Origin: Acholeplasmataceae bacterium
Lineage (GTDB): Bacteria > Bacillota_I > Bacilli_A > Izemoplasmatales > Hujiaoplasmataceae
NCBI GenBank assembly: GCA_012515085.1
Contig: JAAYZB010000143.1
Location: 1-48,057 of the forward strand
Direction: 5' to 3'
Length of the DNA stretch: 48,057 nt
Under the pieces are notes generated by a model, which searched no databases, was not told where the DNA came from, and saw only the letters and a program-made list of their open reading frames with translations. A program made the position numbers and the translations under genes. Of the stretch, positions 1 through 48,057 are shown one piece after another (positions within the stretch are counted from its first letter, which is position 1; every line of letters starts with the position of its first letter).

Positions 1-505
1 CGCCAATCTTGCTGAAAACATTCGGATACTTGTATCCGGCGTAAAGAGAAATGAATCCGCCCATTGATGATCCGGCCATATAAATGCGCTTGGAATCAAT
101 TGGGTATTTCGAAAGAAAGAAGGGAAGGATCACCAGGCGGATCCATTTCAGATAGTCGTTTCCCTTGCCTCCGGGAAGATGATCCGGTTGAAACGATAAA
201 TATCTTGGATCACAAGACAAAGGAAACGGAGAATACTCATCAAAGCGGGCTATCGACGGAGCCGCGATACCGATAACGAATAACTGCTGGTTGGTCGTTT
301 GATAAAGTTCATCCAACGTTTCTTTTACCTTCCAAGTCTCTCCAAACGCCGACTGACTTTTAAAAAATAGGTTATGTCCGTCATGCATGACCAAAAGCGG
401 GATCGTTTTGTTCGCGCAATCCCAATTTTCTGGAAGATAAAAAGACACTGTTTTGCTTTGATTTTCCCCATCAAAAGGGAATTGATACACTTCGATATGG
501 CTCAT
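1..505 (-). CDS. esterase-family alpha/beta hydrolase (3' end cut by window edge)
   Basis: Absent from the supplied ORF track because it has no stop inside the window. The reverse frame from ATG 505..503 stays open to base 2. It translates as MSHIEVYQFPFDGENQSKTVSFYLPENW...LLVMHDGHNLF...RIYMAGSSMGGFISLYAGYKYPNVF. It carries a GxSxG nucleophile elbow (GSSMG) typical of PF00756-like esterases. The ATG overlaps the TGA of the upstream gene (ATGA). Confidence 0.75.
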   Translation of the reverse strand, partial: MSHIEVYQFPFDGENQSKTVSFYLPENWDCANKTIPLLVMHDGHNLFFKSQSAFGETWKVKETLDELYQTTNQQLFVIGIAAPSIARFDEYSPFPLSCDPRYLSFQPDHLPGGKGNDYLKWIRLVILPFFLSKYPIDSKRIYMAGSSMGGFISLYAGYKYPNVFSKIG

Positions 506-1512
506 TTTCTGTTATTTGAATAGAATTCATCAATAGCTTCAAAATAGGCATCCAGGTTTTCTAGCGGTGTTGCCGGAGGGATGTCACACCCGGAACTGAT
601 AATGAAATTATCATAGGGAGACAGCCTTTCCAACAACGCTCGAACCTGGATTTTGATTTGTTCAGGATCTTGTTTTTTTAACAGCATTGCCGGGGAAATG
701 TTCCCCATGATCAGCTTGTCTTTTGGAAATATTTTCAACATATCTTCCAAATCGATGTGGTCACCAAAATGATAGACATCCGCGTCGATGGATAAAATGG
801 TGTCTTTTAACGGAACGACGTTGCCACAATTGTGATAAATGAAAAGAAAATCACTATCCGATACGGCCGCTTTGATCTTTCGAATATAATAACTGGAAAA
901 TTTCTCGCAGATTTCCGGGCTTAATAGTCCTGCGGCCGGTTCGGCCAAGATAATGCCATCGGCCCCTGCTGTTTTGAAAGCGAGAATATAACGTTGGATG
1001 AACGCCGTCGCTTTTTCCAGCGTCACATGGACCATATCGGGATCCATTATGCTATTGACCATGATCTCCGTCATATCCATCAGCCTGCCGGCCAAGGAAA
1101 AGGGTCCGATCACTCCGGCAAAAACTGGCTTGTCTTTGATCAAGGTTTTTGCCAGCCGTACGCCTTCGACATACGTCTTTGTCCGTTTGTTTCCTAATTG
1201 AGGCACCATCAATGTCATCGCGTCCATTGGACTGTTGATCACCGCGCCGATCACCGTGGGTACTTCCATTGGAAAGAAACGGATCTTTGCGCCGAACTCT
1301 TCCGCTTCCACCGATAAGTCCATCATCGATAAAGCGGCGCTCATCGGATAGGTCTTGGCAATGTGTGCCATCACTTGAGCTTGAAGCGTTGCCGAATTCA
1401 CCAAATCATTGACCGTGATCCCCAGAGCTTGTATTCCTGGAAACGTCAGTATCGGCATGGATTCGTTTCGGTTTTCCTTGATTTTATTCAGCCATTTTTG
1501 TTTATCAATCAT
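502..1512 (-). CDS. URO-D/MtaA-family methyltransferase (methylcobamide-type, putative)
   Basis: ORF 502..1566. I prefer the ATG at 1512 (MIDKQKWLNKI...), which overlaps the stop of the upstream gene (ATGATTGA). Length is about 336 aa. Motifs: GPFSLAGRL, HNCGN (His-x-Cys) and the C-terminal SSGCDIPP Cys, which together match the zinc-ligand pattern of MtaA/MtbA-like enzymes. Confidence 0.75.
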   Translation of the reverse strand: MIDKQKWLNKIKENRNESMPILTFPGIQALGITVNDLVNSATLQAQVMAHIAKTYPMSAALSMMDLSVEAEEFGAKIRFFPMEVPTVIGAVINSPMDAMTLMVPQLGNKRTKTYVEGVRLAKTLIKDKPVFAGVIGPFSLAGRLMDMTEIMVNSIMDPDMVHVTLEKATAFIQRYILAFKTAGADGIILAEPAAGLLSPEICEKFSSYYIRKIKAAVSDSDFLFIYHNCGNVVPLKDTILSIDADVYHFGDHIDLEDMLKIFPKDKLIMGNISPAMLLKKQDPEQIKIQVRALLERLSPYDNFIISSGCDIPPATPLENLDAYFEAIDEFYSNNRK

Positions 1513-2551
1513 GATCGGTTCCGTCCATTTCATATGCCGCTTGAAGCATCGCGACAAAGTTTTCATTGGGAATATAATCCGGTACAGAGTTGCCGGATCC
1601 TAATGCATAGCCCCCTTGGGAAGCGAGTCTCAACATATCCTTCACCCGCTTCCGGATCAAATCCGGTGTGGATCTTGCTAGAAAATCAACATCGATTCCG
1701 CCCATGACCGCAATTTTGGGAAACAGCAGAGAATAGGCGGTTTCGACCGGTTTGATTTTGTCTTCGTAAGAGTGTCTTCCGTCAAATTTCATATCGTGAA
1801 CTATGTCATCGATAATATCGTCAAAATACCCGCAAGAATGCAATATCGCATACTTGCCTTTTTGATGCGCAAGTGCCACAATCTCTCGATACCAAGGAAA
1901 CACATGTTCACGAAGAAGAGCGGGCGGCACCATTGTTTGGGAATTGAACCCCCAGTCGTCGTTACAAAGGATCGCACCGACTTCGGGATATTCGAGACAG
2001 CGGGCGAAATATGCTTTGATGCGTCTCCCCACCTGATAAAAGACATCTTTTACCAGTTCAGGATCATCGTAGAGAGCAAAACATAAGTTTTCATACCCCA
2101 TAATTCCGATAGTGTTTTCCAAAATGCCATCCAAACTGAAGGGAACGAACTTCACATGTCGGCTTAAATATTTTCCCGCTTCCGGTATCAAACTAAAATC
2201 ACAATTGTCAATCTCTGGCCAGCGATAGGCCAAATAGCTTTCCCGATCGACGATCGTCGCACCGCTGTTTAATGATTTGGTTTCACCGTGATGCGACGGA
2301 TCGTCTTTCCGAGAGAAAGTAAGTCCGCGAACAATGATGGGGGCATGATCATATCCGGCCGAATCAAAAGCCCTGATCGTCGTCACGACCCGGTCAAATT
2401 CAGTTTCGACGCAATAGTCGTTTCCCACTAACAGTTTTTCTTTATCATTGCCGATAATAAAATCAAAGAAGACCGGTCGTGCCGGTTTTTGCTTTTGCAG
2501 TACCTTTTCGAGATGTCGAAAATCGGGTACCCAGCTTGCGGTTCTGAACAT
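1505..2551 (-). CDS. URO-D-family protein (second methyltransferase-like paralogue)
   Basis: 348 aa, ATG at 2551. It has a URO-D-like TIM-barrel pattern (ILHSCGYFDD His-x-Cys; GGIDVDFL; LGSGNSVPDYIP). The C-terminal Cys seen in the neighbouring paralogue is replaced (GSGNS). Confidence 0.65.
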   Translation of the reverse strand: MFRTASWVPDFRHLEKVLQKQKPARPVFFDFIIGNDKEKLLVGNDYCVETEFDRVVTTIRAFDSAGYDHAPIIVRGLTFSRKDDPSHHGETKSLNSGATIVDRESYLAYRWPEIDNCDFSLIPEAGKYLSRHVKFVPFSLDGILENTIGIMGYENLCFALYDDPELVKDVFYQVGRRIKAYFARCLEYPEVGAILCNDDWGFNSQTMVPPALLREHVFPWYREIVALAHQKGKYAILHSCGYFDDIIDDIVHDMKFDGRHSYEDKIKPVETAYSLLFPKIAVMGGIDVDFLARSTPDLIRKRVKDMLRLASQGGYALGSGNSVPDYIPNENFVAMLQAAYEMDGTDHD

Positions 2552-2579
2552 GTCATCATCCCATCAATTATTAGAATTC

Positions 2580-4526
2580 TTATTCGACTTTCGTATAAGT
2601 TGTTACATTTGTCGTTGCGTTATAGACAAAGCGGTAAGCACCGGCTTCGGTGATATTGATAATGGTCGCTCCGCCCATTCCAGCCGGTGAACCGTCAAAG
2701 AGATATTGTTCTCCGGCATAATAGCCCCAACCAACGTTGGCTTTCGTTAGTACAGTAATAAACCGATAACCGGCATCTGCTGTATAATAACCTGTTGTGG
2801 GTGCTACGAATACCGGCAATGTTAGCGTGATTTCATAAAGGTCGGTCTCACCGACGACTTTCGTCATAATGGCCGCTCCTTCTCCTTCTAAGAGGAAGCA
2901 TTGGCTATCATCATCTACTCGGGTAAAGGTCCCATATAATGTCGGCGCTGCCAATTTTTCAAATGGCGCAACCGATTTCTCAGTCGGTGGCGTGATCGAG
3001 GTTTGATGCGTTGTGGCATTATACGTGAAAACGAGTTCCATCGCCTCATCTAAATCCAAATACGTGACTTTCCCCATCCCGCCATCATCTCCGGAGAAGA
3101 GGTATTGCTTGCCAGCTCCCCAAGAACCAACGCCTTCCCAGAAATAGAGTTGTTTGGTCAAGCAGACAGCGAGCATATAGCCTTCACCGGTTCCGGTATA
3201 AGCTGGCATGTTGAAGGTACCAATAAATAGATTCTCATCTTCGGCATCTTGGTTCAAGACGATGGCATTTGCTGGATCGAGTGACCAAGAAGAGAAATCA
3301 CCATAGATAACCGGTTCTGCCAACGTTACAGTCACGGTGGTGATATGGGTGATGGCATTGTACACCAGATCATATGTCGTTTCAACTTCCGGTTTTAAAT
3401 GAGACACCAGTCCCATGCCGCCGGCACTGCCGTCAAAGAGATATTGTTCACCAGCTCCCCAAGAACCGACGCCTTCCCAGAAATAGAGTTGTTTGGTCAG
3501 GCAGACCGCCAAGGAATATCCTAATTCATCGGTTCCGGTATAAGCCGGTAATGTCAAAGAGCCGACAAATAAGTTCTCATCATCATCCGATTCGGTCAAA
3601 ACGACCGCGGCCGCATCCGTTAACGACCAATTGGAGAAATCGCCATAAATCACCGGTTCTGCCAACGTCACAGTCACGGTGGTGATATGGGTGGTGGCAT
3701 TGTAGACGAGGTCATACGTCGTTTCAACTTCCGGTTTTAAATGAGACACCAGTCCCATGCCGCCGGCACTGCCGTCAAAGAGATATTGATCGTTTGCTCC
3801 CCAAGAGCCACTTCCTTGCCAGACATAATACTTTTCCGACAAGCAGACAGCCAAGGAATATCCTAATTCATCGCTTCCGGTATATGCCGGCAATGTCAAA
3901 GACCCGACAAATAAGTTGTCATCATCTGATTCCGTCAAAACGACAGCGGCTTCATCCGATAACGACCAATTGGAGAAATCGCCGTAAATCACTGGATTTT
4001 CGAGTTCTCGTTCCATGGAATTGTCATAGATGGTGAGGGTGTTGGAATCAAACAAAACCGTGAGTTCCATGTTATCATAGACCCAGATCGATCCCAACCC
4101 TCCACCGGTCGGTGAAGCCGGTGCCGGTTGAAGCGCGTAATTATCCGTGCCATAGCAGGTGGTCCAGGTGCCATCGGTCACTTTGTAATAGTGACCATCA
4201 TAGGCGTTGTCGCGGTTGTCTACTGTCAAAGACACCGTGATCTGATACCAACCGGCCCGATCAGGGATTTCGGTCATCCGAAAATCCTCGTCATTCGCGA
4301 CGTAACCGGAAAAATTTCCCGCTAGAAAATACGGGCTGGTGTTGGCGGTCGTGGGCGCCTCGGTTGCGGTTGTTGTTGTATCTCCGCTTGAAGTGGGCGC
4401 TGCTGTGGTCGTGGTGACGTCGGTTGCGGCTGTTGTATCATCATTACAGGCAACCAGCCCACCGAAAGTCAGGCATGCAAGCAGTGAAAATGCTACAAAT
4501 CGAAACAATCTTTGCATTTTATTCAA
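2580..4526 (-). CDS. surface lipoprotein with five CBM-like (putative alpha-glucan-binding) modules
   Basis: The signal peptide plus lipobox is MNKMQRLFRFVAFSLLACLTFGGLVAC|N. A Thr/Ala-rich linker follows, then one N-terminal module and four modules of about 113 aa that start with (P)VIYGDFSNWS / TLYGTF. This recalls the GDFNNW start of CBM48/E-set glycogen-binding domains. The RBS is AAAGGAGGA. The gene lies directly downstream of the GH13 gene. Confidence 0.7.
   Translation of the reverse strand: MNKMQRLFRFVAFSLLACLTFGGLVACNDDTTAATDVTTTTAAPTSSGDTTTTATEAPTTANTSPYFLAGNFSGYVANDEDFRMTEIPDRAGWYQITVSLTVDNRDNAYDGHYYKVTDGTWTTCYGTDNYALQPAPASPTGGGLGSIWVYDNMELTVLFDSNTLTIYDNSMERELENPVIYGDFSNWSLSDEAAVVLTESDDDNLFVGSLTLPAYTGSDELGYSLAVCLSEKYYVWQGSGSWGANDQYLFDGSAGGMGLVSHLKPEVETTYDLVYNATTHITTVTVTLAEPVIYGDFSNWSLTDAAAVVLTESDDDENLFVGSLTLPAYTGTDELGYSLAVCLTKQLYFWEGVGSWGAGEQYLFDGSAGGMGLVSHLKPEVETTYDLVYNAITHITTVTVTLAEPVIYGDFSSWSLDPANAIVLNQDAEDENLFIGTFNMPAYTGTGEGYMLAVCLTKQLYFWEGVGSWGAGKQYLFSGDDGGMGKVTYLDLDEAMELVFTYNATTHQTSITPPTEKSVAPFEKLAAPTLYGTFTRVDDDSQCFLLEGEGAAIMTKVVGETDLYEITLTLPVFVAPTTGYYTADAGYRFITVLTKANVGWGYYAGEQYLFDGSPAGMGGATIINITEAGAYRFVYNATTNVTTYTKVE
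2979..3995 (-). repeat. three tandem coding repeats of about 339-342 bp inside the lipoprotein gene (units 3657..3995, 3315..3656, 2979..3314)
   Basis: Long stretches are near-identical at the DNA level. For example, 3311-3450 versus 3653-3790, and 3111-3175 versus 3441-3505, differ only by scattered substitutions. Protein units 1 and 2 are more than 90 percent identical by eye; unit 3 is more diverged. Confidence 0.9.
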
Positions 4527-4545
4527 ATCCTCCTTTTATCTCATC

Positions 4546-6252
4546 CTATTGGTTGGATTGATTTACTAAAAATAAAGCAAGCGACATCGGTGGCACAAAG
4601 TAGCCAGATTTTTCAATATGCGCCTTTCCGATGAGATAAGAATATTGGCGTTGATCGATTTTGAGCGTGGTAGTCCCGATGTTTGCGACTACCAGAATCG
4701 ATTCCTTGTCAAACGTTCTTAAAAATTGCACACTCGTCGGCTGACCTTCCAAAAACGTTGACTCGCCTTTTTTCAAAATCATTGATTCGGAGCGAAACTT
4801 CGCAATGTGACGAAACATTGCTTGAGCTTCGCTTTCGGGTTGGTCCCAGAGCATGGCCCGGCGATTGTCGGGATCGACATCGCCTTCTAATCCGATCTCA
4901 TCACCATAATAAAGGAGCGGCATGCCTTCGAAACAATAAAGCAGCGAGAGTGCCAGGTAATGCTTCTTCTCATTGTTCAAGGCGGTTGCGAGTCTTAAGG
5001 TGTCATGACTTCCCATTAGATTGATGAGGTAATGAGTTGCGGGCGTTTGATATAAGCTCTTGTTGCGCTGAATCAGATGGATAAAGCGATCAGGCGTGAT
5101 TTTTTCTTCCAGCAATGCCAACAGGTATTGCCGGAATTTATAGTTGGTCACGGTGTCGAGTTCGGCGGCATTCAGCCAGGCGCATGCATGATTCCAGATC
5201 TCGCCAATCAGCAATGCCTCTGGCTTTTCGTGGCGAATCTTCTCGTGAAGCGCTCGCCAGAATCGATGACTGATCTCATCAGCCACATCAAAGCGATATC
5301 CATCGATATCGGCTTCTCGAATCCAATAAACGGCTTGATTCGTAAGATATTCGATGACTTCTGGATTTGTGGTCTCCCATTTGGGCATGGTAGGCACTTC
5401 GTTTGCAAAATTATCATAATTGCCTTTTTCCAAGGAAACCGGAAAACTATCGATCCGGAACCAAGAACAATAAGGCGATTGTGTTTGGTTGGATAAAACG
5501 TCTTGGAAGAATGGATGTTCGCTGGAACAATGATTAAAGACGGCATCCAGAACGATCTTCATTCCCTCTTTATGCGCCGTCTTCACCAGTTGTTTGAGTC
5601 CTTCTTTTCCACCATAAATGGTTTCGATGGCATAATAATCAGAGATATCGTACTTGTGATAACTTGGCGATTGGAAAATCGGCGATAAATAAATGATTTT
5701 TACTCCCAAAGACTTGAGATATTCCATTTTTTGGATAATGCCGGCAAAATCACCGCCATAATAGGTTTCACGGTCAGGAAGAGCGTGTCTCGGTTTGACA
5801 ATGGGGGGATTATTGGCGGGATCTCCGTCAAAAAAACGATCGACTAGAATCTGATAGATGGATTCTCCTTCTGCCCAATCCGGCAATTGCCAAATCTGAT
5901 CTTTGTTAATGGCCGGATAATAAAAGAAGTTTTCCGGCTTTGGTTCATCGACGATGCCATCGGAAGCATAGTAAAGCGGCTCCCCCGCTTTGGGATAAAT
6001 TTGGAAGTAATATTTGAAGTGTTTTTCGGGAATTTGAATCGGACTTTCATAATAAGTGAAATCCTGATCTTCCAACAACCGAGGCATCTCTACCTGAAAG
6101 AAATGCGGTGAATGATTGTATTGATTTTTGTAGAAAAGGATTATTTTTTCTGTCTCACTTCGCCGCACCCGAATCCGCACCCGGAGCGTATCGCACCCGA
6201 TTGGATAACAATAGTTTCCGCTGGATATATGCAGTATGGCTGTCTTATCCAT
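4546..6252 (-). CDS. GH13 alpha-glucan hydrolase (neopullulanase/cyclomaltodextrinase/maltogenic-amylase type), cytoplasmic
   Basis: 568 aa. All four GH13 conserved regions are present: VLDAVFNHCS, DGYRFDVADEI, GEIWNH, LMGSHDTLR. DRFFDGDPANN is also present. There is no signal peptide, and an N-terminal extra domain is typical of the neopullulanase subfamily. Confidence 0.9.
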   Translation of the reverse strand: MDKTAILHISSGNYCYPIGCDTLRVRIRVRRSETEKIILFYKNQYNHSPHFFQVEMPRLLEDQDFTYYESPIQIPEKHFKYYFQIYPKAGEPLYYASDGIVDEPKPENFFYYPAINKDQIWQLPDWAEGESIYQILVDRFFDGDPANNPPIVKPRHALPDRETYYGGDFAGIIQKMEYLKSLGVKIIYLSPIFQSPSYHKYDISDYYAIETIYGGKEGLKQLVKTAHKEGMKIVLDAVFNHCSSEHPFFQDVLSNQTQSPYCSWFRIDSFPVSLEKGNYDNFANEVPTMPKWETTNPEVIEYLTNQAVYWIREADIDGYRFDVADEISHRFWRALHEKIRHEKPEALLIGEIWNHACAWLNAAELDTVTNYKFRQYLLALLEEKITPDRFIHLIQRNKSLYQTPATHYLINLMGSHDTLRLATALNNEKKHYLALSLLYCFEGMPLLYYGDEIGLEGDVDPDNRRAMLWDQPESEAQAMFRHIAKFRSESMILKKGESTFLEGQPTSVQFLRTFDKESILVVANIGTTTLKIDQRQYSYLIGKAHIEKSGYFVPPMSLALFLVNQSNQ

Positions 6253-6262
6253 TGTTGTCTCC

Positions 6263-7096
6263 TTAGAATTTGACCGATCCTTCGGTCAAACCCCCAATAA
6301 AGTATTTTTGTAACGAATAGAAAAGTAAGATCATCGGAACCGATCCCAAGAGTGCGGCAGCGCAGTACAGGCTCCAATTGGTGCCGTACTGGCCGGTAAT
6401 CATCGATTGGAGCCCCACCGCAAGCGGCATGGTATCCAGTCCTTGGGTCATCACCGTGGAAGCGATCGCATATTCGTTATAAGCGATAACGAAACTTTGA
6501 ATCGCAACTACGGCAAGCATCGGTTTGGCAAGTGGAAGGATCACTTTCACCAACGTTTGAAATTTCGTCGCGCCGTCCATCATTGCCGCCTCGTCGATTT
6601 CATAAGGAATCGTATCGAAATAACCTTTTGCCAGCAACACTAATCCGGCCGAGGAAATCGTCGAGTTCACAATAATCAGTCCTTTTAGGTCATTCAAGAT
6701 CCCCAGTGTCACAAAAATCCGGAAGATCGACACCATGGAGAGCGTCAAAGGGAAAATCTGGATGAGAAGGATGAACTGAAACAACTTTCCTTGCCCGCGG
6801 AAACGGAGACGGGAAAATACATAAACCGTAATGCTCACAAACAGCGTCGCAACAACCATTGTGAATAGCGAAATGATGAGTGAATTTCCTAGCCAATGGA
6901 TAAACTTAGTTTCCGTAAACAATCTTTGGAAGTTTTGCAAGGTGAATTCCTTGGGTATGGTCGCGGACGTGCCGACAATATTCTTCCCAAAAGCAATCAT
7001 GATGATATACGCAAACGGAGTGATGGTCACAATCAGCAGGCAAATCAAAAACAGATGCATGATTACTTTGGCTAGTCGCGCTTTATTTTTCTTCAT
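6263..7096 (-). CDS. CUT1 sugar ABC transporter permease (MalG-like)
   Basis: 277 aa with six predicted TM segments. The EAA-loop-like motif is DEAAMMDGATKFQTLVKVILPLAKP. The ATG shares one base with the TGA of the upstream gene. Confidence 0.9.
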   Translation of the reverse strand: MKKNKARLAKVIMHLFLICLLIVTITPFAYIIMIAFGKNIVGTSATIPKEFTLQNFQRLFTETKFIHWLGNSLIISLFTMVVATLFVSITVYVFSRLRFRGQGKLFQFILLIQIFPLTLSMVSIFRIFVTLGILNDLKGLIIVNSTISSAGLVLLAKGYFDTIPYEIDEAAMMDGATKFQTLVKVILPLAKPMLAVVAIQSFVIAYNEYAIASTVMTQGLDTMPLAVGLQSMITGQYGTNWSLYCAAALLGSVPMILLFYSLQKYFIGGLTEGSVKF

Positions 7097-9420
7097 CAGC
7101 TTTCCGCCACCTTTCGGGTGATCCGCATCGATACAACCGCAAACAGCGCGACGAAGACAAAGATCAACACGGAATAGGTCGCCGCCACGGCATAGCGATT
7201 GGTATTGAAGGCGGTATTGAAGACATAAGTGATGAGAAGATCGGTGGATCCCGGTGCGCCGATTTTATCAGCTGCGGGTCCACCAGCGGTCAAGATGTAC
7301 ACACCAAATTGATTGAATTGCATGATGAACGACATGATCAATGTCGGAATCAAAGCTTTGAATACCAACGGTAAAGTGATGGAAAAGAAAATATAAGCGC
7401 TGCTTGCGCCATCCACTTTGGCAGCATCATAATAGTCTTTGGGGATGGCTTGTAAGAGTCCGCTCGCAATCACCATAAAATAAGGGAAGGAAAACCAAGT
7501 CATCACCAGGATTGTCGACAGTTTGGCTACCACCGGATGTGAGAGCCAAGGAATGTTCGGGATCCCGATCACTCCCAAAATCTGATTGACAAGTCCGTTC
7601 TCCGTTTCGAGCAACCCTTGCCACATAAGGAGCGTGATCACTGTCGGAATCACCCAAGGAAGAATGAAGACGATTCGGTAGATTCTCGCAATCCGCATTC
7701 CCGCTTTTTGAAGCAAAGTCGACAATAATGTTCCCAAGACAAACGACACCGTCACAACCGCGACTGCGAAAGTGATTGTCCAGATGACCATCGATATCAA
7801 TCCGTCCAGTCCGGCGACAAATACGTCCTTGTAATTCGAAAAACCAATCAAGCCATAGTCGCGTAGATTGATACCGCTATAGTCTGTCAATGACAGATAA
7901 AAATTATGAATGATCGGATAAACATAGAAGACCAACAATAATATCAATAGCGGTGTCATCAGGCCCCAAGCGATCAATGTTTCTTTCCATGAGGGCAATC
8001 TTAAGTATCTTGGTTTATTCCTGTTTTTGGCTCTTTTCCAGAGGAAGAAGCCAATCAATAAAACCAACAGTCCTCCAATGATTGCCGGAATGACCCACGA
8101 AGGGAGCTCTATTTGATCGGCGTGATAATTCATCAGCCGGACATCATCGCGGATCTTATCGGCGAGCTCGGCGAGTTTAATTTCTGCGTCGCATTCGCCG
8201 CTTTGATCCCCAAAGAATATCGCCTGGAACACGGTTGTTGTGTAATTGTACCAGATCGGTCCTTCGGGAATATTGGGGAACGGTTCGCACTCGGAACTGA
8301 GCTCGCTCAGTGATGATAAAATAGCGGATGATTGGATATAGTCGCTTTCGATCACGGCCAAGGATGCCGGATTTCTAGTTCCTAACTTTCTCTCGTATTC
8401 GTTCCCTGCTTCGATCAACAATTGTTGGTTTTCATCTTCAAGCATATACTTAAGAAAATCCCAGCTATCCTCTTTATGAAGTGAAAACTGATTCATGACA
8501 AACCCTTGAACAGTGGTCAATGCCCGCGAGATCGTTCCGTCTTTCGAATCCGGTAAGGACGCGATGCCGTAATTGATGCCTTTTTGTTGGAAGGTGGAGG
8601 CATACCATAACCCATAAAGAATCATCCCGACCTGATTATTCGCAAATCGAGAGACAATCTCGCTTTCGCCGTGAATCTTATTGGTCAGTACCAGTCCTTT
8701 ATTTTGGGCATCCTTGATTTGGGCGATATAATCCAACATGCCTTCGTTATCAAGCCCGACATCATACGGATTGTATTCACCGTTGGGATAGGTCCCGTAA
8801 TAATACCCACCGTAAGTTTTGATCAGCGGATAGGTGAACCACATATCCCGGGAATTGAGCAGCGTGCCATGGACGCTGATTTTATCACCGTCCATCACGG
8901 TCTTTGTCTCTGCAAGAGCAAAGAACTCTTCCCACGTTTTTGGCAGTTCGGCTTCTGAAATAATGTCTTTGTTATAGAGGAGTCCCGACGTATCGACCGA
9001 ATAACCAATGCCATAGATTTCGCCGTTCAATCGAAAGGCGGAAAATGCCACATCGACAAATCGACTCCGGAGCTCATCGTCGATTTTATCAGTCAAAGAT
9101 TCTAAATACCCGCTTGCGACCAATCTTCCGATATCCGGCGCTTGCATGAAAACGATGTCTGGTCTTTCAGAGAGTGTCGCGTTGTTGACTAAATCATTGA
9201 CGGCGTTAAAGACATTGATACGGGGAATGACCTCTACTTCCTTCCCGGTCTCGGAAAAATAACGATCCGCAATTGTTTGGAGCGCTGCATTTTCTGCTTC
9301 ATATTGACTAAACCAAATGCGGATGACGTCCGCATCTGCCGCTTGAACTTTGGATGTTGCCACCCAGGAAAGCGAACAAGTCAAGATCAAAGTTATGAGA
9401 AAAAGACAACATTTCTTCAT
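7096..9420 (-). CDS. fused solute-binding protein / MalF-like permease of a CUT1 sugar ABC importer
   Basis: ORF 7096..9537. I prefer the ATG at 9420 (MKKCCLFLITLILTCSLSWVATSKVQA|AD signal peptide; RBS AAAGGAA). Residues about 30-440 are MalE-like SBP. A single TM linker follows (WVIPAIIGGLLVLLIGFFLW), then a six-TM permease with the EAA loop DAAKVDGASSAYIFFSITLPL. Confidence 0.8.
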   Translation of the reverse strand: MKKCCLFLITLILTCSLSWVATSKVQAADADVIRIWFSQYEAENAALQTIADRYFSETGKEVEVIPRINVFNAVNDLVNNATLSERPDIVFMQAPDIGRLVASGYLESLTDKIDDELRSRFVDVAFSAFRLNGEIYGIGYSVDTSGLLYNKDIISEAELPKTWEEFFALAETKTVMDGDKISVHGTLLNSRDMWFTYPLIKTYGGYYYGTYPNGEYNPYDVGLDNEGMLDYIAQIKDAQNKGLVLTNKIHGESEIVSRFANNQVGMILYGLWYASTFQQKGINYGIASLPDSKDGTISRALTTVQGFVMNQFSLHKEDSWDFLKYMLEDENQQLLIEAGNEYERKLGTRNPASLAVIESDYIQSSAILSSLSELSSECEPFPNIPEGPIWYNYTTTVFQAIFFGDQSGECDAEIKLAELADKIRDDVRLMNYHADQIELPSWVIPAIIGGLLVLLIGFFLWKRAKNRNKPRYLRLPSWKETLIAWGLMTPLLILLLVFYVYPIIHNFYLSLTDYSGINLRDYGLIGFSNYKDVFVAGLDGLISMVIWTITFAVAVVTVSFVLGTLLSTLLQKAGMRIARIYRIVFILPWVIPTVITLLMWQGLLETENGLVNQILGVIGIPNIPWLSHPVVAKLSTILVMTWFSFPYFMVIASGLLQAIPKDYYDAAKVDGASSAYIFFSITLPLVFKALIPTLIMSFIMQFNQFGVYILTAGGPAADKIGAPGSTDLLITYVFNTAFNTNRYAVAATYSVLIFVFVALFAVVSMRITRKVAES

Positions 9421-9458
9421 CCGATTGTTCCTTTCTATTATATTAAACGATTGGTTAT

Positions 9459-10547
9459 CTAGCGATGTGTCGCTTCCAATTGTCGGAAACGTTGAATCAC
9501 CATTTCTCCCTCTTCCACAGACTTGACCGGAAGACATATGGAGAAATTGCCTTTTTTCATGGCTTCATAGTTTTTTTCGATTTCCGCAAACGTGTCGCAG
9601 TCGATTGCCATCACAGCACCTTGAGCGTCATTGACCAATTTGGCCACATGATCGATCGGTCGAGGTTGGTTCGGGTCGGTGGCCAACCAGAGATGGACGA
9701 TGTGATCCATATCGCATATTTCTTTTACCAAATACATCGCCCGGGAATGGCAGTGCATATAGCCGCTCCCAAAATGATTGACGACTCGTTGGGTATGCGG
9801 TCGGCAAAATTCCCGGTACGTATCGCCGCTGATCATGCAGGCTATATCTTCGGACATGTTGATTTGTTTACGGGTATACCAAGTTCCATAGGTTGTGTCT
9901 TTACCATATTTATCGACCAGTCGATAGATATCTTCCGCAAAGCGGATGGTCATAGTCGCACAATAATCGAGTAATTCGTGTAATTTTTCCGGCTCGTCAT
10001 AAAAATCATAATAGATGTCTTCTCCTCGAAGCGCATGGGCGAGATCAAGGGGCGAGAAGAATCCTCGCATATACGGGATTCCTTGTTTTGCACTTTTTTG
10101 GATCAACCGTTCGGTAATCATCATAAAAAGACGATACCATTTGGTCGAGCCATACGGTGGCAGTTTTTTCCAATCATCAATTTCCTTTAGCACGTGTTCG
10201 CCCCAACTCGTATCGGGTTTAAAAATGATGTCTCCCGCTAAAAACGCTGAATAATCGCCAATTCCCAAAATCGGAAAGACGGTGGGAATCATATTGTCAT
10301 CGAGTGTTTTCCGAGCTTGATAGGACTGATCCAACAAGCCAAGAAGATCGGTAGTATATTGCTCGATATCTTTCTCGAAATCGTATTTAGTGAGATCTAT
10401 TTTCTCATAAAAACTGACATCACACGGTGGTAAAACCCGCAAACTGACGTTCCCGGGACGTTTATGATAAGCATCATGGTACAATTGATAGTTTTCCTGA
10501 AAGGTCTTGTCGATATTGATTTTGTATTGATGGATGTCTAATAACAT
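9459..10547 (-). CDS. putative substrate:corrinoid methyltransferase (distant URO-D/MtaA-like TIM barrel; tentative)
   Basis: ORF 9459..10637. I prefer the ATG at 10547 (MLLDIHQYKI...), 10 nt after the corrinoid-protein stop, with RBS AGGTGG. It shows URO-D-like segments (GFFSPLDLAHALRGEDIYYDFYDEPEKLHELL; MSEDIACMISGDTYREF; GYMHCHS His-Cys-His). The family assignment comes from motif resemblance and gene context only. Confidence 0.45.
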   Translation of the reverse strand: MLLDIHQYKINIDKTFQENYQLYHDAYHKRPGNVSLRVLPPCDVSFYEKIDLTKYDFEKDIEQYTTDLLGLLDQSYQARKTLDDNMIPTVFPILGIGDYSAFLAGDIIFKPDTSWGEHVLKEIDDWKKLPPYGSTKWYRLFMMITERLIQKSAKQGIPYMRGFFSPLDLAHALRGEDIYYDFYDEPEKLHELLDYCATMTIRFAEDIYRLVDKYGKDTTYGTWYTRKQINMSEDIACMISGDTYREFCRPHTQRVVNHFGSGYMHCHSRAMYLVKEICDMDHIVHLWLATDPNQPRPIDHVAKLVNDAQGAVMAIDCDTFAEIEKNYEAMKKGNFSICLPVKSVEEGEMVIQRFRQLEATHR

Positions 10548-10557
10548 CTTTCGCCAC

Positions 10558-11187
10558 CTACCGACAGTAAGCAAGCGCCAATTCTGAAGCGCTGGCCGCA
10601 TCCGCCGCATACGCGTCGGCACCAATATCGCGGGCAAACTGTTCCGTTACCGGAGCCCCGCCCACCAAGATTTTGACTTGATCTCGAATTCCTGCTTTTT
10701 TTAAGTAATCAATGATCACTTTTTGATTCATCATCGTGGTTGTCAGAAGCGCACTGAGGCAAAGAAGGTCGGGATGGTGTTCTTGAATGGCCTCCGCGAT
10801 CACTTCCGGAGCCACATCCACACCTAAGTCGATGACCTCAATTCCTTGTCCTTCAATCATCATCTTGACCAAATTTTTTCCGATATCATGAAGGTCTCCG
10901 TGCACTGTGCAAATCAAGGCCTTCCCTTTGGCTTTATTGCCGTCTCTGACCAATGCCGGCCGTAAAATTTCTAAGCCAAAATTCATCGCACGGGCAGCCA
11001 CTAACACTTCCGGAACGAAGACTTCGTTATTCCGAAACTTTCCGCCGATGATCGACATGCCTTTGATCAGACCTTCGTTCAGGATATCCGCCGGTTGAAC
11101 GCCTTCATCAAGCGCTTGTTGAACCAGGCTTTTCACTTCTTTTGCTTTGCCTTTTTGTAAAAGCAAAGAAATCTCTTCTAGGAGCAT
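10558..11187 (-). CDS. corrinoid (cobalamin-binding) methyl-carrier protein, MtaC/MtbC-like
   Basis: 209 aa. It has an N-terminal helical B12-binding_2 cap and a Rossmann B12 domain with the base-off/His-on motif GDLHDIGKN (DxHxxG), plus SALLTTT and GGAP. Confidence 0.9.
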   Translation of the reverse strand: MLLEEISLLLQKGKAKEVKSLVQQALDEGVQPADILNEGLIKGMSIIGGKFRNNEVFVPEVLVAARAMNFGLEILRPALVRDGNKAKGKALICTVHGDLHDIGKNLVKMMIEGQGIEVIDLGVDVAPEVIAEAIQEHHPDLLCLSALLTTTMMNQKVIIDYLKKAGIRDQVKILVGGAPVTEQFARDIGADAYAADAASASELALAYCR

Positions 11188-11282
11188 CTCTAGTCAATCC
11201 TTTCTATTTTACGAATCCATTATAACTAAAAACGCTTACATATAACACCGGATAAATTGTTATAAAATAGGACTTATTTGTT

Positions 11283-11311
11283 AAAAAAAACCTCCCTTGA
11301 TTGGAAGGCTT
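11283..11311 (-). terminator. intrinsic terminator after the PocR-AraC gene
   Basis: The minus strand reads AGCCTTCC-aatcaa-GGGAGGTT followed by a run of T. This is an 8-bp stem including G-U pairs, and it lies immediately after the stop at 11316. Confidence 0.6.
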
Positions 11312-11315
11312 TCGA

Positions 11316-12614
11316 CTAAAAATAGAGACTCATGTATTTTTTGGGCGTAATTCCATGATATTTTTTAAAGGTCTTAGTGAAATAACTGGCATCCGCGAAT
11401 CCCGATTGCACCGCTATTTCTTGAATCGACATTTTGGTCTCTTTCATCAGTTTGATCGCCGCATCCATTCGAACTTTATTGACATAATCGCTGAAAGTCA
11501 TGTTCATTTCATCACGAAACAAATGGGACAGATAATAATTGCTGACAAACGCGTTTTTAGCAACCATATCCAACGAGAGGTCTTCCCGGTAGTGCTTTTT
11601 AATGTAACTGATCGCATTGATCAGATTTTCATTGCTCTTCTTGGTGAAACGGTTGCTGGAAATCACTTGATTGATTGCTTCCATCGCTTCCGTTGTCAAA
11701 AGACAGACTTCATCATATTGGGTCTCATCCGCCAAAATAATGGTCACTTTCTTTAAGATCTCATTCATTTCCGACAAGGATACCCCCGCATCGACCGCTG
11801 CGCGCATCAAGACAGCTGTTAACTCATAGATATTGGCTTTGATCGACTCGAGGTTGCCGGAAGAGAGAGCAAAGATTTCTCCTAAAATGGAATTTAAGAT
11901 TTGCATTGCATTCGTGGAATTCCCCGTCTGCAAAAAAGCGATCAACTCTTTTTCCAATTCATACGGGTATTTTTTGAATTTGTTGCGACGCTCGATCGTT
12001 TCGAGGCTGGAAGTGGCCACTCGCTTTTCGGCGAGCAGATCTGCGATCCGATCTTGTTGTTTTGTGATCTTTGCGCGCTGCTTTAGGAAGATGCTTTCTT
12101 CCTTACACATATAAGACACCATGACCGCAAGCATGCCCGCTGCACTTCTCATGTTTTCCGGTGTCAATTGTTTGACACACCCCAAAATCTCTTCGGCCTT
12201 TTCCTTTTGAATATCATACTTATTGGCAAAAGCCGCCAAATCATTCTTGGCAATCTCGTCGGCTTCCCATAACAACACCGGTCCGCAGGCCAAAGAGCCT
12301 AAAAATTTCTCTTCAAAGAGAATGGGAACGGAACATTTGACCATGGTTCCACATTGAAAAATGTAAGGTTCTCCGAGTTCAGCGGATTTGAGTCCGGCAT
12401 ATTTCATCTGCATATTGCATCCAGATTGTTTTTCTTTCACTAATTCGCAGATGCTTTTCTCGGGATTCACCCGGTAAGTCAGAATCTCGCTTCCTTCTTG
12501 ATCATGAAGACTGACATCGATTTCTGTTAAGTTGGCAAAATGGCTGAACAAATGTTTCAGATCCGAAAAATCCAACACCTGATCCAATTTATAGTCGCTT
12601 AAAAATACTTTCAA
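11316..12614 (-). CDS. PocR-sensor / AraC-family transcriptional regulator
   Basis: 432 aa. The N-terminal PocR-like domain has conserved Cys (SICELV...SGCNMQ...FQCGTMVKCSVPI...GSLACGPV). The C-terminus is an AraC HTH (YYLSHLFRDEMNMTFSDYVNKVRMDAAIKLMKETKMSIQEIAVQSGFADASYFTKTFKKYHGITPKKY). The start is a TTG overlapping the upstream TGA (TTGA), with RBS GGAGGTGA 6 nt upstream. Confidence 0.85.
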   Translation of the reverse strand: MKVFLSDYKLDQVLDFSDLKHLFSHFANLTEIDVSLHDQEGSEILTYRVNPEKSICELVKEKQSGCNMQMKYAGLKSAELGEPYIFQCGTMVKCSVPILFEEKFLGSLACGPVLLWEADEIAKNDLAAFANKYDIQKEKAEEILGCVKQLTPENMRSAAGMLAVMVSYMCKEESIFLKQRAKITKQQDRIADLLAEKRVATSSLETIERRNKFKKYPYELEKELIAFLQTGNSTNAMQILNSILGEIFALSSGNLESIKANIYELTAVLMRAAVDAGVSLSEMNEILKKVTIILADETQYDEVCLLTTEAMEAINQVISSNRFTKKSNENLINAISYIKKHYREDLSLDMVAKNAFVSNYYLSHLFRDEMNMTFSDYVNKVRMDAAIKLMKETKMSIQEIAVQSGFADASYFTKTFKKYHGITPKKYMSLYF

Positions 12615-14101
12615 CCCTGATCACCTCCGGGTGTAAACCACATGTGTTCGACAAAGAGATTCACAAAATCCGCTAAAGAGGCCAAATCGATGATTGTGGA
12701 CTCTTTGGCATACTGCGTGGCAAGTGTCACTTTGTCATTATCAAGCAAACAATCGATCAATCCTTGTCCGGATGCATTTCCAAGCGAGCGGATCTTTCCC
12801 CGAAACGCTTCCGGAAAGATGCCGACTGTCAACAAATTGTCCAGATCCAAGTAAAAACCGAATCCACCGGCCAAGTTGATCGTCTCGATCTGTTCAAGCG
12901 TCACTTTTGCGACTTTCGCGAGAGTCAAGACTCCGGAAATAATGGCGCTTTTGGCAAGTTGGAACTCGCGGATATCCGCTTGGTTGACAAAAACATTCTC
13001 GGTCAAATAAAAACGGTCACCTTGAAAACACTTCCCCAATGGATGGTGGACGGACGGATCAAATCGACCGGTCTCATCAATGAATCCAATCTTGACCAAA
13101 ATTGCGACCAGATCGACTAATCCGCTACCAGAAATCCCCCTGGGAGCACCACCGACTGTTGTTATGAGCAATTCATCATCTATTAGTTCAACTCGGTTGA
13201 TTGCCCCTTCCACGCCTCCCATGCCCATGGTGATTGTGGCACCTTCAAATGCGGGTCCGGTCGCGGTCGACGTTGCAAAAAATCCGGTCGGTGTTTTGAG
13301 CACCATTTCTCCATTTGTCCCTAAGTCCACAAGCAATGAGCAGGTTTCTTTTTCCAACTCTGAAAAAACCATTCCCATGGTGATATCGCCTCCGATAAAT
13401 GCACTGATCGACGGCATCAATGTGATTTCAGAAGCATCTAAATGGAGCGAATTCCCTGAGATTTGTCTCTTCTCAATGAACTCGGGAACATACGGCGCAA
13501 CCCCTAGTGATTTTGGAGAGACTCTGGCGATAATATGAAGCATCGTCGGATTTCCTGCCAGATACAATTTATCAATAACCGAGAGTTTAAACATCTGTTT
13601 AAAGCCTGCGATTGAACGGTTGATATCTTCACAAACCAATTCCGCCAGTTCTTCTAAATGTCCCTCATTGGCCGCTTTGATCCGGGAGATGACATCCGCC
13701 CCAAAAGTGACTTGGCGATTCAAACAAGTGTCGGTAGATAACACTCGGGAGTTTTCCAAATCAACCAGATAGATCGCAAGCGTCGTCGTCCCCAAATCCA
13801 CAGCCACACCCATGCCTTTTTCTCGTACCATCACAGAACGTCTCTCGTTCCAGTTTGCCAAACCCCTCCCTTTTGTTGGGAACACTTCAATCTGCAAATC
13901 GGTTTCAATCTGAGTTTGGCAACATTTCACGAAGTTGCCTTCTGGGAGAAGTTTGACCAAACACTTGTTACAAAGGCCCCTGCCACCGCACGGGCTTTGC
14001 ACAAAAAAACCGTTTTGTTGAAGCAAGCGCAACAAATTATCCCCCGGGTTTGCTTGAAGAATTCGGGTCTGCCCAGCTTCGATCACTTCGACTCGAATCA
14101 T
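12611..14101 (-). CDS. reductive activator of corrinoid proteins (RACo-type; 2Fe-2S ferredoxin + ASKHA ATPase)
   Basis: ORF 12611..14128. I prefer the ATG at 14101 (MIRVEVIEAG...; RBS GGTGA). The N-terminus has a plant-type 2Fe-2S motif (CGGRGLCNKC...CC). The ASKHA phosphate-binding segments are VAVDLGTTTLAIYLVD and LLVDLGTNGEMVL. Confidence 0.8.
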   Translation of the reverse strand: MIRVEVIEAGQTRILQANPGDNLLRLLQQNGFFVQSPCGGRGLCNKCLVKLLPEGNFVKCCQTQIETDLQIEVFPTKGRGLANWNERRSVMVREKGMGVAVDLGTTTLAIYLVDLENSRVLSTDTCLNRQVTFGADVISRIKAANEGHLEELAELVCEDINRSIAGFKQMFKLSVIDKLYLAGNPTMLHIIARVSPKSLGVAPYVPEFIEKRQISGNSLHLDASEITLMPSISAFIGGDITMGMVFSELEKETCSLLVDLGTNGEMVLKTPTGFFATSTATGPAFEGATITMGMGGVEGAINRVELIDDELLITTVGGAPRGISGSGLVDLVAILVKIGFIDETGRFDPSVHHPLGKCFQGDRFYLTENVFVNQADIREFQLAKSAIISGVLTLAKVAKVTLEQIETINLAGGFGFYLDLDNLLTVGIFPEAFRGKIRSLGNASGQGLIDCLLDNDKVTLATQYAKESTIIDLASLADFVNLFVEHMWFTPGGDQG

Positions 14102-14102
14102 C

Positions 14103-14636
14103 TCATTCACCAAAAAAGACAATGGCAAAATAAGTCACGGTAGCCGGACCATTATAATATTTGAGTTGATAACGCCTTGCCAGTTCCGCTACATCAATAC
14201 CTAGCGCTTCCATCGATATCAACATTCTTTCGGGGAAACGACAAGGACGATCCGGATAGGTACATTCTTTACAAAGCGAACAGCTTCCGGCTGCTAACAT
14301 GAAAAAAGGAGCGTTGCCCTTTTTCAAATCATCCTGCAGCGTGAGGGTATCGGTCATGATGATTTTTCTTCCAGCATCCATTCCTTCCACATCATAAATG
14401 TCTTCTAACGGAAAGACTTTTTGAAACAAGATCGCTGTCGGAAAATCATTTGCCCGTTTTTTGATTGCCTCAATATCCCCGATTGCGGGTGGACAAGACC
14501 ACGACTTTTGATACCTACCACAATAGTTCATTCGGCATTTCGCCGCAAATTCTTCGCGGTAAATGATATTTTCAGGTTCAATCACCGCGTATGTATATCC
14601 CTGATTTTTTAAAAAATCTTCAATCTTTTTCTGCAT
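14103..14636 (-). CDS. DUF2284-type predicted metal-binding protein
   Basis: 177 aa. Cys-rich motifs (CRMNYCGRYQKSWSCPP; GSCSLCKECTYPDRPCRFP) are characteristic of DUF2284, a family that recurs next to corrinoid methyltransferase genes. Confidence 0.7.
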   Translation of the reverse strand: MQKKIEDFLKNQGYTYAVIEPENIIYREEFAAKCRMNYCGRYQKSWSCPPAIGDIEAIKKRANDFPTAILFQKVFPLEDIYDVEGMDAGRKIIMTDTLTLQDDLKKGNAPFFMLAAGSCSLCKECTYPDRPCRFPERMLISMEALGIDVAELARRYQLKYYNGPATVTYFAIVFFGE

Positions 14637-14660
14637 TTACAGCCCCTCTTTTTCCCCTGT

Positions 14661-14689
14661 ATTCTATCACACGCCCCTCTGAAATGCAA
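14661..14689 (-). promoter_or_regulatory. putative sigma-A promoter of the DUF2284-RACo-PocR/AraC unit
   Basis: The minus strand reads TTGCAT, a 17-nt spacer, then TG-n-TAGAAT (extended -10). It ends about 25 nt upstream of the ATG at 14636. Confidence 0.5.
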
Positions 14690-14754
14690 TGAGATGTCCC
14701 AAACATCACTGGAAGATTCACGACCATAAAAATCGAGAATTATCCCCTTCGCCA

Positions 14755-14783
14755 TTGTCGAGAGACCCCTCCCGTGATATGAT
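14755..14783 (+). promoter_or_regulatory. putative sigma-A promoter of the ATL gene (divergent)
   Basis: The plus strand reads TTGTCG, a 17-nt spacer, then TG-a-TATGAT (extended -10). It lies about 50 nt upstream of the ATG at 14834. Confidence 0.5.
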
Positions 14784-14833
14784 GAATCCAGAGTTGCTTT
14801 ATGGTATGTTCTCCCCCTTTGGAGGTAAGGAAA

Positions 14834-15145
14834 ATGACTGATTTTACGCGAGAAGTGATTCAAATCATCCAAAAGATTCCTTCCGGAAAAGTGATGACTT
14901 ACGGTCAAATCGCCATATTGGCCGGCAACCCTTGGGGAGCCAGGCAAGTGGTCCGAATTTTGAATTCCATGAGTCGACAATACGATTTGCCTTGGCATCG
15001 CGTCATCAACGCCAAAGGAAAAATCAGTTTGCCCGGCGATGGCGGGAGAGAGCAACGCGAACGCCTGATGGCTGAAGGCGTTTGGGTCGAACAAGGCGAA
15101 ATCGATTTGGATCGCTACTTGTTTCAAGACGAGCCGCTTGATTGA
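14834..15145 (+). CDS. alkyltransferase-like protein (ATL; MGMT-family DNA-binding domain without the acceptor Cys)
   Basis: ORF 14801..15145. I prefer the ATG at 14834, 8 nt after GGAGG. The sequence MTDFTREVIQIIQKIPSGKVMTYGQIA...LPWHRVINAKGKISL has PWHRV in place of the MGMT PCHRV active site. Confidence 0.8.
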   Translation: MTDFTREVIQIIQKIPSGKVMTYGQIAILAGNPWGARQVVRILNSMSRQYDLPWHRVINAKGKISLPGDGGREQRERLMAEGVWVEQGEIDLDRYLFQDEPLD

Positions 15146-15162
15146 AACGATTTTTTGTTACA

Positions 15163-15831
15163 TTAAAACAGTTGTCGAACTTGGCGAGTTAAATCCTTAT
15201 GAGAAAGTTCTGTTGCACTTTCCACTCCCTCTTTCCATAAGGTGCATTTTCGGATCAAATCATTTTCTCTTTCGATTTGGAGACTCTCGCCCCGATCATT
15301 TTGAATCACCAAAAACCAGTCGCTGTCTTCTTCTTTTAGATCATCAATCAACCTCTGAAGGTCTTGTTGCGAGAAATGCAGCGGTTTAAGAGATGGAATT
15401 GACAGTCCAAGTCCCCTCGCTTCTCCATAAACCATCACTCCAGAGGCTTCGGGTTCTTTTGAGACGAAAGAAGAGTCTGCTTCCGGATCTTGGTTTTTCC
15501 CAGTGACAATAAAAGCCACAAACTCGGGTCCTTGAAACGACAAATGCCCCGACTCTCCCTTTTGGTATAACTGCTTGACACTTGGTTTCACCTTAAAAGA
15601 CATGATCCGTTGGTCATTCAAGCGAAATGTGACGATATCTCCCTTTGTTTCCTGTGAAGATTGTGAATCAAACGGATAGTTTGTCCCTAAAAACATCGCC
15701 GGCAACGTTTCAATTGGTTGATTTTCTCTTTTCTGACGCTCTTTTCTTATGGTTCTAAGTGCAAACAAACTGGCAACGATTGCCAACACAATAAAAAACG
15801 CACTGAAGAAAATCACCCATTCTGATCCCAT
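15163..15831 (-). CDS. membrane-anchored hypothetical protein
   Basis: ORF 15163..15945. I prefer the ATG at 15831 (MGSEWVIFFSAFFIVLAIVASLFAL...), which has a near-perfect RBS (AAAGGAGATCAAAT-ATG). It has one N-terminal TM helix followed by a soluble region. It may be DUF2500-like, but I cannot confirm this. Confidence 0.55.
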   Translation of the reverse strand: MGSEWVIFFSAFFIVLAIVASLFALRTIRKERQKRENQPIETLPAMFLGTNYPFDSQSSQETKGDIVTFRLNDQRIMSFKVKPSVKQLYQKGESGHLSFQGPEFVAFIVTGKNQDPEADSSFVSKEPEASGVMVYGEARGLGLSIPSLKPLHFSQQDLQRLIDDLKEEDSDWFLVIQNDRGESLQIERENDLIRKCTLWKEGVESATELSHKDLTRQVRQLF

Positions 15832-15859
15832 ATTTGATCTCCTTTTCATCGTCATCTGA

Positions 15860-15888
15860 ATTATAACCGGAATCATTGAACGATACAA
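15860..15888 (-). promoter_or_regulatory. putative sigma-A promoter for the 15831 gene
   Basis: The minus strand reads TTGTAT, a 17-nt spacer, then TATAAT. Confidence 0.45.
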
Positions 15889-15943
15889 TTGATCAACGAA
15901 AATCAGTCTTTGTGATAACCGATTTTTTTTATTTCGACGCAAC

Positions 15944-15968
15944 AAAAAAAGCAGATTGAACTGCCTTT
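15944..15968 (-). terminator. short hairpin terminator after the tRNA pair
   Basis: The minus strand reads AGGCAG-ttcaat-CTGCTT followed by a T-run. It is flanked by an A-run, so it could act in both directions. The stem is only about 6 bp including one G-U pair. Confidence 0.4.
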
Positions 15969-16010
15969 TTTTAAGTCATGATTTATCATCAATTGACAAC
16001 ATCACCATAC

Positions 16011-16087
<77 letters not shown>

Positions 16088-16090
16088 AAG

Positions 16091-16166
16091 TGGTGGAGGT
16101 TGACGGGCTCGAACCGCCGACCCTCTGCTTGTAAGGCAGATGCTCTCCCAGCTGAGCTAAACCTCC
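16091..16166 (-). tRNA. tRNA-Val (anticodon UAC), CCA encoded
   Basis: The reverse complement is GGAGGTTTAGCTCAGCTGGGAGAGCATCTGCCTTACAAGCAGAGGGTCGGCGGTTCGAGCCCGTCAACCTCCACCA. Acceptor GGAGGTT/AACCTCC, anticodon stem TCTGC/GCAGA, loop CT-TAC-AA. It lies 3 nt from tRNA-Thr. Confidence 0.95.
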
Positions 16167-16184
16167 AAAAGCGAAACGGACCAC

Positions 16185-16256
16185 ATTCTAACGAGTATTT
16201 TCGCTCGTTTTCAAGTCTCGCAAGACAATTTTACTATTCATGACAGGGAAAGTCAA
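16185..16256 (-). promoter_or_regulatory. tandem candidate sigma-A promoters for the tRNA-Val/Thr pair
   Basis: Two minus-strand candidates. The first is TTGACT, a 17-nt spacer, TAAAAT (16256..16228). The second is TTGAAA, an 18-nt spacer, TAGAAT (16214..16185), ending about 19 nt before the tRNA-Val 5' end. Confidence 0.45.
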
Positions 16257-16325
16257 GGAAAAGACGCTTGACAAAAAAGGATTCTTTTATATGTTTTTTT
16301 TGATAGAGACATTCGCTCATTCGGT

Positions 16326-17627
16326 TCAAAGCGGAAAATAGAATTGCTCTTTTAGTCGAAAGCAAAAACAGCTCACCACCAACAAATCGGCGCTCCCGCC
16401 AAAACTCAAGCCTTTCTCAATACAATCTTGGTTCAATGAGGCTAAAGCAGCGTCGCTCATATCGGTCCATCTCGCAAACATGGACTGGATTTCCAAGTAT
16501 TTTTCCATTGAACCAGCGCGTTTTAAAAGCGTCGTGTCTTCGATGTGTCCAATGAGGAACATCAATGTTTTGAGCCGGTCGATCCGTGTATTCGACTTCA
16601 ATATCCTCAGTGCTTCTTGAACTCCAGGATAGCCCTTTTCCGCCTCGCCCCTGGCACCCTTAAGCCGATATTTCCGATAAGCCTTTTTGCCGAACGTTTC
16701 CTCGCCAGTACCCAGTTCTTTGGTGATGCCTTTTGTCATTTGTTTGATTATTTCAAACAATTCAAACAAATGACCCGAGGATCCCAACAATCTTCCCGCG
16801 GCGGCAGAGACCACTCCCAAATTAAAAATCAGTCCCCGATAAGCATTGACTCCTTGAGTCGCTTCCAACATCGCTCTTTCCGCTTCTAGCCCCAATTTTC
16901 GGCATTGACTAAACAATTCTTCCGCTGTCGATTCTTCCCATCCGCAAAGCGCCATTGTCACTAAATATGGCGTGATCGCTTGGGCGGCTGCTTGCATCAA
17001 ATGAACGTCCATATCCGGATGAGCCCCTTTGGAAGAGGGCGTGACCAACCCGAACTTGGGTTCCAATCGGAGTTCATCTTGAATGGATTTCTTAATTAGA
17101 TCATTGAAGATTATTGGTAAAATCTGGAGAATCATCGATCGGATCCGATCCAAGACGTCGCTTTCTGAATGCCGCTGATTGCGGATGCAATCAAAAGCGA
17201 TTTGATCGCACAACAGACATCTTCGCGGCTCTTTGCGTGACAAAATCCCATCTTTACCGTACACATCAATATCGATGAGCCGCCCCCACGGATCTTCTTC
17301 TTCTAAGTCGCAAGCTTCGCTTTTTAACCCCTCCGGAATATCATTCTCAAAGCAAAACAAAACGCCGGGTCCTTCCGGGCTATTGACCACATTCGCAAGT
17401 TTGGGATGATGTTTTTTAAAGTGGTTCGCAAAATACCGAACCAACAAAAATGCTTCTTTTTGGTGTTTATCGTTCCCGGGAATATTGGCTTTGACCGATA
17501 CGACCGCATTGAACTCCTTCAAATAGGTTTGAATGATTGTCGCTCGCTCTTCTCGCGCTTCCAAAATCCGGTCGTTATTCGCTTGGATCGTCTTGTTTTT
17601 CGCTTCCACAAAAGCCAATCCTTTCAA
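16326..17627 (-). CDS. citXG: fused holo-ACP synthase (CitX) / triphosphoribosyl-dephospho-CoA synthase (CitG)
   Basis: 433 aa. The N-terminal region of about 170 aa is CitX-like (ILEAREERATIIQ...VSVKANIPG). The C-terminal region of about 260 aa is CitG-like (PKFGLVTPSSKGAHPDMDVHLM...GVNAYRGLIFNLG...GARGEAEKGYP). The start is a TTG overlapping the citF TGA (TTGA); a GTG at 17609 is an alternative. Confidence 0.8.
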   Translation of the reverse strand: MKGLAFVEAKNKTIQANNDRILEAREERATIIQTYLKEFNAVVSVKANIPGNDKHQKEAFLLVRYFANHFKKHHPKLANVVNSPEGPGVLFCFENDIPEGLKSEACDLEEEDPWGRLIDIDVYGKDGILSRKEPRRCLLCDQIAFDCIRNQRHSESDVLDRIRSMILQILPIIFNDLIKKSIQDELRLEPKFGLVTPSSKGAHPDMDVHLMQAAAQAITPYLVTMALCGWEESTAEELFSQCRKLGLEAERAMLEATQGVNAYRGLIFNLGVVSAAAGRLLGSSGHLFELFEIIKQMTKGITKELGTGEETFGKKAYRKYRLKGARGEAEKGYPGVQEALRILKSNTRIDRLKTLMFLIGHIEDTTLLKRAGSMEKYLEIQSMFARWTDMSDAALASLNQDCIEKGLSFGGSADLLVVSCFCFRLKEQFYFPL

Positions 17628-19138
17628 TAAAGCGGTGAATCATAGAGACTGTCGATCACAGAGCCGTCCCGATATTCGAGATAACCGATCCGTTTCTTTC
17701 CCGAAGGGATTTCTTTCGGTTTTCCAGCGATGGCATAGGTGAGGTCCAACAACTCGCGGATCGTCATGATTTTCAGTCGCGAGTGCGATAACTTCTCCAG
17801 CAAATCTGTTCTTAACGGATTGATGGCGATCCCTCGTTCTGTGACCAAGATATCCACATCCGACCCCGGAGTGGTGATTGTTCGAACTTTCTCCCGAATG
17901 ATCGGAATCCGGGCCTTGGTCAATGTCGAGGTGATTATCGTGATTTTTGCCCCGTGCGCGGTATCCGCATGTCCACCTGATCCGCCAATGATTTTCCCGA
18001 AAGCATCGGTCGTGACATTCACATTGAAATCCAGATCGATCTCTGTGGCTCCCAGGATCACAAAATCCAGCCTGTCCACCGCAGACTTATTTTCAAAAGG
18101 GTTCCCATACTCCGAAGCGGAAATTCCGATATGATTTTTGTTCTTGTGGTAGGATTCCACCGCCTCCAAGTCGAAACACTGGACATCGTAAAGATGTTCA
18201 AACAAACCTTGATTCAACATATCGACATAATATCCGGTAATTCCACCTGAGGCAAATTTTCCTTTTACCTGATTTTTTAACATGACTTTTTTGACAGCGT
18301 CCGCCACGGCGAGCGACGTGCCTCCGGCTCCCGTCTGCATCGAAAAGCCATTGCGGATGACTCCTAGTTCGGTTAAGAGCGTGGCGGTGTCTTCCGCAAT
18401 TTTGAGTCCGATCGGGTCTCTGGTGATCTTGGTCGTTCCGGCAACGATTCCCGCCGGATCACCAATTGAATCCACCATGACGACACCGTCCACATGCGAA
18501 TGATCGAGTTGATAGGAATCCAGTTTATCGACGAGTGTATCACTGACCAAAATCACTTTCTTGGCATATCGCCAATCGCTACACGCGTATCCGAGTGTTC
18601 CGCAGGCGCTTTTGCCATATGCCCCGGAACCGTTTCCGCTTTTATCTACGACCGGGCAAGCCAAAAATGCCACATCAATGGCAAGCTCGCCACTTTCGAT
18701 CGCCCGAGCTCTCCCCCCATGTGTCTGCATGATCAGTTCTCCCGCCAAATGGCCTTTGGCAATGGTATCCGCAACCGGACCATTCAAATAACTGGTCACG
18801 ATTTGGGTGATATTTTGTCGGATGATCAAATCGCTTAAGCGGTATTCCGGAAAAATCGAACTAGGCGCCAAGGTGAGTCCTTTAATATCGTACTTTGAAA
18901 TCAACTCGCCCACTTGGTTGATCACTTGATCACCGCTTCGCAAATGATGATGAAAGGAGAGTGTCATGCCTGGCTTTATATCCATTGCCAGAAATGCCGC
19001 TTCGAGAGATGGATAAAAAAGGCTTTGATCAACGGGCGATTTTTCTGGTATTAACCGACGTTCTTGATGACGAAAATCAGAACTAGATTGAAATGGTTTC
19101 AAGCCATCAGGAATTTCCCGATTCAGACTATTCTTCAT
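17624..19138 (-). CDS. citF: citrate-lyase-type alpha subunit (acyl-ACP:substrate CoA-transferase); probably citramalate lyase here
   Basis: 504 aa and CitF-like over its full length (NREIP...SFHHHLRSGD...MQTHGGRA...GGHADTA). It sits in cluster order D-E-F. Confidence 0.85.
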   Translation of the reverse strand: MKNSLNREIPDGLKPFQSSSDFRHQERRLIPEKSPVDQSLFYPSLEAAFLAMDIKPGMTLSFHHHLRSGDQVINQVGELISKYDIKGLTLAPSSIFPEYRLSDLIIRQNITQIVTSYLNGPVADTIAKGHLAGELIMQTHGGRARAIESGELAIDVAFLACPVVDKSGNGSGAYGKSACGTLGYACSDWRYAKKVILVSDTLVDKLDSYQLDHSHVDGVVMVDSIGDPAGIVAGTTKITRDPIGLKIAEDTATLLTELGVIRNGFSMQTGAGGTSLAVADAVKKVMLKNQVKGKFASGGITGYYVDMLNQGLFEHLYDVQCFDLEAVESYHKNKNHIGISASEYGNPFENKSAVDRLDFVILGATEIDLDFNVNVTTDAFGKIIGGSGGHADTAHGAKITIITSTLTKARIPIIREKVRTITTPGSDVDILVTERGIAINPLRTDLLEKLSHSRLKIMTIRELLDLTYAIAGKPKEIPSGKKRIGYLEYRDGSVIDSLYDSPLY

Positions 19139-19997
19139 TTTCTGGCACTCCCACTTCGTATCGTTGGGCCTTTTGCATGATCGTCCGAGCGCGTTTGATG
19201 ATTGGCTGATCGATCATTTTCCCATCCAAACTAAAAACACCGAGACCGTTTTTCGAGGCCTTTTTCTCGGCGTCCAAGACGTTTTTTGCCCAGAGGATCT
19301 GATCATTAGAGGGTGAAAACACCGCATGGATCAAGGGAATCTGCCGGGGATGGATGGCGGCTTTGGCCGTCATTCCGAGACTGGATGCCATCAACGCGTC
19401 TTGTGTCAATCCTTCGTCGTCATTGACATCCGCAAACGGTGTATCGATCGCATCGATTCCCAAAGCCCTAGAGACGATGGCGAGTTCCGCCCTTGGGAAC
19501 CACAGTTCTTTTCCCTCGCGCGTGCGTTTGATTTCCATGTCACTACAAAAATCTTCCCCACCGAGCAACAAGCCCGTTACTCCCTTTACAGAAGCGATAT
19601 TTTTCAGTTCCAAAAACGATGATGCAAGCTCGATGATCGGGATGATGTCAAACTGGCGGCCGAGCGATTCTTCCTTTCTTTTGAGCATCTCTGCCAGTGC
19701 TTTTGTCGACTTTTCACTTGCCTTTGGCAACATGATCCCATCAATTTTCAAAGTATCCAGCAATTGAAGATCAAAAGAGTAATCAGCGGTATCCGGAGCG
19801 TTCACTCGGAGAATGACCTTTGAAGGCAGCACCGGATGCCCTAACAAGTAATCTTTGATGAGATTGCGAGCACTTGCTTTTTCGTTGATATGAACCGAAT
19901 CTTCCAAATCAAAAATGACGGAATCCGCCCCAAACACGTCCGCCGTTTGCATCATCGACGGATTGTTTCCTGGGATAAAAAGAGCGCTTCTAATCAT
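19128..19997 (-). CDS. citE: citrate-lyase-type beta subunit (citryl/citramalyl-ACP lyase)
   Basis: 289 aa with HpcH/CitE motifs (RSALFIPGNNPSMM...FDLEDSV...MLPKA...GGEDF...IHPRQI). Confidence 0.85.
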   Translation of the reverse strand: MIRSALFIPGNNPSMMQTADVFGADSVIFDLEDSVHINEKASARNLIKDYLLGHPVLPSKVILRVNAPDTADYSFDLQLLDTLKIDGIMLPKASEKSTKALAEMLKRKEESLGRQFDIIPIIELASSFLELKNIASVKGVTGLLLGGEDFCSDMEIKRTREGKELWFPRAELAIVSRALGIDAIDTPFADVNDDEGLTQDALMASSLGMTAKAAIHPRQIPLIHAVFSPSNDQILWAKNVLDAEKKASKNGLGVFSLDGKMIDQPIIKRARTIMQKAQRYEVGVPENEE

Positions 19998-20247
19998 CGC
20001 TCTTCATCCGTTTCAATGCCGTGATCAACCGCGCTCGAATCGTATAGTCCAGCGCTCCTTTGTCAACGCAAACCACGCGAATGTTCTGGATGTGTTCTTC
20101 TTTGAGCGTCTCCCGGATCACTTTTTCAATTTGATCATGATACATTAGGTCCACAATACTCTGGATCTCGATTTCCAACATATCGCTCTCAAAGACACTG
20201 ATCAGCGCATCGTTGGATTCTTTGGTTCCGGCAACCCCTGTTTTCAT
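19990..20247 (-). CDS. citD: citrate-lyase-type gamma subunit (acyl carrier protein)
   Basis: 85 aa. MKTGVAGTKESNDALISV matches the CitD N-terminus, including the prosthetic-group Ser region. The RBS is GGAGGGG. Confidence 0.8.
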   Translation of the reverse strand: MKTGVAGTKESNDALISVFESDMLEIEIQSIVDLMYHDQIEKVIRETLKEEHIQNIRVVCVDKGALDYTIRARLITALKRMKSDD

Positions 20248-20259
20248 TGCCAGCCCCTC

Positions 20260-21501
20260 CTATCGTTTTCGAATTCGTTCCAATACACGGTTCATCTCAT
20301 TTTTAACAATCATATAGCCTTCGTCAAAGCCCATGCCCGGCTTCGCCAGGCATTGGCTGGCGTTGCAGGCGATGGCAATATTCGTCGTGACTTCCGCAGA
20401 AATATTGGTTTCGTTACATGTGCCACCACAATACGAACCGATCATTGCTTTGTTGCAGTAAAGGATCGCCTCGATGGTATTATTGACTCCACCCAAATCG
20501 GGGGTTTTGATCTGCAACATGTGTCCGGCTTTTTGATCCGCAAAATAAATGATGTCTTCCAAGGTGTTGCACCATTCATCCGCGACGATCTCCAAGTTTG
20601 ATCCCAACCGATCCAAGCGTTCGCGAAGATTCTTAAGCGCCATCATCGTCGCTTCTCGCGCGCCGCCGTCGATCGGTCCTTCGATCCGAAGACCAAATGG
20701 GCGAGCAGTCTTTTCGAGATCCAATAGATACGCCACTATTTTGTCTAAATCATTCGCGAAAATGATTCCAATCGTCCCGTAAACATCGATATGCAAGATC
20801 GGGTGATACTGGTCGTGATTGCGATGCGTTAGAATCCGGTCCCGAAGCCAAGCGACATATGTTTTTAAAATTTCACCTTGACGACCCAGTTTTTTGTCAA
20901 TGTTGTTTATGAGCGCATGCGGCAGGACGTCTGCTTCCTTTAAAATCATCTTGTCCACATTGGTATAACGGTCATCACCACTTTGGGAAAAGACGGGAAT
21001 CGGGTGATAGTCTTTTTCCGGAATATGATATTCCTCGCGAACAATTTCCGCCATCGTTTTGCCTTTGCTCACGGCAGTCGCCCATAAAAGCGCTTGAGTT
21101 ATGCCATAGCGAATTGCCGTGTGAAGTCTTTTGCCACGGATCATCAAGTGATCATATTTTTCGGCGAGTTGCCGAAAATTCTGAATGTTTTCTTTTAAAA
21201 GCATTGGGACAAGGTCTTCGCGAATCATCCCGATGTAATCATCTGCCAAAAAGAGCGGGTCTCTCCCTCCGGTTCCCGAATATTGGACCGCGGCACAGTC
21301 GCCATAACCGATCAGTCCGTTTTCCAGTTCGATTTGCAGCGAAATCGCTTCACCTTGTTGGCGAACTTTGGTGAATCCAGGGATGAGAGGTTCTCCCAAA
21401 TAACAAAAACCGTCGTTTTGAGCGCCTTCTTTGATGGCTTTTTGGTCATCAAAGAAAAATCCGGTGTAAGACTTGGATACATAGATATGCTTGATTTTCA
21501 T
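20260..21501 (-). CDS. mal: methylaspartate ammonia-lyase
   Basis: 413 aa of the enolase superfamily. MKIKHIYVSKSYTGFFFDDQKAIK... matches the canonical beta-methylaspartase N-terminus. The gene lies directly after glmE. Confidence 0.9.
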   Translation of the reverse strand: MKIKHIYVSKSYTGFFFDDQKAIKEGAQNDGFCYLGEPLIPGFTKVRQQGEAISLQIELENGLIGYGDCAAVQYSGTGGRDPLFLADDYIGMIREDLVPMLLKENIQNFRQLAEKYDHLMIRGKRLHTAIRYGITQALLWATAVSKGKTMAEIVREEYHIPEKDYHPIPVFSQSGDDRYTNVDKMILKEADVLPHALINNIDKKLGRQGEILKTYVAWLRDRILTHRNHDQYHPILHIDVYGTIGIIFANDLDKIVAYLLDLEKTARPFGLRIEGPIDGGAREATMMALKNLRERLDRLGSNLEIVADEWCNTLEDIIYFADQKAGHMLQIKTPDLGGVNNTIEAILYCNKAMIGSYCGGTCNETNISAEVTTNIAIACNASQCLAKPGMGFDEGYMIVKNEMNRVLERIRKR

Positions 21502-21509
21502 GAGGTCTC

Positions 21510-22970
21510 CTATCGGTTTTTCGGCCGTCCGACTAATTTTCCGGTGCTGACCGAATACACATCGTCAATGGTGAGCTGAAAAGATAGCGTGCGGTTTTCA
21601 AAAGCGGCACGTTCGCTGATTTTGGAACGATGGAACGCTTTGATGTCGTCGGTAAAGCCTAAATTGCCAAATTCCAAAATCCGAATATTGCCATCGTTGT
21701 CCCGTGCAGGAAGGATTTTGCCAAGATTATAGCGACTGGGTGCAAAAGGAATATCGAGAAGTCCTTGTTCAAAAGCTTTGACGATACCTTGTGCCAAATC
21801 CCCTTTGCCGGCTTCCACGACACAGTGGATCAAACTGTCGACTTCTCTTTCGATTTGATACCGTTCCGCGAGCAACAAGTTCGTGCTTGGCAACGTTTGT
21901 CCCTTGACCAGATTGACCACGAATTTAGAGGCTTTGACCCCGAATCCGTTGGCCTCTTTCGTGGGTATTCCAATCGATTCATGGGGACTTTTCGTAATCA
22001 TCTTGGTCGCTTGAGATAGGGTTGCGACCGTGGCGCTTAACGATATCAATCCCATGGCTTCGGATTCGTCTTCCGGAAAGCCACCCATCCACTGATGAAA
22101 GACCGTGGAGACATCACAGTCTTTATAACCATACTTCGCCAAATAAAATTCTGTTTGATTCTGAAGCGCTTGGATGGCGGCGATGTCTTGGATGATGTTT
22201 CCACCCATACCGTATCCGACCGTAATGCTTTTGACTCCTTGTTCCGCCGCCAACAATGCTTCCAATATGCCAACGGCATTGGAAATCGACGGTGGAACCA
22301 ACGTACCGGTCAACGGACCAAACGGCTCACGATTGATGGTGATCCCTTGTTCCTGATAAAATCCAACCAATCGGTCGCAGTATTGCCAGTTGCGCAAACT
22401 CACTTCGAGCGGAATCGATTTCGCATAAGGAATATTATAAGATATCCCGCCACCCTCATTGGATGTCCAGCCAGAGGCATGGATGATTTCCGCCAAGAGC
22501 CGGGCATCGGGCGTTCCGTGCCGGGCTTGAAGCGGAACGTTCACGCTTTCTAAGACCGTTTTACAGTTTTTGACTCCGTGATTCACAACCGGAAAACCAT
22601 TTAACAGTGCCCGTCCGATCTGTTCGCTTTCACGCATGCCTTTTTCGGCTTCCCGATAACGGTTCTGCCTGGTATACGAATCAACCGTGGTCGGCAAAAA
22701 GTCTGCGCCCGCGTTCTCTAAATATTGCATCAGTTTGATATGTTCGGACAAGACCGGCACACCCGCGCGTGGCTGAACCATGGTCACACTTGCTTGTTTT
22801 GCCTTCAGCAACTTCTTGGCGAATATCTTATGATCCGGAATTTGTTTCAAATAAGGAATCGACACCGAAAAATCCAGTTCGGGATCCCATCCGGTCGACC
22901 ACTCTTGTCTGACTTTTTCGCGTTCAGCCAAAAAGTCTGCTTCCGTCATTTTTTTGTTTGTGAGCTCCAT
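21510..22970 (-). CDS. glmE: glutamate mutase epsilon (catalytic) subunit
   Basis: 486 aa, the canonical size. It sits in the conserved S-L-E-mal order and has a GlmE/MutE-like TIM barrel (PRAGVP...[12 protein letters not shown]...). Confidence 0.9.
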
Positions 22971-22986
22971 CGCATAATCCTTCTTC

Positions 22987-24369
22987 TCAAACAGAAATCA
23001 AGCGTTTTTTCATGATTTTGAGTGCCAAAAGCGGTTCTTGTTGGGACAAGAGGCCCATGGCGGATAAAATATAGGTCTGATCCAATAAATACTCAGGATT
23101 CCTGGGGGCCAAATCGGTTGGCGATTGATGTTTGGCGCTCAGGTGTTCCAAAATTGATCGAGGGTCTTTTGAACGGATGATCACTCCGCCGGAACCGATA
23201 CAATGGGTAACGTCGGAAAGATCTTTCCCTGTTTGGTGATAGAACGTCCCCATCGGGGTAAACACTTCTTCAATCTTGCCAACGTGACGAGCCATTGCCC
23301 GGGTCGCACAAAGTCTTGCCAAAAGCAGATCGACGCGTTCGGCTTCGACAGAATCGGGAATATATTCCACGTGATTCGCTCGAAATGACGCTTCCGCTTC
23401 CAGATCCAACTGATTGACTTGATTGAAGGCCATGAGTTCCTCCCGGGAAAAGGGCTTGATGATTCCCAAGGCCGAATATCGCATTCCCAAGTCGCCTTCG
23501 ACGGTGCGCTTGGCATAGGGTTCTTCCAACCCCCGCAAAATGACATCGCTTCGTTTGGCCGCAAAAGAGAGCGAATACATATCCGTCGTCGCACCACCAA
23601 TATCGACCAGCACCAAATCCCCCAGTCCCGGTTCATCCAGATATCCCTTGGAGAGGAGTTCGGCGGCTTGAAGCACTGCTTCCGGTGTTGGTAACATCAC
23701 ACGGTCAATTTCACTTTCGATCTTTTTGATTCCTTTGGCTTCGATGATCTTTTTTAAAAAGATGTCACGAATCATTTCCCTTGCGCTTTTGACATTCAAG
23801 ACATTGACTTTGGGCATCACGTTTTCCGCAAAGTAACCGTCACAATCGTGGCGGGTAAAAATCTCTTTGACGTCATCCATCGCCGATTTGTTTCCCGCAT
23901 AGATGATAGGGATCTTGATTCCGGCCGCTCCCAATTTTTCCGCATTGAACAGCACACATTCGGCGTTCCCGCCATCGGTTCCTCCGGCAAGCAGGAGAAT
24001 ATCGATGGCTTTTTCCCGAATCAATTCTATTTCTTGGTTCGATAGATGATGCGAAAAAACCAGATCCACTTTGGCACCCGCGCCGAGACAGGCTCGTTTC
24101 GCCGCTTCTGCCGTCAGTTCTTCCACCAAACCGACCGCAGCCATTTTCAAGCCCCCAGCCGCAGAAGAGCAGGCAATGATTTGATCAAATGAAACCGGTT
24201 TTTCGAACGATGCTTGTAAACTCTGGAGTGCCGCTTCATACCCGATGGCGATGTCTGTCCGGACGGTGCTCACATGAGAACTCGTCCCAATCACATCCCC
24301 AATAAGGGTATCAACCGCAGTTAATTTGGTATAAGTCGAGCCAAAATCAACGAGCAAAATCGCACTCAT
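22987..24369 (-). CDS. glmL: glutamate mutase component L (GlmL/MutL, ASKHA-type chaperone/reactivase)
   Basis: ORF 22987..24444. I prefer the ATG at 24369 ([20 protein letters not shown]), with RBS GGGAGA, 1 nt after the glmS stop. That gives 460 aa, the canonical GlmL size. A second ASKHA motif is [12 protein letters not shown]. Confidence 0.85.
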
Positions 24370-24370
24370 A

Positions 24371-24775
24371 TTAATCTCCCATATCCTGTTTGATATCGGA
24401 TAACGCTTTATCGATCGTGGTTCCGGGAGGATATACCCGGTCAAATCCCATCGCTAAAAATCGTTGGCAGACTTCTTCGAAATCTTGTTTTCCGACAACG
24501 ATGTTTCCCCCCACATATAATTTGATATCGCCGATCCCGGCTTCAATGCATTTGTCGCGCATACCGCGACAATCGATTTCGCCGTGGCCATATAAAGAAG
24601 AGACCAAGATGATTCGGGCGTTCGCTTCAATGGCGGCGTTGATGAAGTCTTCTTGAGAAGACAGCACACCGATATTGACAACGTTATACCCGGCATTTTC
24701 CAATGTGTATTCAATGATTTTGTTGCCAACGGCGTGTACATCGGCACCGATGACGCCTATGACGATCGATTTCAC
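24371..24775 (-). CDS. glmS: glutamate mutase sigma (B12-binding) subunit
   Basis: ORF 24371..24820 uses a TTG start. I prefer the GTG at 24775, which has RBS AAAGGAG 6 nt upstream. It encodes (M)[19 protein letters not shown] with the DxHxxG motif, about 134 aa. Confidence 0.85.
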
Positions 24776-24819
24776 AGCGATCTCCTTTATTCCTTGACAT
24801 TCATGAATGATCAATCCCA

Positions 24820-24848
24820 ATTATAACATGCTTGGAAGGTTAATCCAA
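24820..24848 (-). promoter_or_regulatory. putative internal sigma-A promoter upstream of glmS
   Basis: The minus strand reads TTGGAT, a 17-nt spacer, then TG-t-TATAAT (extended -10). It lies about 45 nt upstream of the GTG start. Confidence 0.5.
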
Positions 24849-24862
24849 TTCCCATTTGGGGG

Positions 24863-25414
24863 TTACTCCGTTTTTTTCGTTTGCGTTACCGACTGAACTT
24901 TGATATAGACAAACAGCAAATCGCTCAAACGGTTTAAGTAAGCCAACCCCGTTACTAAATCATCTCGTTTTTTGTCTATGATAAAAGAAACCAATTCCCG
25001 TTCCGCCCGGCGTGTCGTCGCCCGAGCGACATCCAGATAGGCTCCGCCTTTGGTCGTGTCGCTTCCGGGAAGCGAAAAGATCGGCTCCAGCGGGTGATCC
25101 TTCAAGAGAAGTTCCATCGTGTTTTCCAAACAATCCACATCAGATATCGTCACTTTATTTAACGATTTCATTTTTGGATCTTCGGGATTCGTTGCGATTT
25201 GCGATGATAGTTTTCCAAGTGCGATCTGGATCGTCCTTAATTCGGGGATCGCCACATAATGGGTCGCTATCCCGATCAGCGAATTTGCCTCGTCTATCGC
25301 GCCCAAAGCAGCGAATAATTGATCGGCCTTCGAGAGAACGTCACCTGAGTAATTTCGAGAAGTGCCGTTATCCCCGGTTTTGGTTGCGATTTGTCTGGCT
25401 TTTTCAATTTTCAT
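24863..25414 (-). CDS. PduO-type ATP:cob(I)alamin adenosyltransferase
   Basis: The ORF has a GTG at 25420; I prefer the ATG at 25414. MKIEKARQIATKTGDNGTSRNYSGDVLSKADQLFAALGAIDEANSLIG matches the PduO/MMAB N-terminal signature (TxxGDxGxT). Confidence 0.85.
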   Translation of the reverse strand: MKIEKARQIATKTGDNGTSRNYSGDVLSKADQLFAALGAIDEANSLIGIATHYVAIPELRTIQIALGKLSSQIATNPEDPKMKSLNKVTISDVDCLENTMELLLKDHPLEPIFSLPGSDTTKGGAYLDVARATTRRAERELVSFIIDKKRDDLVTGLAYLNRLSDLLFVYIKVQSVTQTKKTE

Positions 25415-25432
25415 CCCCACTCATCCCTTTCT

Positions 25433-26170
25433 TTAAAACATTTGCTTCTTTCGTCGAATCAATTCCAGTACGGCATAAGCCGCAACATCTTCAGCGTATT
25501 TTTTTGGTCCGAATCCGGCATCATAGCCGAGTTCCTTGGCTAATTCATGAGTGATCCGGGCCCCTCCTGCGATCAAAACAACATCCTTTCGCATTTGTTC
25601 GGTCTCCAACAGTTCAACAAGATCTACCAAGTTTTTCAAGTGGATGTCTTTTTGCGTCACTGTTTGGCTCACAAGCAACACGTCCGCCTTGAGCAATTTG
25701 GCCTGCCGAACGAATTCCTCGTTGGCCACTTGGCTTCCTAGATTAACCGCTTTAATGTGTTTATAGCGCTCCAATCCGTAGTGCCCGGCAAATCCTTTCA
25801 TGTTCATGATGGCATCGATCCCCACCGTGTGGGCATCGGTTCCGGTGGAAGCCCCAACGAACACCAATTCCCGATCCAGCTCGGTTTCAATCAGTTGTTC
25901 GATTTCTTCTCGGGTCATGGTGGGTGTTTCAAACGTTTCGACATGGATATCATTGAGGTCGATACTGACTCCTACGGATCCATAGACGATATAAAAACTA
26001 AAATGATCGCCGAGTTTTTCCTGATGTACAACGTTGGGATCGATCAATCCCATTTTTTTGGCGAGTTGTCTGGCCGCTTCTAAGCCGATGGCATCGGCTG
26101 CAATCGGCAGCGTAAAACTGATTTGAACTTTTCCGTCTTGAAGCGTGTCGCCGTAGGGTTTGATGTTCAT
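25433..26170 (-). CDS. kamE: lysine 5,6-aminomutase beta subunit (B12-binding)
   Basis: 245 aa. MNIKPYGDTLQDGKVQISFTLP... is followed by a Rossmann B12 domain with GTDAHTVG (DxHxxG). The start forms an ATGA overlap with kamD. Confidence 0.85.
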   Translation of the reverse strand: MNIKPYGDTLQDGKVQISFTLPIAADAIGLEAARQLAKKMGLIDPNVVHQEKLGDHFSFYIVYGSVGVSIDLNDIHVETFETPTMTREEIEQLIETELDRELVFVGASTGTDAHTVGIDAIMNMKGFAGHYGLERYKHIKAVNLGSQVANEEFVRQAKLLKADVLLVSQTVTQKDIHLKNLVDLVELLETEQMRKDVVLIAGGARITHELAKELGYDAGFGPKKYAEDVAAYAVLELIRRKKQMF

Positions 26171-27714
26171 CGGAAAAACTCCTCCATTCTCAGAGCGATT
26201 GGATTCACATAATCCTTATCCTTGACATAGACGCCTTCCAAGCCTTTACCGCCTTGGAAGGGTCGTTTGACGCCGGCAAAAACACCGTTTTCCAAGGCGT
26301 TGAACAACCCCGTCTTTTCCACGTCGCCTAATAATAGTTTCGCTTTTTGGAGCACTTCGCGCGCCCGGGTGTGGATCACACCGCCCTCGCGGTAATCGAT
26401 GGCTTCGCGAAAGGATTTCGCTGTTTTTTGAATTGTTTTTGCGCTATCGATTGCCAAGAACCGATCGGATAAAAACGGGGTATGGATCGCTTCCGTCATC
26501 ATCCCCAAGAGATGGATGGATTGATCCGTCATCACTGTGGCTAGGTTAAACAAGGCGTTTTGCATGGTTGCGCGGAATATATTGCCACTGATATGCTTGG
26601 TTGGCGGCATGTATTTGAGCGGTGCATCGGGAAAGATTTCCCGCGCCATTTCAGCTTGAGCGATTTCAAAAAGAAAGCTGTTTTCAATTTCCGGATCAAT
26701 CTCAAACGCATGTCCCAATCCCATTAAGGAAGCGGACAAGTGGGCTTTTTTTGCGAAGGCTTCGTTGATGAACTGCGAAGCGAGAACGGTATGGGCTTCT
26801 TCAACGGCATCGCTTGTCGTCAAATAATTGTCTTCACCGGTATTGATCAAGATCCCGGCATAGGCGTTGATGAGCCGAGAGAAGTTTTGATCGATAAACG
26901 TGCGTTGCATATTAATGTCGCGGAAGATGATACCATACAGACTGTCATTTAACAAGATATCCAGTCGCTCAAGCGCGGCCATCGCGGCTATTTCCGGCAT
27001 GCACAACCCCGAGGCATAATTGACGAGACGGATATAACGACCGACGTCTTTCGACACTTCGTCTAAAGCTTGTCGCATCAGCCGGAAGTTGGCTTGCGTC
27101 GCATATGTTCCTCCAAAACCTTCCGTTGTGATGCCGTATGGAACATAGTCAAGCAGGGACTGCCCCGTCGAGCGGATCACCGCGATGATATCCGCCCCTG
27201 CTCTTGCGGCTGCTTGGGCTTGTATCACATCTTCATGAATGTTTCCGGTTGCCACGATCACATATATTTGCGTCTTCGCTGTTCCATAGGTATTGATCCA
27301 ATGATTGCGAAGTTCTTTTTGTTCTTGAATCTTTTTCAACCCTTGATCAATCCAAGGTTTTAGGATGGCAAGCGTCTCTTCGACACTTGCGGGATCCTTG
27401 GCAAGCGTTGCTTTGCCGGCTTGATAAGCCACCAAAAAATCCGCCAGGTTCCGTTGTGTGTTTTTTAGTGATGCCGCCAAATAGCGACTGATGCCTTCAC
27501 CACAATTTCTCTGTTGAAGACAATCATCCACCAACCGGTTGACAAGGGGAACTTGGTAGCGATCGACGCCGTCTACTCCCAATAGCCTCAAGATGCTTCG
27601 CTCTACCGAAACGGTTGTGTGATTGTCAATAAAGCGGACGATTTTTTCGGCAATGGCATTGGCATGAATTCGACAAGATTCGATTGTTTTTTGATCTAAA
27701 TTCAGTTTATTCAT
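26167..27714 (-). CDS. kamD: lysine 5,6-aminomutase alpha subunit
   Basis: ORF 26167..27732. I prefer the ATG at 27714 ([10 protein letters not shown]...; RBS AAGGTGG), giving about 515 aa, the canonical KamD size. It sits in a kamA...kamD-kamE context. Confidence 0.85.
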   Translation of the reverse strand: MNKLNLDQKTIESCRIHANAIAEKIVRFIDNHTTVSVERSILRLLGVDGVDRYQVPLVNRLVDDCLQQRNCGEGISRYLAASLKNTQRNLADFLVAYQAGKATLAKDPASVEETLAILKPWIDQGLKKIQEQKELRNHWINTYGTAKTQIYVIVATGNIHEDVIQAQAAARAGADIIAVIRSTGQSLLDYVPYGITTEGFGGTYATQANFRLMRQALDEVSKDVGRYIRLVNYASGLCMPEIAAMAALERLDILLNDSLYGIIFRDINMQRTFIDQNFSRLINAYAGILINTGEDNYLTTSDAVEEAHTVLASQFINEAFAKKAHLSASLMGLGHAFEIDPEIENSFLFEIAQAEMAREIFPDAPLKYMPPTKHISGNIFRATMQNALFNLATVMTDQSIHLLGMMTEAIHTPFLSDRFLAIDSAKTIQKTAKSFREAIDYREGGVIHTRAREVLQKAKLLLGDVEKTGLFNALENGVFAGVKRPFQGGKGLEGVYVKDKDYVNPIALRMEEFFR

Positions 27715-28705
27715 CTTTACCACCTTCATCATCGCAAACGTTAAATACCGGAATGGGCAAGGCTTTCGTCAGCCTTTCAGAAAATAGTTTTTTGGGAAAC
27801 TCATATCCCTTGGGAGAGGTTGGATTGATACAGACCGCTAACAAGCGGATCGGATGGATCACCTTGATGCTTTTTTCCCACTGATCCATTCGTCTGTTCA
27901 ATGCCTCATCACAATGCATATGGATCGGAGAAGGTATGATCAAAGTGATCGAGAGGTTTTGTTTGAGATAGGCGTGCAAGAATCGACTCCCGAGTGTCTT
28001 CGGGCAATAGAGCGCCCGCGTGTGTCCATCGATTCTTTCCAGAATACGCTGGGGATCTACCAGTGTGGAACGCTCGGGAAACCTCTGGATCGAGCCGTCT
28101 TTCATTATGGCGACAAGCGTGTTTTCCCCCGCCAAAAACCGAAGATCATCTCCGGCATAAGGAAGCGATAGTTGACGAACTTTAAAGGAAGCATCCTCGA
28201 CGACCTTCTCGATGTCACGAGAATAATCGGCGCCGATGACCAATATTGTCGCATCTGCCAATATCGCCGGCGTTTGTCTAGAAAATGCCCCATCGATCAA
28301 TACTCTTTTCGTGGGATACTTCTTCAAGACCCGAATGAGTTCGGACATTTCCTCTATCGTCGAAGGCCCGGCGACCAAACAATTACCGGGTGCAATGATC
28401 CGGATAATGACGATGGGTCCAAGTGCCGTCACGATTGACGTTCTCAGAAGGATTTCATAACCAGCTTCTGTGGTTTTGAGACACTCCTCTGCGGTTGCAA
28501 CCAACGATCCGGCCGTGACAAAAATCCTTGGCTTCGGAAGAAAGGTCACCTGGTCGATCGCCTCTCCGTCCAACCCGATGGAGGTGATGGCGGTTTCTGA
28601 TTGTGAAAGATTCGTCAAAAGAAAATTCAATACCGTCGTCTTGCCGGCATTTTTCACATTGCCGATGATAGCGACGACCTTCAGGTCTTTTACCTGATCG
28701 ATCAA
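27707..28705 (-). CDS. P-loop NTPase, candidate aminomutase reactivase ATPase (KamC-like; tentative)
   Basis: 332 aa with Walker [11 protein letters not shown] at residues 15-22. The start is a TTG overlapping the kamA TGA (TTGA), and the 3' end overlaps kamD by 8 nt. Its position between kamA and kamD matches the accessory genes of lysine-fermentation operons as I recall them. Confidence 0.5.
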
Positions 28706-29964
28706 TGATTTAATGTGCGTATCCTCCGCGCTAAATGACTGGGTTCGATCGAGGTCCCCTCTCCGCGTAACAAAGCACTGACCCCTTCGCTTTTTTCCTT
28801 CTTGCAGTCTTCGCAGTGGCAGTTGCTCTCATAAGCCGGTGGTTCGCTATAAGTGGAAATGACTCCCTCATAATTTCGGAGCACGACTTTTCCGGGAGCC
28901 ATTGATATCAGATAATTCGGCATAACCGGAATTTTCCCGCCGCCTCCCGGCGCGTCGACAACGAATGTCGGCACACAATAACCGCTCACATGACCTCGAA
29001 GTCCTTCAATGATTTCGATACCTTTGGATACCGGTGTCCGGAAGTGTTCGATCCCCATCGATAGATCACATTGATATATGTAATAAGGTCGCACGCGGAT
29101 CTGGGCTAGTTTTGTCACCAATCGCCGCATGACATGAACGCAATCATTCACGCCTCGCAAGAGGACGGTTTGATTGCCTAAAGGAATACCCGCATCGGCG
29201 AGCCTGTCAATTGCGGCTTTGCTTTCTGCCGTGATCTCATCTTCGTGATTAAAATGAGTGTTCAACCAGATCGGGTGATATTTTTTAAGCATATCGACGA
29301 GTTCCGGGGTGATTCGTTGTGGCATCACGACGGGTGTTCTTGTGCCAATGCGAATAATTTCCACATGGTCGATCGCCCGTAATCGGGCAATGATACTCTC
29401 GAGCATATGGTCTTCCATCAATAGGGCATCTCCACCCGATAACAACACATCGCGTACTTTAGGTGTATTTTTGATATATTCAATGGCTTTATTGATTCTT
29501 TCTTCGGGTGCCGGCATATCGCGTTGACCGGCATATCGTCTTCTTGTACAGTGCCGGCAGTACATGCTGCACATGTCGGTAATCAAGAAAAGCACTCGAT
29601 CCGGGTAACGGTGGGTAAGTCCCGGGACGGGCGAGTCGACATCCTCATGCAGCGGATCCAGCATATCGTATTTCCCGACGCTGAGTTCCTCGATTCCAGG
29701 AACGGCTTGTTTGCGGATCGGGCAATCCGGATTCTCGGGATCGATCAACGTCAGAAAATATGGAGTGATCGCCATGCGGAATTTTCCCAAGACTTTATCA
29801 ATATTAGCTGCTTCGGTTGGGGTGATGTGCAAATATTTTTTTAAATCGGCTACTTGCGTGATTCGATTGCGGACCTGCCAATGCCAATTAGCCCAATCGG
29901 CTTCCGAAACGTGTCCAAAATAAGTGGCTTTTCGCTCTAAATAACGATCATTGGTCTTAATCAT
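28702..29964 (-). CDS. kamA: L-lysine 2,3-aminomutase (radical SAM)
   Basis: 420 aa with the [12 protein letters not shown] (CxxxCxxC) cluster motif. The N-terminus ...[13 protein letters not shown] is canonical for KamA, and LLSGGDALL is present. Confidence 0.92.
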
Positions 29965-31007
29965 AGACTTCCTTCCTTTCCATATCGCTGCTTAAAGATC
30001 TCAAAGAGAACGCGGGACTCGCGAAACAAGTTCAGGGTGAGTTCGGCGTGTCCGCGAGTATATCCGTTCCCAATCATCATCGTGATATCGCTCGCGACAC
30101 CTTCCGCTCCAAGAGCCGCCTTGGCAAACGAGGTCGCCATGCTGAAAAAGTAGACGGTGCCTTGTTGTTTCGTCGGCAAGATCGCTGTCATTTCCGTATT
30201 GGGAACGTTGACGACATTGATCGTCACATCGACAAGGTGGCCGTTATTGGCCTTTAACACCTTTTCATAAACCGCCAGCGGTTTCGTGGCATCTTCCACG
30301 ATGATTTCATCGCAGACTGCAAGTCGTTCAAGATCTTTCTTTTGAGACAAATCATTGATCACTCCGAATACTTTTCCGTTTTTCCCAGCTGATTGTCGGG
30401 CTTGATAAGCACACAGCAACCCACTTTTTCCTGAGGAGCCCAAAATCAGAACACTATCATTCACTGCTACTAGCTTTTGCACCTGAGCGGGCGCACCGGC
30501 CACGTCCAAGGCTGCCAAAACCAGATCCGCTGGCAAATCAGCGGGAATCTTCGCATAGATTCCTGTTTCAAATAAAATCGCCTGCCCAAGAATATCCACT
30601 TGATCTCTCGCGGGATGGATTTGAAGAATCCGTTCGATCTTGAGCGGTGTCAACGATAAGGAAACCAAAGAAGCGATGTCATCGCCTACTCGAAGATCCT
30701 TTTGGATTTCTTTGCCGATTTCCTTCACTTTTCCAAGGAGCATTCCCCCACTGCCGGTAACAGGATTTTGCATTTTCCCCCGGGTTTCGACAATCGTCAA
30801 TATCATCGCTTCCATCCGCTTGAGATCGTTATCGCAAGCTTGTTGGATTTGATGAAAGGATGCTGAATCGATGTTCAAGGTGGTCACATCGATCAGGATT
30901 TCGTTTGCTTGGCAAATCATCGTATTATCCAGTATATCCGCCGCTTGAGGCAGCACCCCCTGAGGAGAGATAACGCGATTTGCCCCGTATTTACTGACTT
31001 TTTCCAT
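29961..31007 (-). CDS. kdd: 3,5-diaminohexanoate dehydrogenase
   Basis: 348 aa with a Rossmann segment [11 protein letters not shown]. Its position between kce and kamA matches characterised lysine-fermentation clusters. Confidence 0.75.
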
Positions 31008-31830
31008 GGTTATACCCCAGTTTCAACAGTTGTCTTGCCTCATCGGGCGTAGCGATGTCCCGACCAACGCGGGATGCCATCATTCTCACTTTTCGAACTA
31101 ATTCGGCATTGGATTGCGCAAGCACTCCTTTTTCCAAGTAAAGATTGTCTTCCAAGCCAACACGAACATGGCCGCCGGAAAGGATGGCGCATTCCGCTAA
31201 AGAAAATTCATATCGACCGATTCCGGCGACACTGTAGGTCGCATCTTCCGGAATGCTTTCTCGTAAAAAATGAAAATCGCGGGTCTCACCCGTCATTCCC
31301 CCAACGACTCCTAAGACAAAACTAAAGTGCAGTGGTGCTCGGATCAATCCTTTTCGATAACATCTTAAAGCGAGATCGACGTGTCCTTTGTCAAAACATT
31401 CCAATTCATAAGCGATGTGGCGCTCATGCATTTTGGCCGCAAAATGAATGATGTCATTTTCGGTGTTCACAAAAATATCATCGCCGCCAAAATTCAAGGT
31501 GCCGCAATCCAATGTCGCCATTTCCGGATTCAACACAAGTGGAGCAAGTCGTTCTTCTCTAGTCATGCCAATCGCGCCGCCCGTTGAGACTTGGATGATG
31601 ACGGCTTGCGACACTTGGCGAATTGCCGAAATGATTTCTTGATACCGTTTGGCATCTTGGGTCGGCGTTCCATCATCATAGCGAGCATGAACATGCAAAA
31701 TACTCGCGCCCTCCTTTATGGCGGCAGCGGCTTCTTGTTGATATTCCTGGAGGGTATAAGGAACCGCGGGGTTTTGAGCTTTGGTCACCTCAGCCCCACT
31801 CAGGGCGCAGGTTATGATCAATTTGATCAT
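30991..31830 (-). CDS. kce: 3-keto-5-aminohexanoate cleavage enzyme (BKACE/DUF849)
   Basis: The ORF has a TTG at 31863. I prefer the ATG at 31830 ([17 protein letters not shown]...), which forms an ATGA overlap with kal. It has the BKACE TIM-barrel signature ([11 protein letters not shown]..., GLEDNLY). Confidence 0.85.
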
Positions 31831-32210
31831 GATTGCCGTTGGTTTTCCTTCAAGACGCAACAAGTCCCCACGGCGGTAGCCACCCGGATTTTAGTTGTTA
31901 ATAAATCCGCAGCTGATGCAGAAATATCCGGCCGAGCTTGGATATACTTGTCACAAGTGAATTCCATTTTGCGCGAAGTGTTGCCGACTTTGACGATTTC
32001 TCCCGTGACTTCCAAGAAGTCGCCGGCATAGACCGGAGCCAGGAATTCGACTGATTCATAAGCCCGAAACAATCCTTCATCCCCATCTTGCCGAATCAAC
32101 AACTCCGTGGCGACATCGCCAAAAAGCGCCAAAATACGAGCGCCATCCACTAGATTGCCGCCATAATGAGCATCACTATTAGCCATTCTGATTTTTAATG
32201 TTGCTTTCAT
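31827..32210 (-). CDS. kal: 3-aminobutyryl-CoA ammonia-lyase (hot-dog fold)
   Basis: 127 aa, beginning [37 protein letters not shown]. Size and context fit Kal. Confidence 0.75.
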
Positions 32211-32854
32211 AATTCTATTCCTTTCATCGGAATCACCTGATCGATAATGAGCGGCGCTTCCGTTGCTTTCAATACCTCTTCAATCGAATAATTTGGGTGT
32301 ACTTCTTTCAAATGCAACCCATCTTTTTCAACACTCATAACGGCCATTTCGGTGACGATCATATCCACTTGGTTTGCCGCCGTCAGCGGCAAACGACAAC
32401 GGGTCAAAATCTTGGGCTGTCCTTTGTTGGTATGGGTCATCGCTATGATCACTTTTTTGGCCCCTTCGACCAAATCCATTGCGCCTCCCATTCCGGGAAC
32501 TCGTTTTCCCGGAACGATCCAAGACGCCACGTTCCCTTCTATGTCAACTTCCAAAGCACCAAGGACAGTCACGCTGATATGCCCTCCTCGAATCATGGAA
32601 AACGACATCAATGAATCAATGAAGGCGCCGCCTTTCAATACCGACGCCTTATTGCCGCCGGCATTGACGATATACGTGTTTTCATCAATATAAGGTCCCA
32701 TTCCCACCACCCCGTTTTCCGAATGGAAGACAATGGTTTTGCCTGGCTCGATGTAATCGGCAACCAATGTCGGGATCCCAATTCCTAAGTTGACAAGATC
32801 GCCATCATTCAACTCCATGGCAATGCGCTTGGCAATGATTTGTTTATCGTCCAT
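32207..32854 (-). CDS. atoA: 3-oxoacid/acetoacetate CoA-transferase subunit B
   Basis: 215 aa with [16 protein letters not shown] and SENG (catalytic Glu region HSENGVVG). Confidence 0.9.
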
Positions 32855-33501
32855 TATTGTTCCTCCGCTAAAATATAATCGACCAATGGATGCGGGGTAA
32901 TGACGTGTTCTGGATCGATTTCATCGACTTCTTGCACCGCCTCGGCGACAACGCAGTCCGCCGCCAAAGCGATGATCGGATTGAAATTACGCATGGTCTG
33001 AAGATAGGCTAAATTGCCGTATTTATCGGCAACCGCCCCGCCAATCAATGCCAAATCCGCTTTTAATGGTGTTTCAAGCAAGTAAGGAATATCCTCCACG
33101 ATGATGACGCGTTTCTTTTCTTCCACGATGGTATTGAGTCCGGTTTTTGTCAAGATACCACCCAGTCCGGCCCCGCCGGCATGGATTCTTTCCGCTAAAG
33201 TGCCTTGTGGCGATAGTTCCACTTCCAGTTCGTTTGATTGCATCAAAACTCCCACGGTCGGGTTGGTGCCAATGTGGGAAGCGATCAACCGTTTCACTTG
33301 CCTCGTCTCAATCAATTTGCCGACTCCCCGGTCGGGAAAACCACCGTCGTTGCAGATGATGGTCAAATCTTTTATTCCACTTTCAACAACGAGATCGATT
33401 AACCTCTCCGGGCTGCCGTTGGCGAGAAAGCCGCCGACCATGATCGTCATTTTATCCTGTAACAATTGAATGAATTCGGTTTTGTCAATACGGCCTTTCA
33501 T
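32854..33501 (-). CDS. atoD: 3-oxoacid/acetoacetate CoA-transferase subunit A
   Basis: 215 aa with [16 protein letters not shown]...ICNDGG...[16 protein letters not shown]. Confidence 0.9.
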
Positions 33502-33929
33502 TCAGATACCCTCGCTTTCGGCGGCATGATCTCGGCTTCGCCGACCATGACGACTTCTTGGTGCTGATTCACCGATTCACAAGAAAAAATGACACGATTT
33601 TTTTCCGGAATCAGCAATGTGACACAAACCTTGGCGGTGATCGTATCCCCCAAGAAAACCGGTTTGATGAATTTCAGGCTTTGTTTGGTATAAATACTGC
33701 CGAGACCAGGGAGCGTACAACCGAAAATCGTGCTATACATGGCCCCAACCAGCATTCCATGGACAATCGGGCGTTGGAAAGGCGTTGATGCTGCATATTC
33801 CGGATCGATATGAGCCGGATTTGCATCGCCAGTCAGTTGAGCATACTCTTTGACCATGGCCTCTGTGAATGTTTTGACGAAAGTTGCTTCGTCACCAATC
33901 TTCATTTCTTGTAACGTCAGACTTTTCAA
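33498..33929 (-). CDS. MaoC-like (R)-specific enoyl-CoA hydratase/dehydratase
   Basis: The ORF track extends this to 34160, but that extension is the riboswitch leader. I prefer the TTG at 33929 with RBS AAGGAGGG 6 nt upstream (...KSLTLQEMKIGDEATFVKTFT...DANPAHIDPEYA...IVHGML). An ATG at 33905 is an alternative. Confidence 0.75.
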   Translation of the reverse strand: MKSLTLQEMKIGDEATFVKTFTEAMVKEYAQLTGDANPAHIDPEYAASTPFQRPIVHGMLVGAMYSTIFGCTLPGLGSIYTKQSLKFIKPVFLGDTITAKVCVTLLIPEKNRVIFSCESVNQHQEVVMVGEAEIMPPKARVSE

Positions 33930-33947
33930 AATGACCCTCCTTGTGGC

Positions 33948-33983
33948 AATAAAAAAGGCTGTTATATTGACCAATATAACAGC
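33948..33983 (-). terminator. intrinsic terminator forming the riboswitch expression platform
   Basis: The minus strand reads GCTGTTATAT-tggtca-ATATAACAGC followed by CTTTTTTATT. This is a 10-bp perfect stem plus a U-tract. Confidence 0.85.
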
Positions 33984-34137
33984 TCTCCATCTGGGATGGC
34001 AGTAAGTAAACGCTCGTTCACTTACCAAGGATGAACCGAAGAACCGATTCCACCTTTCGGCGACATACCTATTCTTTTGCCGGATTCGGAGTTCTTTCCG
34101 TTCGCACCGGGAAAATACCGATATGACGCGCCTCTGT
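33979..34137 (-). ncRNA. lysine riboswitch (L-box) aptamer
   Basis: The minus strand carries the conserved L-box blocks in the correct order: ACAG-AGAGGCGCG ... GTCGCCGAAAGG ... CTTGG-(hairpin TAAGTGAA/TTTACTTA)-CTG-CCATC-cca-GATGG-AGAGCTGT. It closely parallels the B. subtilis lysC and T. maritima aptamers as I remember them. Confidence 0.85.
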
Positions 34138-34158
34138 GTGTATTCAATTACGCACTTC

Positions 34159-34187
34159 ATTATACGAAATTATGTAAGCGTTGTCAA
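34159..34187 (-). promoter_or_regulatory. consensus sigma-A promoter driving the riboswitch and lysine-fermentation operon
   Basis: The minus strand reads TTGACA, a 17-nt spacer, then TATAAT (perfect consensus). The -35 element lies inside the last codons of mutY. Confidence 0.7.
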
Positions 34188-35270
34188 TATTTCCTTTTCC
34201 GATTTCGCTTCCATAGAATCGGAATCATCCATCGCCTCGAGCAGAATTGAAAAAGCTTTTGGCAAACTCATGGTTTGTTGGAGTGTTTCCCTGCTCACCC
34301 AGGTGAAACCCGTTTCAGGCGCATGAAAAGAAGCGATCACTTTCATCCCGATGAGTTTCCAGGTGATGTGCGAAAAATGATGAAATAAGCTTGGAAGCTT
34401 TCTGATCGACGTTGGTGTTATTTTCCACGCGGCCAATTGCATCTTGGCCGCTTCGAAGGTCAGTTCACCTTCCCGGTTCGGAAATTCCCACATGCCTCCC
34501 AATAGCCCTTCGGCATCTCGTTTCCTTAGAGCTAACTTCCCGTCATTGAGTATCACAAAGACGGTGCGTGTCTCAGCTTTTTTTAAGGCTTTTGCTTTTC
34601 TTTTCGGAATATCTTTTTCAATCCCTTTTTGATGCGCCATACACCCCGCCATAAAAGGGCAACAAGCGCAGGCGGGGGCGGTATTGGCGGTACAGATCGT
34701 CGCCCCCAGATCCATAAGCGCCTGGTTGAAATCACCGGGTCGATCTTTTGGCAACAATTGTTTGACCCATGTGGATACTTGTCGGCGTAAGACAGGATCG
34801 TTGATTGGTCTTTCGATTCCAAGGATCCGGGAGAATATTCGATAGAGATTGCCATCAATGGCTTCGAAAGGTGCTTGAAAGGCAATCGACAAAATCGCTC
34901 CGGCGCTGTAGTCGCCGATGCCCGGCAACCTTATCAACGTGTCATAGTCTTTTGGAAAGATTCCGCCCTGCTCTTTCATGATAATCTGCGCTGCACTTTT
35001 CAAGTTTCGTGCCCGGGAATAATATCCAAGCCCTTCCCATAATTTTAAAAGCATTTCATCGGAAGTCTCTGCTAAGTCTTTGATTGTTGGAAGCACACTG
35101 ATGAAGCGTTGATAATAAGGGATCATTGTCGCTACCTGGGTTTGTTGCAACATGACCACCGCAACAAAAATCCGGTAGGGATCATGCTCCTTTTGCCAGG
35201 GCAAAACTCGACCGGACTTTGAATACCATTCAAAAAGCGCGCAGTTAAAACTCTCTTTGTCAAGCGCCAT
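34170..35270 (-). CDS. mutY: A/G-specific adenine DNA glycosylase
   Basis: 366 aa with an HhH-GPD domain (LPGIGDYSAGAI), a 4Fe-4S loop CTANTAPACACCPFMAGC, and a C-terminal Nudix-like domain. Confidence 0.9.
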   Translation of the reverse strand: MALDKESFNCALFEWYSKSGRVLPWQKEHDPYRIFVAVVMLQQTQVATMIPYYQRFISVLPTIKDLAETSDEMLLKLWEGLGYYSRARNLKSAAQIIMKEQGGIFPKDYDTLIRLPGIGDYSAGAILSIAFQAPFEAIDGNLYRIFSRILGIERPINDPVLRRQVSTWVKQLLPKDRPGDFNQALMDLGATICTANTAPACACCPFMAGCMAHQKGIEKDIPKRKAKALKKAETRTVFVILNDGKLALRKRDAEGLLGGMWEFPNREGELTFEAAKMQLAAWKITPTSIRKLPSLFHHFSHITWKLIGMKVIASFHAPETGFTWVSRETLQQTMSLPKAFSILLEAMDDSDSMEAKSEKEILTTLT

Positions 35271-35685
35271 TCGTTTCCTCGATTCTAGTCAAAAAATCAT
35301 GCGCAAGCCACAACATATTGACGTCGTTTTGAAACGTCAGACGCCGGCACGCATCCGGAAAAGCAAGCCATAGCGCATCTTTGATTTCTTCTATTTGAAT
35401 TCGGACGTCTTGCGTCAGCGCCTTCGCTAAAAAATAGGTCACTTGCTTGAACACATGGGGCGCTGGATAATAGCTGGTGACTTCTTGAAATCCAGGAATC
35501 AATTCCACGTTCAAATGGGTTTCCTCCCGTATTTCCCGGATTGCGGTTTCTACTTCCGTTTCCCCGGCCTCTCGATGTCCCTTGGGAAAAGACCAATGAC
35601 CCGGGAGCATTTGCACCAGCAAGAAGAAAAGTGTGTGTGCTTCTTTTTTAAAAACAATGCCACCACAAGAATATTCCTGAGTCAT
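35260..35685 (-). CDS. Nudix hydrolase
   Basis: 141 aa with the Nudix box GHREAGETEVETAIREIREETHL. Confidence 0.85.
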   Translation of the reverse strand: MTQEYSCGGIVFKKEAHTLFFLLVQMLPGHWSFPKGHREAGETEVETAIREIREETHLNVELIPGFQEVTSYYPAPHVFKQVTYFLAKALTQDVRIQIEEIKDALWLAFPDACRRLTFQNDVNMLWLAHDFLTRIEETNGA

Positions 35686-35703
35686 CGGATCCCTCCTTGA
35701 TAG

Positions 35704-37662
35704 TTACGCTTTTTCTTTGATCATTCCGTTGCGATAAGCGTCCAAGAGTTTGTACAAATCATCGATTCTTTCTTTGATTTCAGCGCCTTTGTCGGTTTCA
35801 TATAAATAAGTACGCCTCGTATTGAGTTCTTCACTTCGGGTCACCGAAATGATGTCTTTTTCTTCTTGGATCAAGGCTATGTAGGATTCAAACCGTTCGT
35901 GTGACACTAAAAAGTAGGCGTGTGAGTCACTGATGAGGCTATACCCGCCGATTGAGGTGGTCAAAGAATATTGTTTGCTCATACCCCCATCGATCGAGTA
36001 GATCTTTTTTCCGGCCAACACGACTTCGTCGCCTTTGGTGATATCAAGTGGCACATGGCCATTCACAATTTTTGATTTTTCAAAATCCAACCCGAATTCC
36101 TGATAGATCCTCTTCAAGTGTTTTTCTTCCAACCGGAGTCGAAAATACGGATTATTCTGTTCTTTTTGTAGTTTTTTTTCGGCTAAAAAGTAACGTTCAA
36201 ACGTCTTCATGCCATCTTTGGCGAACAACGGACTATTCGGAGATTGCCACAAGAAGAGAAAATAATCGCGGTCCGAATTGTCTTTGTCGTAACGGTTTAT
36301 ATAAGCCTGACGCACTTTTTTGTCGCAAATGTCGAAGAGGTCTTTTCCCCGATATAATAGCCCATCAATTTTTTGCGCGGAAAATTCGCCTTCTGCGGTC
36401 ATTGGCACCGCCGCATGAAACAACAAATTGCCGTTATATTTCAAATACATCGACCCGTTTTGCATCAAGTATTTCGCATGCGCTTGCATCATTTCATTAT
36501 GAAGAAACAGTTGCGTCAGGTGATCGATGACTTCCTGTTCTTCTTCGATTAATCGATAGGGATCCTTCGCAAAATCAATCGTGGGAAAGTTATGATCTTT
36601 CAAGGGGTAAGCGTCGCCACCGATTTGAATCGTCCAGTTGTGCGAATCGATCTTATCCAGAAACAGCCGATCAGCCAATCCAAATTCCGGATGCCTGGAA
36701 ATCACAGCGCTCTCTAGTTTGAATTGAATGATCGATATCGCTTTATGGATTTTGGCGACAAAAGACAAGTCCTCTTCCGTCAACTCACCGATATCTTCTC
36801 CTCGGGGAAGAAAGATTGTACAAGGATCATCGCGATAGAGTTTATTGGCAAGCCGTGCCAGCGGTAAAAAATTGATTCCATAGCCGTCTTCATAACAATC
36901 CAGCGTGTTATACCGGGCCGCCATGCGGATCAGATTCGCAATCATGACTTGGGAGCCGCAGGCGGCGCCTAAGAAGTTGATGTCATGATTGCCCCATTGG
37001 ATATCAACGTTGTTCTTTTTCAAGAGTTTTTCCATCACTAGATGCGGTTTCGGCCCGCGATCAAATATATCCCCCACGATGTGAAGGCGATCGATCGCCA
37101 AGTTGCGAATGAATCGCGAAATTTGAATGATGAATTTTTTTTCGCGTTTGGTTGAAAAAATCGCATCGATGATCGCTTCATAATAGCGTTCTTTATCTTC
37201 GTGGCTGTTTGATTCATAGAGTAGTTCCGTGATGATATAGGCGAATTCTTTCGGCAAGGTTTTCTGAACCTTGCTTTTCGTGTACTTTGTGGCGATGTGT
37301 CGAGAGAGGCCGATCATCCTAAAGAGGATTTGCCGGATCAGTTTTGGATACGCTTCCGGAGAAAGCGATTTTTGATACTTGTTCAGCATATCTGTTGGAT
37401 AGTAAATAAAAAAAGCCAAGCGGTTTTTATCGGTTTCGGTCAATTCTGGAAAAATCAAATCAATTTTTTCTTGGATGATGCCCGATGCGTTTTTCAGATA
37501 ATGATTGAACGCATCGTATTCCCCATGGATATCGGTGATGAATATTTCGGTGCCTTTGGGCAAATTCAAGATGGCACTCAAATTGATTAACTCGCTGCTT
37601 GCGAGTTGAACCGTCGGAAACTCGCGGCTTAAAAGTTCCAAATATTTTTTTTCGTAAAACAT
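35704..37662 (-). CDS. fbp: fructose-1,6-bisphosphatase, class 3
   Basis: 652 aa. MFYEKKYLELLSREFPT... matches the Firmicutes Fbp N-terminus, and metallophosphoesterase motifs are present (GDIFDRGP, GNHD). Confidence 0.92.
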   Translation of the reverse strand: MFYEKKYLELLSREFPTVQLASSELINLSAILNLPKGTEIFITDIHGEYDAFNHYLKNASGIIQEKIDLIFPELTETDKNRLAFFIYYPTDMLNKYQKSLSPEAYPKLIRQILFRMIGLSRHIATKYTKSKVQKTLPKEFAYIITELLYESNSHEDKERYYEAIIDAIFSTKREKKFIIQISRFIRNLAIDRLHIVGDIFDRGPKPHLVMEKLLKKNNVDIQWGNHDINFLGAACGSQVMIANLIRMAARYNTLDCYEDGYGINFLPLARLANKLYRDDPCTIFLPRGEDIGELTEEDLSFVAKIHKAISIIQFKLESAVISRHPEFGLADRLFLDKIDSHNWTIQIGGDAYPLKDHNFPTIDFAKDPYRLIEEEQEVIDHLTQLFLHNEMMQAHAKYLMQNGSMYLKYNGNLLFHAAVPMTAEGEFSAQKIDGLLYRGKDLFDICDKKVRQAYINRYDKDNSDRDYFLFLWQSPNSPLFAKDGMKTFERYFLAEKKLQKEQNNPYFRLRLEEKHLKRIYQEFGLDFEKSKIVNGHVPLDITKGDEVVLAGKKIYSIDGGMSKQYSLTTSIGGYSLISDSHAYFLVSHERFESYIALIQEEKDIISVTRSEELNTRRTYLYETDKGAEIKERIDDLYKLLDAYRNGMIKEKA

Positions 37663-37688
37663 CCCTCGATCCTCCTTTGATGAACCCT

Positions 37689-38408
37689 TTATTGAATGGT
37701 GTCAAGCCAGGCGATCATGAGATCAAACCACCCGGACAAATGCTGATTTTCTTTGGCGAACTCCTTGGGGTTTTTATCCGTAAACGCCGTGCTTTCATCG
37801 GCGAGAGACACCCCGTGCTGTCCGTGTGGATAGAGATGGGCTTCCACCGGTATGTTTTTCTTTCTTAGTGACTGGATCAAGAATAGACTGTTTTCGATTG
37901 GGACCACTCCGTCATCAACGGTATGAAAGAGAAACATGGGCGGACAATTGTCTGGCACGTGATCTTCTAAAGAAATTTCTTCACGCCGCTCATTCGAACA
38001 ATCATCACCCAAGAGATTGTTGATCGAGGGGGCATGACAGAAATCCGCTTTTCCGGTCACGACCGGATAAGCGAGGATACCGCCACGAAACCAGGCGGGT
38101 TGGGTTTCCATGACAAGAAGCGCTAAATGCCCCCCCGCTGAAAATCCCATGAGGAACAGTCGCCGAATTCTTGAGTCTTTCATGAAGCCAGAGATTTGCT
38201 CGATCGCATCATCCAATATTTCTGGATAGCGTATCAACTCCCGGCGATATTCATATACCGCGGCGTGTTTCTTGATCTGGTTCACCCTCCGGGCAACGGG
38301 AGTGGCTTCCCGGGGTGATGTTCTTTGGTAAGCCCCTCCCGGAAAAATCAAAAAAGTATCGCGGCTTTTTGAATCCAAAAAATAGGGAACGATGCGGTTT
38401 TGCGTCAT
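37689..38408 (-). CDS. alpha/beta hydrolase (acetyl-esterase/lipase-like)
   Basis: 239 aa with nucleophile elbow GFSAGGH. The C-terminal region (DDGVVP ... HGQHG) supplies candidate catalytic Asp and His. Confidence 0.75.
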   Translation of the reverse strand: MTQNRIVPYFLDSKSRDTFLIFPGGAYQRTSPREATPVARRVNQIKKHAAVYEYRRELIRYPEILDDAIEQISGFMKDSRIRRLFLMGFSAGGHLALLVMETQPAWFRGGILAYPVVTGKADFCHAPSINNLLGDDCSNERREEISLEDHVPDNCPPMFLFHTVDDGVVPIENSLFLIQSLRKKNIPVEAHLYPHGQHGVSLADESTAFTDKNPKEFAKENQHLSGWFDLMIAWLDTIQ

Positions 38409-38449
38409 CTTTTCCTCCTAAAACTCTCACAAGCCAAGAATACTGGCAG

Positions 38450-38605
38450 CTAGCCGACGTTTTTTTCCAGCGTAACGATGATTCGGCTAGTCATCGCCGC
38501 CCAGGGAATGACCGAGATGACCTTCCAACCTGTTTTCGCGAGGTTGTTCATTATCGTTTCGGCTTCGTTTGCATTCTTGCAATCTAGGACTTTGTATTCT
38601 ACCAT
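38450..38605 (-). CDS. small DUF4177-like protein (51 aa)
   Basis: Below the ORF-track size cut-off. It starts at ATG 38605 with RBS AAGGGAG 8 nt upstream and ends at TAG 38452..38450. The product is MVEYKVLDCKNANEAETIMNNLAKTGWKVISVIPWAAMTSRIIVTLEKNVG, and the pattern (EYKV...GW.V.SV) resembles DUF4177. Confidence 0.55.
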   Translation of the reverse strand: MVEYKVLDCKNANEAETIMNNLAKTGWKVISVIPWAAMTSRIIVTLEKNVG

Positions 38606-38711
38606 TGGTCTTTTCTCCCTTTCTATCCACCCTTCTTATATTATATCCAACTTTCCTGTTTTTATCATTACAAAATCCGAGAATTGGTACTATAACACTG
38701 GTTTATTAATT

Positions 38712-38753
38712 AAAAAAACGGCAAGGCTCTTAAAAGAACATGCGCCCAACCGT
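38712..38753 (-). terminator. candidate terminator after the LarA-like gene
   Basis: The minus strand reads CGGTTGGGC-(16-nt loop)-GCCTTGCCG followed by TTTTTTT. The stem is imperfect. Confidence 0.4.
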
Positions 38754-38770
38754 TTATTGTCAAAGTCGCT

Positions 38771-40036
38771 TTAAAACCGATTGCGATCGATCCACAACCC
38801 GAGTGCCGGATTGGGAATATAAAAGATTTCTTCGCCTGTTGTCAGCTGGTTCCATCCTGATTTTAATTGTTCAATCGGATATTTTTTTATCAACTCTTGG
38901 TAATCACCAGAGGTATAGCCAACACTTTCGACTTCTTGAGGCGACATTTTCCCCGCCGCATAGACGACTTCAAAGCGCCCCTCAGTTGATCCGTGGATCA
39001 AATGGGCGGCGGTGGCCATGTTTTGTTTCAGATCCGGTTCGCTCTGATACCAGCGGATGACTTGATCGCGTCCGCGATATCCATATTTTCGGATCAAATG
39101 GTCAATCGCCTCATCTTCACCAAATTGATGAACCCCTGGCGCAAGCACGATCAGTCTTCCGCCTTCGTTGATCGCCATCCGTGTCCGATAGATCGCTTTG
39201 TTTCCCAGCCAAGTCGTTTTGAATTCTTTGGGATCGAGATATACGACACAGGTATGGATTCCTCGATCAAGGAAATTGAGGTTCTTTTCTTGGGCAAGCG
39301 CGACGGCTGCTTCGAAACCATCACGGTCTCTGCCAATAAATAACCCGTGGGTGATGGTCTCGCCTTGAGGTGCGGTGGTCACCGTGAGTGCATATTCGAT
39401 CGGTCGGTCTTTCAAAAAATGACCCACCCCATAATCCAATGCTTCTCGAACCGGCGTATGATCTTTCCCCATCATCCTTTCCATACCGAAAAGCGCACCG
39501 ATCATGTGAGAGCGGTGGATCGTTTGACTCCCGCCACAACCCACTAAGATATTTTTGGTATAGTTCGCCATTCCGATGACTTCATGAGGAACGACTTGGC
39601 CGATCGAAACAATGAGATCATAGGAAGGATCGAGCAATAACCGATTGACTTCACAAACAAGGGGTTCGCTTTCCACCCCTTCTGTCCATTTAAAAATCAG
39701 GCTCCCCGGGACATCCCCGATATGAATCGTATCGGTTTTCCAGCGATGGATCAACATCCGCTCATACGGGATTTTCGGGTACATATCGGTAAATTCTGCC
39801 CGTGTCATCGGCACATGCGTTCCGAGTGCCGGCATCACGTCAACGATTGCCGTCTCTTTTAAACACTCATAATAACACCCGGCAATAAAACCCGCTTTCG
39901 AATGATAGCGGGTGACATCGGGGGGGATCAATAAGACTTTTCGATATGATTTCTCCGCAAGTGATTGTTGGATTGCCTGTTGAATCGTTTGATCCGAGAG
40001 TCCGCTCCTTGATGTTGCTTTCAAGAGAATACTCAT
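38771..40036 (-). CDS. LarA-family nickel-pincer-cofactor 2-hydroxyacid racemase/epimerase (candidate D-gluconate/D-mannonate 2-epimerase)
   Basis: 421 aa, the size of LarA. It has the N-terminal DUF2088 signature ...KVLLIPPDVTRYHSKAG (DxTR) and a central GQVVPHEVIGMANYTK...GCGG segment like the LarA His/Lys region. It lies 3 nt downstream of the SDR gene. Confidence 0.65.
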   Translation of the reverse strand: MSILLKATSRSGLSDQTIQQAIQQSLAEKSYRKVLLIPPDVTRYHSKAGFIAGCYYECLKETAIVDVMPALGTHVPMTRAEFTDMYPKIPYERMLIHRWKTDTIHIGDVPGSLIFKWTEGVESEPLVCEVNRLLLDPSYDLIVSIGQVVPHEVIGMANYTKNILVGCGGSQTIHRSHMIGALFGMERMMGKDHTPVREALDYGVGHFLKDRPIEYALTVTTAPQGETITHGLFIGRDRDGFEAAVALAQEKNLNFLDRGIHTCVVYLDPKEFKTTWLGNKAIYRTRMAINEGGRLIVLAPGVHQFGEDEAIDHLIRKYGYRGRDQVIRWYQSEPDLKQNMATAAHLIHGSTEGRFEVVYAAGKMSPQEVESVGYTSGDYQELIKKYPIEQLKSGWNQLTTGEEIFYIPNPALGLWIDRNRF

Positions 40037-40039
40037 GGA

Positions 40040-40891
40040 TCAAACTCCGGAATATGCGGAGAATCCACCGTCGATTGGCACTACGACTCCGGTGACAAAG
40101 CCGCTGGCATCATTATCGATGAGCCAGAGGACGCTCCCGAGCAGTTCCTCCGGTTGACCGAAGCGACCCATTGGTGTCTGATTCAATATTTTATGTGACC
40201 GAATCGTCGGGGTTCCGTCGGAATTCCAAAGCAGTGCTTCATTTTGAGCGGTCGAGAAGAATCCCGGTGCGATCGCGTTCACCCGGATGCCGCTTTTGGC
40301 GAAATGCACTGCGAGCCATTGGGTAAAATTGGAGATAGCTGCTTTGGCGGCGCTATATGCGGGTATTTTTGTCAAAGGGGAAAACGCGTTCATGGAACTG
40401 ATATTCAAAATGACCGATCCGGGTTTGTCGACCATATCCCGGGCAAAACATTGCGTTGGCAACAACGTTCCGGTAAAGTTGAGCCCGAATACGAGGCCAA
40501 ACCCTTCGGGGTCCAAATCAAAAAAGCTTTTATGGCCTTCCTTGCCATAAGTTGCCGGATTGAAGAATTCTTCATCGGTGGTCGCTTGAGGACTATTTCC
40601 GCCAGCACCGTTGATCAAAATATCGCACTTGCCATAGTGTTGCAAGACGGTTTGGTGAGCTTCTTCGATTGCGTTTTTGTTCAAAACATCCACATAAACC
40701 CCAAAAGCCTCATGACCTTCGGCTTGGATTTCTTTCGCCAAGGTTTTCGCTCTCTCCAGTGATCGATCTAAAATAGTCACTTTGGCCCCGCAAGCAGCGA
40801 TCGCTTTCGCAAACGCGCTGCAAAGAACACCGGCGCCACCGGTGATCACCACGACCTTTCCGGTCAAATCGGGAAACGCGGTCAATTTCAT
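40040..40891 (-). CDS. short-chain dehydrogenase (UxuB-like fructuronate/mannonate oxidoreductase candidate)
   Basis: 283 aa with TGGAGVLC (TGxxxG), NGAG, and the catalytic pattern S...YSAAK (YxxxK). Confidence 0.7.
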   Translation of the reverse strand: MKLTAFPDLTGKVVVITGGAGVLCSAFAKAIAACGAKVTILDRSLERAKTLAKEIQAEGHEAFGVYVDVLNKNAIEEAHQTVLQHYGKCDILINGAGGNSPQATTDEEFFNPATYGKEGHKSFFDLDPEGFGLVFGLNFTGTLLPTQCFARDMVDKPGSVILNISSMNAFSPLTKIPAYSAAKAAISNFTQWLAVHFAKSGIRVNAIAPGFFSTAQNEALLWNSDGTPTIRSHKILNQTPMGRFGQPEELLGSVLWLIDNDASGFVTGVVVPIDGGFSAYSGV

Positions 40892-40917
40892 TTTCTCCCC
40901 TCACTTCTTAAATTTAC

Positions 40918-42369
40918 TTATACGTTATACGTGGTCGAAGCAGTATCCCCGCCGCGTCCAGTCCAGTTGGTATGGAAAAATTCACCTTGCGGATGATCGA
41001 GGCGTTCATATGTGTGCGCACCGAAATAATCTCGCTGAGCCTGCAATAAGTTAGCTGGTAAATTCGCTGTTTTATAGCCATCGAAATACGTGAGCGCGGC
41101 TGCCATCGCCGGAACAGGAATGGCTTGACGGATGGCGGTTGAGACGACTTCTCGCCAACTTTCCTGCAAGCTTTCGATTGTCTTTTTGAAATAGGGATCC
41201 AGCAATAAATTGGCTAAGGTTGGTTTGTTGTCAAAGGCCTCTTTGATTTTGCCAAGGAACACCGACCGGATGATACAACCGCCTCGCCACATGAGCGCGA
41301 TCCCACCATAATTCAAATTCCACCCATAGGTGCTTGCGGCGGCTTTCATCAAGGTGTAGCCTTGGGCATAAGATATAATCTTGGACGCATACAGTGCTTT
41401 GCGGATCGCTTCAATGAACGTTTTTTTATTCTGATCAAAGACGGGCTTGTTCATTTTGTATGTCTGACTCGCAACCACTCTTTCGGCTTTCATCGCGGAT
41501 AAGCATCTCGCATAAACGGCTTCGCCGATCAAGGTCAAAGGAACCCCTTCTTCCATGGAAGCGATCCCGGTCCATTTGCCCGTTCCTTTTTGTCCGGCGG
41601 TATCTTTGATTTTGTCGACCAATGGCAACCCATCGCTATCTTTAAACGCCAGTATCTCCGCTGTGATCTCAATGAGATAACTATCAAGTTCCGTTTTGTT
41701 CCAAGCCTTGAATACTTCATGCATTTCATCCGCACTCATGCCTAGAAGTTCTCGCATGATGTGATATGCTTCACAAATCAGTTGAATGTCGCCATATTCA
41801 ATTCCGTTATGTACCATTTTGACAAAATGCCCGGCGCCGCCTTCGCCGACCCAGTCGCAACAAGCCGAGCCATCTTCCACTTTCGCGGCGATGGCCTGAA
41901 AGATCGGTTGGATCAGCTTCCATGCGGCTTTCGATCCCCCCGGCATCAGTGAAGGACCAAGCAACGCGCCTTCTTCACCGCCGGAAACACCGGACCCAAC
42001 ATAAAGAAGTCCTTTGCTTTCAACATAGTCCGTGCGTCTTATGGTATCCGGAAAATGGGAATTCCCACCATCGATGATAACGTCGCCTTTCTCCATGATT
42101 GGTAAAAGTTGCTCAATCACTTGATCCACGGGATCACCGGCTTTGATCATCAACATGACTTTTCGTGGTTTTTTCAGCTGATCGATCAATTCGTTGAGCG
42201 AAAATGCAAAGAGGATATTTTTCCCCTTTGCCTGATTGTCCCGGAAATGTTCCACTCGTCTCGGATCGCGGTTGTATACCGCAACACAAAACCCTTTGGA
42301 TTCCATATTCAAGACCAGATTGGCCCCCATCACCGCCAATCCCACAACGCCGATATCCGCTTTTTTCAT
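40918..42369 (-). CDS. gnd: 6-phosphogluconate dehydrogenase (decarboxylating)
   Basis: 483 aa. MKKADIGVVGLAVMGANLVLNM... is followed by a full-length Gnd pattern (IIDGGNS, GVSGGEEGA, HFVKMVHNGIEYGDMQ-like). Confidence 0.92.
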   Translation of the reverse strand: MKKADIGVVGLAVMGANLVLNMESKGFCVAVYNRDPRRVEHFRDNQAKGKNILFAFSLNELIDQLKKPRKVMLMIKAGDPVDQVIEQLLPIMEKGDVIIDGGNSHFPDTIRRTDYVESKGLLYVGSGVSGGEEGALLGPSLMPGGSKAAWKLIQPIFQAIAAKVEDGSACCDWVGEGGAGHFVKMVHNGIEYGDIQLICEAYHIMRELLGMSADEMHEVFKAWNKTELDSYLIEITAEILAFKDSDGLPLVDKIKDTAGQKGTGKWTGIASMEEGVPLTLIGEAVYARCLSAMKAERVVASQTYKMNKPVFDQNKKTFIEAIRKALYASKIISYAQGYTLMKAAASTYGWNLNYGGIALMWRGGCIIRSVFLGKIKEAFDNKPTLANLLLDPYFKKTIESLQESWREVVSTAIRQAIPVPAMAAALTYFDGYKTANLPANLLQAQRDYFGAHTYERLDHPQGEFFHTNWTGRGGDTASTTYNV

Positions 42370-42399
42370 ATCCGACTTTCCTCCGAAAAATAATATCTT

Positions 42400-43473
42400 T
42401 TAGCGTTTGACACGAGCATTGCCTTCATAAATTCGCCAAAGTTGTTCTTCATTCAACGGCAATCCAAAATCATCGAGCAAGGTGACGACATACGCCCCGC
42501 TTGCCCAAGCGAGTTGGAGGCTTTCCGTCAATGAATATCCTTTGAGCAGTCCATAGAGCAGCCCTCCGACAAACCCATCGCCACCACCGATCCGATCCAT
42601 CACCTGGATCAATCTTGGCTCGATTTGGATCCACTGATCGTCTGCCAGCATGATGGCACCCCACAGATGTTCATTGGCATTCACCACTTCTCGCAATGTC
42701 GTGGCAAATAACTCGACTTTCGGATACGCTTGTTTGGCTTTCAAAATCATCTCTTTGAAATTTGCGGTCTGATCCAATAAATTCTTTCCCCCAGAAGCCG
42801 GTCCCGTCAGCCCAAGCGCCAATTGAAAATCCTCTTCATTGCCGATGAGAAAATCGGCGCATCCTGCCAACTCGGTAAACAGTTGTCTCAATTCGGATTG
42901 TCTTTCTTCCCAAAAAGATGCCCGATAATTCAAATCAAAGGATATCTTCGTTCCTGACTGTTTCGCTTTCCGGGCAAGTTCCAAACAAAACGCCCCAGTA
43001 TTCGGGCTTAGTGCCGCAATCAGACCGGACAGATGCAACAACGCCACTCCTTCACGCTGGAACAGTCGATCCAAATCAAAATCTTGAATGTTGAGTGTCT
43101 TGCCGACTTCACCAGCCCGGTCGTTTTGCACTTGCGGTGCCCGAAGTCCATATCCGGAATCAGCGATGTTGAATTGATGTCGATAGCCCCACGGTCCCCC
43201 TTGGGGAATCTCTTTGCCTTCGAATTCAATGCCGCGACGTCTTAAGTCGTTTTTGATAAATTGAGCGATCGGGCTCATTTTTACAAACTTGGTCAATACT
43301 TTGACCTTCAACCCCAGTGCTGCGGAAATACTGATCACATTGGTCTCAGCGCTGGTTGCCTGCATGTGAAAACCCGTGGAAATATGGACGGGTTGCCGGT
43401 CATTCGGAGTGATTCGGACTCCCATACTGGAGGGAACCAGAATGGCATAACGAGCATGTTCGCGAAACGTCAT
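42400..43473 (-). CDS. PfkB-family sugar-acid kinase (KdgK-like; the substrate could be 2-keto-3-deoxygluconate or gluconate)
   Basis: 357 aa with ribokinase-fold motifs (late GGGDGFVGGLLYG anion hole/ATP site). The RBS is GAGGAGG. Confidence 0.7.
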   Translation of the reverse strand: MTFREHARYAILVPSSMGVRITPNDRQPVHISTGFHMQATSAETNVISISAALGLKVKVLTKFVKMSPIAQFIKNDLRRRGIEFEGKEIPQGGPWGYRHQFNIADSGYGLRAPQVQNDRAGEVGKTLNIQDFDLDRLFQREGVALLHLSGLIAALSPNTGAFCLELARKAKQSGTKISFDLNYRASFWEERQSELRQLFTELAGCADFLIGNEEDFQLALGLTGPASGGKNLLDQTANFKEMILKAKQAYPKVELFATTLREVVNANEHLWGAIMLADDQWIQIEPRLIQVMDRIGGGDGFVGGLLYGLLKGYSLTESLQLAWASGAYVVTLLDDFGLPLNEEQLWRIYEGNARVKR

Positions 43474-43512
43474 AGAAAAACCTCCTCAAAAATCGCTGAT
43501 AATTGATTGGAT

Positions 43513-44988
43513 CTAAGCTTTTAACAACGTTAAATGTTTACCGATGTGCTTTTCGAGCATTTTGGCATAGGTATCCTGAAATTCGTTCCACAATTGATAC
43601 AATTTGGTTCGGAACCGATCGCTGCCATCGGTATTTTGCGCATTCAAAATCAGGCCATAGGTAATATGGATCAATTGTCTGGCTTCATTTAAATTAAATA
43701 AGGCCGGAAGCTCGGAATCTTTCAAAGTCGAGATGTCCGGAATTCGGGTGAGATCGGTCGTCACATGATAATATTGTCTGGCATCCTGAAAAACCGATAG
43801 GGCATAGTCGTGAATCTCCCGATACAGCGCGGGATCGATGAGTGCCACCGCGCGCATCGCTTCCAGCCAATTGGTTCCTGCGGTTTTCACATGATAACGG
43901 CCTCGAGTGATGCGGCCGATCAGGGGGAAAACCGAAAACTTATCCGATCCCGAATGGATCGACAATTTATAATGGAAATGGCGAGCAATCGCCGCATGGA
44001 CTTTTAATTCTTGTTCAAACTGGTTTAAATCGCCAATATAATCAATCCCTTTTTGAAACTCACCGCAAAATCGCGGTGCCAATGTGGCGATCTCGACTTG
44101 CTGGTGTACCAACTCACTGGCCACAAAATAATGTTCCAAAGGGGTTGTCGGTGTCATGGTTTCATCGATGGACAATTCAAAATCCGCATTTGCTTGGGAA
44201 TCGATGAAAAACTGGTGGAAAACTGTTTTGGTAAAATCAATGGCTTTTCCATAAATGAGGACGATGCGTTTCAGCGAGATCTCATCATAGGTGAACGTTA
44301 CGTCTTCGATCTGAAATGTCCGATGAAGATAGCGTTTGATAAGATCTTCATCCAACTGGATTTCTCGATCCACTTCCTGATCGGTCATATTGCCGACTTG
44401 ATTATCGATATAGTCGCTGCAATCCAGTGTGATCATCGAAAACCCCAGTTTCAATGCAACTTCAATATCCTCAACTTTTTTTAGATGATCGCCATCTGCT
44501 CCATATCCTTTTTTATATCCTTCCCGAAAAACCGCAAAAGTCACTTGATTTAACACATCTTCAAAGGATCGCTTTGTCAGTGTCAATTCACGAATGGATT
44601 GTTGGGCAAAAACGGGATAAACATCTTGATTTCGAAAAGCCCGGATATGGCCGGGCGTTGCAATTCCAAGGCGATCGCCAACACCGAAAGAGCGATCCTG
44701 GCGCAACACCCTGGTTGGCGCGGTAAAAGGAAAATGGTGTCTTAACGCTTGGGCATTTAGCGAATTGAGAGCAGAGATCCGAACCGGCTTATCCAATCCA
44801 TTGATCGGTTGACCTTGAAAGTCAGATCCACCTTCGCCGACAAGGACGAGCTTATCTTCCGTATCATCCTTAATCATGAAAACCGTGAGTGATCCCGCTT
44901 GATTAATTGAGTATGGATAAACACCTGCGACTTCGGTTGCCGAAACAGCAGGTAGATTATGGATAAATTGCATCAATCCATTCGTCAT
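43513..44988 (-). CDS. uxaE: tagaturonate/fructuronate epimerase
   Basis: The ORF has a TTG at 45030. I prefer the ATG at 44988 (MTNGLMQFIHNL...), with AGGAGG 6 nt upstream. It encodes about 491 aa, the size and context of UxaE-family proteins described in Thermotoga. Confidence 0.65.
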   Translation of the reverse strand: MTNGLMQFIHNLPAVSATEVAGVYPYSINQAGSLTVFMIKDDTEDKLVLVGEGGSDFQGQPINGLDKPVRISALNSLNAQALRHHFPFTAPTRVLRQDRSFGVGDRLGIATPGHIRAFRNQDVYPVFAQQSIRELTLTKRSFEDVLNQVTFAVFREGYKKGYGADGDHLKKVEDIEVALKLGFSMITLDCSDYIDNQVGNMTDQEVDREIQLDEDLIKRYLHRTFQIEDVTFTYDEISLKRIVLIYGKAIDFTKTVFHQFFIDSQANADFELSIDETMTPTTPLEHYFVASELVHQQVEIATLAPRFCGEFQKGIDYIGDLNQFEQELKVHAAIARHFHYKLSIHSGSDKFSVFPLIGRITRGRYHVKTAGTNWLEAMRAVALIDPALYREIHDYALSVFQDARQYYHVTTDLTRIPDISTLKDSELPALFNLNEARQLIHITYGLILNAQNTDGSDRFRTKLYQLWNEFQDTYAKMLEKHIGKHLTLLKA

Positions 44989-45169
44989 AAGCTTCCTCCT
45001 AAAAAGCGTGATTGTCGCGAAAAAAAACAATATTTTCTATCCAAAGTGTATCAAATTATTTGGCAAAATACAATCATTCCCTGATATCTCTAACGGGATT
45101 TTTCGTCTCAATTTCATAGCGTCTATTATGCTGATACAATTGCTGTTCAAGGAAACGATACACCAAAAG

Positions 45170-45195
45170 AAAAAACCGCATTCCAATATGCCGGT
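45170..45195 (-). terminator. intrinsic terminator after the Imm5-like gene
   Basis: The minus strand reads ACCG(G)CAT-attgga-ATGCGGT followed by TTTTTTC. It starts immediately after the TAG at 45196. Confidence 0.5.
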
Positions 45196-45648
45196 CTACG
45201 CATTTTTTCGTTGAATGATGGCTTTTACACGTTCTAATTGCCACTCTTCTTCTCTAACGACATCCCCGGATGCTTTTATGGAATAGGCGAGCGCGATCGG
45301 GGCGTGACCTTTTGTATGTGCCGTCGCTGCGGCGTGACCGCAGGCCCTCGCTGCATATTGCGCTTCTGGTATTGTTGCATTTCGGGCGGCTTGATGTGCC
45401 AAGAATGCCGCTTTGCGGCAATCGCTCATCTTGATGGTTCCTTTCTGATAATCAAGGGTGGCGCGAATGGCATCCTTCGGACGAGAATCGTTTGGATAAT
45501 ATTTCTCGAAATTTTTTAGTCCTCGCTCGGCACTTTCTGCCACAAGCAACAATAAGTCGTTTTGGTCCATCCCTGCCAATACGGTCTTCAGGTTATCCAC
45601 ACCTTTTTTCAATGAAAACATCGGTTCAGACGCTTCTCTTTTTCTCAC
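45196..45648 (-). CDS. Imm5-like putative immunity protein (tentative)
   Basis: 150 aa with a GTG start at 45648 overlapping the upstream TGA; an ATG at 45621 is an alternative. It is all-helical, and the repeated Ala/His-rich segment AAFLAHQAARNA...AARACGHAAATAHTKGHAPIALAYSIKA resembles the Imm5 family signature as I recall it. Confidence 0.4.
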   Translation of the reverse strand: MRKREASEPMFSLKKGVDNLKTVLAGMDQNDLLLLVAESAERGLKNFEKYYPNDSRPKDAIRATLDYQKGTIKMSDCRKAAFLAHQAARNATIPEAQYAARACGHAAATAHTKGHAPIALAYSIKASGDVVREEEWQLERVKAIIQRKNA

Positions 45649-46043
45649 TTATGGCCGCGTCCTTTCAACCCCCAAGAATATAAAAGCGGACCTATGAATG
45701 TCAACCCGATGGCGACATAGAATCCATAGGCGCTGAAAACGGTATTTGTGGATCGATTGATTAGCCCGATCACCAAAAAAACGAGAAAAGTCATGATTGC
45801 CCAGATGAAACCAGAAATCATTCCCGCTTTGGCGGGATTGATTTTCTCAAAGATGCCCAAGATAAATCCGAAACATCCGGCGATGATTCCGGCAACCAAA
45901 AAGGCGATATTATAAAGCTTAAACCAATGATCCGCGTGACTATCGACTCCAACTGATAAAAAAGCAAGCATTGCCTTTTGCATCAACCAAACGCCCATGC
46001 CGACAGCCAGTCCAATCAGCACATCGATCAATAATCGTTTCAT
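45645..46043 (-). CDS. small integral membrane protein (4 TM), unknown function
   Basis: 132 aa with four hydrophobic helices. The RBS is strong (GGGGGAGGGA). Confidence 0.6.
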   Translation of the reverse strand: MKRLLIDVLIGLAVGMGVWLMQKAMLAFLSVGVDSHADHWFKLYNIAFLVAGIIAGCFGFILGIFEKINPAKAGMISGFIWAIMTFLVFLVIGLINRSTNTVFSAYGFYVAIGLTFIGPLLYSWGLKGRGHK

Positions 46044-46122
46044 CGGATCCCTCCCCCGGCTGTGTTGTTATGATTATATCATTTTCAAGCCTTCTTTGAC
46101 ACTCCATCCCTTTTAATTGCTG

Positions 46123-48057
46123 TTATGACTTGACCTTGGACACTGTCCGAAGAGGCACTTTCGCCATGGCGATCGCGATTGCCACCACTGGCAGTAACAG
46201 TGCAAAAGCGGAAGTGATGATCAATGCTTGCCAATAATGGGCTGATGCTAGTTTGATGGATACCAGTTCAAAATTATAGATATTCAAAAAATGTTCATTT
46301 AGCGCTTCAATCGGCAGTGTTGCCAAAAAATATGACACCGCGAAGGCCAGTCCCAATACTATCAGTACATCCACAAAAAGAATCAATGTCAACGTGACAT
46401 TAGAAATTCCAAAAGACTTCAGCACTTTGATATGATGCCGGTTTCGTCGGATGGATCCAATCGATCCGGCGATCACTCCGGTCACTGTCAATAACAAAGC
46501 CAATGCGGCGAACCACTTCCCCAGTTTCACCCAATTGTCTTGTGTGGTGTTGATAGAAAGTATGGTGTGCCGGTAAGGCGTATATTCTGCATATCCTGCG
46601 CGGATATAGTTTGTAAATCGATCATAAAACGGATCGGACGCCTTGGGCCATTGAAACAACGCGTATACTTTTTTATTGACGGTTTTGTTGGCAGAAAGCG
46701 ACAAAAACATGCCCCGAAACTCCCCATTCGCAAAAAACATCGACTCATCATCCTGGCGCAAATATTGAAGTGTGTCCGAATCAAGCGACTCCGCTTGATA
46801 GACGATGAAAGGGCGACCGGCGGACCTTGTTGGACGCGAACGATCAGTACTTTTATTGTATTGGTAATAATCGATTCCTAGATGAATGTCTAATGTATTG
46901 ATGAACTCAGAAGTAATCGATGCACGCGGGACATCAAGCAGTTCAGCCAATTGATAATCGGATATCAATATGTATTCGTTCGTCACCTTACCTAAAACAT
47001 CACCAATGATATTGAATTCATCCAAATCGGACACGAATTCAAGCTTTCGATATTCAGAATCCGTCGTTGTTTCCCCATTAGTCGTGATATTCACCCCGAG
47101 GATAGACAAAAAGGCTTCGCTTGTTTTTATTGCATCCAAAAAAGCTGGCGAAGCGACGACCGATTGCCTTTGAGCGAGGTATTCGCTCGCAAAGTCATAT
47201 GCGGGATCGGACTCGGCAAGCGACCGGTGTTGACTATAGCGGCTTTTGATGATTCCCGAAATGGTGAATGCGAATCCCGTATCACGATCAGTCATTGTGA
47301 ATCCGATCAGATCACTCATGGCATCCGCTTCCGGAATCACCCCGATTTCCAATAGCCGCTCAGCCATATAATCATAGATCAACACCTCATTAGCGAGCTT
47401 GGGTGTCGTTCCATACCGAAGGGGCTGATAAAACTGGATAAAATCATCGACGATGAGGATATCTGTAAAATGCATCGCTTCATCATAATTTTCGGCTTGG
47501 CCGGAAAGATATGTTTGATCAAGTAGAAAGAAATCTTCAAAAGTTCGATTGTAGAAATATGCGGCATACACCGGAATGCGGTACTTGATCTTCTCAGATA
47601 TCTTTTTTTTGTCATTCAGATAATTTTCTTCCGGATCTGGTCCTCGATAAAATTGGACTCCGTACGGATAAACAACCCGCTGATCCAAGTATTGCGTAAT
47701 CTGAATCAGATATTCTTCATTGCGATCCACCAACTGTTGATAGGCAGAAAAAGAATCATAGTCAATGATCGCCGCCGTGCTTTCAATGATTGTCATCGAC
47801 ATCGCCATTATGACAAGCATTACCAACGCATGACCCAACATCCGCCCCAAATTACCAAATACCAAGCGGAAAAAATCGACGATGTGACACATTCCCGATG
47901 GATGCTTGATGAGGGGTGCGGATTCTATAGGAGCGATCGGTGGTTCTTCTATTGACGTTTTTTTTGTATCTGACACAAGACAGCCGTTCTCCAAATGAAT
48001 GATCCGGTCTCCATATCTTTCTGCCAACTGGTTGTCTTGGGTGGCCACGATAACCAA
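46123..48057 (-). CDS. fused ABC ATPase / FtsX-type (MacB-like) permease, 5' end outside window
   Basis: The frame is open to the window edge. The first residues (...VIVATQDNQLAERYGDRIIHLENG) are the end of an ABC ATPase domain. A TM helix follows, then an extracytoplasmic domain of about 450 aa, then three C-terminal TM helices typical of FtsX/MacB permeases. Confidence 0.75.
   Translation of the reverse strand: MVIVATQDNQLAERYGDRIIHLENGCLVSDTKKTSIEEPPIAPIESAPLIKHPSGMCHIVDFFRLVFGNLGRMLGHALVMLVIMAMSMTIIESTAAIIDYDSFSAYQQLVDRNEEYLIQITQYLDQRVVYPYGVQFYRGPDPEENYLNDKKKISEKIKYRIPVYAAYFYNRTFEDFFLLDQTYLSGQAENYDEAMHFTDILIVDDFIQFYQPLRYGTTPKLANEVLIYDYMAERLLEIGVIPEADAMSDLIGFTMTDRDTGFAFTISGIIKSRYSQHRSLAESDPAYDFASEYLAQRQSVVASPAFLDAIKTSEAFLSILGVNITTNGETTTDSEYRKLEFVSDLDEFNIIGDVLGKVTNEYILISDYQLAELLDVPRASITSEFINTLDIHLGIDYYQYNKSTDRSRPTRSAGRPFIVYQAESLDSDTLQYLRQDDESMFFANGEFRGMFLSLSANKTVNKKVYALFQWPKASDPFYDRFTNYIRAGYAEYTPYRHTILSINTTQDNWVKLGKWFAALALLLTVTGVIAGSIGSIRRNRHHIKVLKSFGISNVTLTLILFVDVLIVLGLAFAVSYFLATLPIEALNEHFLNIYNFELVSIKLASAHYWQALIITSAFALLLPVVAIAIAMAKVPLRTVSKVKS

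Follow-up and report, generated by a model that had tools for sequence, protein, structure and literature searches.

The window (the whole 48,057-nt stretch of DNA that was analysed) carries on its minus strand a run of genes for the fermentation of lysine, preceded by a promoter and a structured leader (Table 1). The NCBIfam equivalog matches (KAL, KCE, KDD, KamA, KamB and the alpha and beta subunits of lysine 5,6-aminomutase) all exceed their cut-offs, and, judged by these annotations, the genes downstream of the leader are a complete lysine-fermentation set, lying in a transcription unit whose extent we infer. An earlier note on this DNA, made from the letters alone, had listed the MaoC-like gene, atoD, atoA, kal, kce, kdd, kamA, kamD and kamE, all of which were recovered, and had missed the kamB-like gene that lies among them. 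The gene for a PduO-type cobalamin adenosyltransferase, absent from that note, is also part of the gene run, and a co-directional run of about 18 kb continues into glutamate mutase, methylaspartase and citramalate-lyase-like genes. The same note had regarded the 220-aa open reading frame at 33498..34160 as mostly leader, which proved to be overstated: promoter and leader overlap only its first 77 codons (33930..34160, 35%), and the remaining 143 are the real MaoC-like gene, which is annotated as 143 aa in five of six near-identical public contigs. Genes behind homologous leaders begin at the equivalent codon. Folding leaves the RBS of this first gene unpaired in both predicted states of the leader, and translational control was ruled out for that reason.

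Table 1. Features of the leader and of the genes downstream, in coordinates of the window
Feature	Position	Strand	Basis or remark
Sigma-70-type promoter	34187..34159	-	12/12 consensus matches
-35 box, TTGACA	34187..34182	-	17-nt spacer to the -10 box
-10 box, TATAAT	34164..34159	-
Lysine riboswitch aptamer RF00168	34144..33972	-	covariance model; five-way junction, helices P1 to P5
P1 5' strand, ACAG	34137..34134	-
L2 nucleotides, AGAAC	34095..34091	-	complementary to L3; kissing-loop tertiary contact
L3 nucleotides, GUUCU	34044..34040	-	complementary to L2
P1 3' strand, CUGU	33982..33979	-	shared with terminator 5' arm (pairs 2 to 5)
Intrinsic terminator, hairpin and U6	33983..33951	-	terminator scan
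Terminator stem, 5' arm, GCUGUUAUAU	33983..33974	-	loop UGGUCA
Terminator stem, 3' arm, AUAUAACAGC	33967..33958	-
Terminator tail, U6 (preceded by C)	33956..33951	-
RBS, GGAGGG	33940..33935	-
TTG start codon of first gene	33929..33927	-
MaoC-like gene, (R)-enoyl-CoA hydratase type	33929..33498	-	143 aa, first in operon
atoD	32854..33501	-
atoA	32207..32854	-
kal	31827..32210	-	NCBIfam equivalog
kce	30991..31863	-	NCBIfam equivalog
kdd	29961..31007	-	NCBIfam equivalog
kamA (lysine 2,3-aminomutase)	28702..29964	-	NCBIfam equivalog
kamB-like reactivase subunit	27707..28705	-	NCBIfam KamB model
kamD (lysine 5,6-aminomutase)	26167..27732	-	NCBIfam equivalog
kamE (lysine 5,6-aminomutase)	25433..26170	-	NCBIfam equivalog
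PduO-type cobalamin adenosyltransferase	24863..25420	-

The leader begins behind the only perfect TTGACA-17-TATAAT match in the window, against a chance expectation of 0.01, and transcription probably starts near 34152. Upstream is a mutY-like gene (HhH-GPD and NUDIX_4 domains; stop codon 34172..34170), and its 3' end encloses the -35 box of this promoter. Perfect consensus promoters stand directly 5' of the aptamer at 17 of the 27 related loci that are compared below.

The RNA that follows matches the lysine riboswitch model RF00168 over its full length (positions 1-182) with 70.3 bits (E 1.8e-16), more than double the gathering score of 30. Folded alone, the aptamer has P1-P5 as its minimum free energy (MFE) structure, and the RNAalifold consensus of eight homologues gives the same helices, with compensatory changes in 35 of 50 pairs. 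Counted over the eight homologous aptamers, compensatory changes affect 39 of 55 aptamer pairs, and 91.6% of the alignment cells are paired, compared with 37-47% when the partners are slid. The L2-L3 helix behaves likewise (92.5% of cells paired, three of five pairs changed on both sides in the eight homologues), its pairing covarying among GGAC/GUCC, GAAC/GUUC and GGGG/CCCC. The conserved junction blocks of the family are all present (AGAGGCGC, GCCGAA, CUG and GGAGAGCU), and the blocks AGAGG.GC, GCCGAA, CUG and GAG.GCU align to upper-case consensus positions. By fold and covariation, the RNA is a genuine lysine-family riboswitch aptamer, and lysine sensing is predicted for it. Its P1 is short, with four pairs only and mismatches (C.U and A.A) at two further Rfam P1 positions, and inspection of the window leader by eye revealed no longer P1 formed through bulges or a shifted register.

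One part of the aptamer departs from the family consensus. The internal loop of P2, the helix in which the family has its K-turn and loop E motifs, aligns with a 2-nt gap and reads GGUA in place of the AGUA of the Rfam consensus, and this replacement is common to all eight aligned kal-type aptamers. Since specificity cannot be revealed by sequence alone, and the catabolic pathway has several lysine isomers as intermediates, the same fold and the same activating platform might have shifted in specificity to beta-lysine or another diamino acid. We consider such a shift very unlikely: the strongly conserved junction blocks are all kept and the model score is high, induction by the substrate lysine is the simplest logic, and lysine is also the published interpretation (PMC5584792, PMC2258182). 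Lysine remains the predicted ligand in the reading that we prefer.

The aptamer runs directly into an intrinsic terminator, of which all 10 stem pairs were verified and whose 5' arm contains all four nucleotides of the P1 3' strand. Because these four nucleotides are shared, P1 and the terminator cannot coexist. The terminator follows the aptamer with nothing else in between, and the leader has no separate antiterminator. The full hairpin has a free energy of about -12 to -13 kcal/mol (computed, -12.1 to -12.6), and withholding the P1 3' strand leaves a residual stem of six A-U pairs worth about -0.7 to -0.9 kcal/mol. Step-wise folding places P1 in the MFE structure for 3' ends from 33975 to 33962, and at 33957 the terminator replaces it. 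The main anatomical claims of the earlier note are borne out by these results: it had named the perfect promoter, the RF00168 aptamer, the ACAG/CUGU pairing of P1, the 10-bp terminator with its U-tract and the burial of the P1 3' strand in the 5' arm, each at the place where it was found. Its further claims, that P1 and the terminator exclude each other and that no antiterminator follows the aptamer, agree with the folding, as does the expectation that only A-U pairs are left to the terminator when P1 is held, for which the folding gives about -0.8 kcal/mol.

This arrangement bears on the direction of control. Most lysine riboswitches are OFF switches (PMC2258182, PMC3082890), and by analogy lysine might promote termination here or block translation of the operon. 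A conventional OFF switch of the former kind needs a separate antiterminator whose formation is prevented by P1, and the leader holds none; the terminator itself uses up the P1 3' strand, and a translational block is opposed by an RBS that is free in both states. Repression by lysine of an operon that degrades lysine would, moreover, be physiologically senseless, and we find this direction of control scarcely credible. Activation by lysine, on the other hand, is physiologically sensible because the operon ferments lysine.

The energetics are less simple. The MFE structure of the full leader (-69.4 kcal/mol) holds the terminator and P2-P5 and no P1, and forcing P1 gives -58.4 kcal/mol; in the nearest-neighbour model, the terminator state is favoured over the P1 state by about 9 kcal/mol. 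According to an equilibrium two-state estimate, flipping the leader requires a ligand bonus of about -9 to -10 kcal/mol, which in this model likely exceeds what lysine at physiological concentrations would supply. Since such a bonus is probably too large for lysine binding, the switch would have to use unmodelled tertiary contacts and kinetic trapping, and we took equilibrium thermodynamics as support for the default state only and not for switching. Only about 20 nt separate the completion of P1 from that of the terminator. The same figures can be explained by another line of reasoning, in which the hairpin attenuates constitutively, or terminates leakily, and also ends read-through from mutY, and in which the aptamer is not in control. 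A P1 of four pairs would then be too weak to compete even when lysine is bound, and read-through would be set by, for example, a protein antiterminator, temperature or NTP levels. The stability of the terminator state and the shortness of P1 both fit this explanation, as does the lack of any terminator from mutY up to the leader. The evidence that argues against it comes from related leaders.

We compared 80 kal loci, of which 27 are preceded by a lysine riboswitch on the same strand; together with the window, these gave 28 kal-operon leaders from Bacillota and Mycoplasmatota. Rfam confirmed 18 of the 19 riboswitches tested. One aptamer (L019) was missed by the Rfam gathering scan with fast filters and scored 70.4 bits when scanned alone, and another (L055) is to be treated cautiously, being a short match (129 nt) to our own model R1 that the Rfam scan did not report. 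In 27 of the 28 leaders (the window and 26 of its 27 relatives), the P1 3' strand lies inside the 5' arm of a terminator consisting of a hairpin and a U-tract. The overlap script flagged one leader (L006), in which the anchor C is bulged and three of the four P1 nucleotides are in the stem. For the 26 leaders that were scored automatically, the mean terminator dG is -16.2 kcal/mol, compared with -2.2 when the junction and the P1 3' strand are withheld. The leaders have 21 different distal stem sequences, and swapping the 3' halves between leaders reduced the mean dG to -7.8 from the -16.2 of the cognate hairpins.

The shared segment also varies in step. At position 3 of P1, the P1 5' base, the shared base and the terminator base are C, G and C/U in 16 leaders and U, A and U in seven, and no A-C combination occurs among the leaders scored; the split between G and A follows the division between the Bacilli/Mollicutes group and the Clostridia group, so that this covariation may reflect few independent events. 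A P1 of 4 bp is the commonest state (16/28). The 1.08 Mb of compared loci contained no OFF-type lysine leader and hence provide no internal OFF control. Outside the 28, the leader of Caldanaerobacter subterraneus (L087, 4088..4300) has a 10-bp P1 that lies wholly inside the terminator arm. The comparison shows, at the level of sequence and predicted structure, that riboswitch leaders before lysine-fermentation operons normally have the ON design and that it is no peculiarity of two or three genomes. Against these data, a terminator outside the control of the aptamer appears highly improbable: compensatory changes are extensive in the conserved aptamer, 27 of 28 leaders keep the overlap although the stem sequence has turned over completely, which is hard to explain without functional competition, and the prevalence of the 4-bp P1 indicates that it was selected and has not decayed.

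We therefore return to an aptamer-controlled terminator and propose, with a rough probability of 0.85, that the leader controls the lysine-fermentation operon as a transcriptional lysine riboswitch with ON logic. This lysine-ON reading is well supported in silico; lysine-activated read-through, which the earlier note had suggested, is likewise supported as a prediction by the anatomy of the leader and by the overlap in 27 of 28 leaders, and lysine binding and kinetic control of the decision are parts that we infer. The strong constitutive promoter would start the leader, the first ~175 nt of which would fold as a canonical lysine aptamer, and the 4-bp P1 (ACAG/CUGU) would form once its 3' strand emerges. 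About 20 nt further on, the 3' arm of the terminator would emerge and compete for the same CUGU. Two outcomes are then predicted: (i) when lysine is absent, the weak P1 would be displaced, the 10-bp hairpin with its U6 would form and transcription would stop before the MaoC-like gene; and (ii) when the junction holds lysine, both P1 and the junction strand next to it would be locked, leaving six A-U pairs for the hairpin, and RNA polymerase would read through into the operon. The MaoC-like gene, atoDA, kal, kce, kdd, kamA, kamB and kamDE would thereby be switched on.

The finding leaves known riboswitch mechanisms unchanged. Few natural riboswitch classes use one aptamer family for both OFF and ON logic, and the leader would give them a further clean example. 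The comparison also suggests design rules, namely, a short P1, terminator GC pairs placed exactly in the shared segment and a consensus promoter, by which regulation is left wholly to the RNA. In metabolic engineering, laboratory-evolved lysine-ON switches could give way to natural lysine-ON parts, and the leader would be a good system for asking how a large five-way-junction aptamer beats a terminator in a very short kinetic race. A wider interpretation, which we offer tentatively and would not expect to hold in full, is that such leaders form a large and uniform natural lysine-ON class in Bacillota and Mycoplasmatota, recognisable by a promoter that matches the consensus perfectly, a P1 of the minimal 4 bp and a terminator in direct overlap with it, and that in the clade of the window the switch may gate, beyond lysine fermentation, the whole ~18-kb co-directional run. 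If this were true, lysine would signal a broader amino-acid fermentation programme.

The leader is not new in kind, as the ON design was predicted for such operons in 2003; it is a new example. Rodionov et al. 2003 (NAR 31:6748), as represented in PMC2258182 and PMC5584792, predicted activating LYS elements before kamA/kal-kce operons, with Thermoanaerobacter tengcongensis, Fusobacterium nucleatum and Clostridium sticklandii as hosts, and what the earlier note says of this prediction is essentially right as far as these two later papers report it. In Barrick and Breaker 2007 (PMC2258182), the lysine riboswitches credited to Rodionov et al. [quoted passage not shown] 2017 (PMC5584792), the lysine riboswitches that precede kal/kce are listed as positively regulating in C. 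sticklandii, F. nucleatum and Thermoanaerobacter. These published cases, the closest known systems, are represented here by the leader of C. subterraneus (L087, T. tengcongensis group), which has the same aptamer family, pathway and P1-in-terminator overlap and likewise no antiterminator. The window leader differs from it in several respects: (i) its P1 has 4 bp instead of 10; (ii) its distal terminator stem consists of A-U pairs only; (iii) its first regulated gene encodes a MaoC-like hydratase, followed by enzymes, whereas that in Caldanaerobacter encodes a sigma-54 activator; and (iv) its host is an uncultured metagenome-assembled genome (contig family of GCA_028691195.1).

The L-box of Bacillus subtilis lysC (PMC3082890) has the same five-way junction and L2-L3 contact, and likewise an intrinsic terminator with P1 stability as the control point. 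There, P1 serves as an anti-antiterminator, the antiterminator being a separate element (with P6) that opposes a downstream terminator, and lysine leads to termination; in comparison, the window leader lacks the extra element and is predicted to have the inverse logic. The archetypal transcriptional ON switch, which PMC2258182 also mentions, is the adenine riboswitch of B. subtilis pbuE (ydhL). In pbuE, aptamer helices stabilised by the ligand withhold the terminator's 5' arm, termination is the default and the decision falls during transcription, all of which is predicted for the window leader as well. The window leader differs from pbuE in having an unrelated aptamer (that of pbuE is a purine three-way junction) and another ligand; the overlap reaches into P3 in pbuE, and here it takes in P1 together with, in many of the relatives, the J5/1 junction strand. 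The searchable literature, when queried for experiments that validate a lysine ON switch of natural origin, yielded only engineered lysine-ON switches and unrelated papers. Zhou and Zeng, in 2015, are said to have obtained such riboswitches by laboratory selection from OFF switches. In these engineered switches, as predicted here, a lysine aptamer turns expression on, and the window leader differs from them in being natural and in having a conserved transcription-termination design.

The leader preceding the lysine-fermentation genes is best read as a switch in which lysine activates read-through of the leader terminator, a reading to which, on in silico support, we assign a probability of about 85%. 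The earlier note had placed and described the promoter, the RF00168 aptamer, P1 (the aptamer closing helix) and the overlapping terminator correctly, and all were found. The promoter is the sole perfect TTGACA/TATAAT match in the 48-kb window (chance expectation, 0.01). P1 is limited to four pairs because mismatches (C.U and A.A) occupy both outer positions that the Rfam model assigns to it, and all four nucleotides of its 3′ strand double as pairs 2 to 5 of the terminator 5′ arm, with no intervening element between aptamer and terminator. An OFF switch, in which lysine would promote termination, is excluded, since an antiterminator is absent and the P1 strand is consumed by the terminator itself.

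Features of the lysine riboswitch locus and of related kal loci (L-numbers) from other genomes
Feature	Coordinates	Strand	Remarks
MutY-like gene	34170..35270	minus	HhH-GPD and NUDIX_4 domains; its 3′ end includes the -35 box
Promoter TTGACA-17-TATAAT	34187..34159	minus	consensus match 12/12
RF00168 lysine aptamer, full-length	34144..33972	minus	70.3 bits (gathering score 30), E 1.8e-16
P1	ACAG 34137..34134 with CUGU 33982..33979	minus	four pairs
L2-L3 kissing helix	AGAAC 34095..34091 with GUUCU 34044..34040	minus
Hairpin GCUGUUAUAU-UGGUCA-AUAUAACAGC	33983..33958	minus	then C and U6 at 33956..33951
Ribosome-binding site GGAGGG	33940..33935	minus	ahead of TTG start 33929
MaoC-like hydratase	33498..33929	minus	ahead of kal-to-kamE genes
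atoD/atoA-type CoA-transferase subunits		minus	ahead of kal-to-kamE genes
kal, 3-aminobutyryl-CoA ammonia lyase	31827..32210	minus	NCBIfam equivalog
kce, 3-keto-5-aminohexanoate cleavage enzyme	30991..31863	minus	NCBIfam equivalog
kdd, 3,5-diaminohexanoate dehydrogenase	29961..31007	minus	NCBIfam equivalog
kamA, lysine 2,3-aminomutase	28702..29964	minus	NCBIfam equivalog
KamB-like reactivase subunit	27707..28705	minus	NCBIfam equivalog
kamD, lysine 5,6-aminomutase alpha	26167..27732	minus	NCBIfam equivalog
kamE, lysine 5,6-aminomutase beta	25433..26170	minus	NCBIfam equivalog
PduO-type adenosyltransferase	24863..25420	minus	after kamDE
glmS-like	24371..24820	minus
glmL/MutL	22987..24444	minus
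glmE	21510..22970	minus
Methylaspartate ammonia-lyase	20260..21501	minus
citE-like	19128..19997	minus
citF	17624..19138	minus
citX-citG fusion	16326..17627	minus
Two adjacent tRNA genes	16014..16166	minus	76.4 and 68.4 bits; downstream of fermentation genes
Alkalithermobacter paradoxus leader	L013 9735..10000		11-bp P1, hairpin using P1 3′ strand, separate terminator
Caldanaerobacter subterraneus locus	L087 4088..5820		riboswitch, sigma-54 enhancer-binding activator gene, then kal-kce-atoDA-kdd-kamA
Related loci with perfect promoter	L001, L002, L003, L004, L005, L008, L015, L016, L018, L019, L022, L038, L044, L047, L051, L062, L077

Folded by itself, the aptamer adopts P1-P5 (-55.7 kcal/mol), and the MFE structure of the whole leader (-69.4) keeps P2-P5, with P1 gone and the terminator present; forcing P1 yields -58.4, a cost of ~11 kcal/mol. 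The isolated terminator hairpin has -12.1 kcal/mol, and withholding CUGU leaves six A-U pairs (-0.7 kcal/mol at 37°C, nothing at 55°C). Upon step-wise 3′ extension, P1 appears in the MFE structure at 3′ ends 33975, 33968 and 33962, and has given way to the terminator at 33957 and 33951. The ligand-free default is therefore termination, and P1 and the terminator are incompatible. The mutual exclusion proposed in the earlier note is thus borne out by the shared CUGU and by folding, as is its expectation that the terminator would be left with A-U pairs alone once P1 holds; its ON reading is supported in silico by anatomy, folding and the conserved overlap. Translational control is unlikely, the ribosome-binding site being free in both predicted states. 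In an equilibrium two-state estimate, the flip to read-through occurs only if the P1 state is given some -9 to -10 kcal/mol of extra stability; switching would therefore have to lean on unmodelled tertiary contacts and kinetic trapping, the latter acting over the ~20 nt from P1 completion to terminator completion.

An alignment was made of the window aptamer and seven homologues that precede kal in other genomes; its RNAalifold consensus recovered P1-P5 with compensatory changes in 35 of 50 pairs. With the L2-L3 kissing loop included as a pseudoknot, 91.6% of cells across the eight aptamers were paired versus 37-47% in slid controls, a level attained by 0 of 500 shuffles, and the kissing helix itself covaries among homologues (GGAC/GUCC, GAAC/GUUC, GGGG/CCCC). 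The five-way junction and L2-L3 contact that define the architecture of the B. subtilis lysC riboswitch (PMC3082890) are also present here. A decayed aptamer attached to a constitutive attenuator is contradicted by this covariation and by the conserved P1/terminator overlap, while a shifted ligand specificity is conceivable but not suggested by the aptamer core, which matches the RF00168 consensus. A minor departure is the P2 internal loop (34091..34130 in the window), which carries GGUA versus the loop-E AGUA of the RF00168 consensus in all eight kal-type aptamers, with a 2-nt gap in the Rfam alignment; this may be a P2 motif variant particular to the clade.

Alignment of Kal proteins led to 80 kal loci, one genome per species. 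Among the first 12, Rfam placed a lysine riboswitch ahead of kal in 7, and a covariance model made from such aptamers (R1) gave 27 matches in the 80, all upstream of kal and on its strand; Rfam confirmed 18 of the 19 re-tested. The matches fall in Bacilli, Izemoplasmatales/Acholeplasmataceae and Clostridia-type genomes and are absent from the Myxococcota, Bacteroidota and Thermotogota loci of this set, except for one contig labelled Bacteroidales. A 70.4-bit lysine riboswitch (L019 1277..1455) escaped the Rfam gathering scan run at default filter settings, and one R1 match of only 129 nt (L055 9749..9877), for which Rfam reports none, may be a shortened aptamer variant.

With the window counted, 27 of 28 leaders embed the P1 3′ strand in the 5′ arm of a hairpin with a U-tract behind it (26 scored automatically; L006, with a bulged anchor C, judged by eye). 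Among the 26, mean terminator ΔG is -16.2 kcal/mol, and -2.2 with the junction strand and P1 3′ strand withheld; the distal stems comprise 21 sequence variants, and 5′ halves joined to another leader's 3′ half reach a mean of only -7.8. By this comparison the hairpin is conserved as structure, not sequence. P1 is 4 bp long in 16 of the 28 (range, 3 to 11 bp). At its position 3, 16 leaders have C,G,C or C,G,U as the P1 5′, shared and terminator 3′ bases, 7 have U,A,U, and the A-C combination is absent among the leaders compared; one nucleotide therefore stays complementary to both partners, and since the G/A split tracks taxonomy, few independent events are represented. The lone exception to direct overlap is A. 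paradoxus (L013), with an intermediate hairpin in which strand UUUUCAUUGC has two alternative partners, (i) GUAAUGAAAA, beside P1, or (ii) the terminator 5′ arm, GCACUGAAAA; this three-hairpin design may follow ON logic too. As in the window, 17 of the 27 related loci have a perfect 12/12 TTGACA-N16-18-TATAAT directly upstream of the aptamer, and the pairing of a full-consensus promoter with a default-off terminator appears to be a conserved arrangement in which regulation rests entirely with the RNA.

The downstream run, in which NCBIfam equivalog models identify kal to kamE, is the complete set for lysine fermentation to acetate/butyrate; the lysine-fermentation genes listed in the earlier note stood, and the KamB-like subunit had been overlooked. 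Its description of a 220-aa ORF (33498..34160) as mostly leader was overstated: the ATG start overlaps the -10 box and the leader covers only the first 77 codons, the last 143 being the genuine MaoC-like gene, which is called as 143 aa in 5 of 6 near-identical public contigs and starts in homologous leaders at the codon equivalent to TTG 33929, behind GGAGG. Glutamate-fermentation genes, whose content is that of the methylaspartate route, directly follow the lysine genes and adenosyltransferase on the same strand (16326..24820). The terminator scan found no minus-strand consensus terminator between kamE/adenosyltransferase and glmS, the lysine-adenosyltransferase-glmSLE order is kept in L002, L005, L008 and L018, and the glutamate genes may be co-transcribed with the operon under riboswitch control. 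Several metagenome contigs carry near-identical copies of the locus, among them JAQUZS010000003.1 (NCBI MAG assembly GCA_028691195.1). The closest Kal beyond the window's own cluster has 81% identity in a protein-collection search, and the top kal locus in species-representative genomes only 78%; the organism is therefore without a close relative among those genomes.

Concerning known systems, the searchable literature, whose incomplete coverage leaves absence unproven, yielded no paper in which a natural lysine ON switch was tested biochemically, and the "lysine-ON" matches followed up lead back to the engineered switches of Zhou and Zeng. The value of the present comparison is in how broad and uniform the lysine-ON class proves, along with this apparent gap in biochemical validation, the mechanism itself not being new. 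The prediction of activating LYS elements before kamA operons, mentioned in the earlier note, agrees with two sources: (i) a passage in Barrick and Breaker 2007, citing Rodionov et al., on certain ON-logic lysine riboswitches that bury terminator pieces (PMC2258182), and (ii) Mukherjee et al. 2017, listing lysine riboswitches before kal/kce as positive regulators in C. sticklandii, F. nucleatum, T. tengcongensis and T. wiegelii (PMC5584792). The riboswitch is also present in C. subterraneus (L087; T. tengcongensis group), outside our 28 leaders, where a 10-bp P1 (GCAUAAAUAG/CUAUUUAUGC) is wholly contained in a long terminator's 5′ arm, with U6 following; from its gene order, lysine control there would be relayed via a protein activator and not exerted directly on the enzymes. 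The overlap in L087 and both publications therefore make the window element another member of a described, computationally predicted kind.
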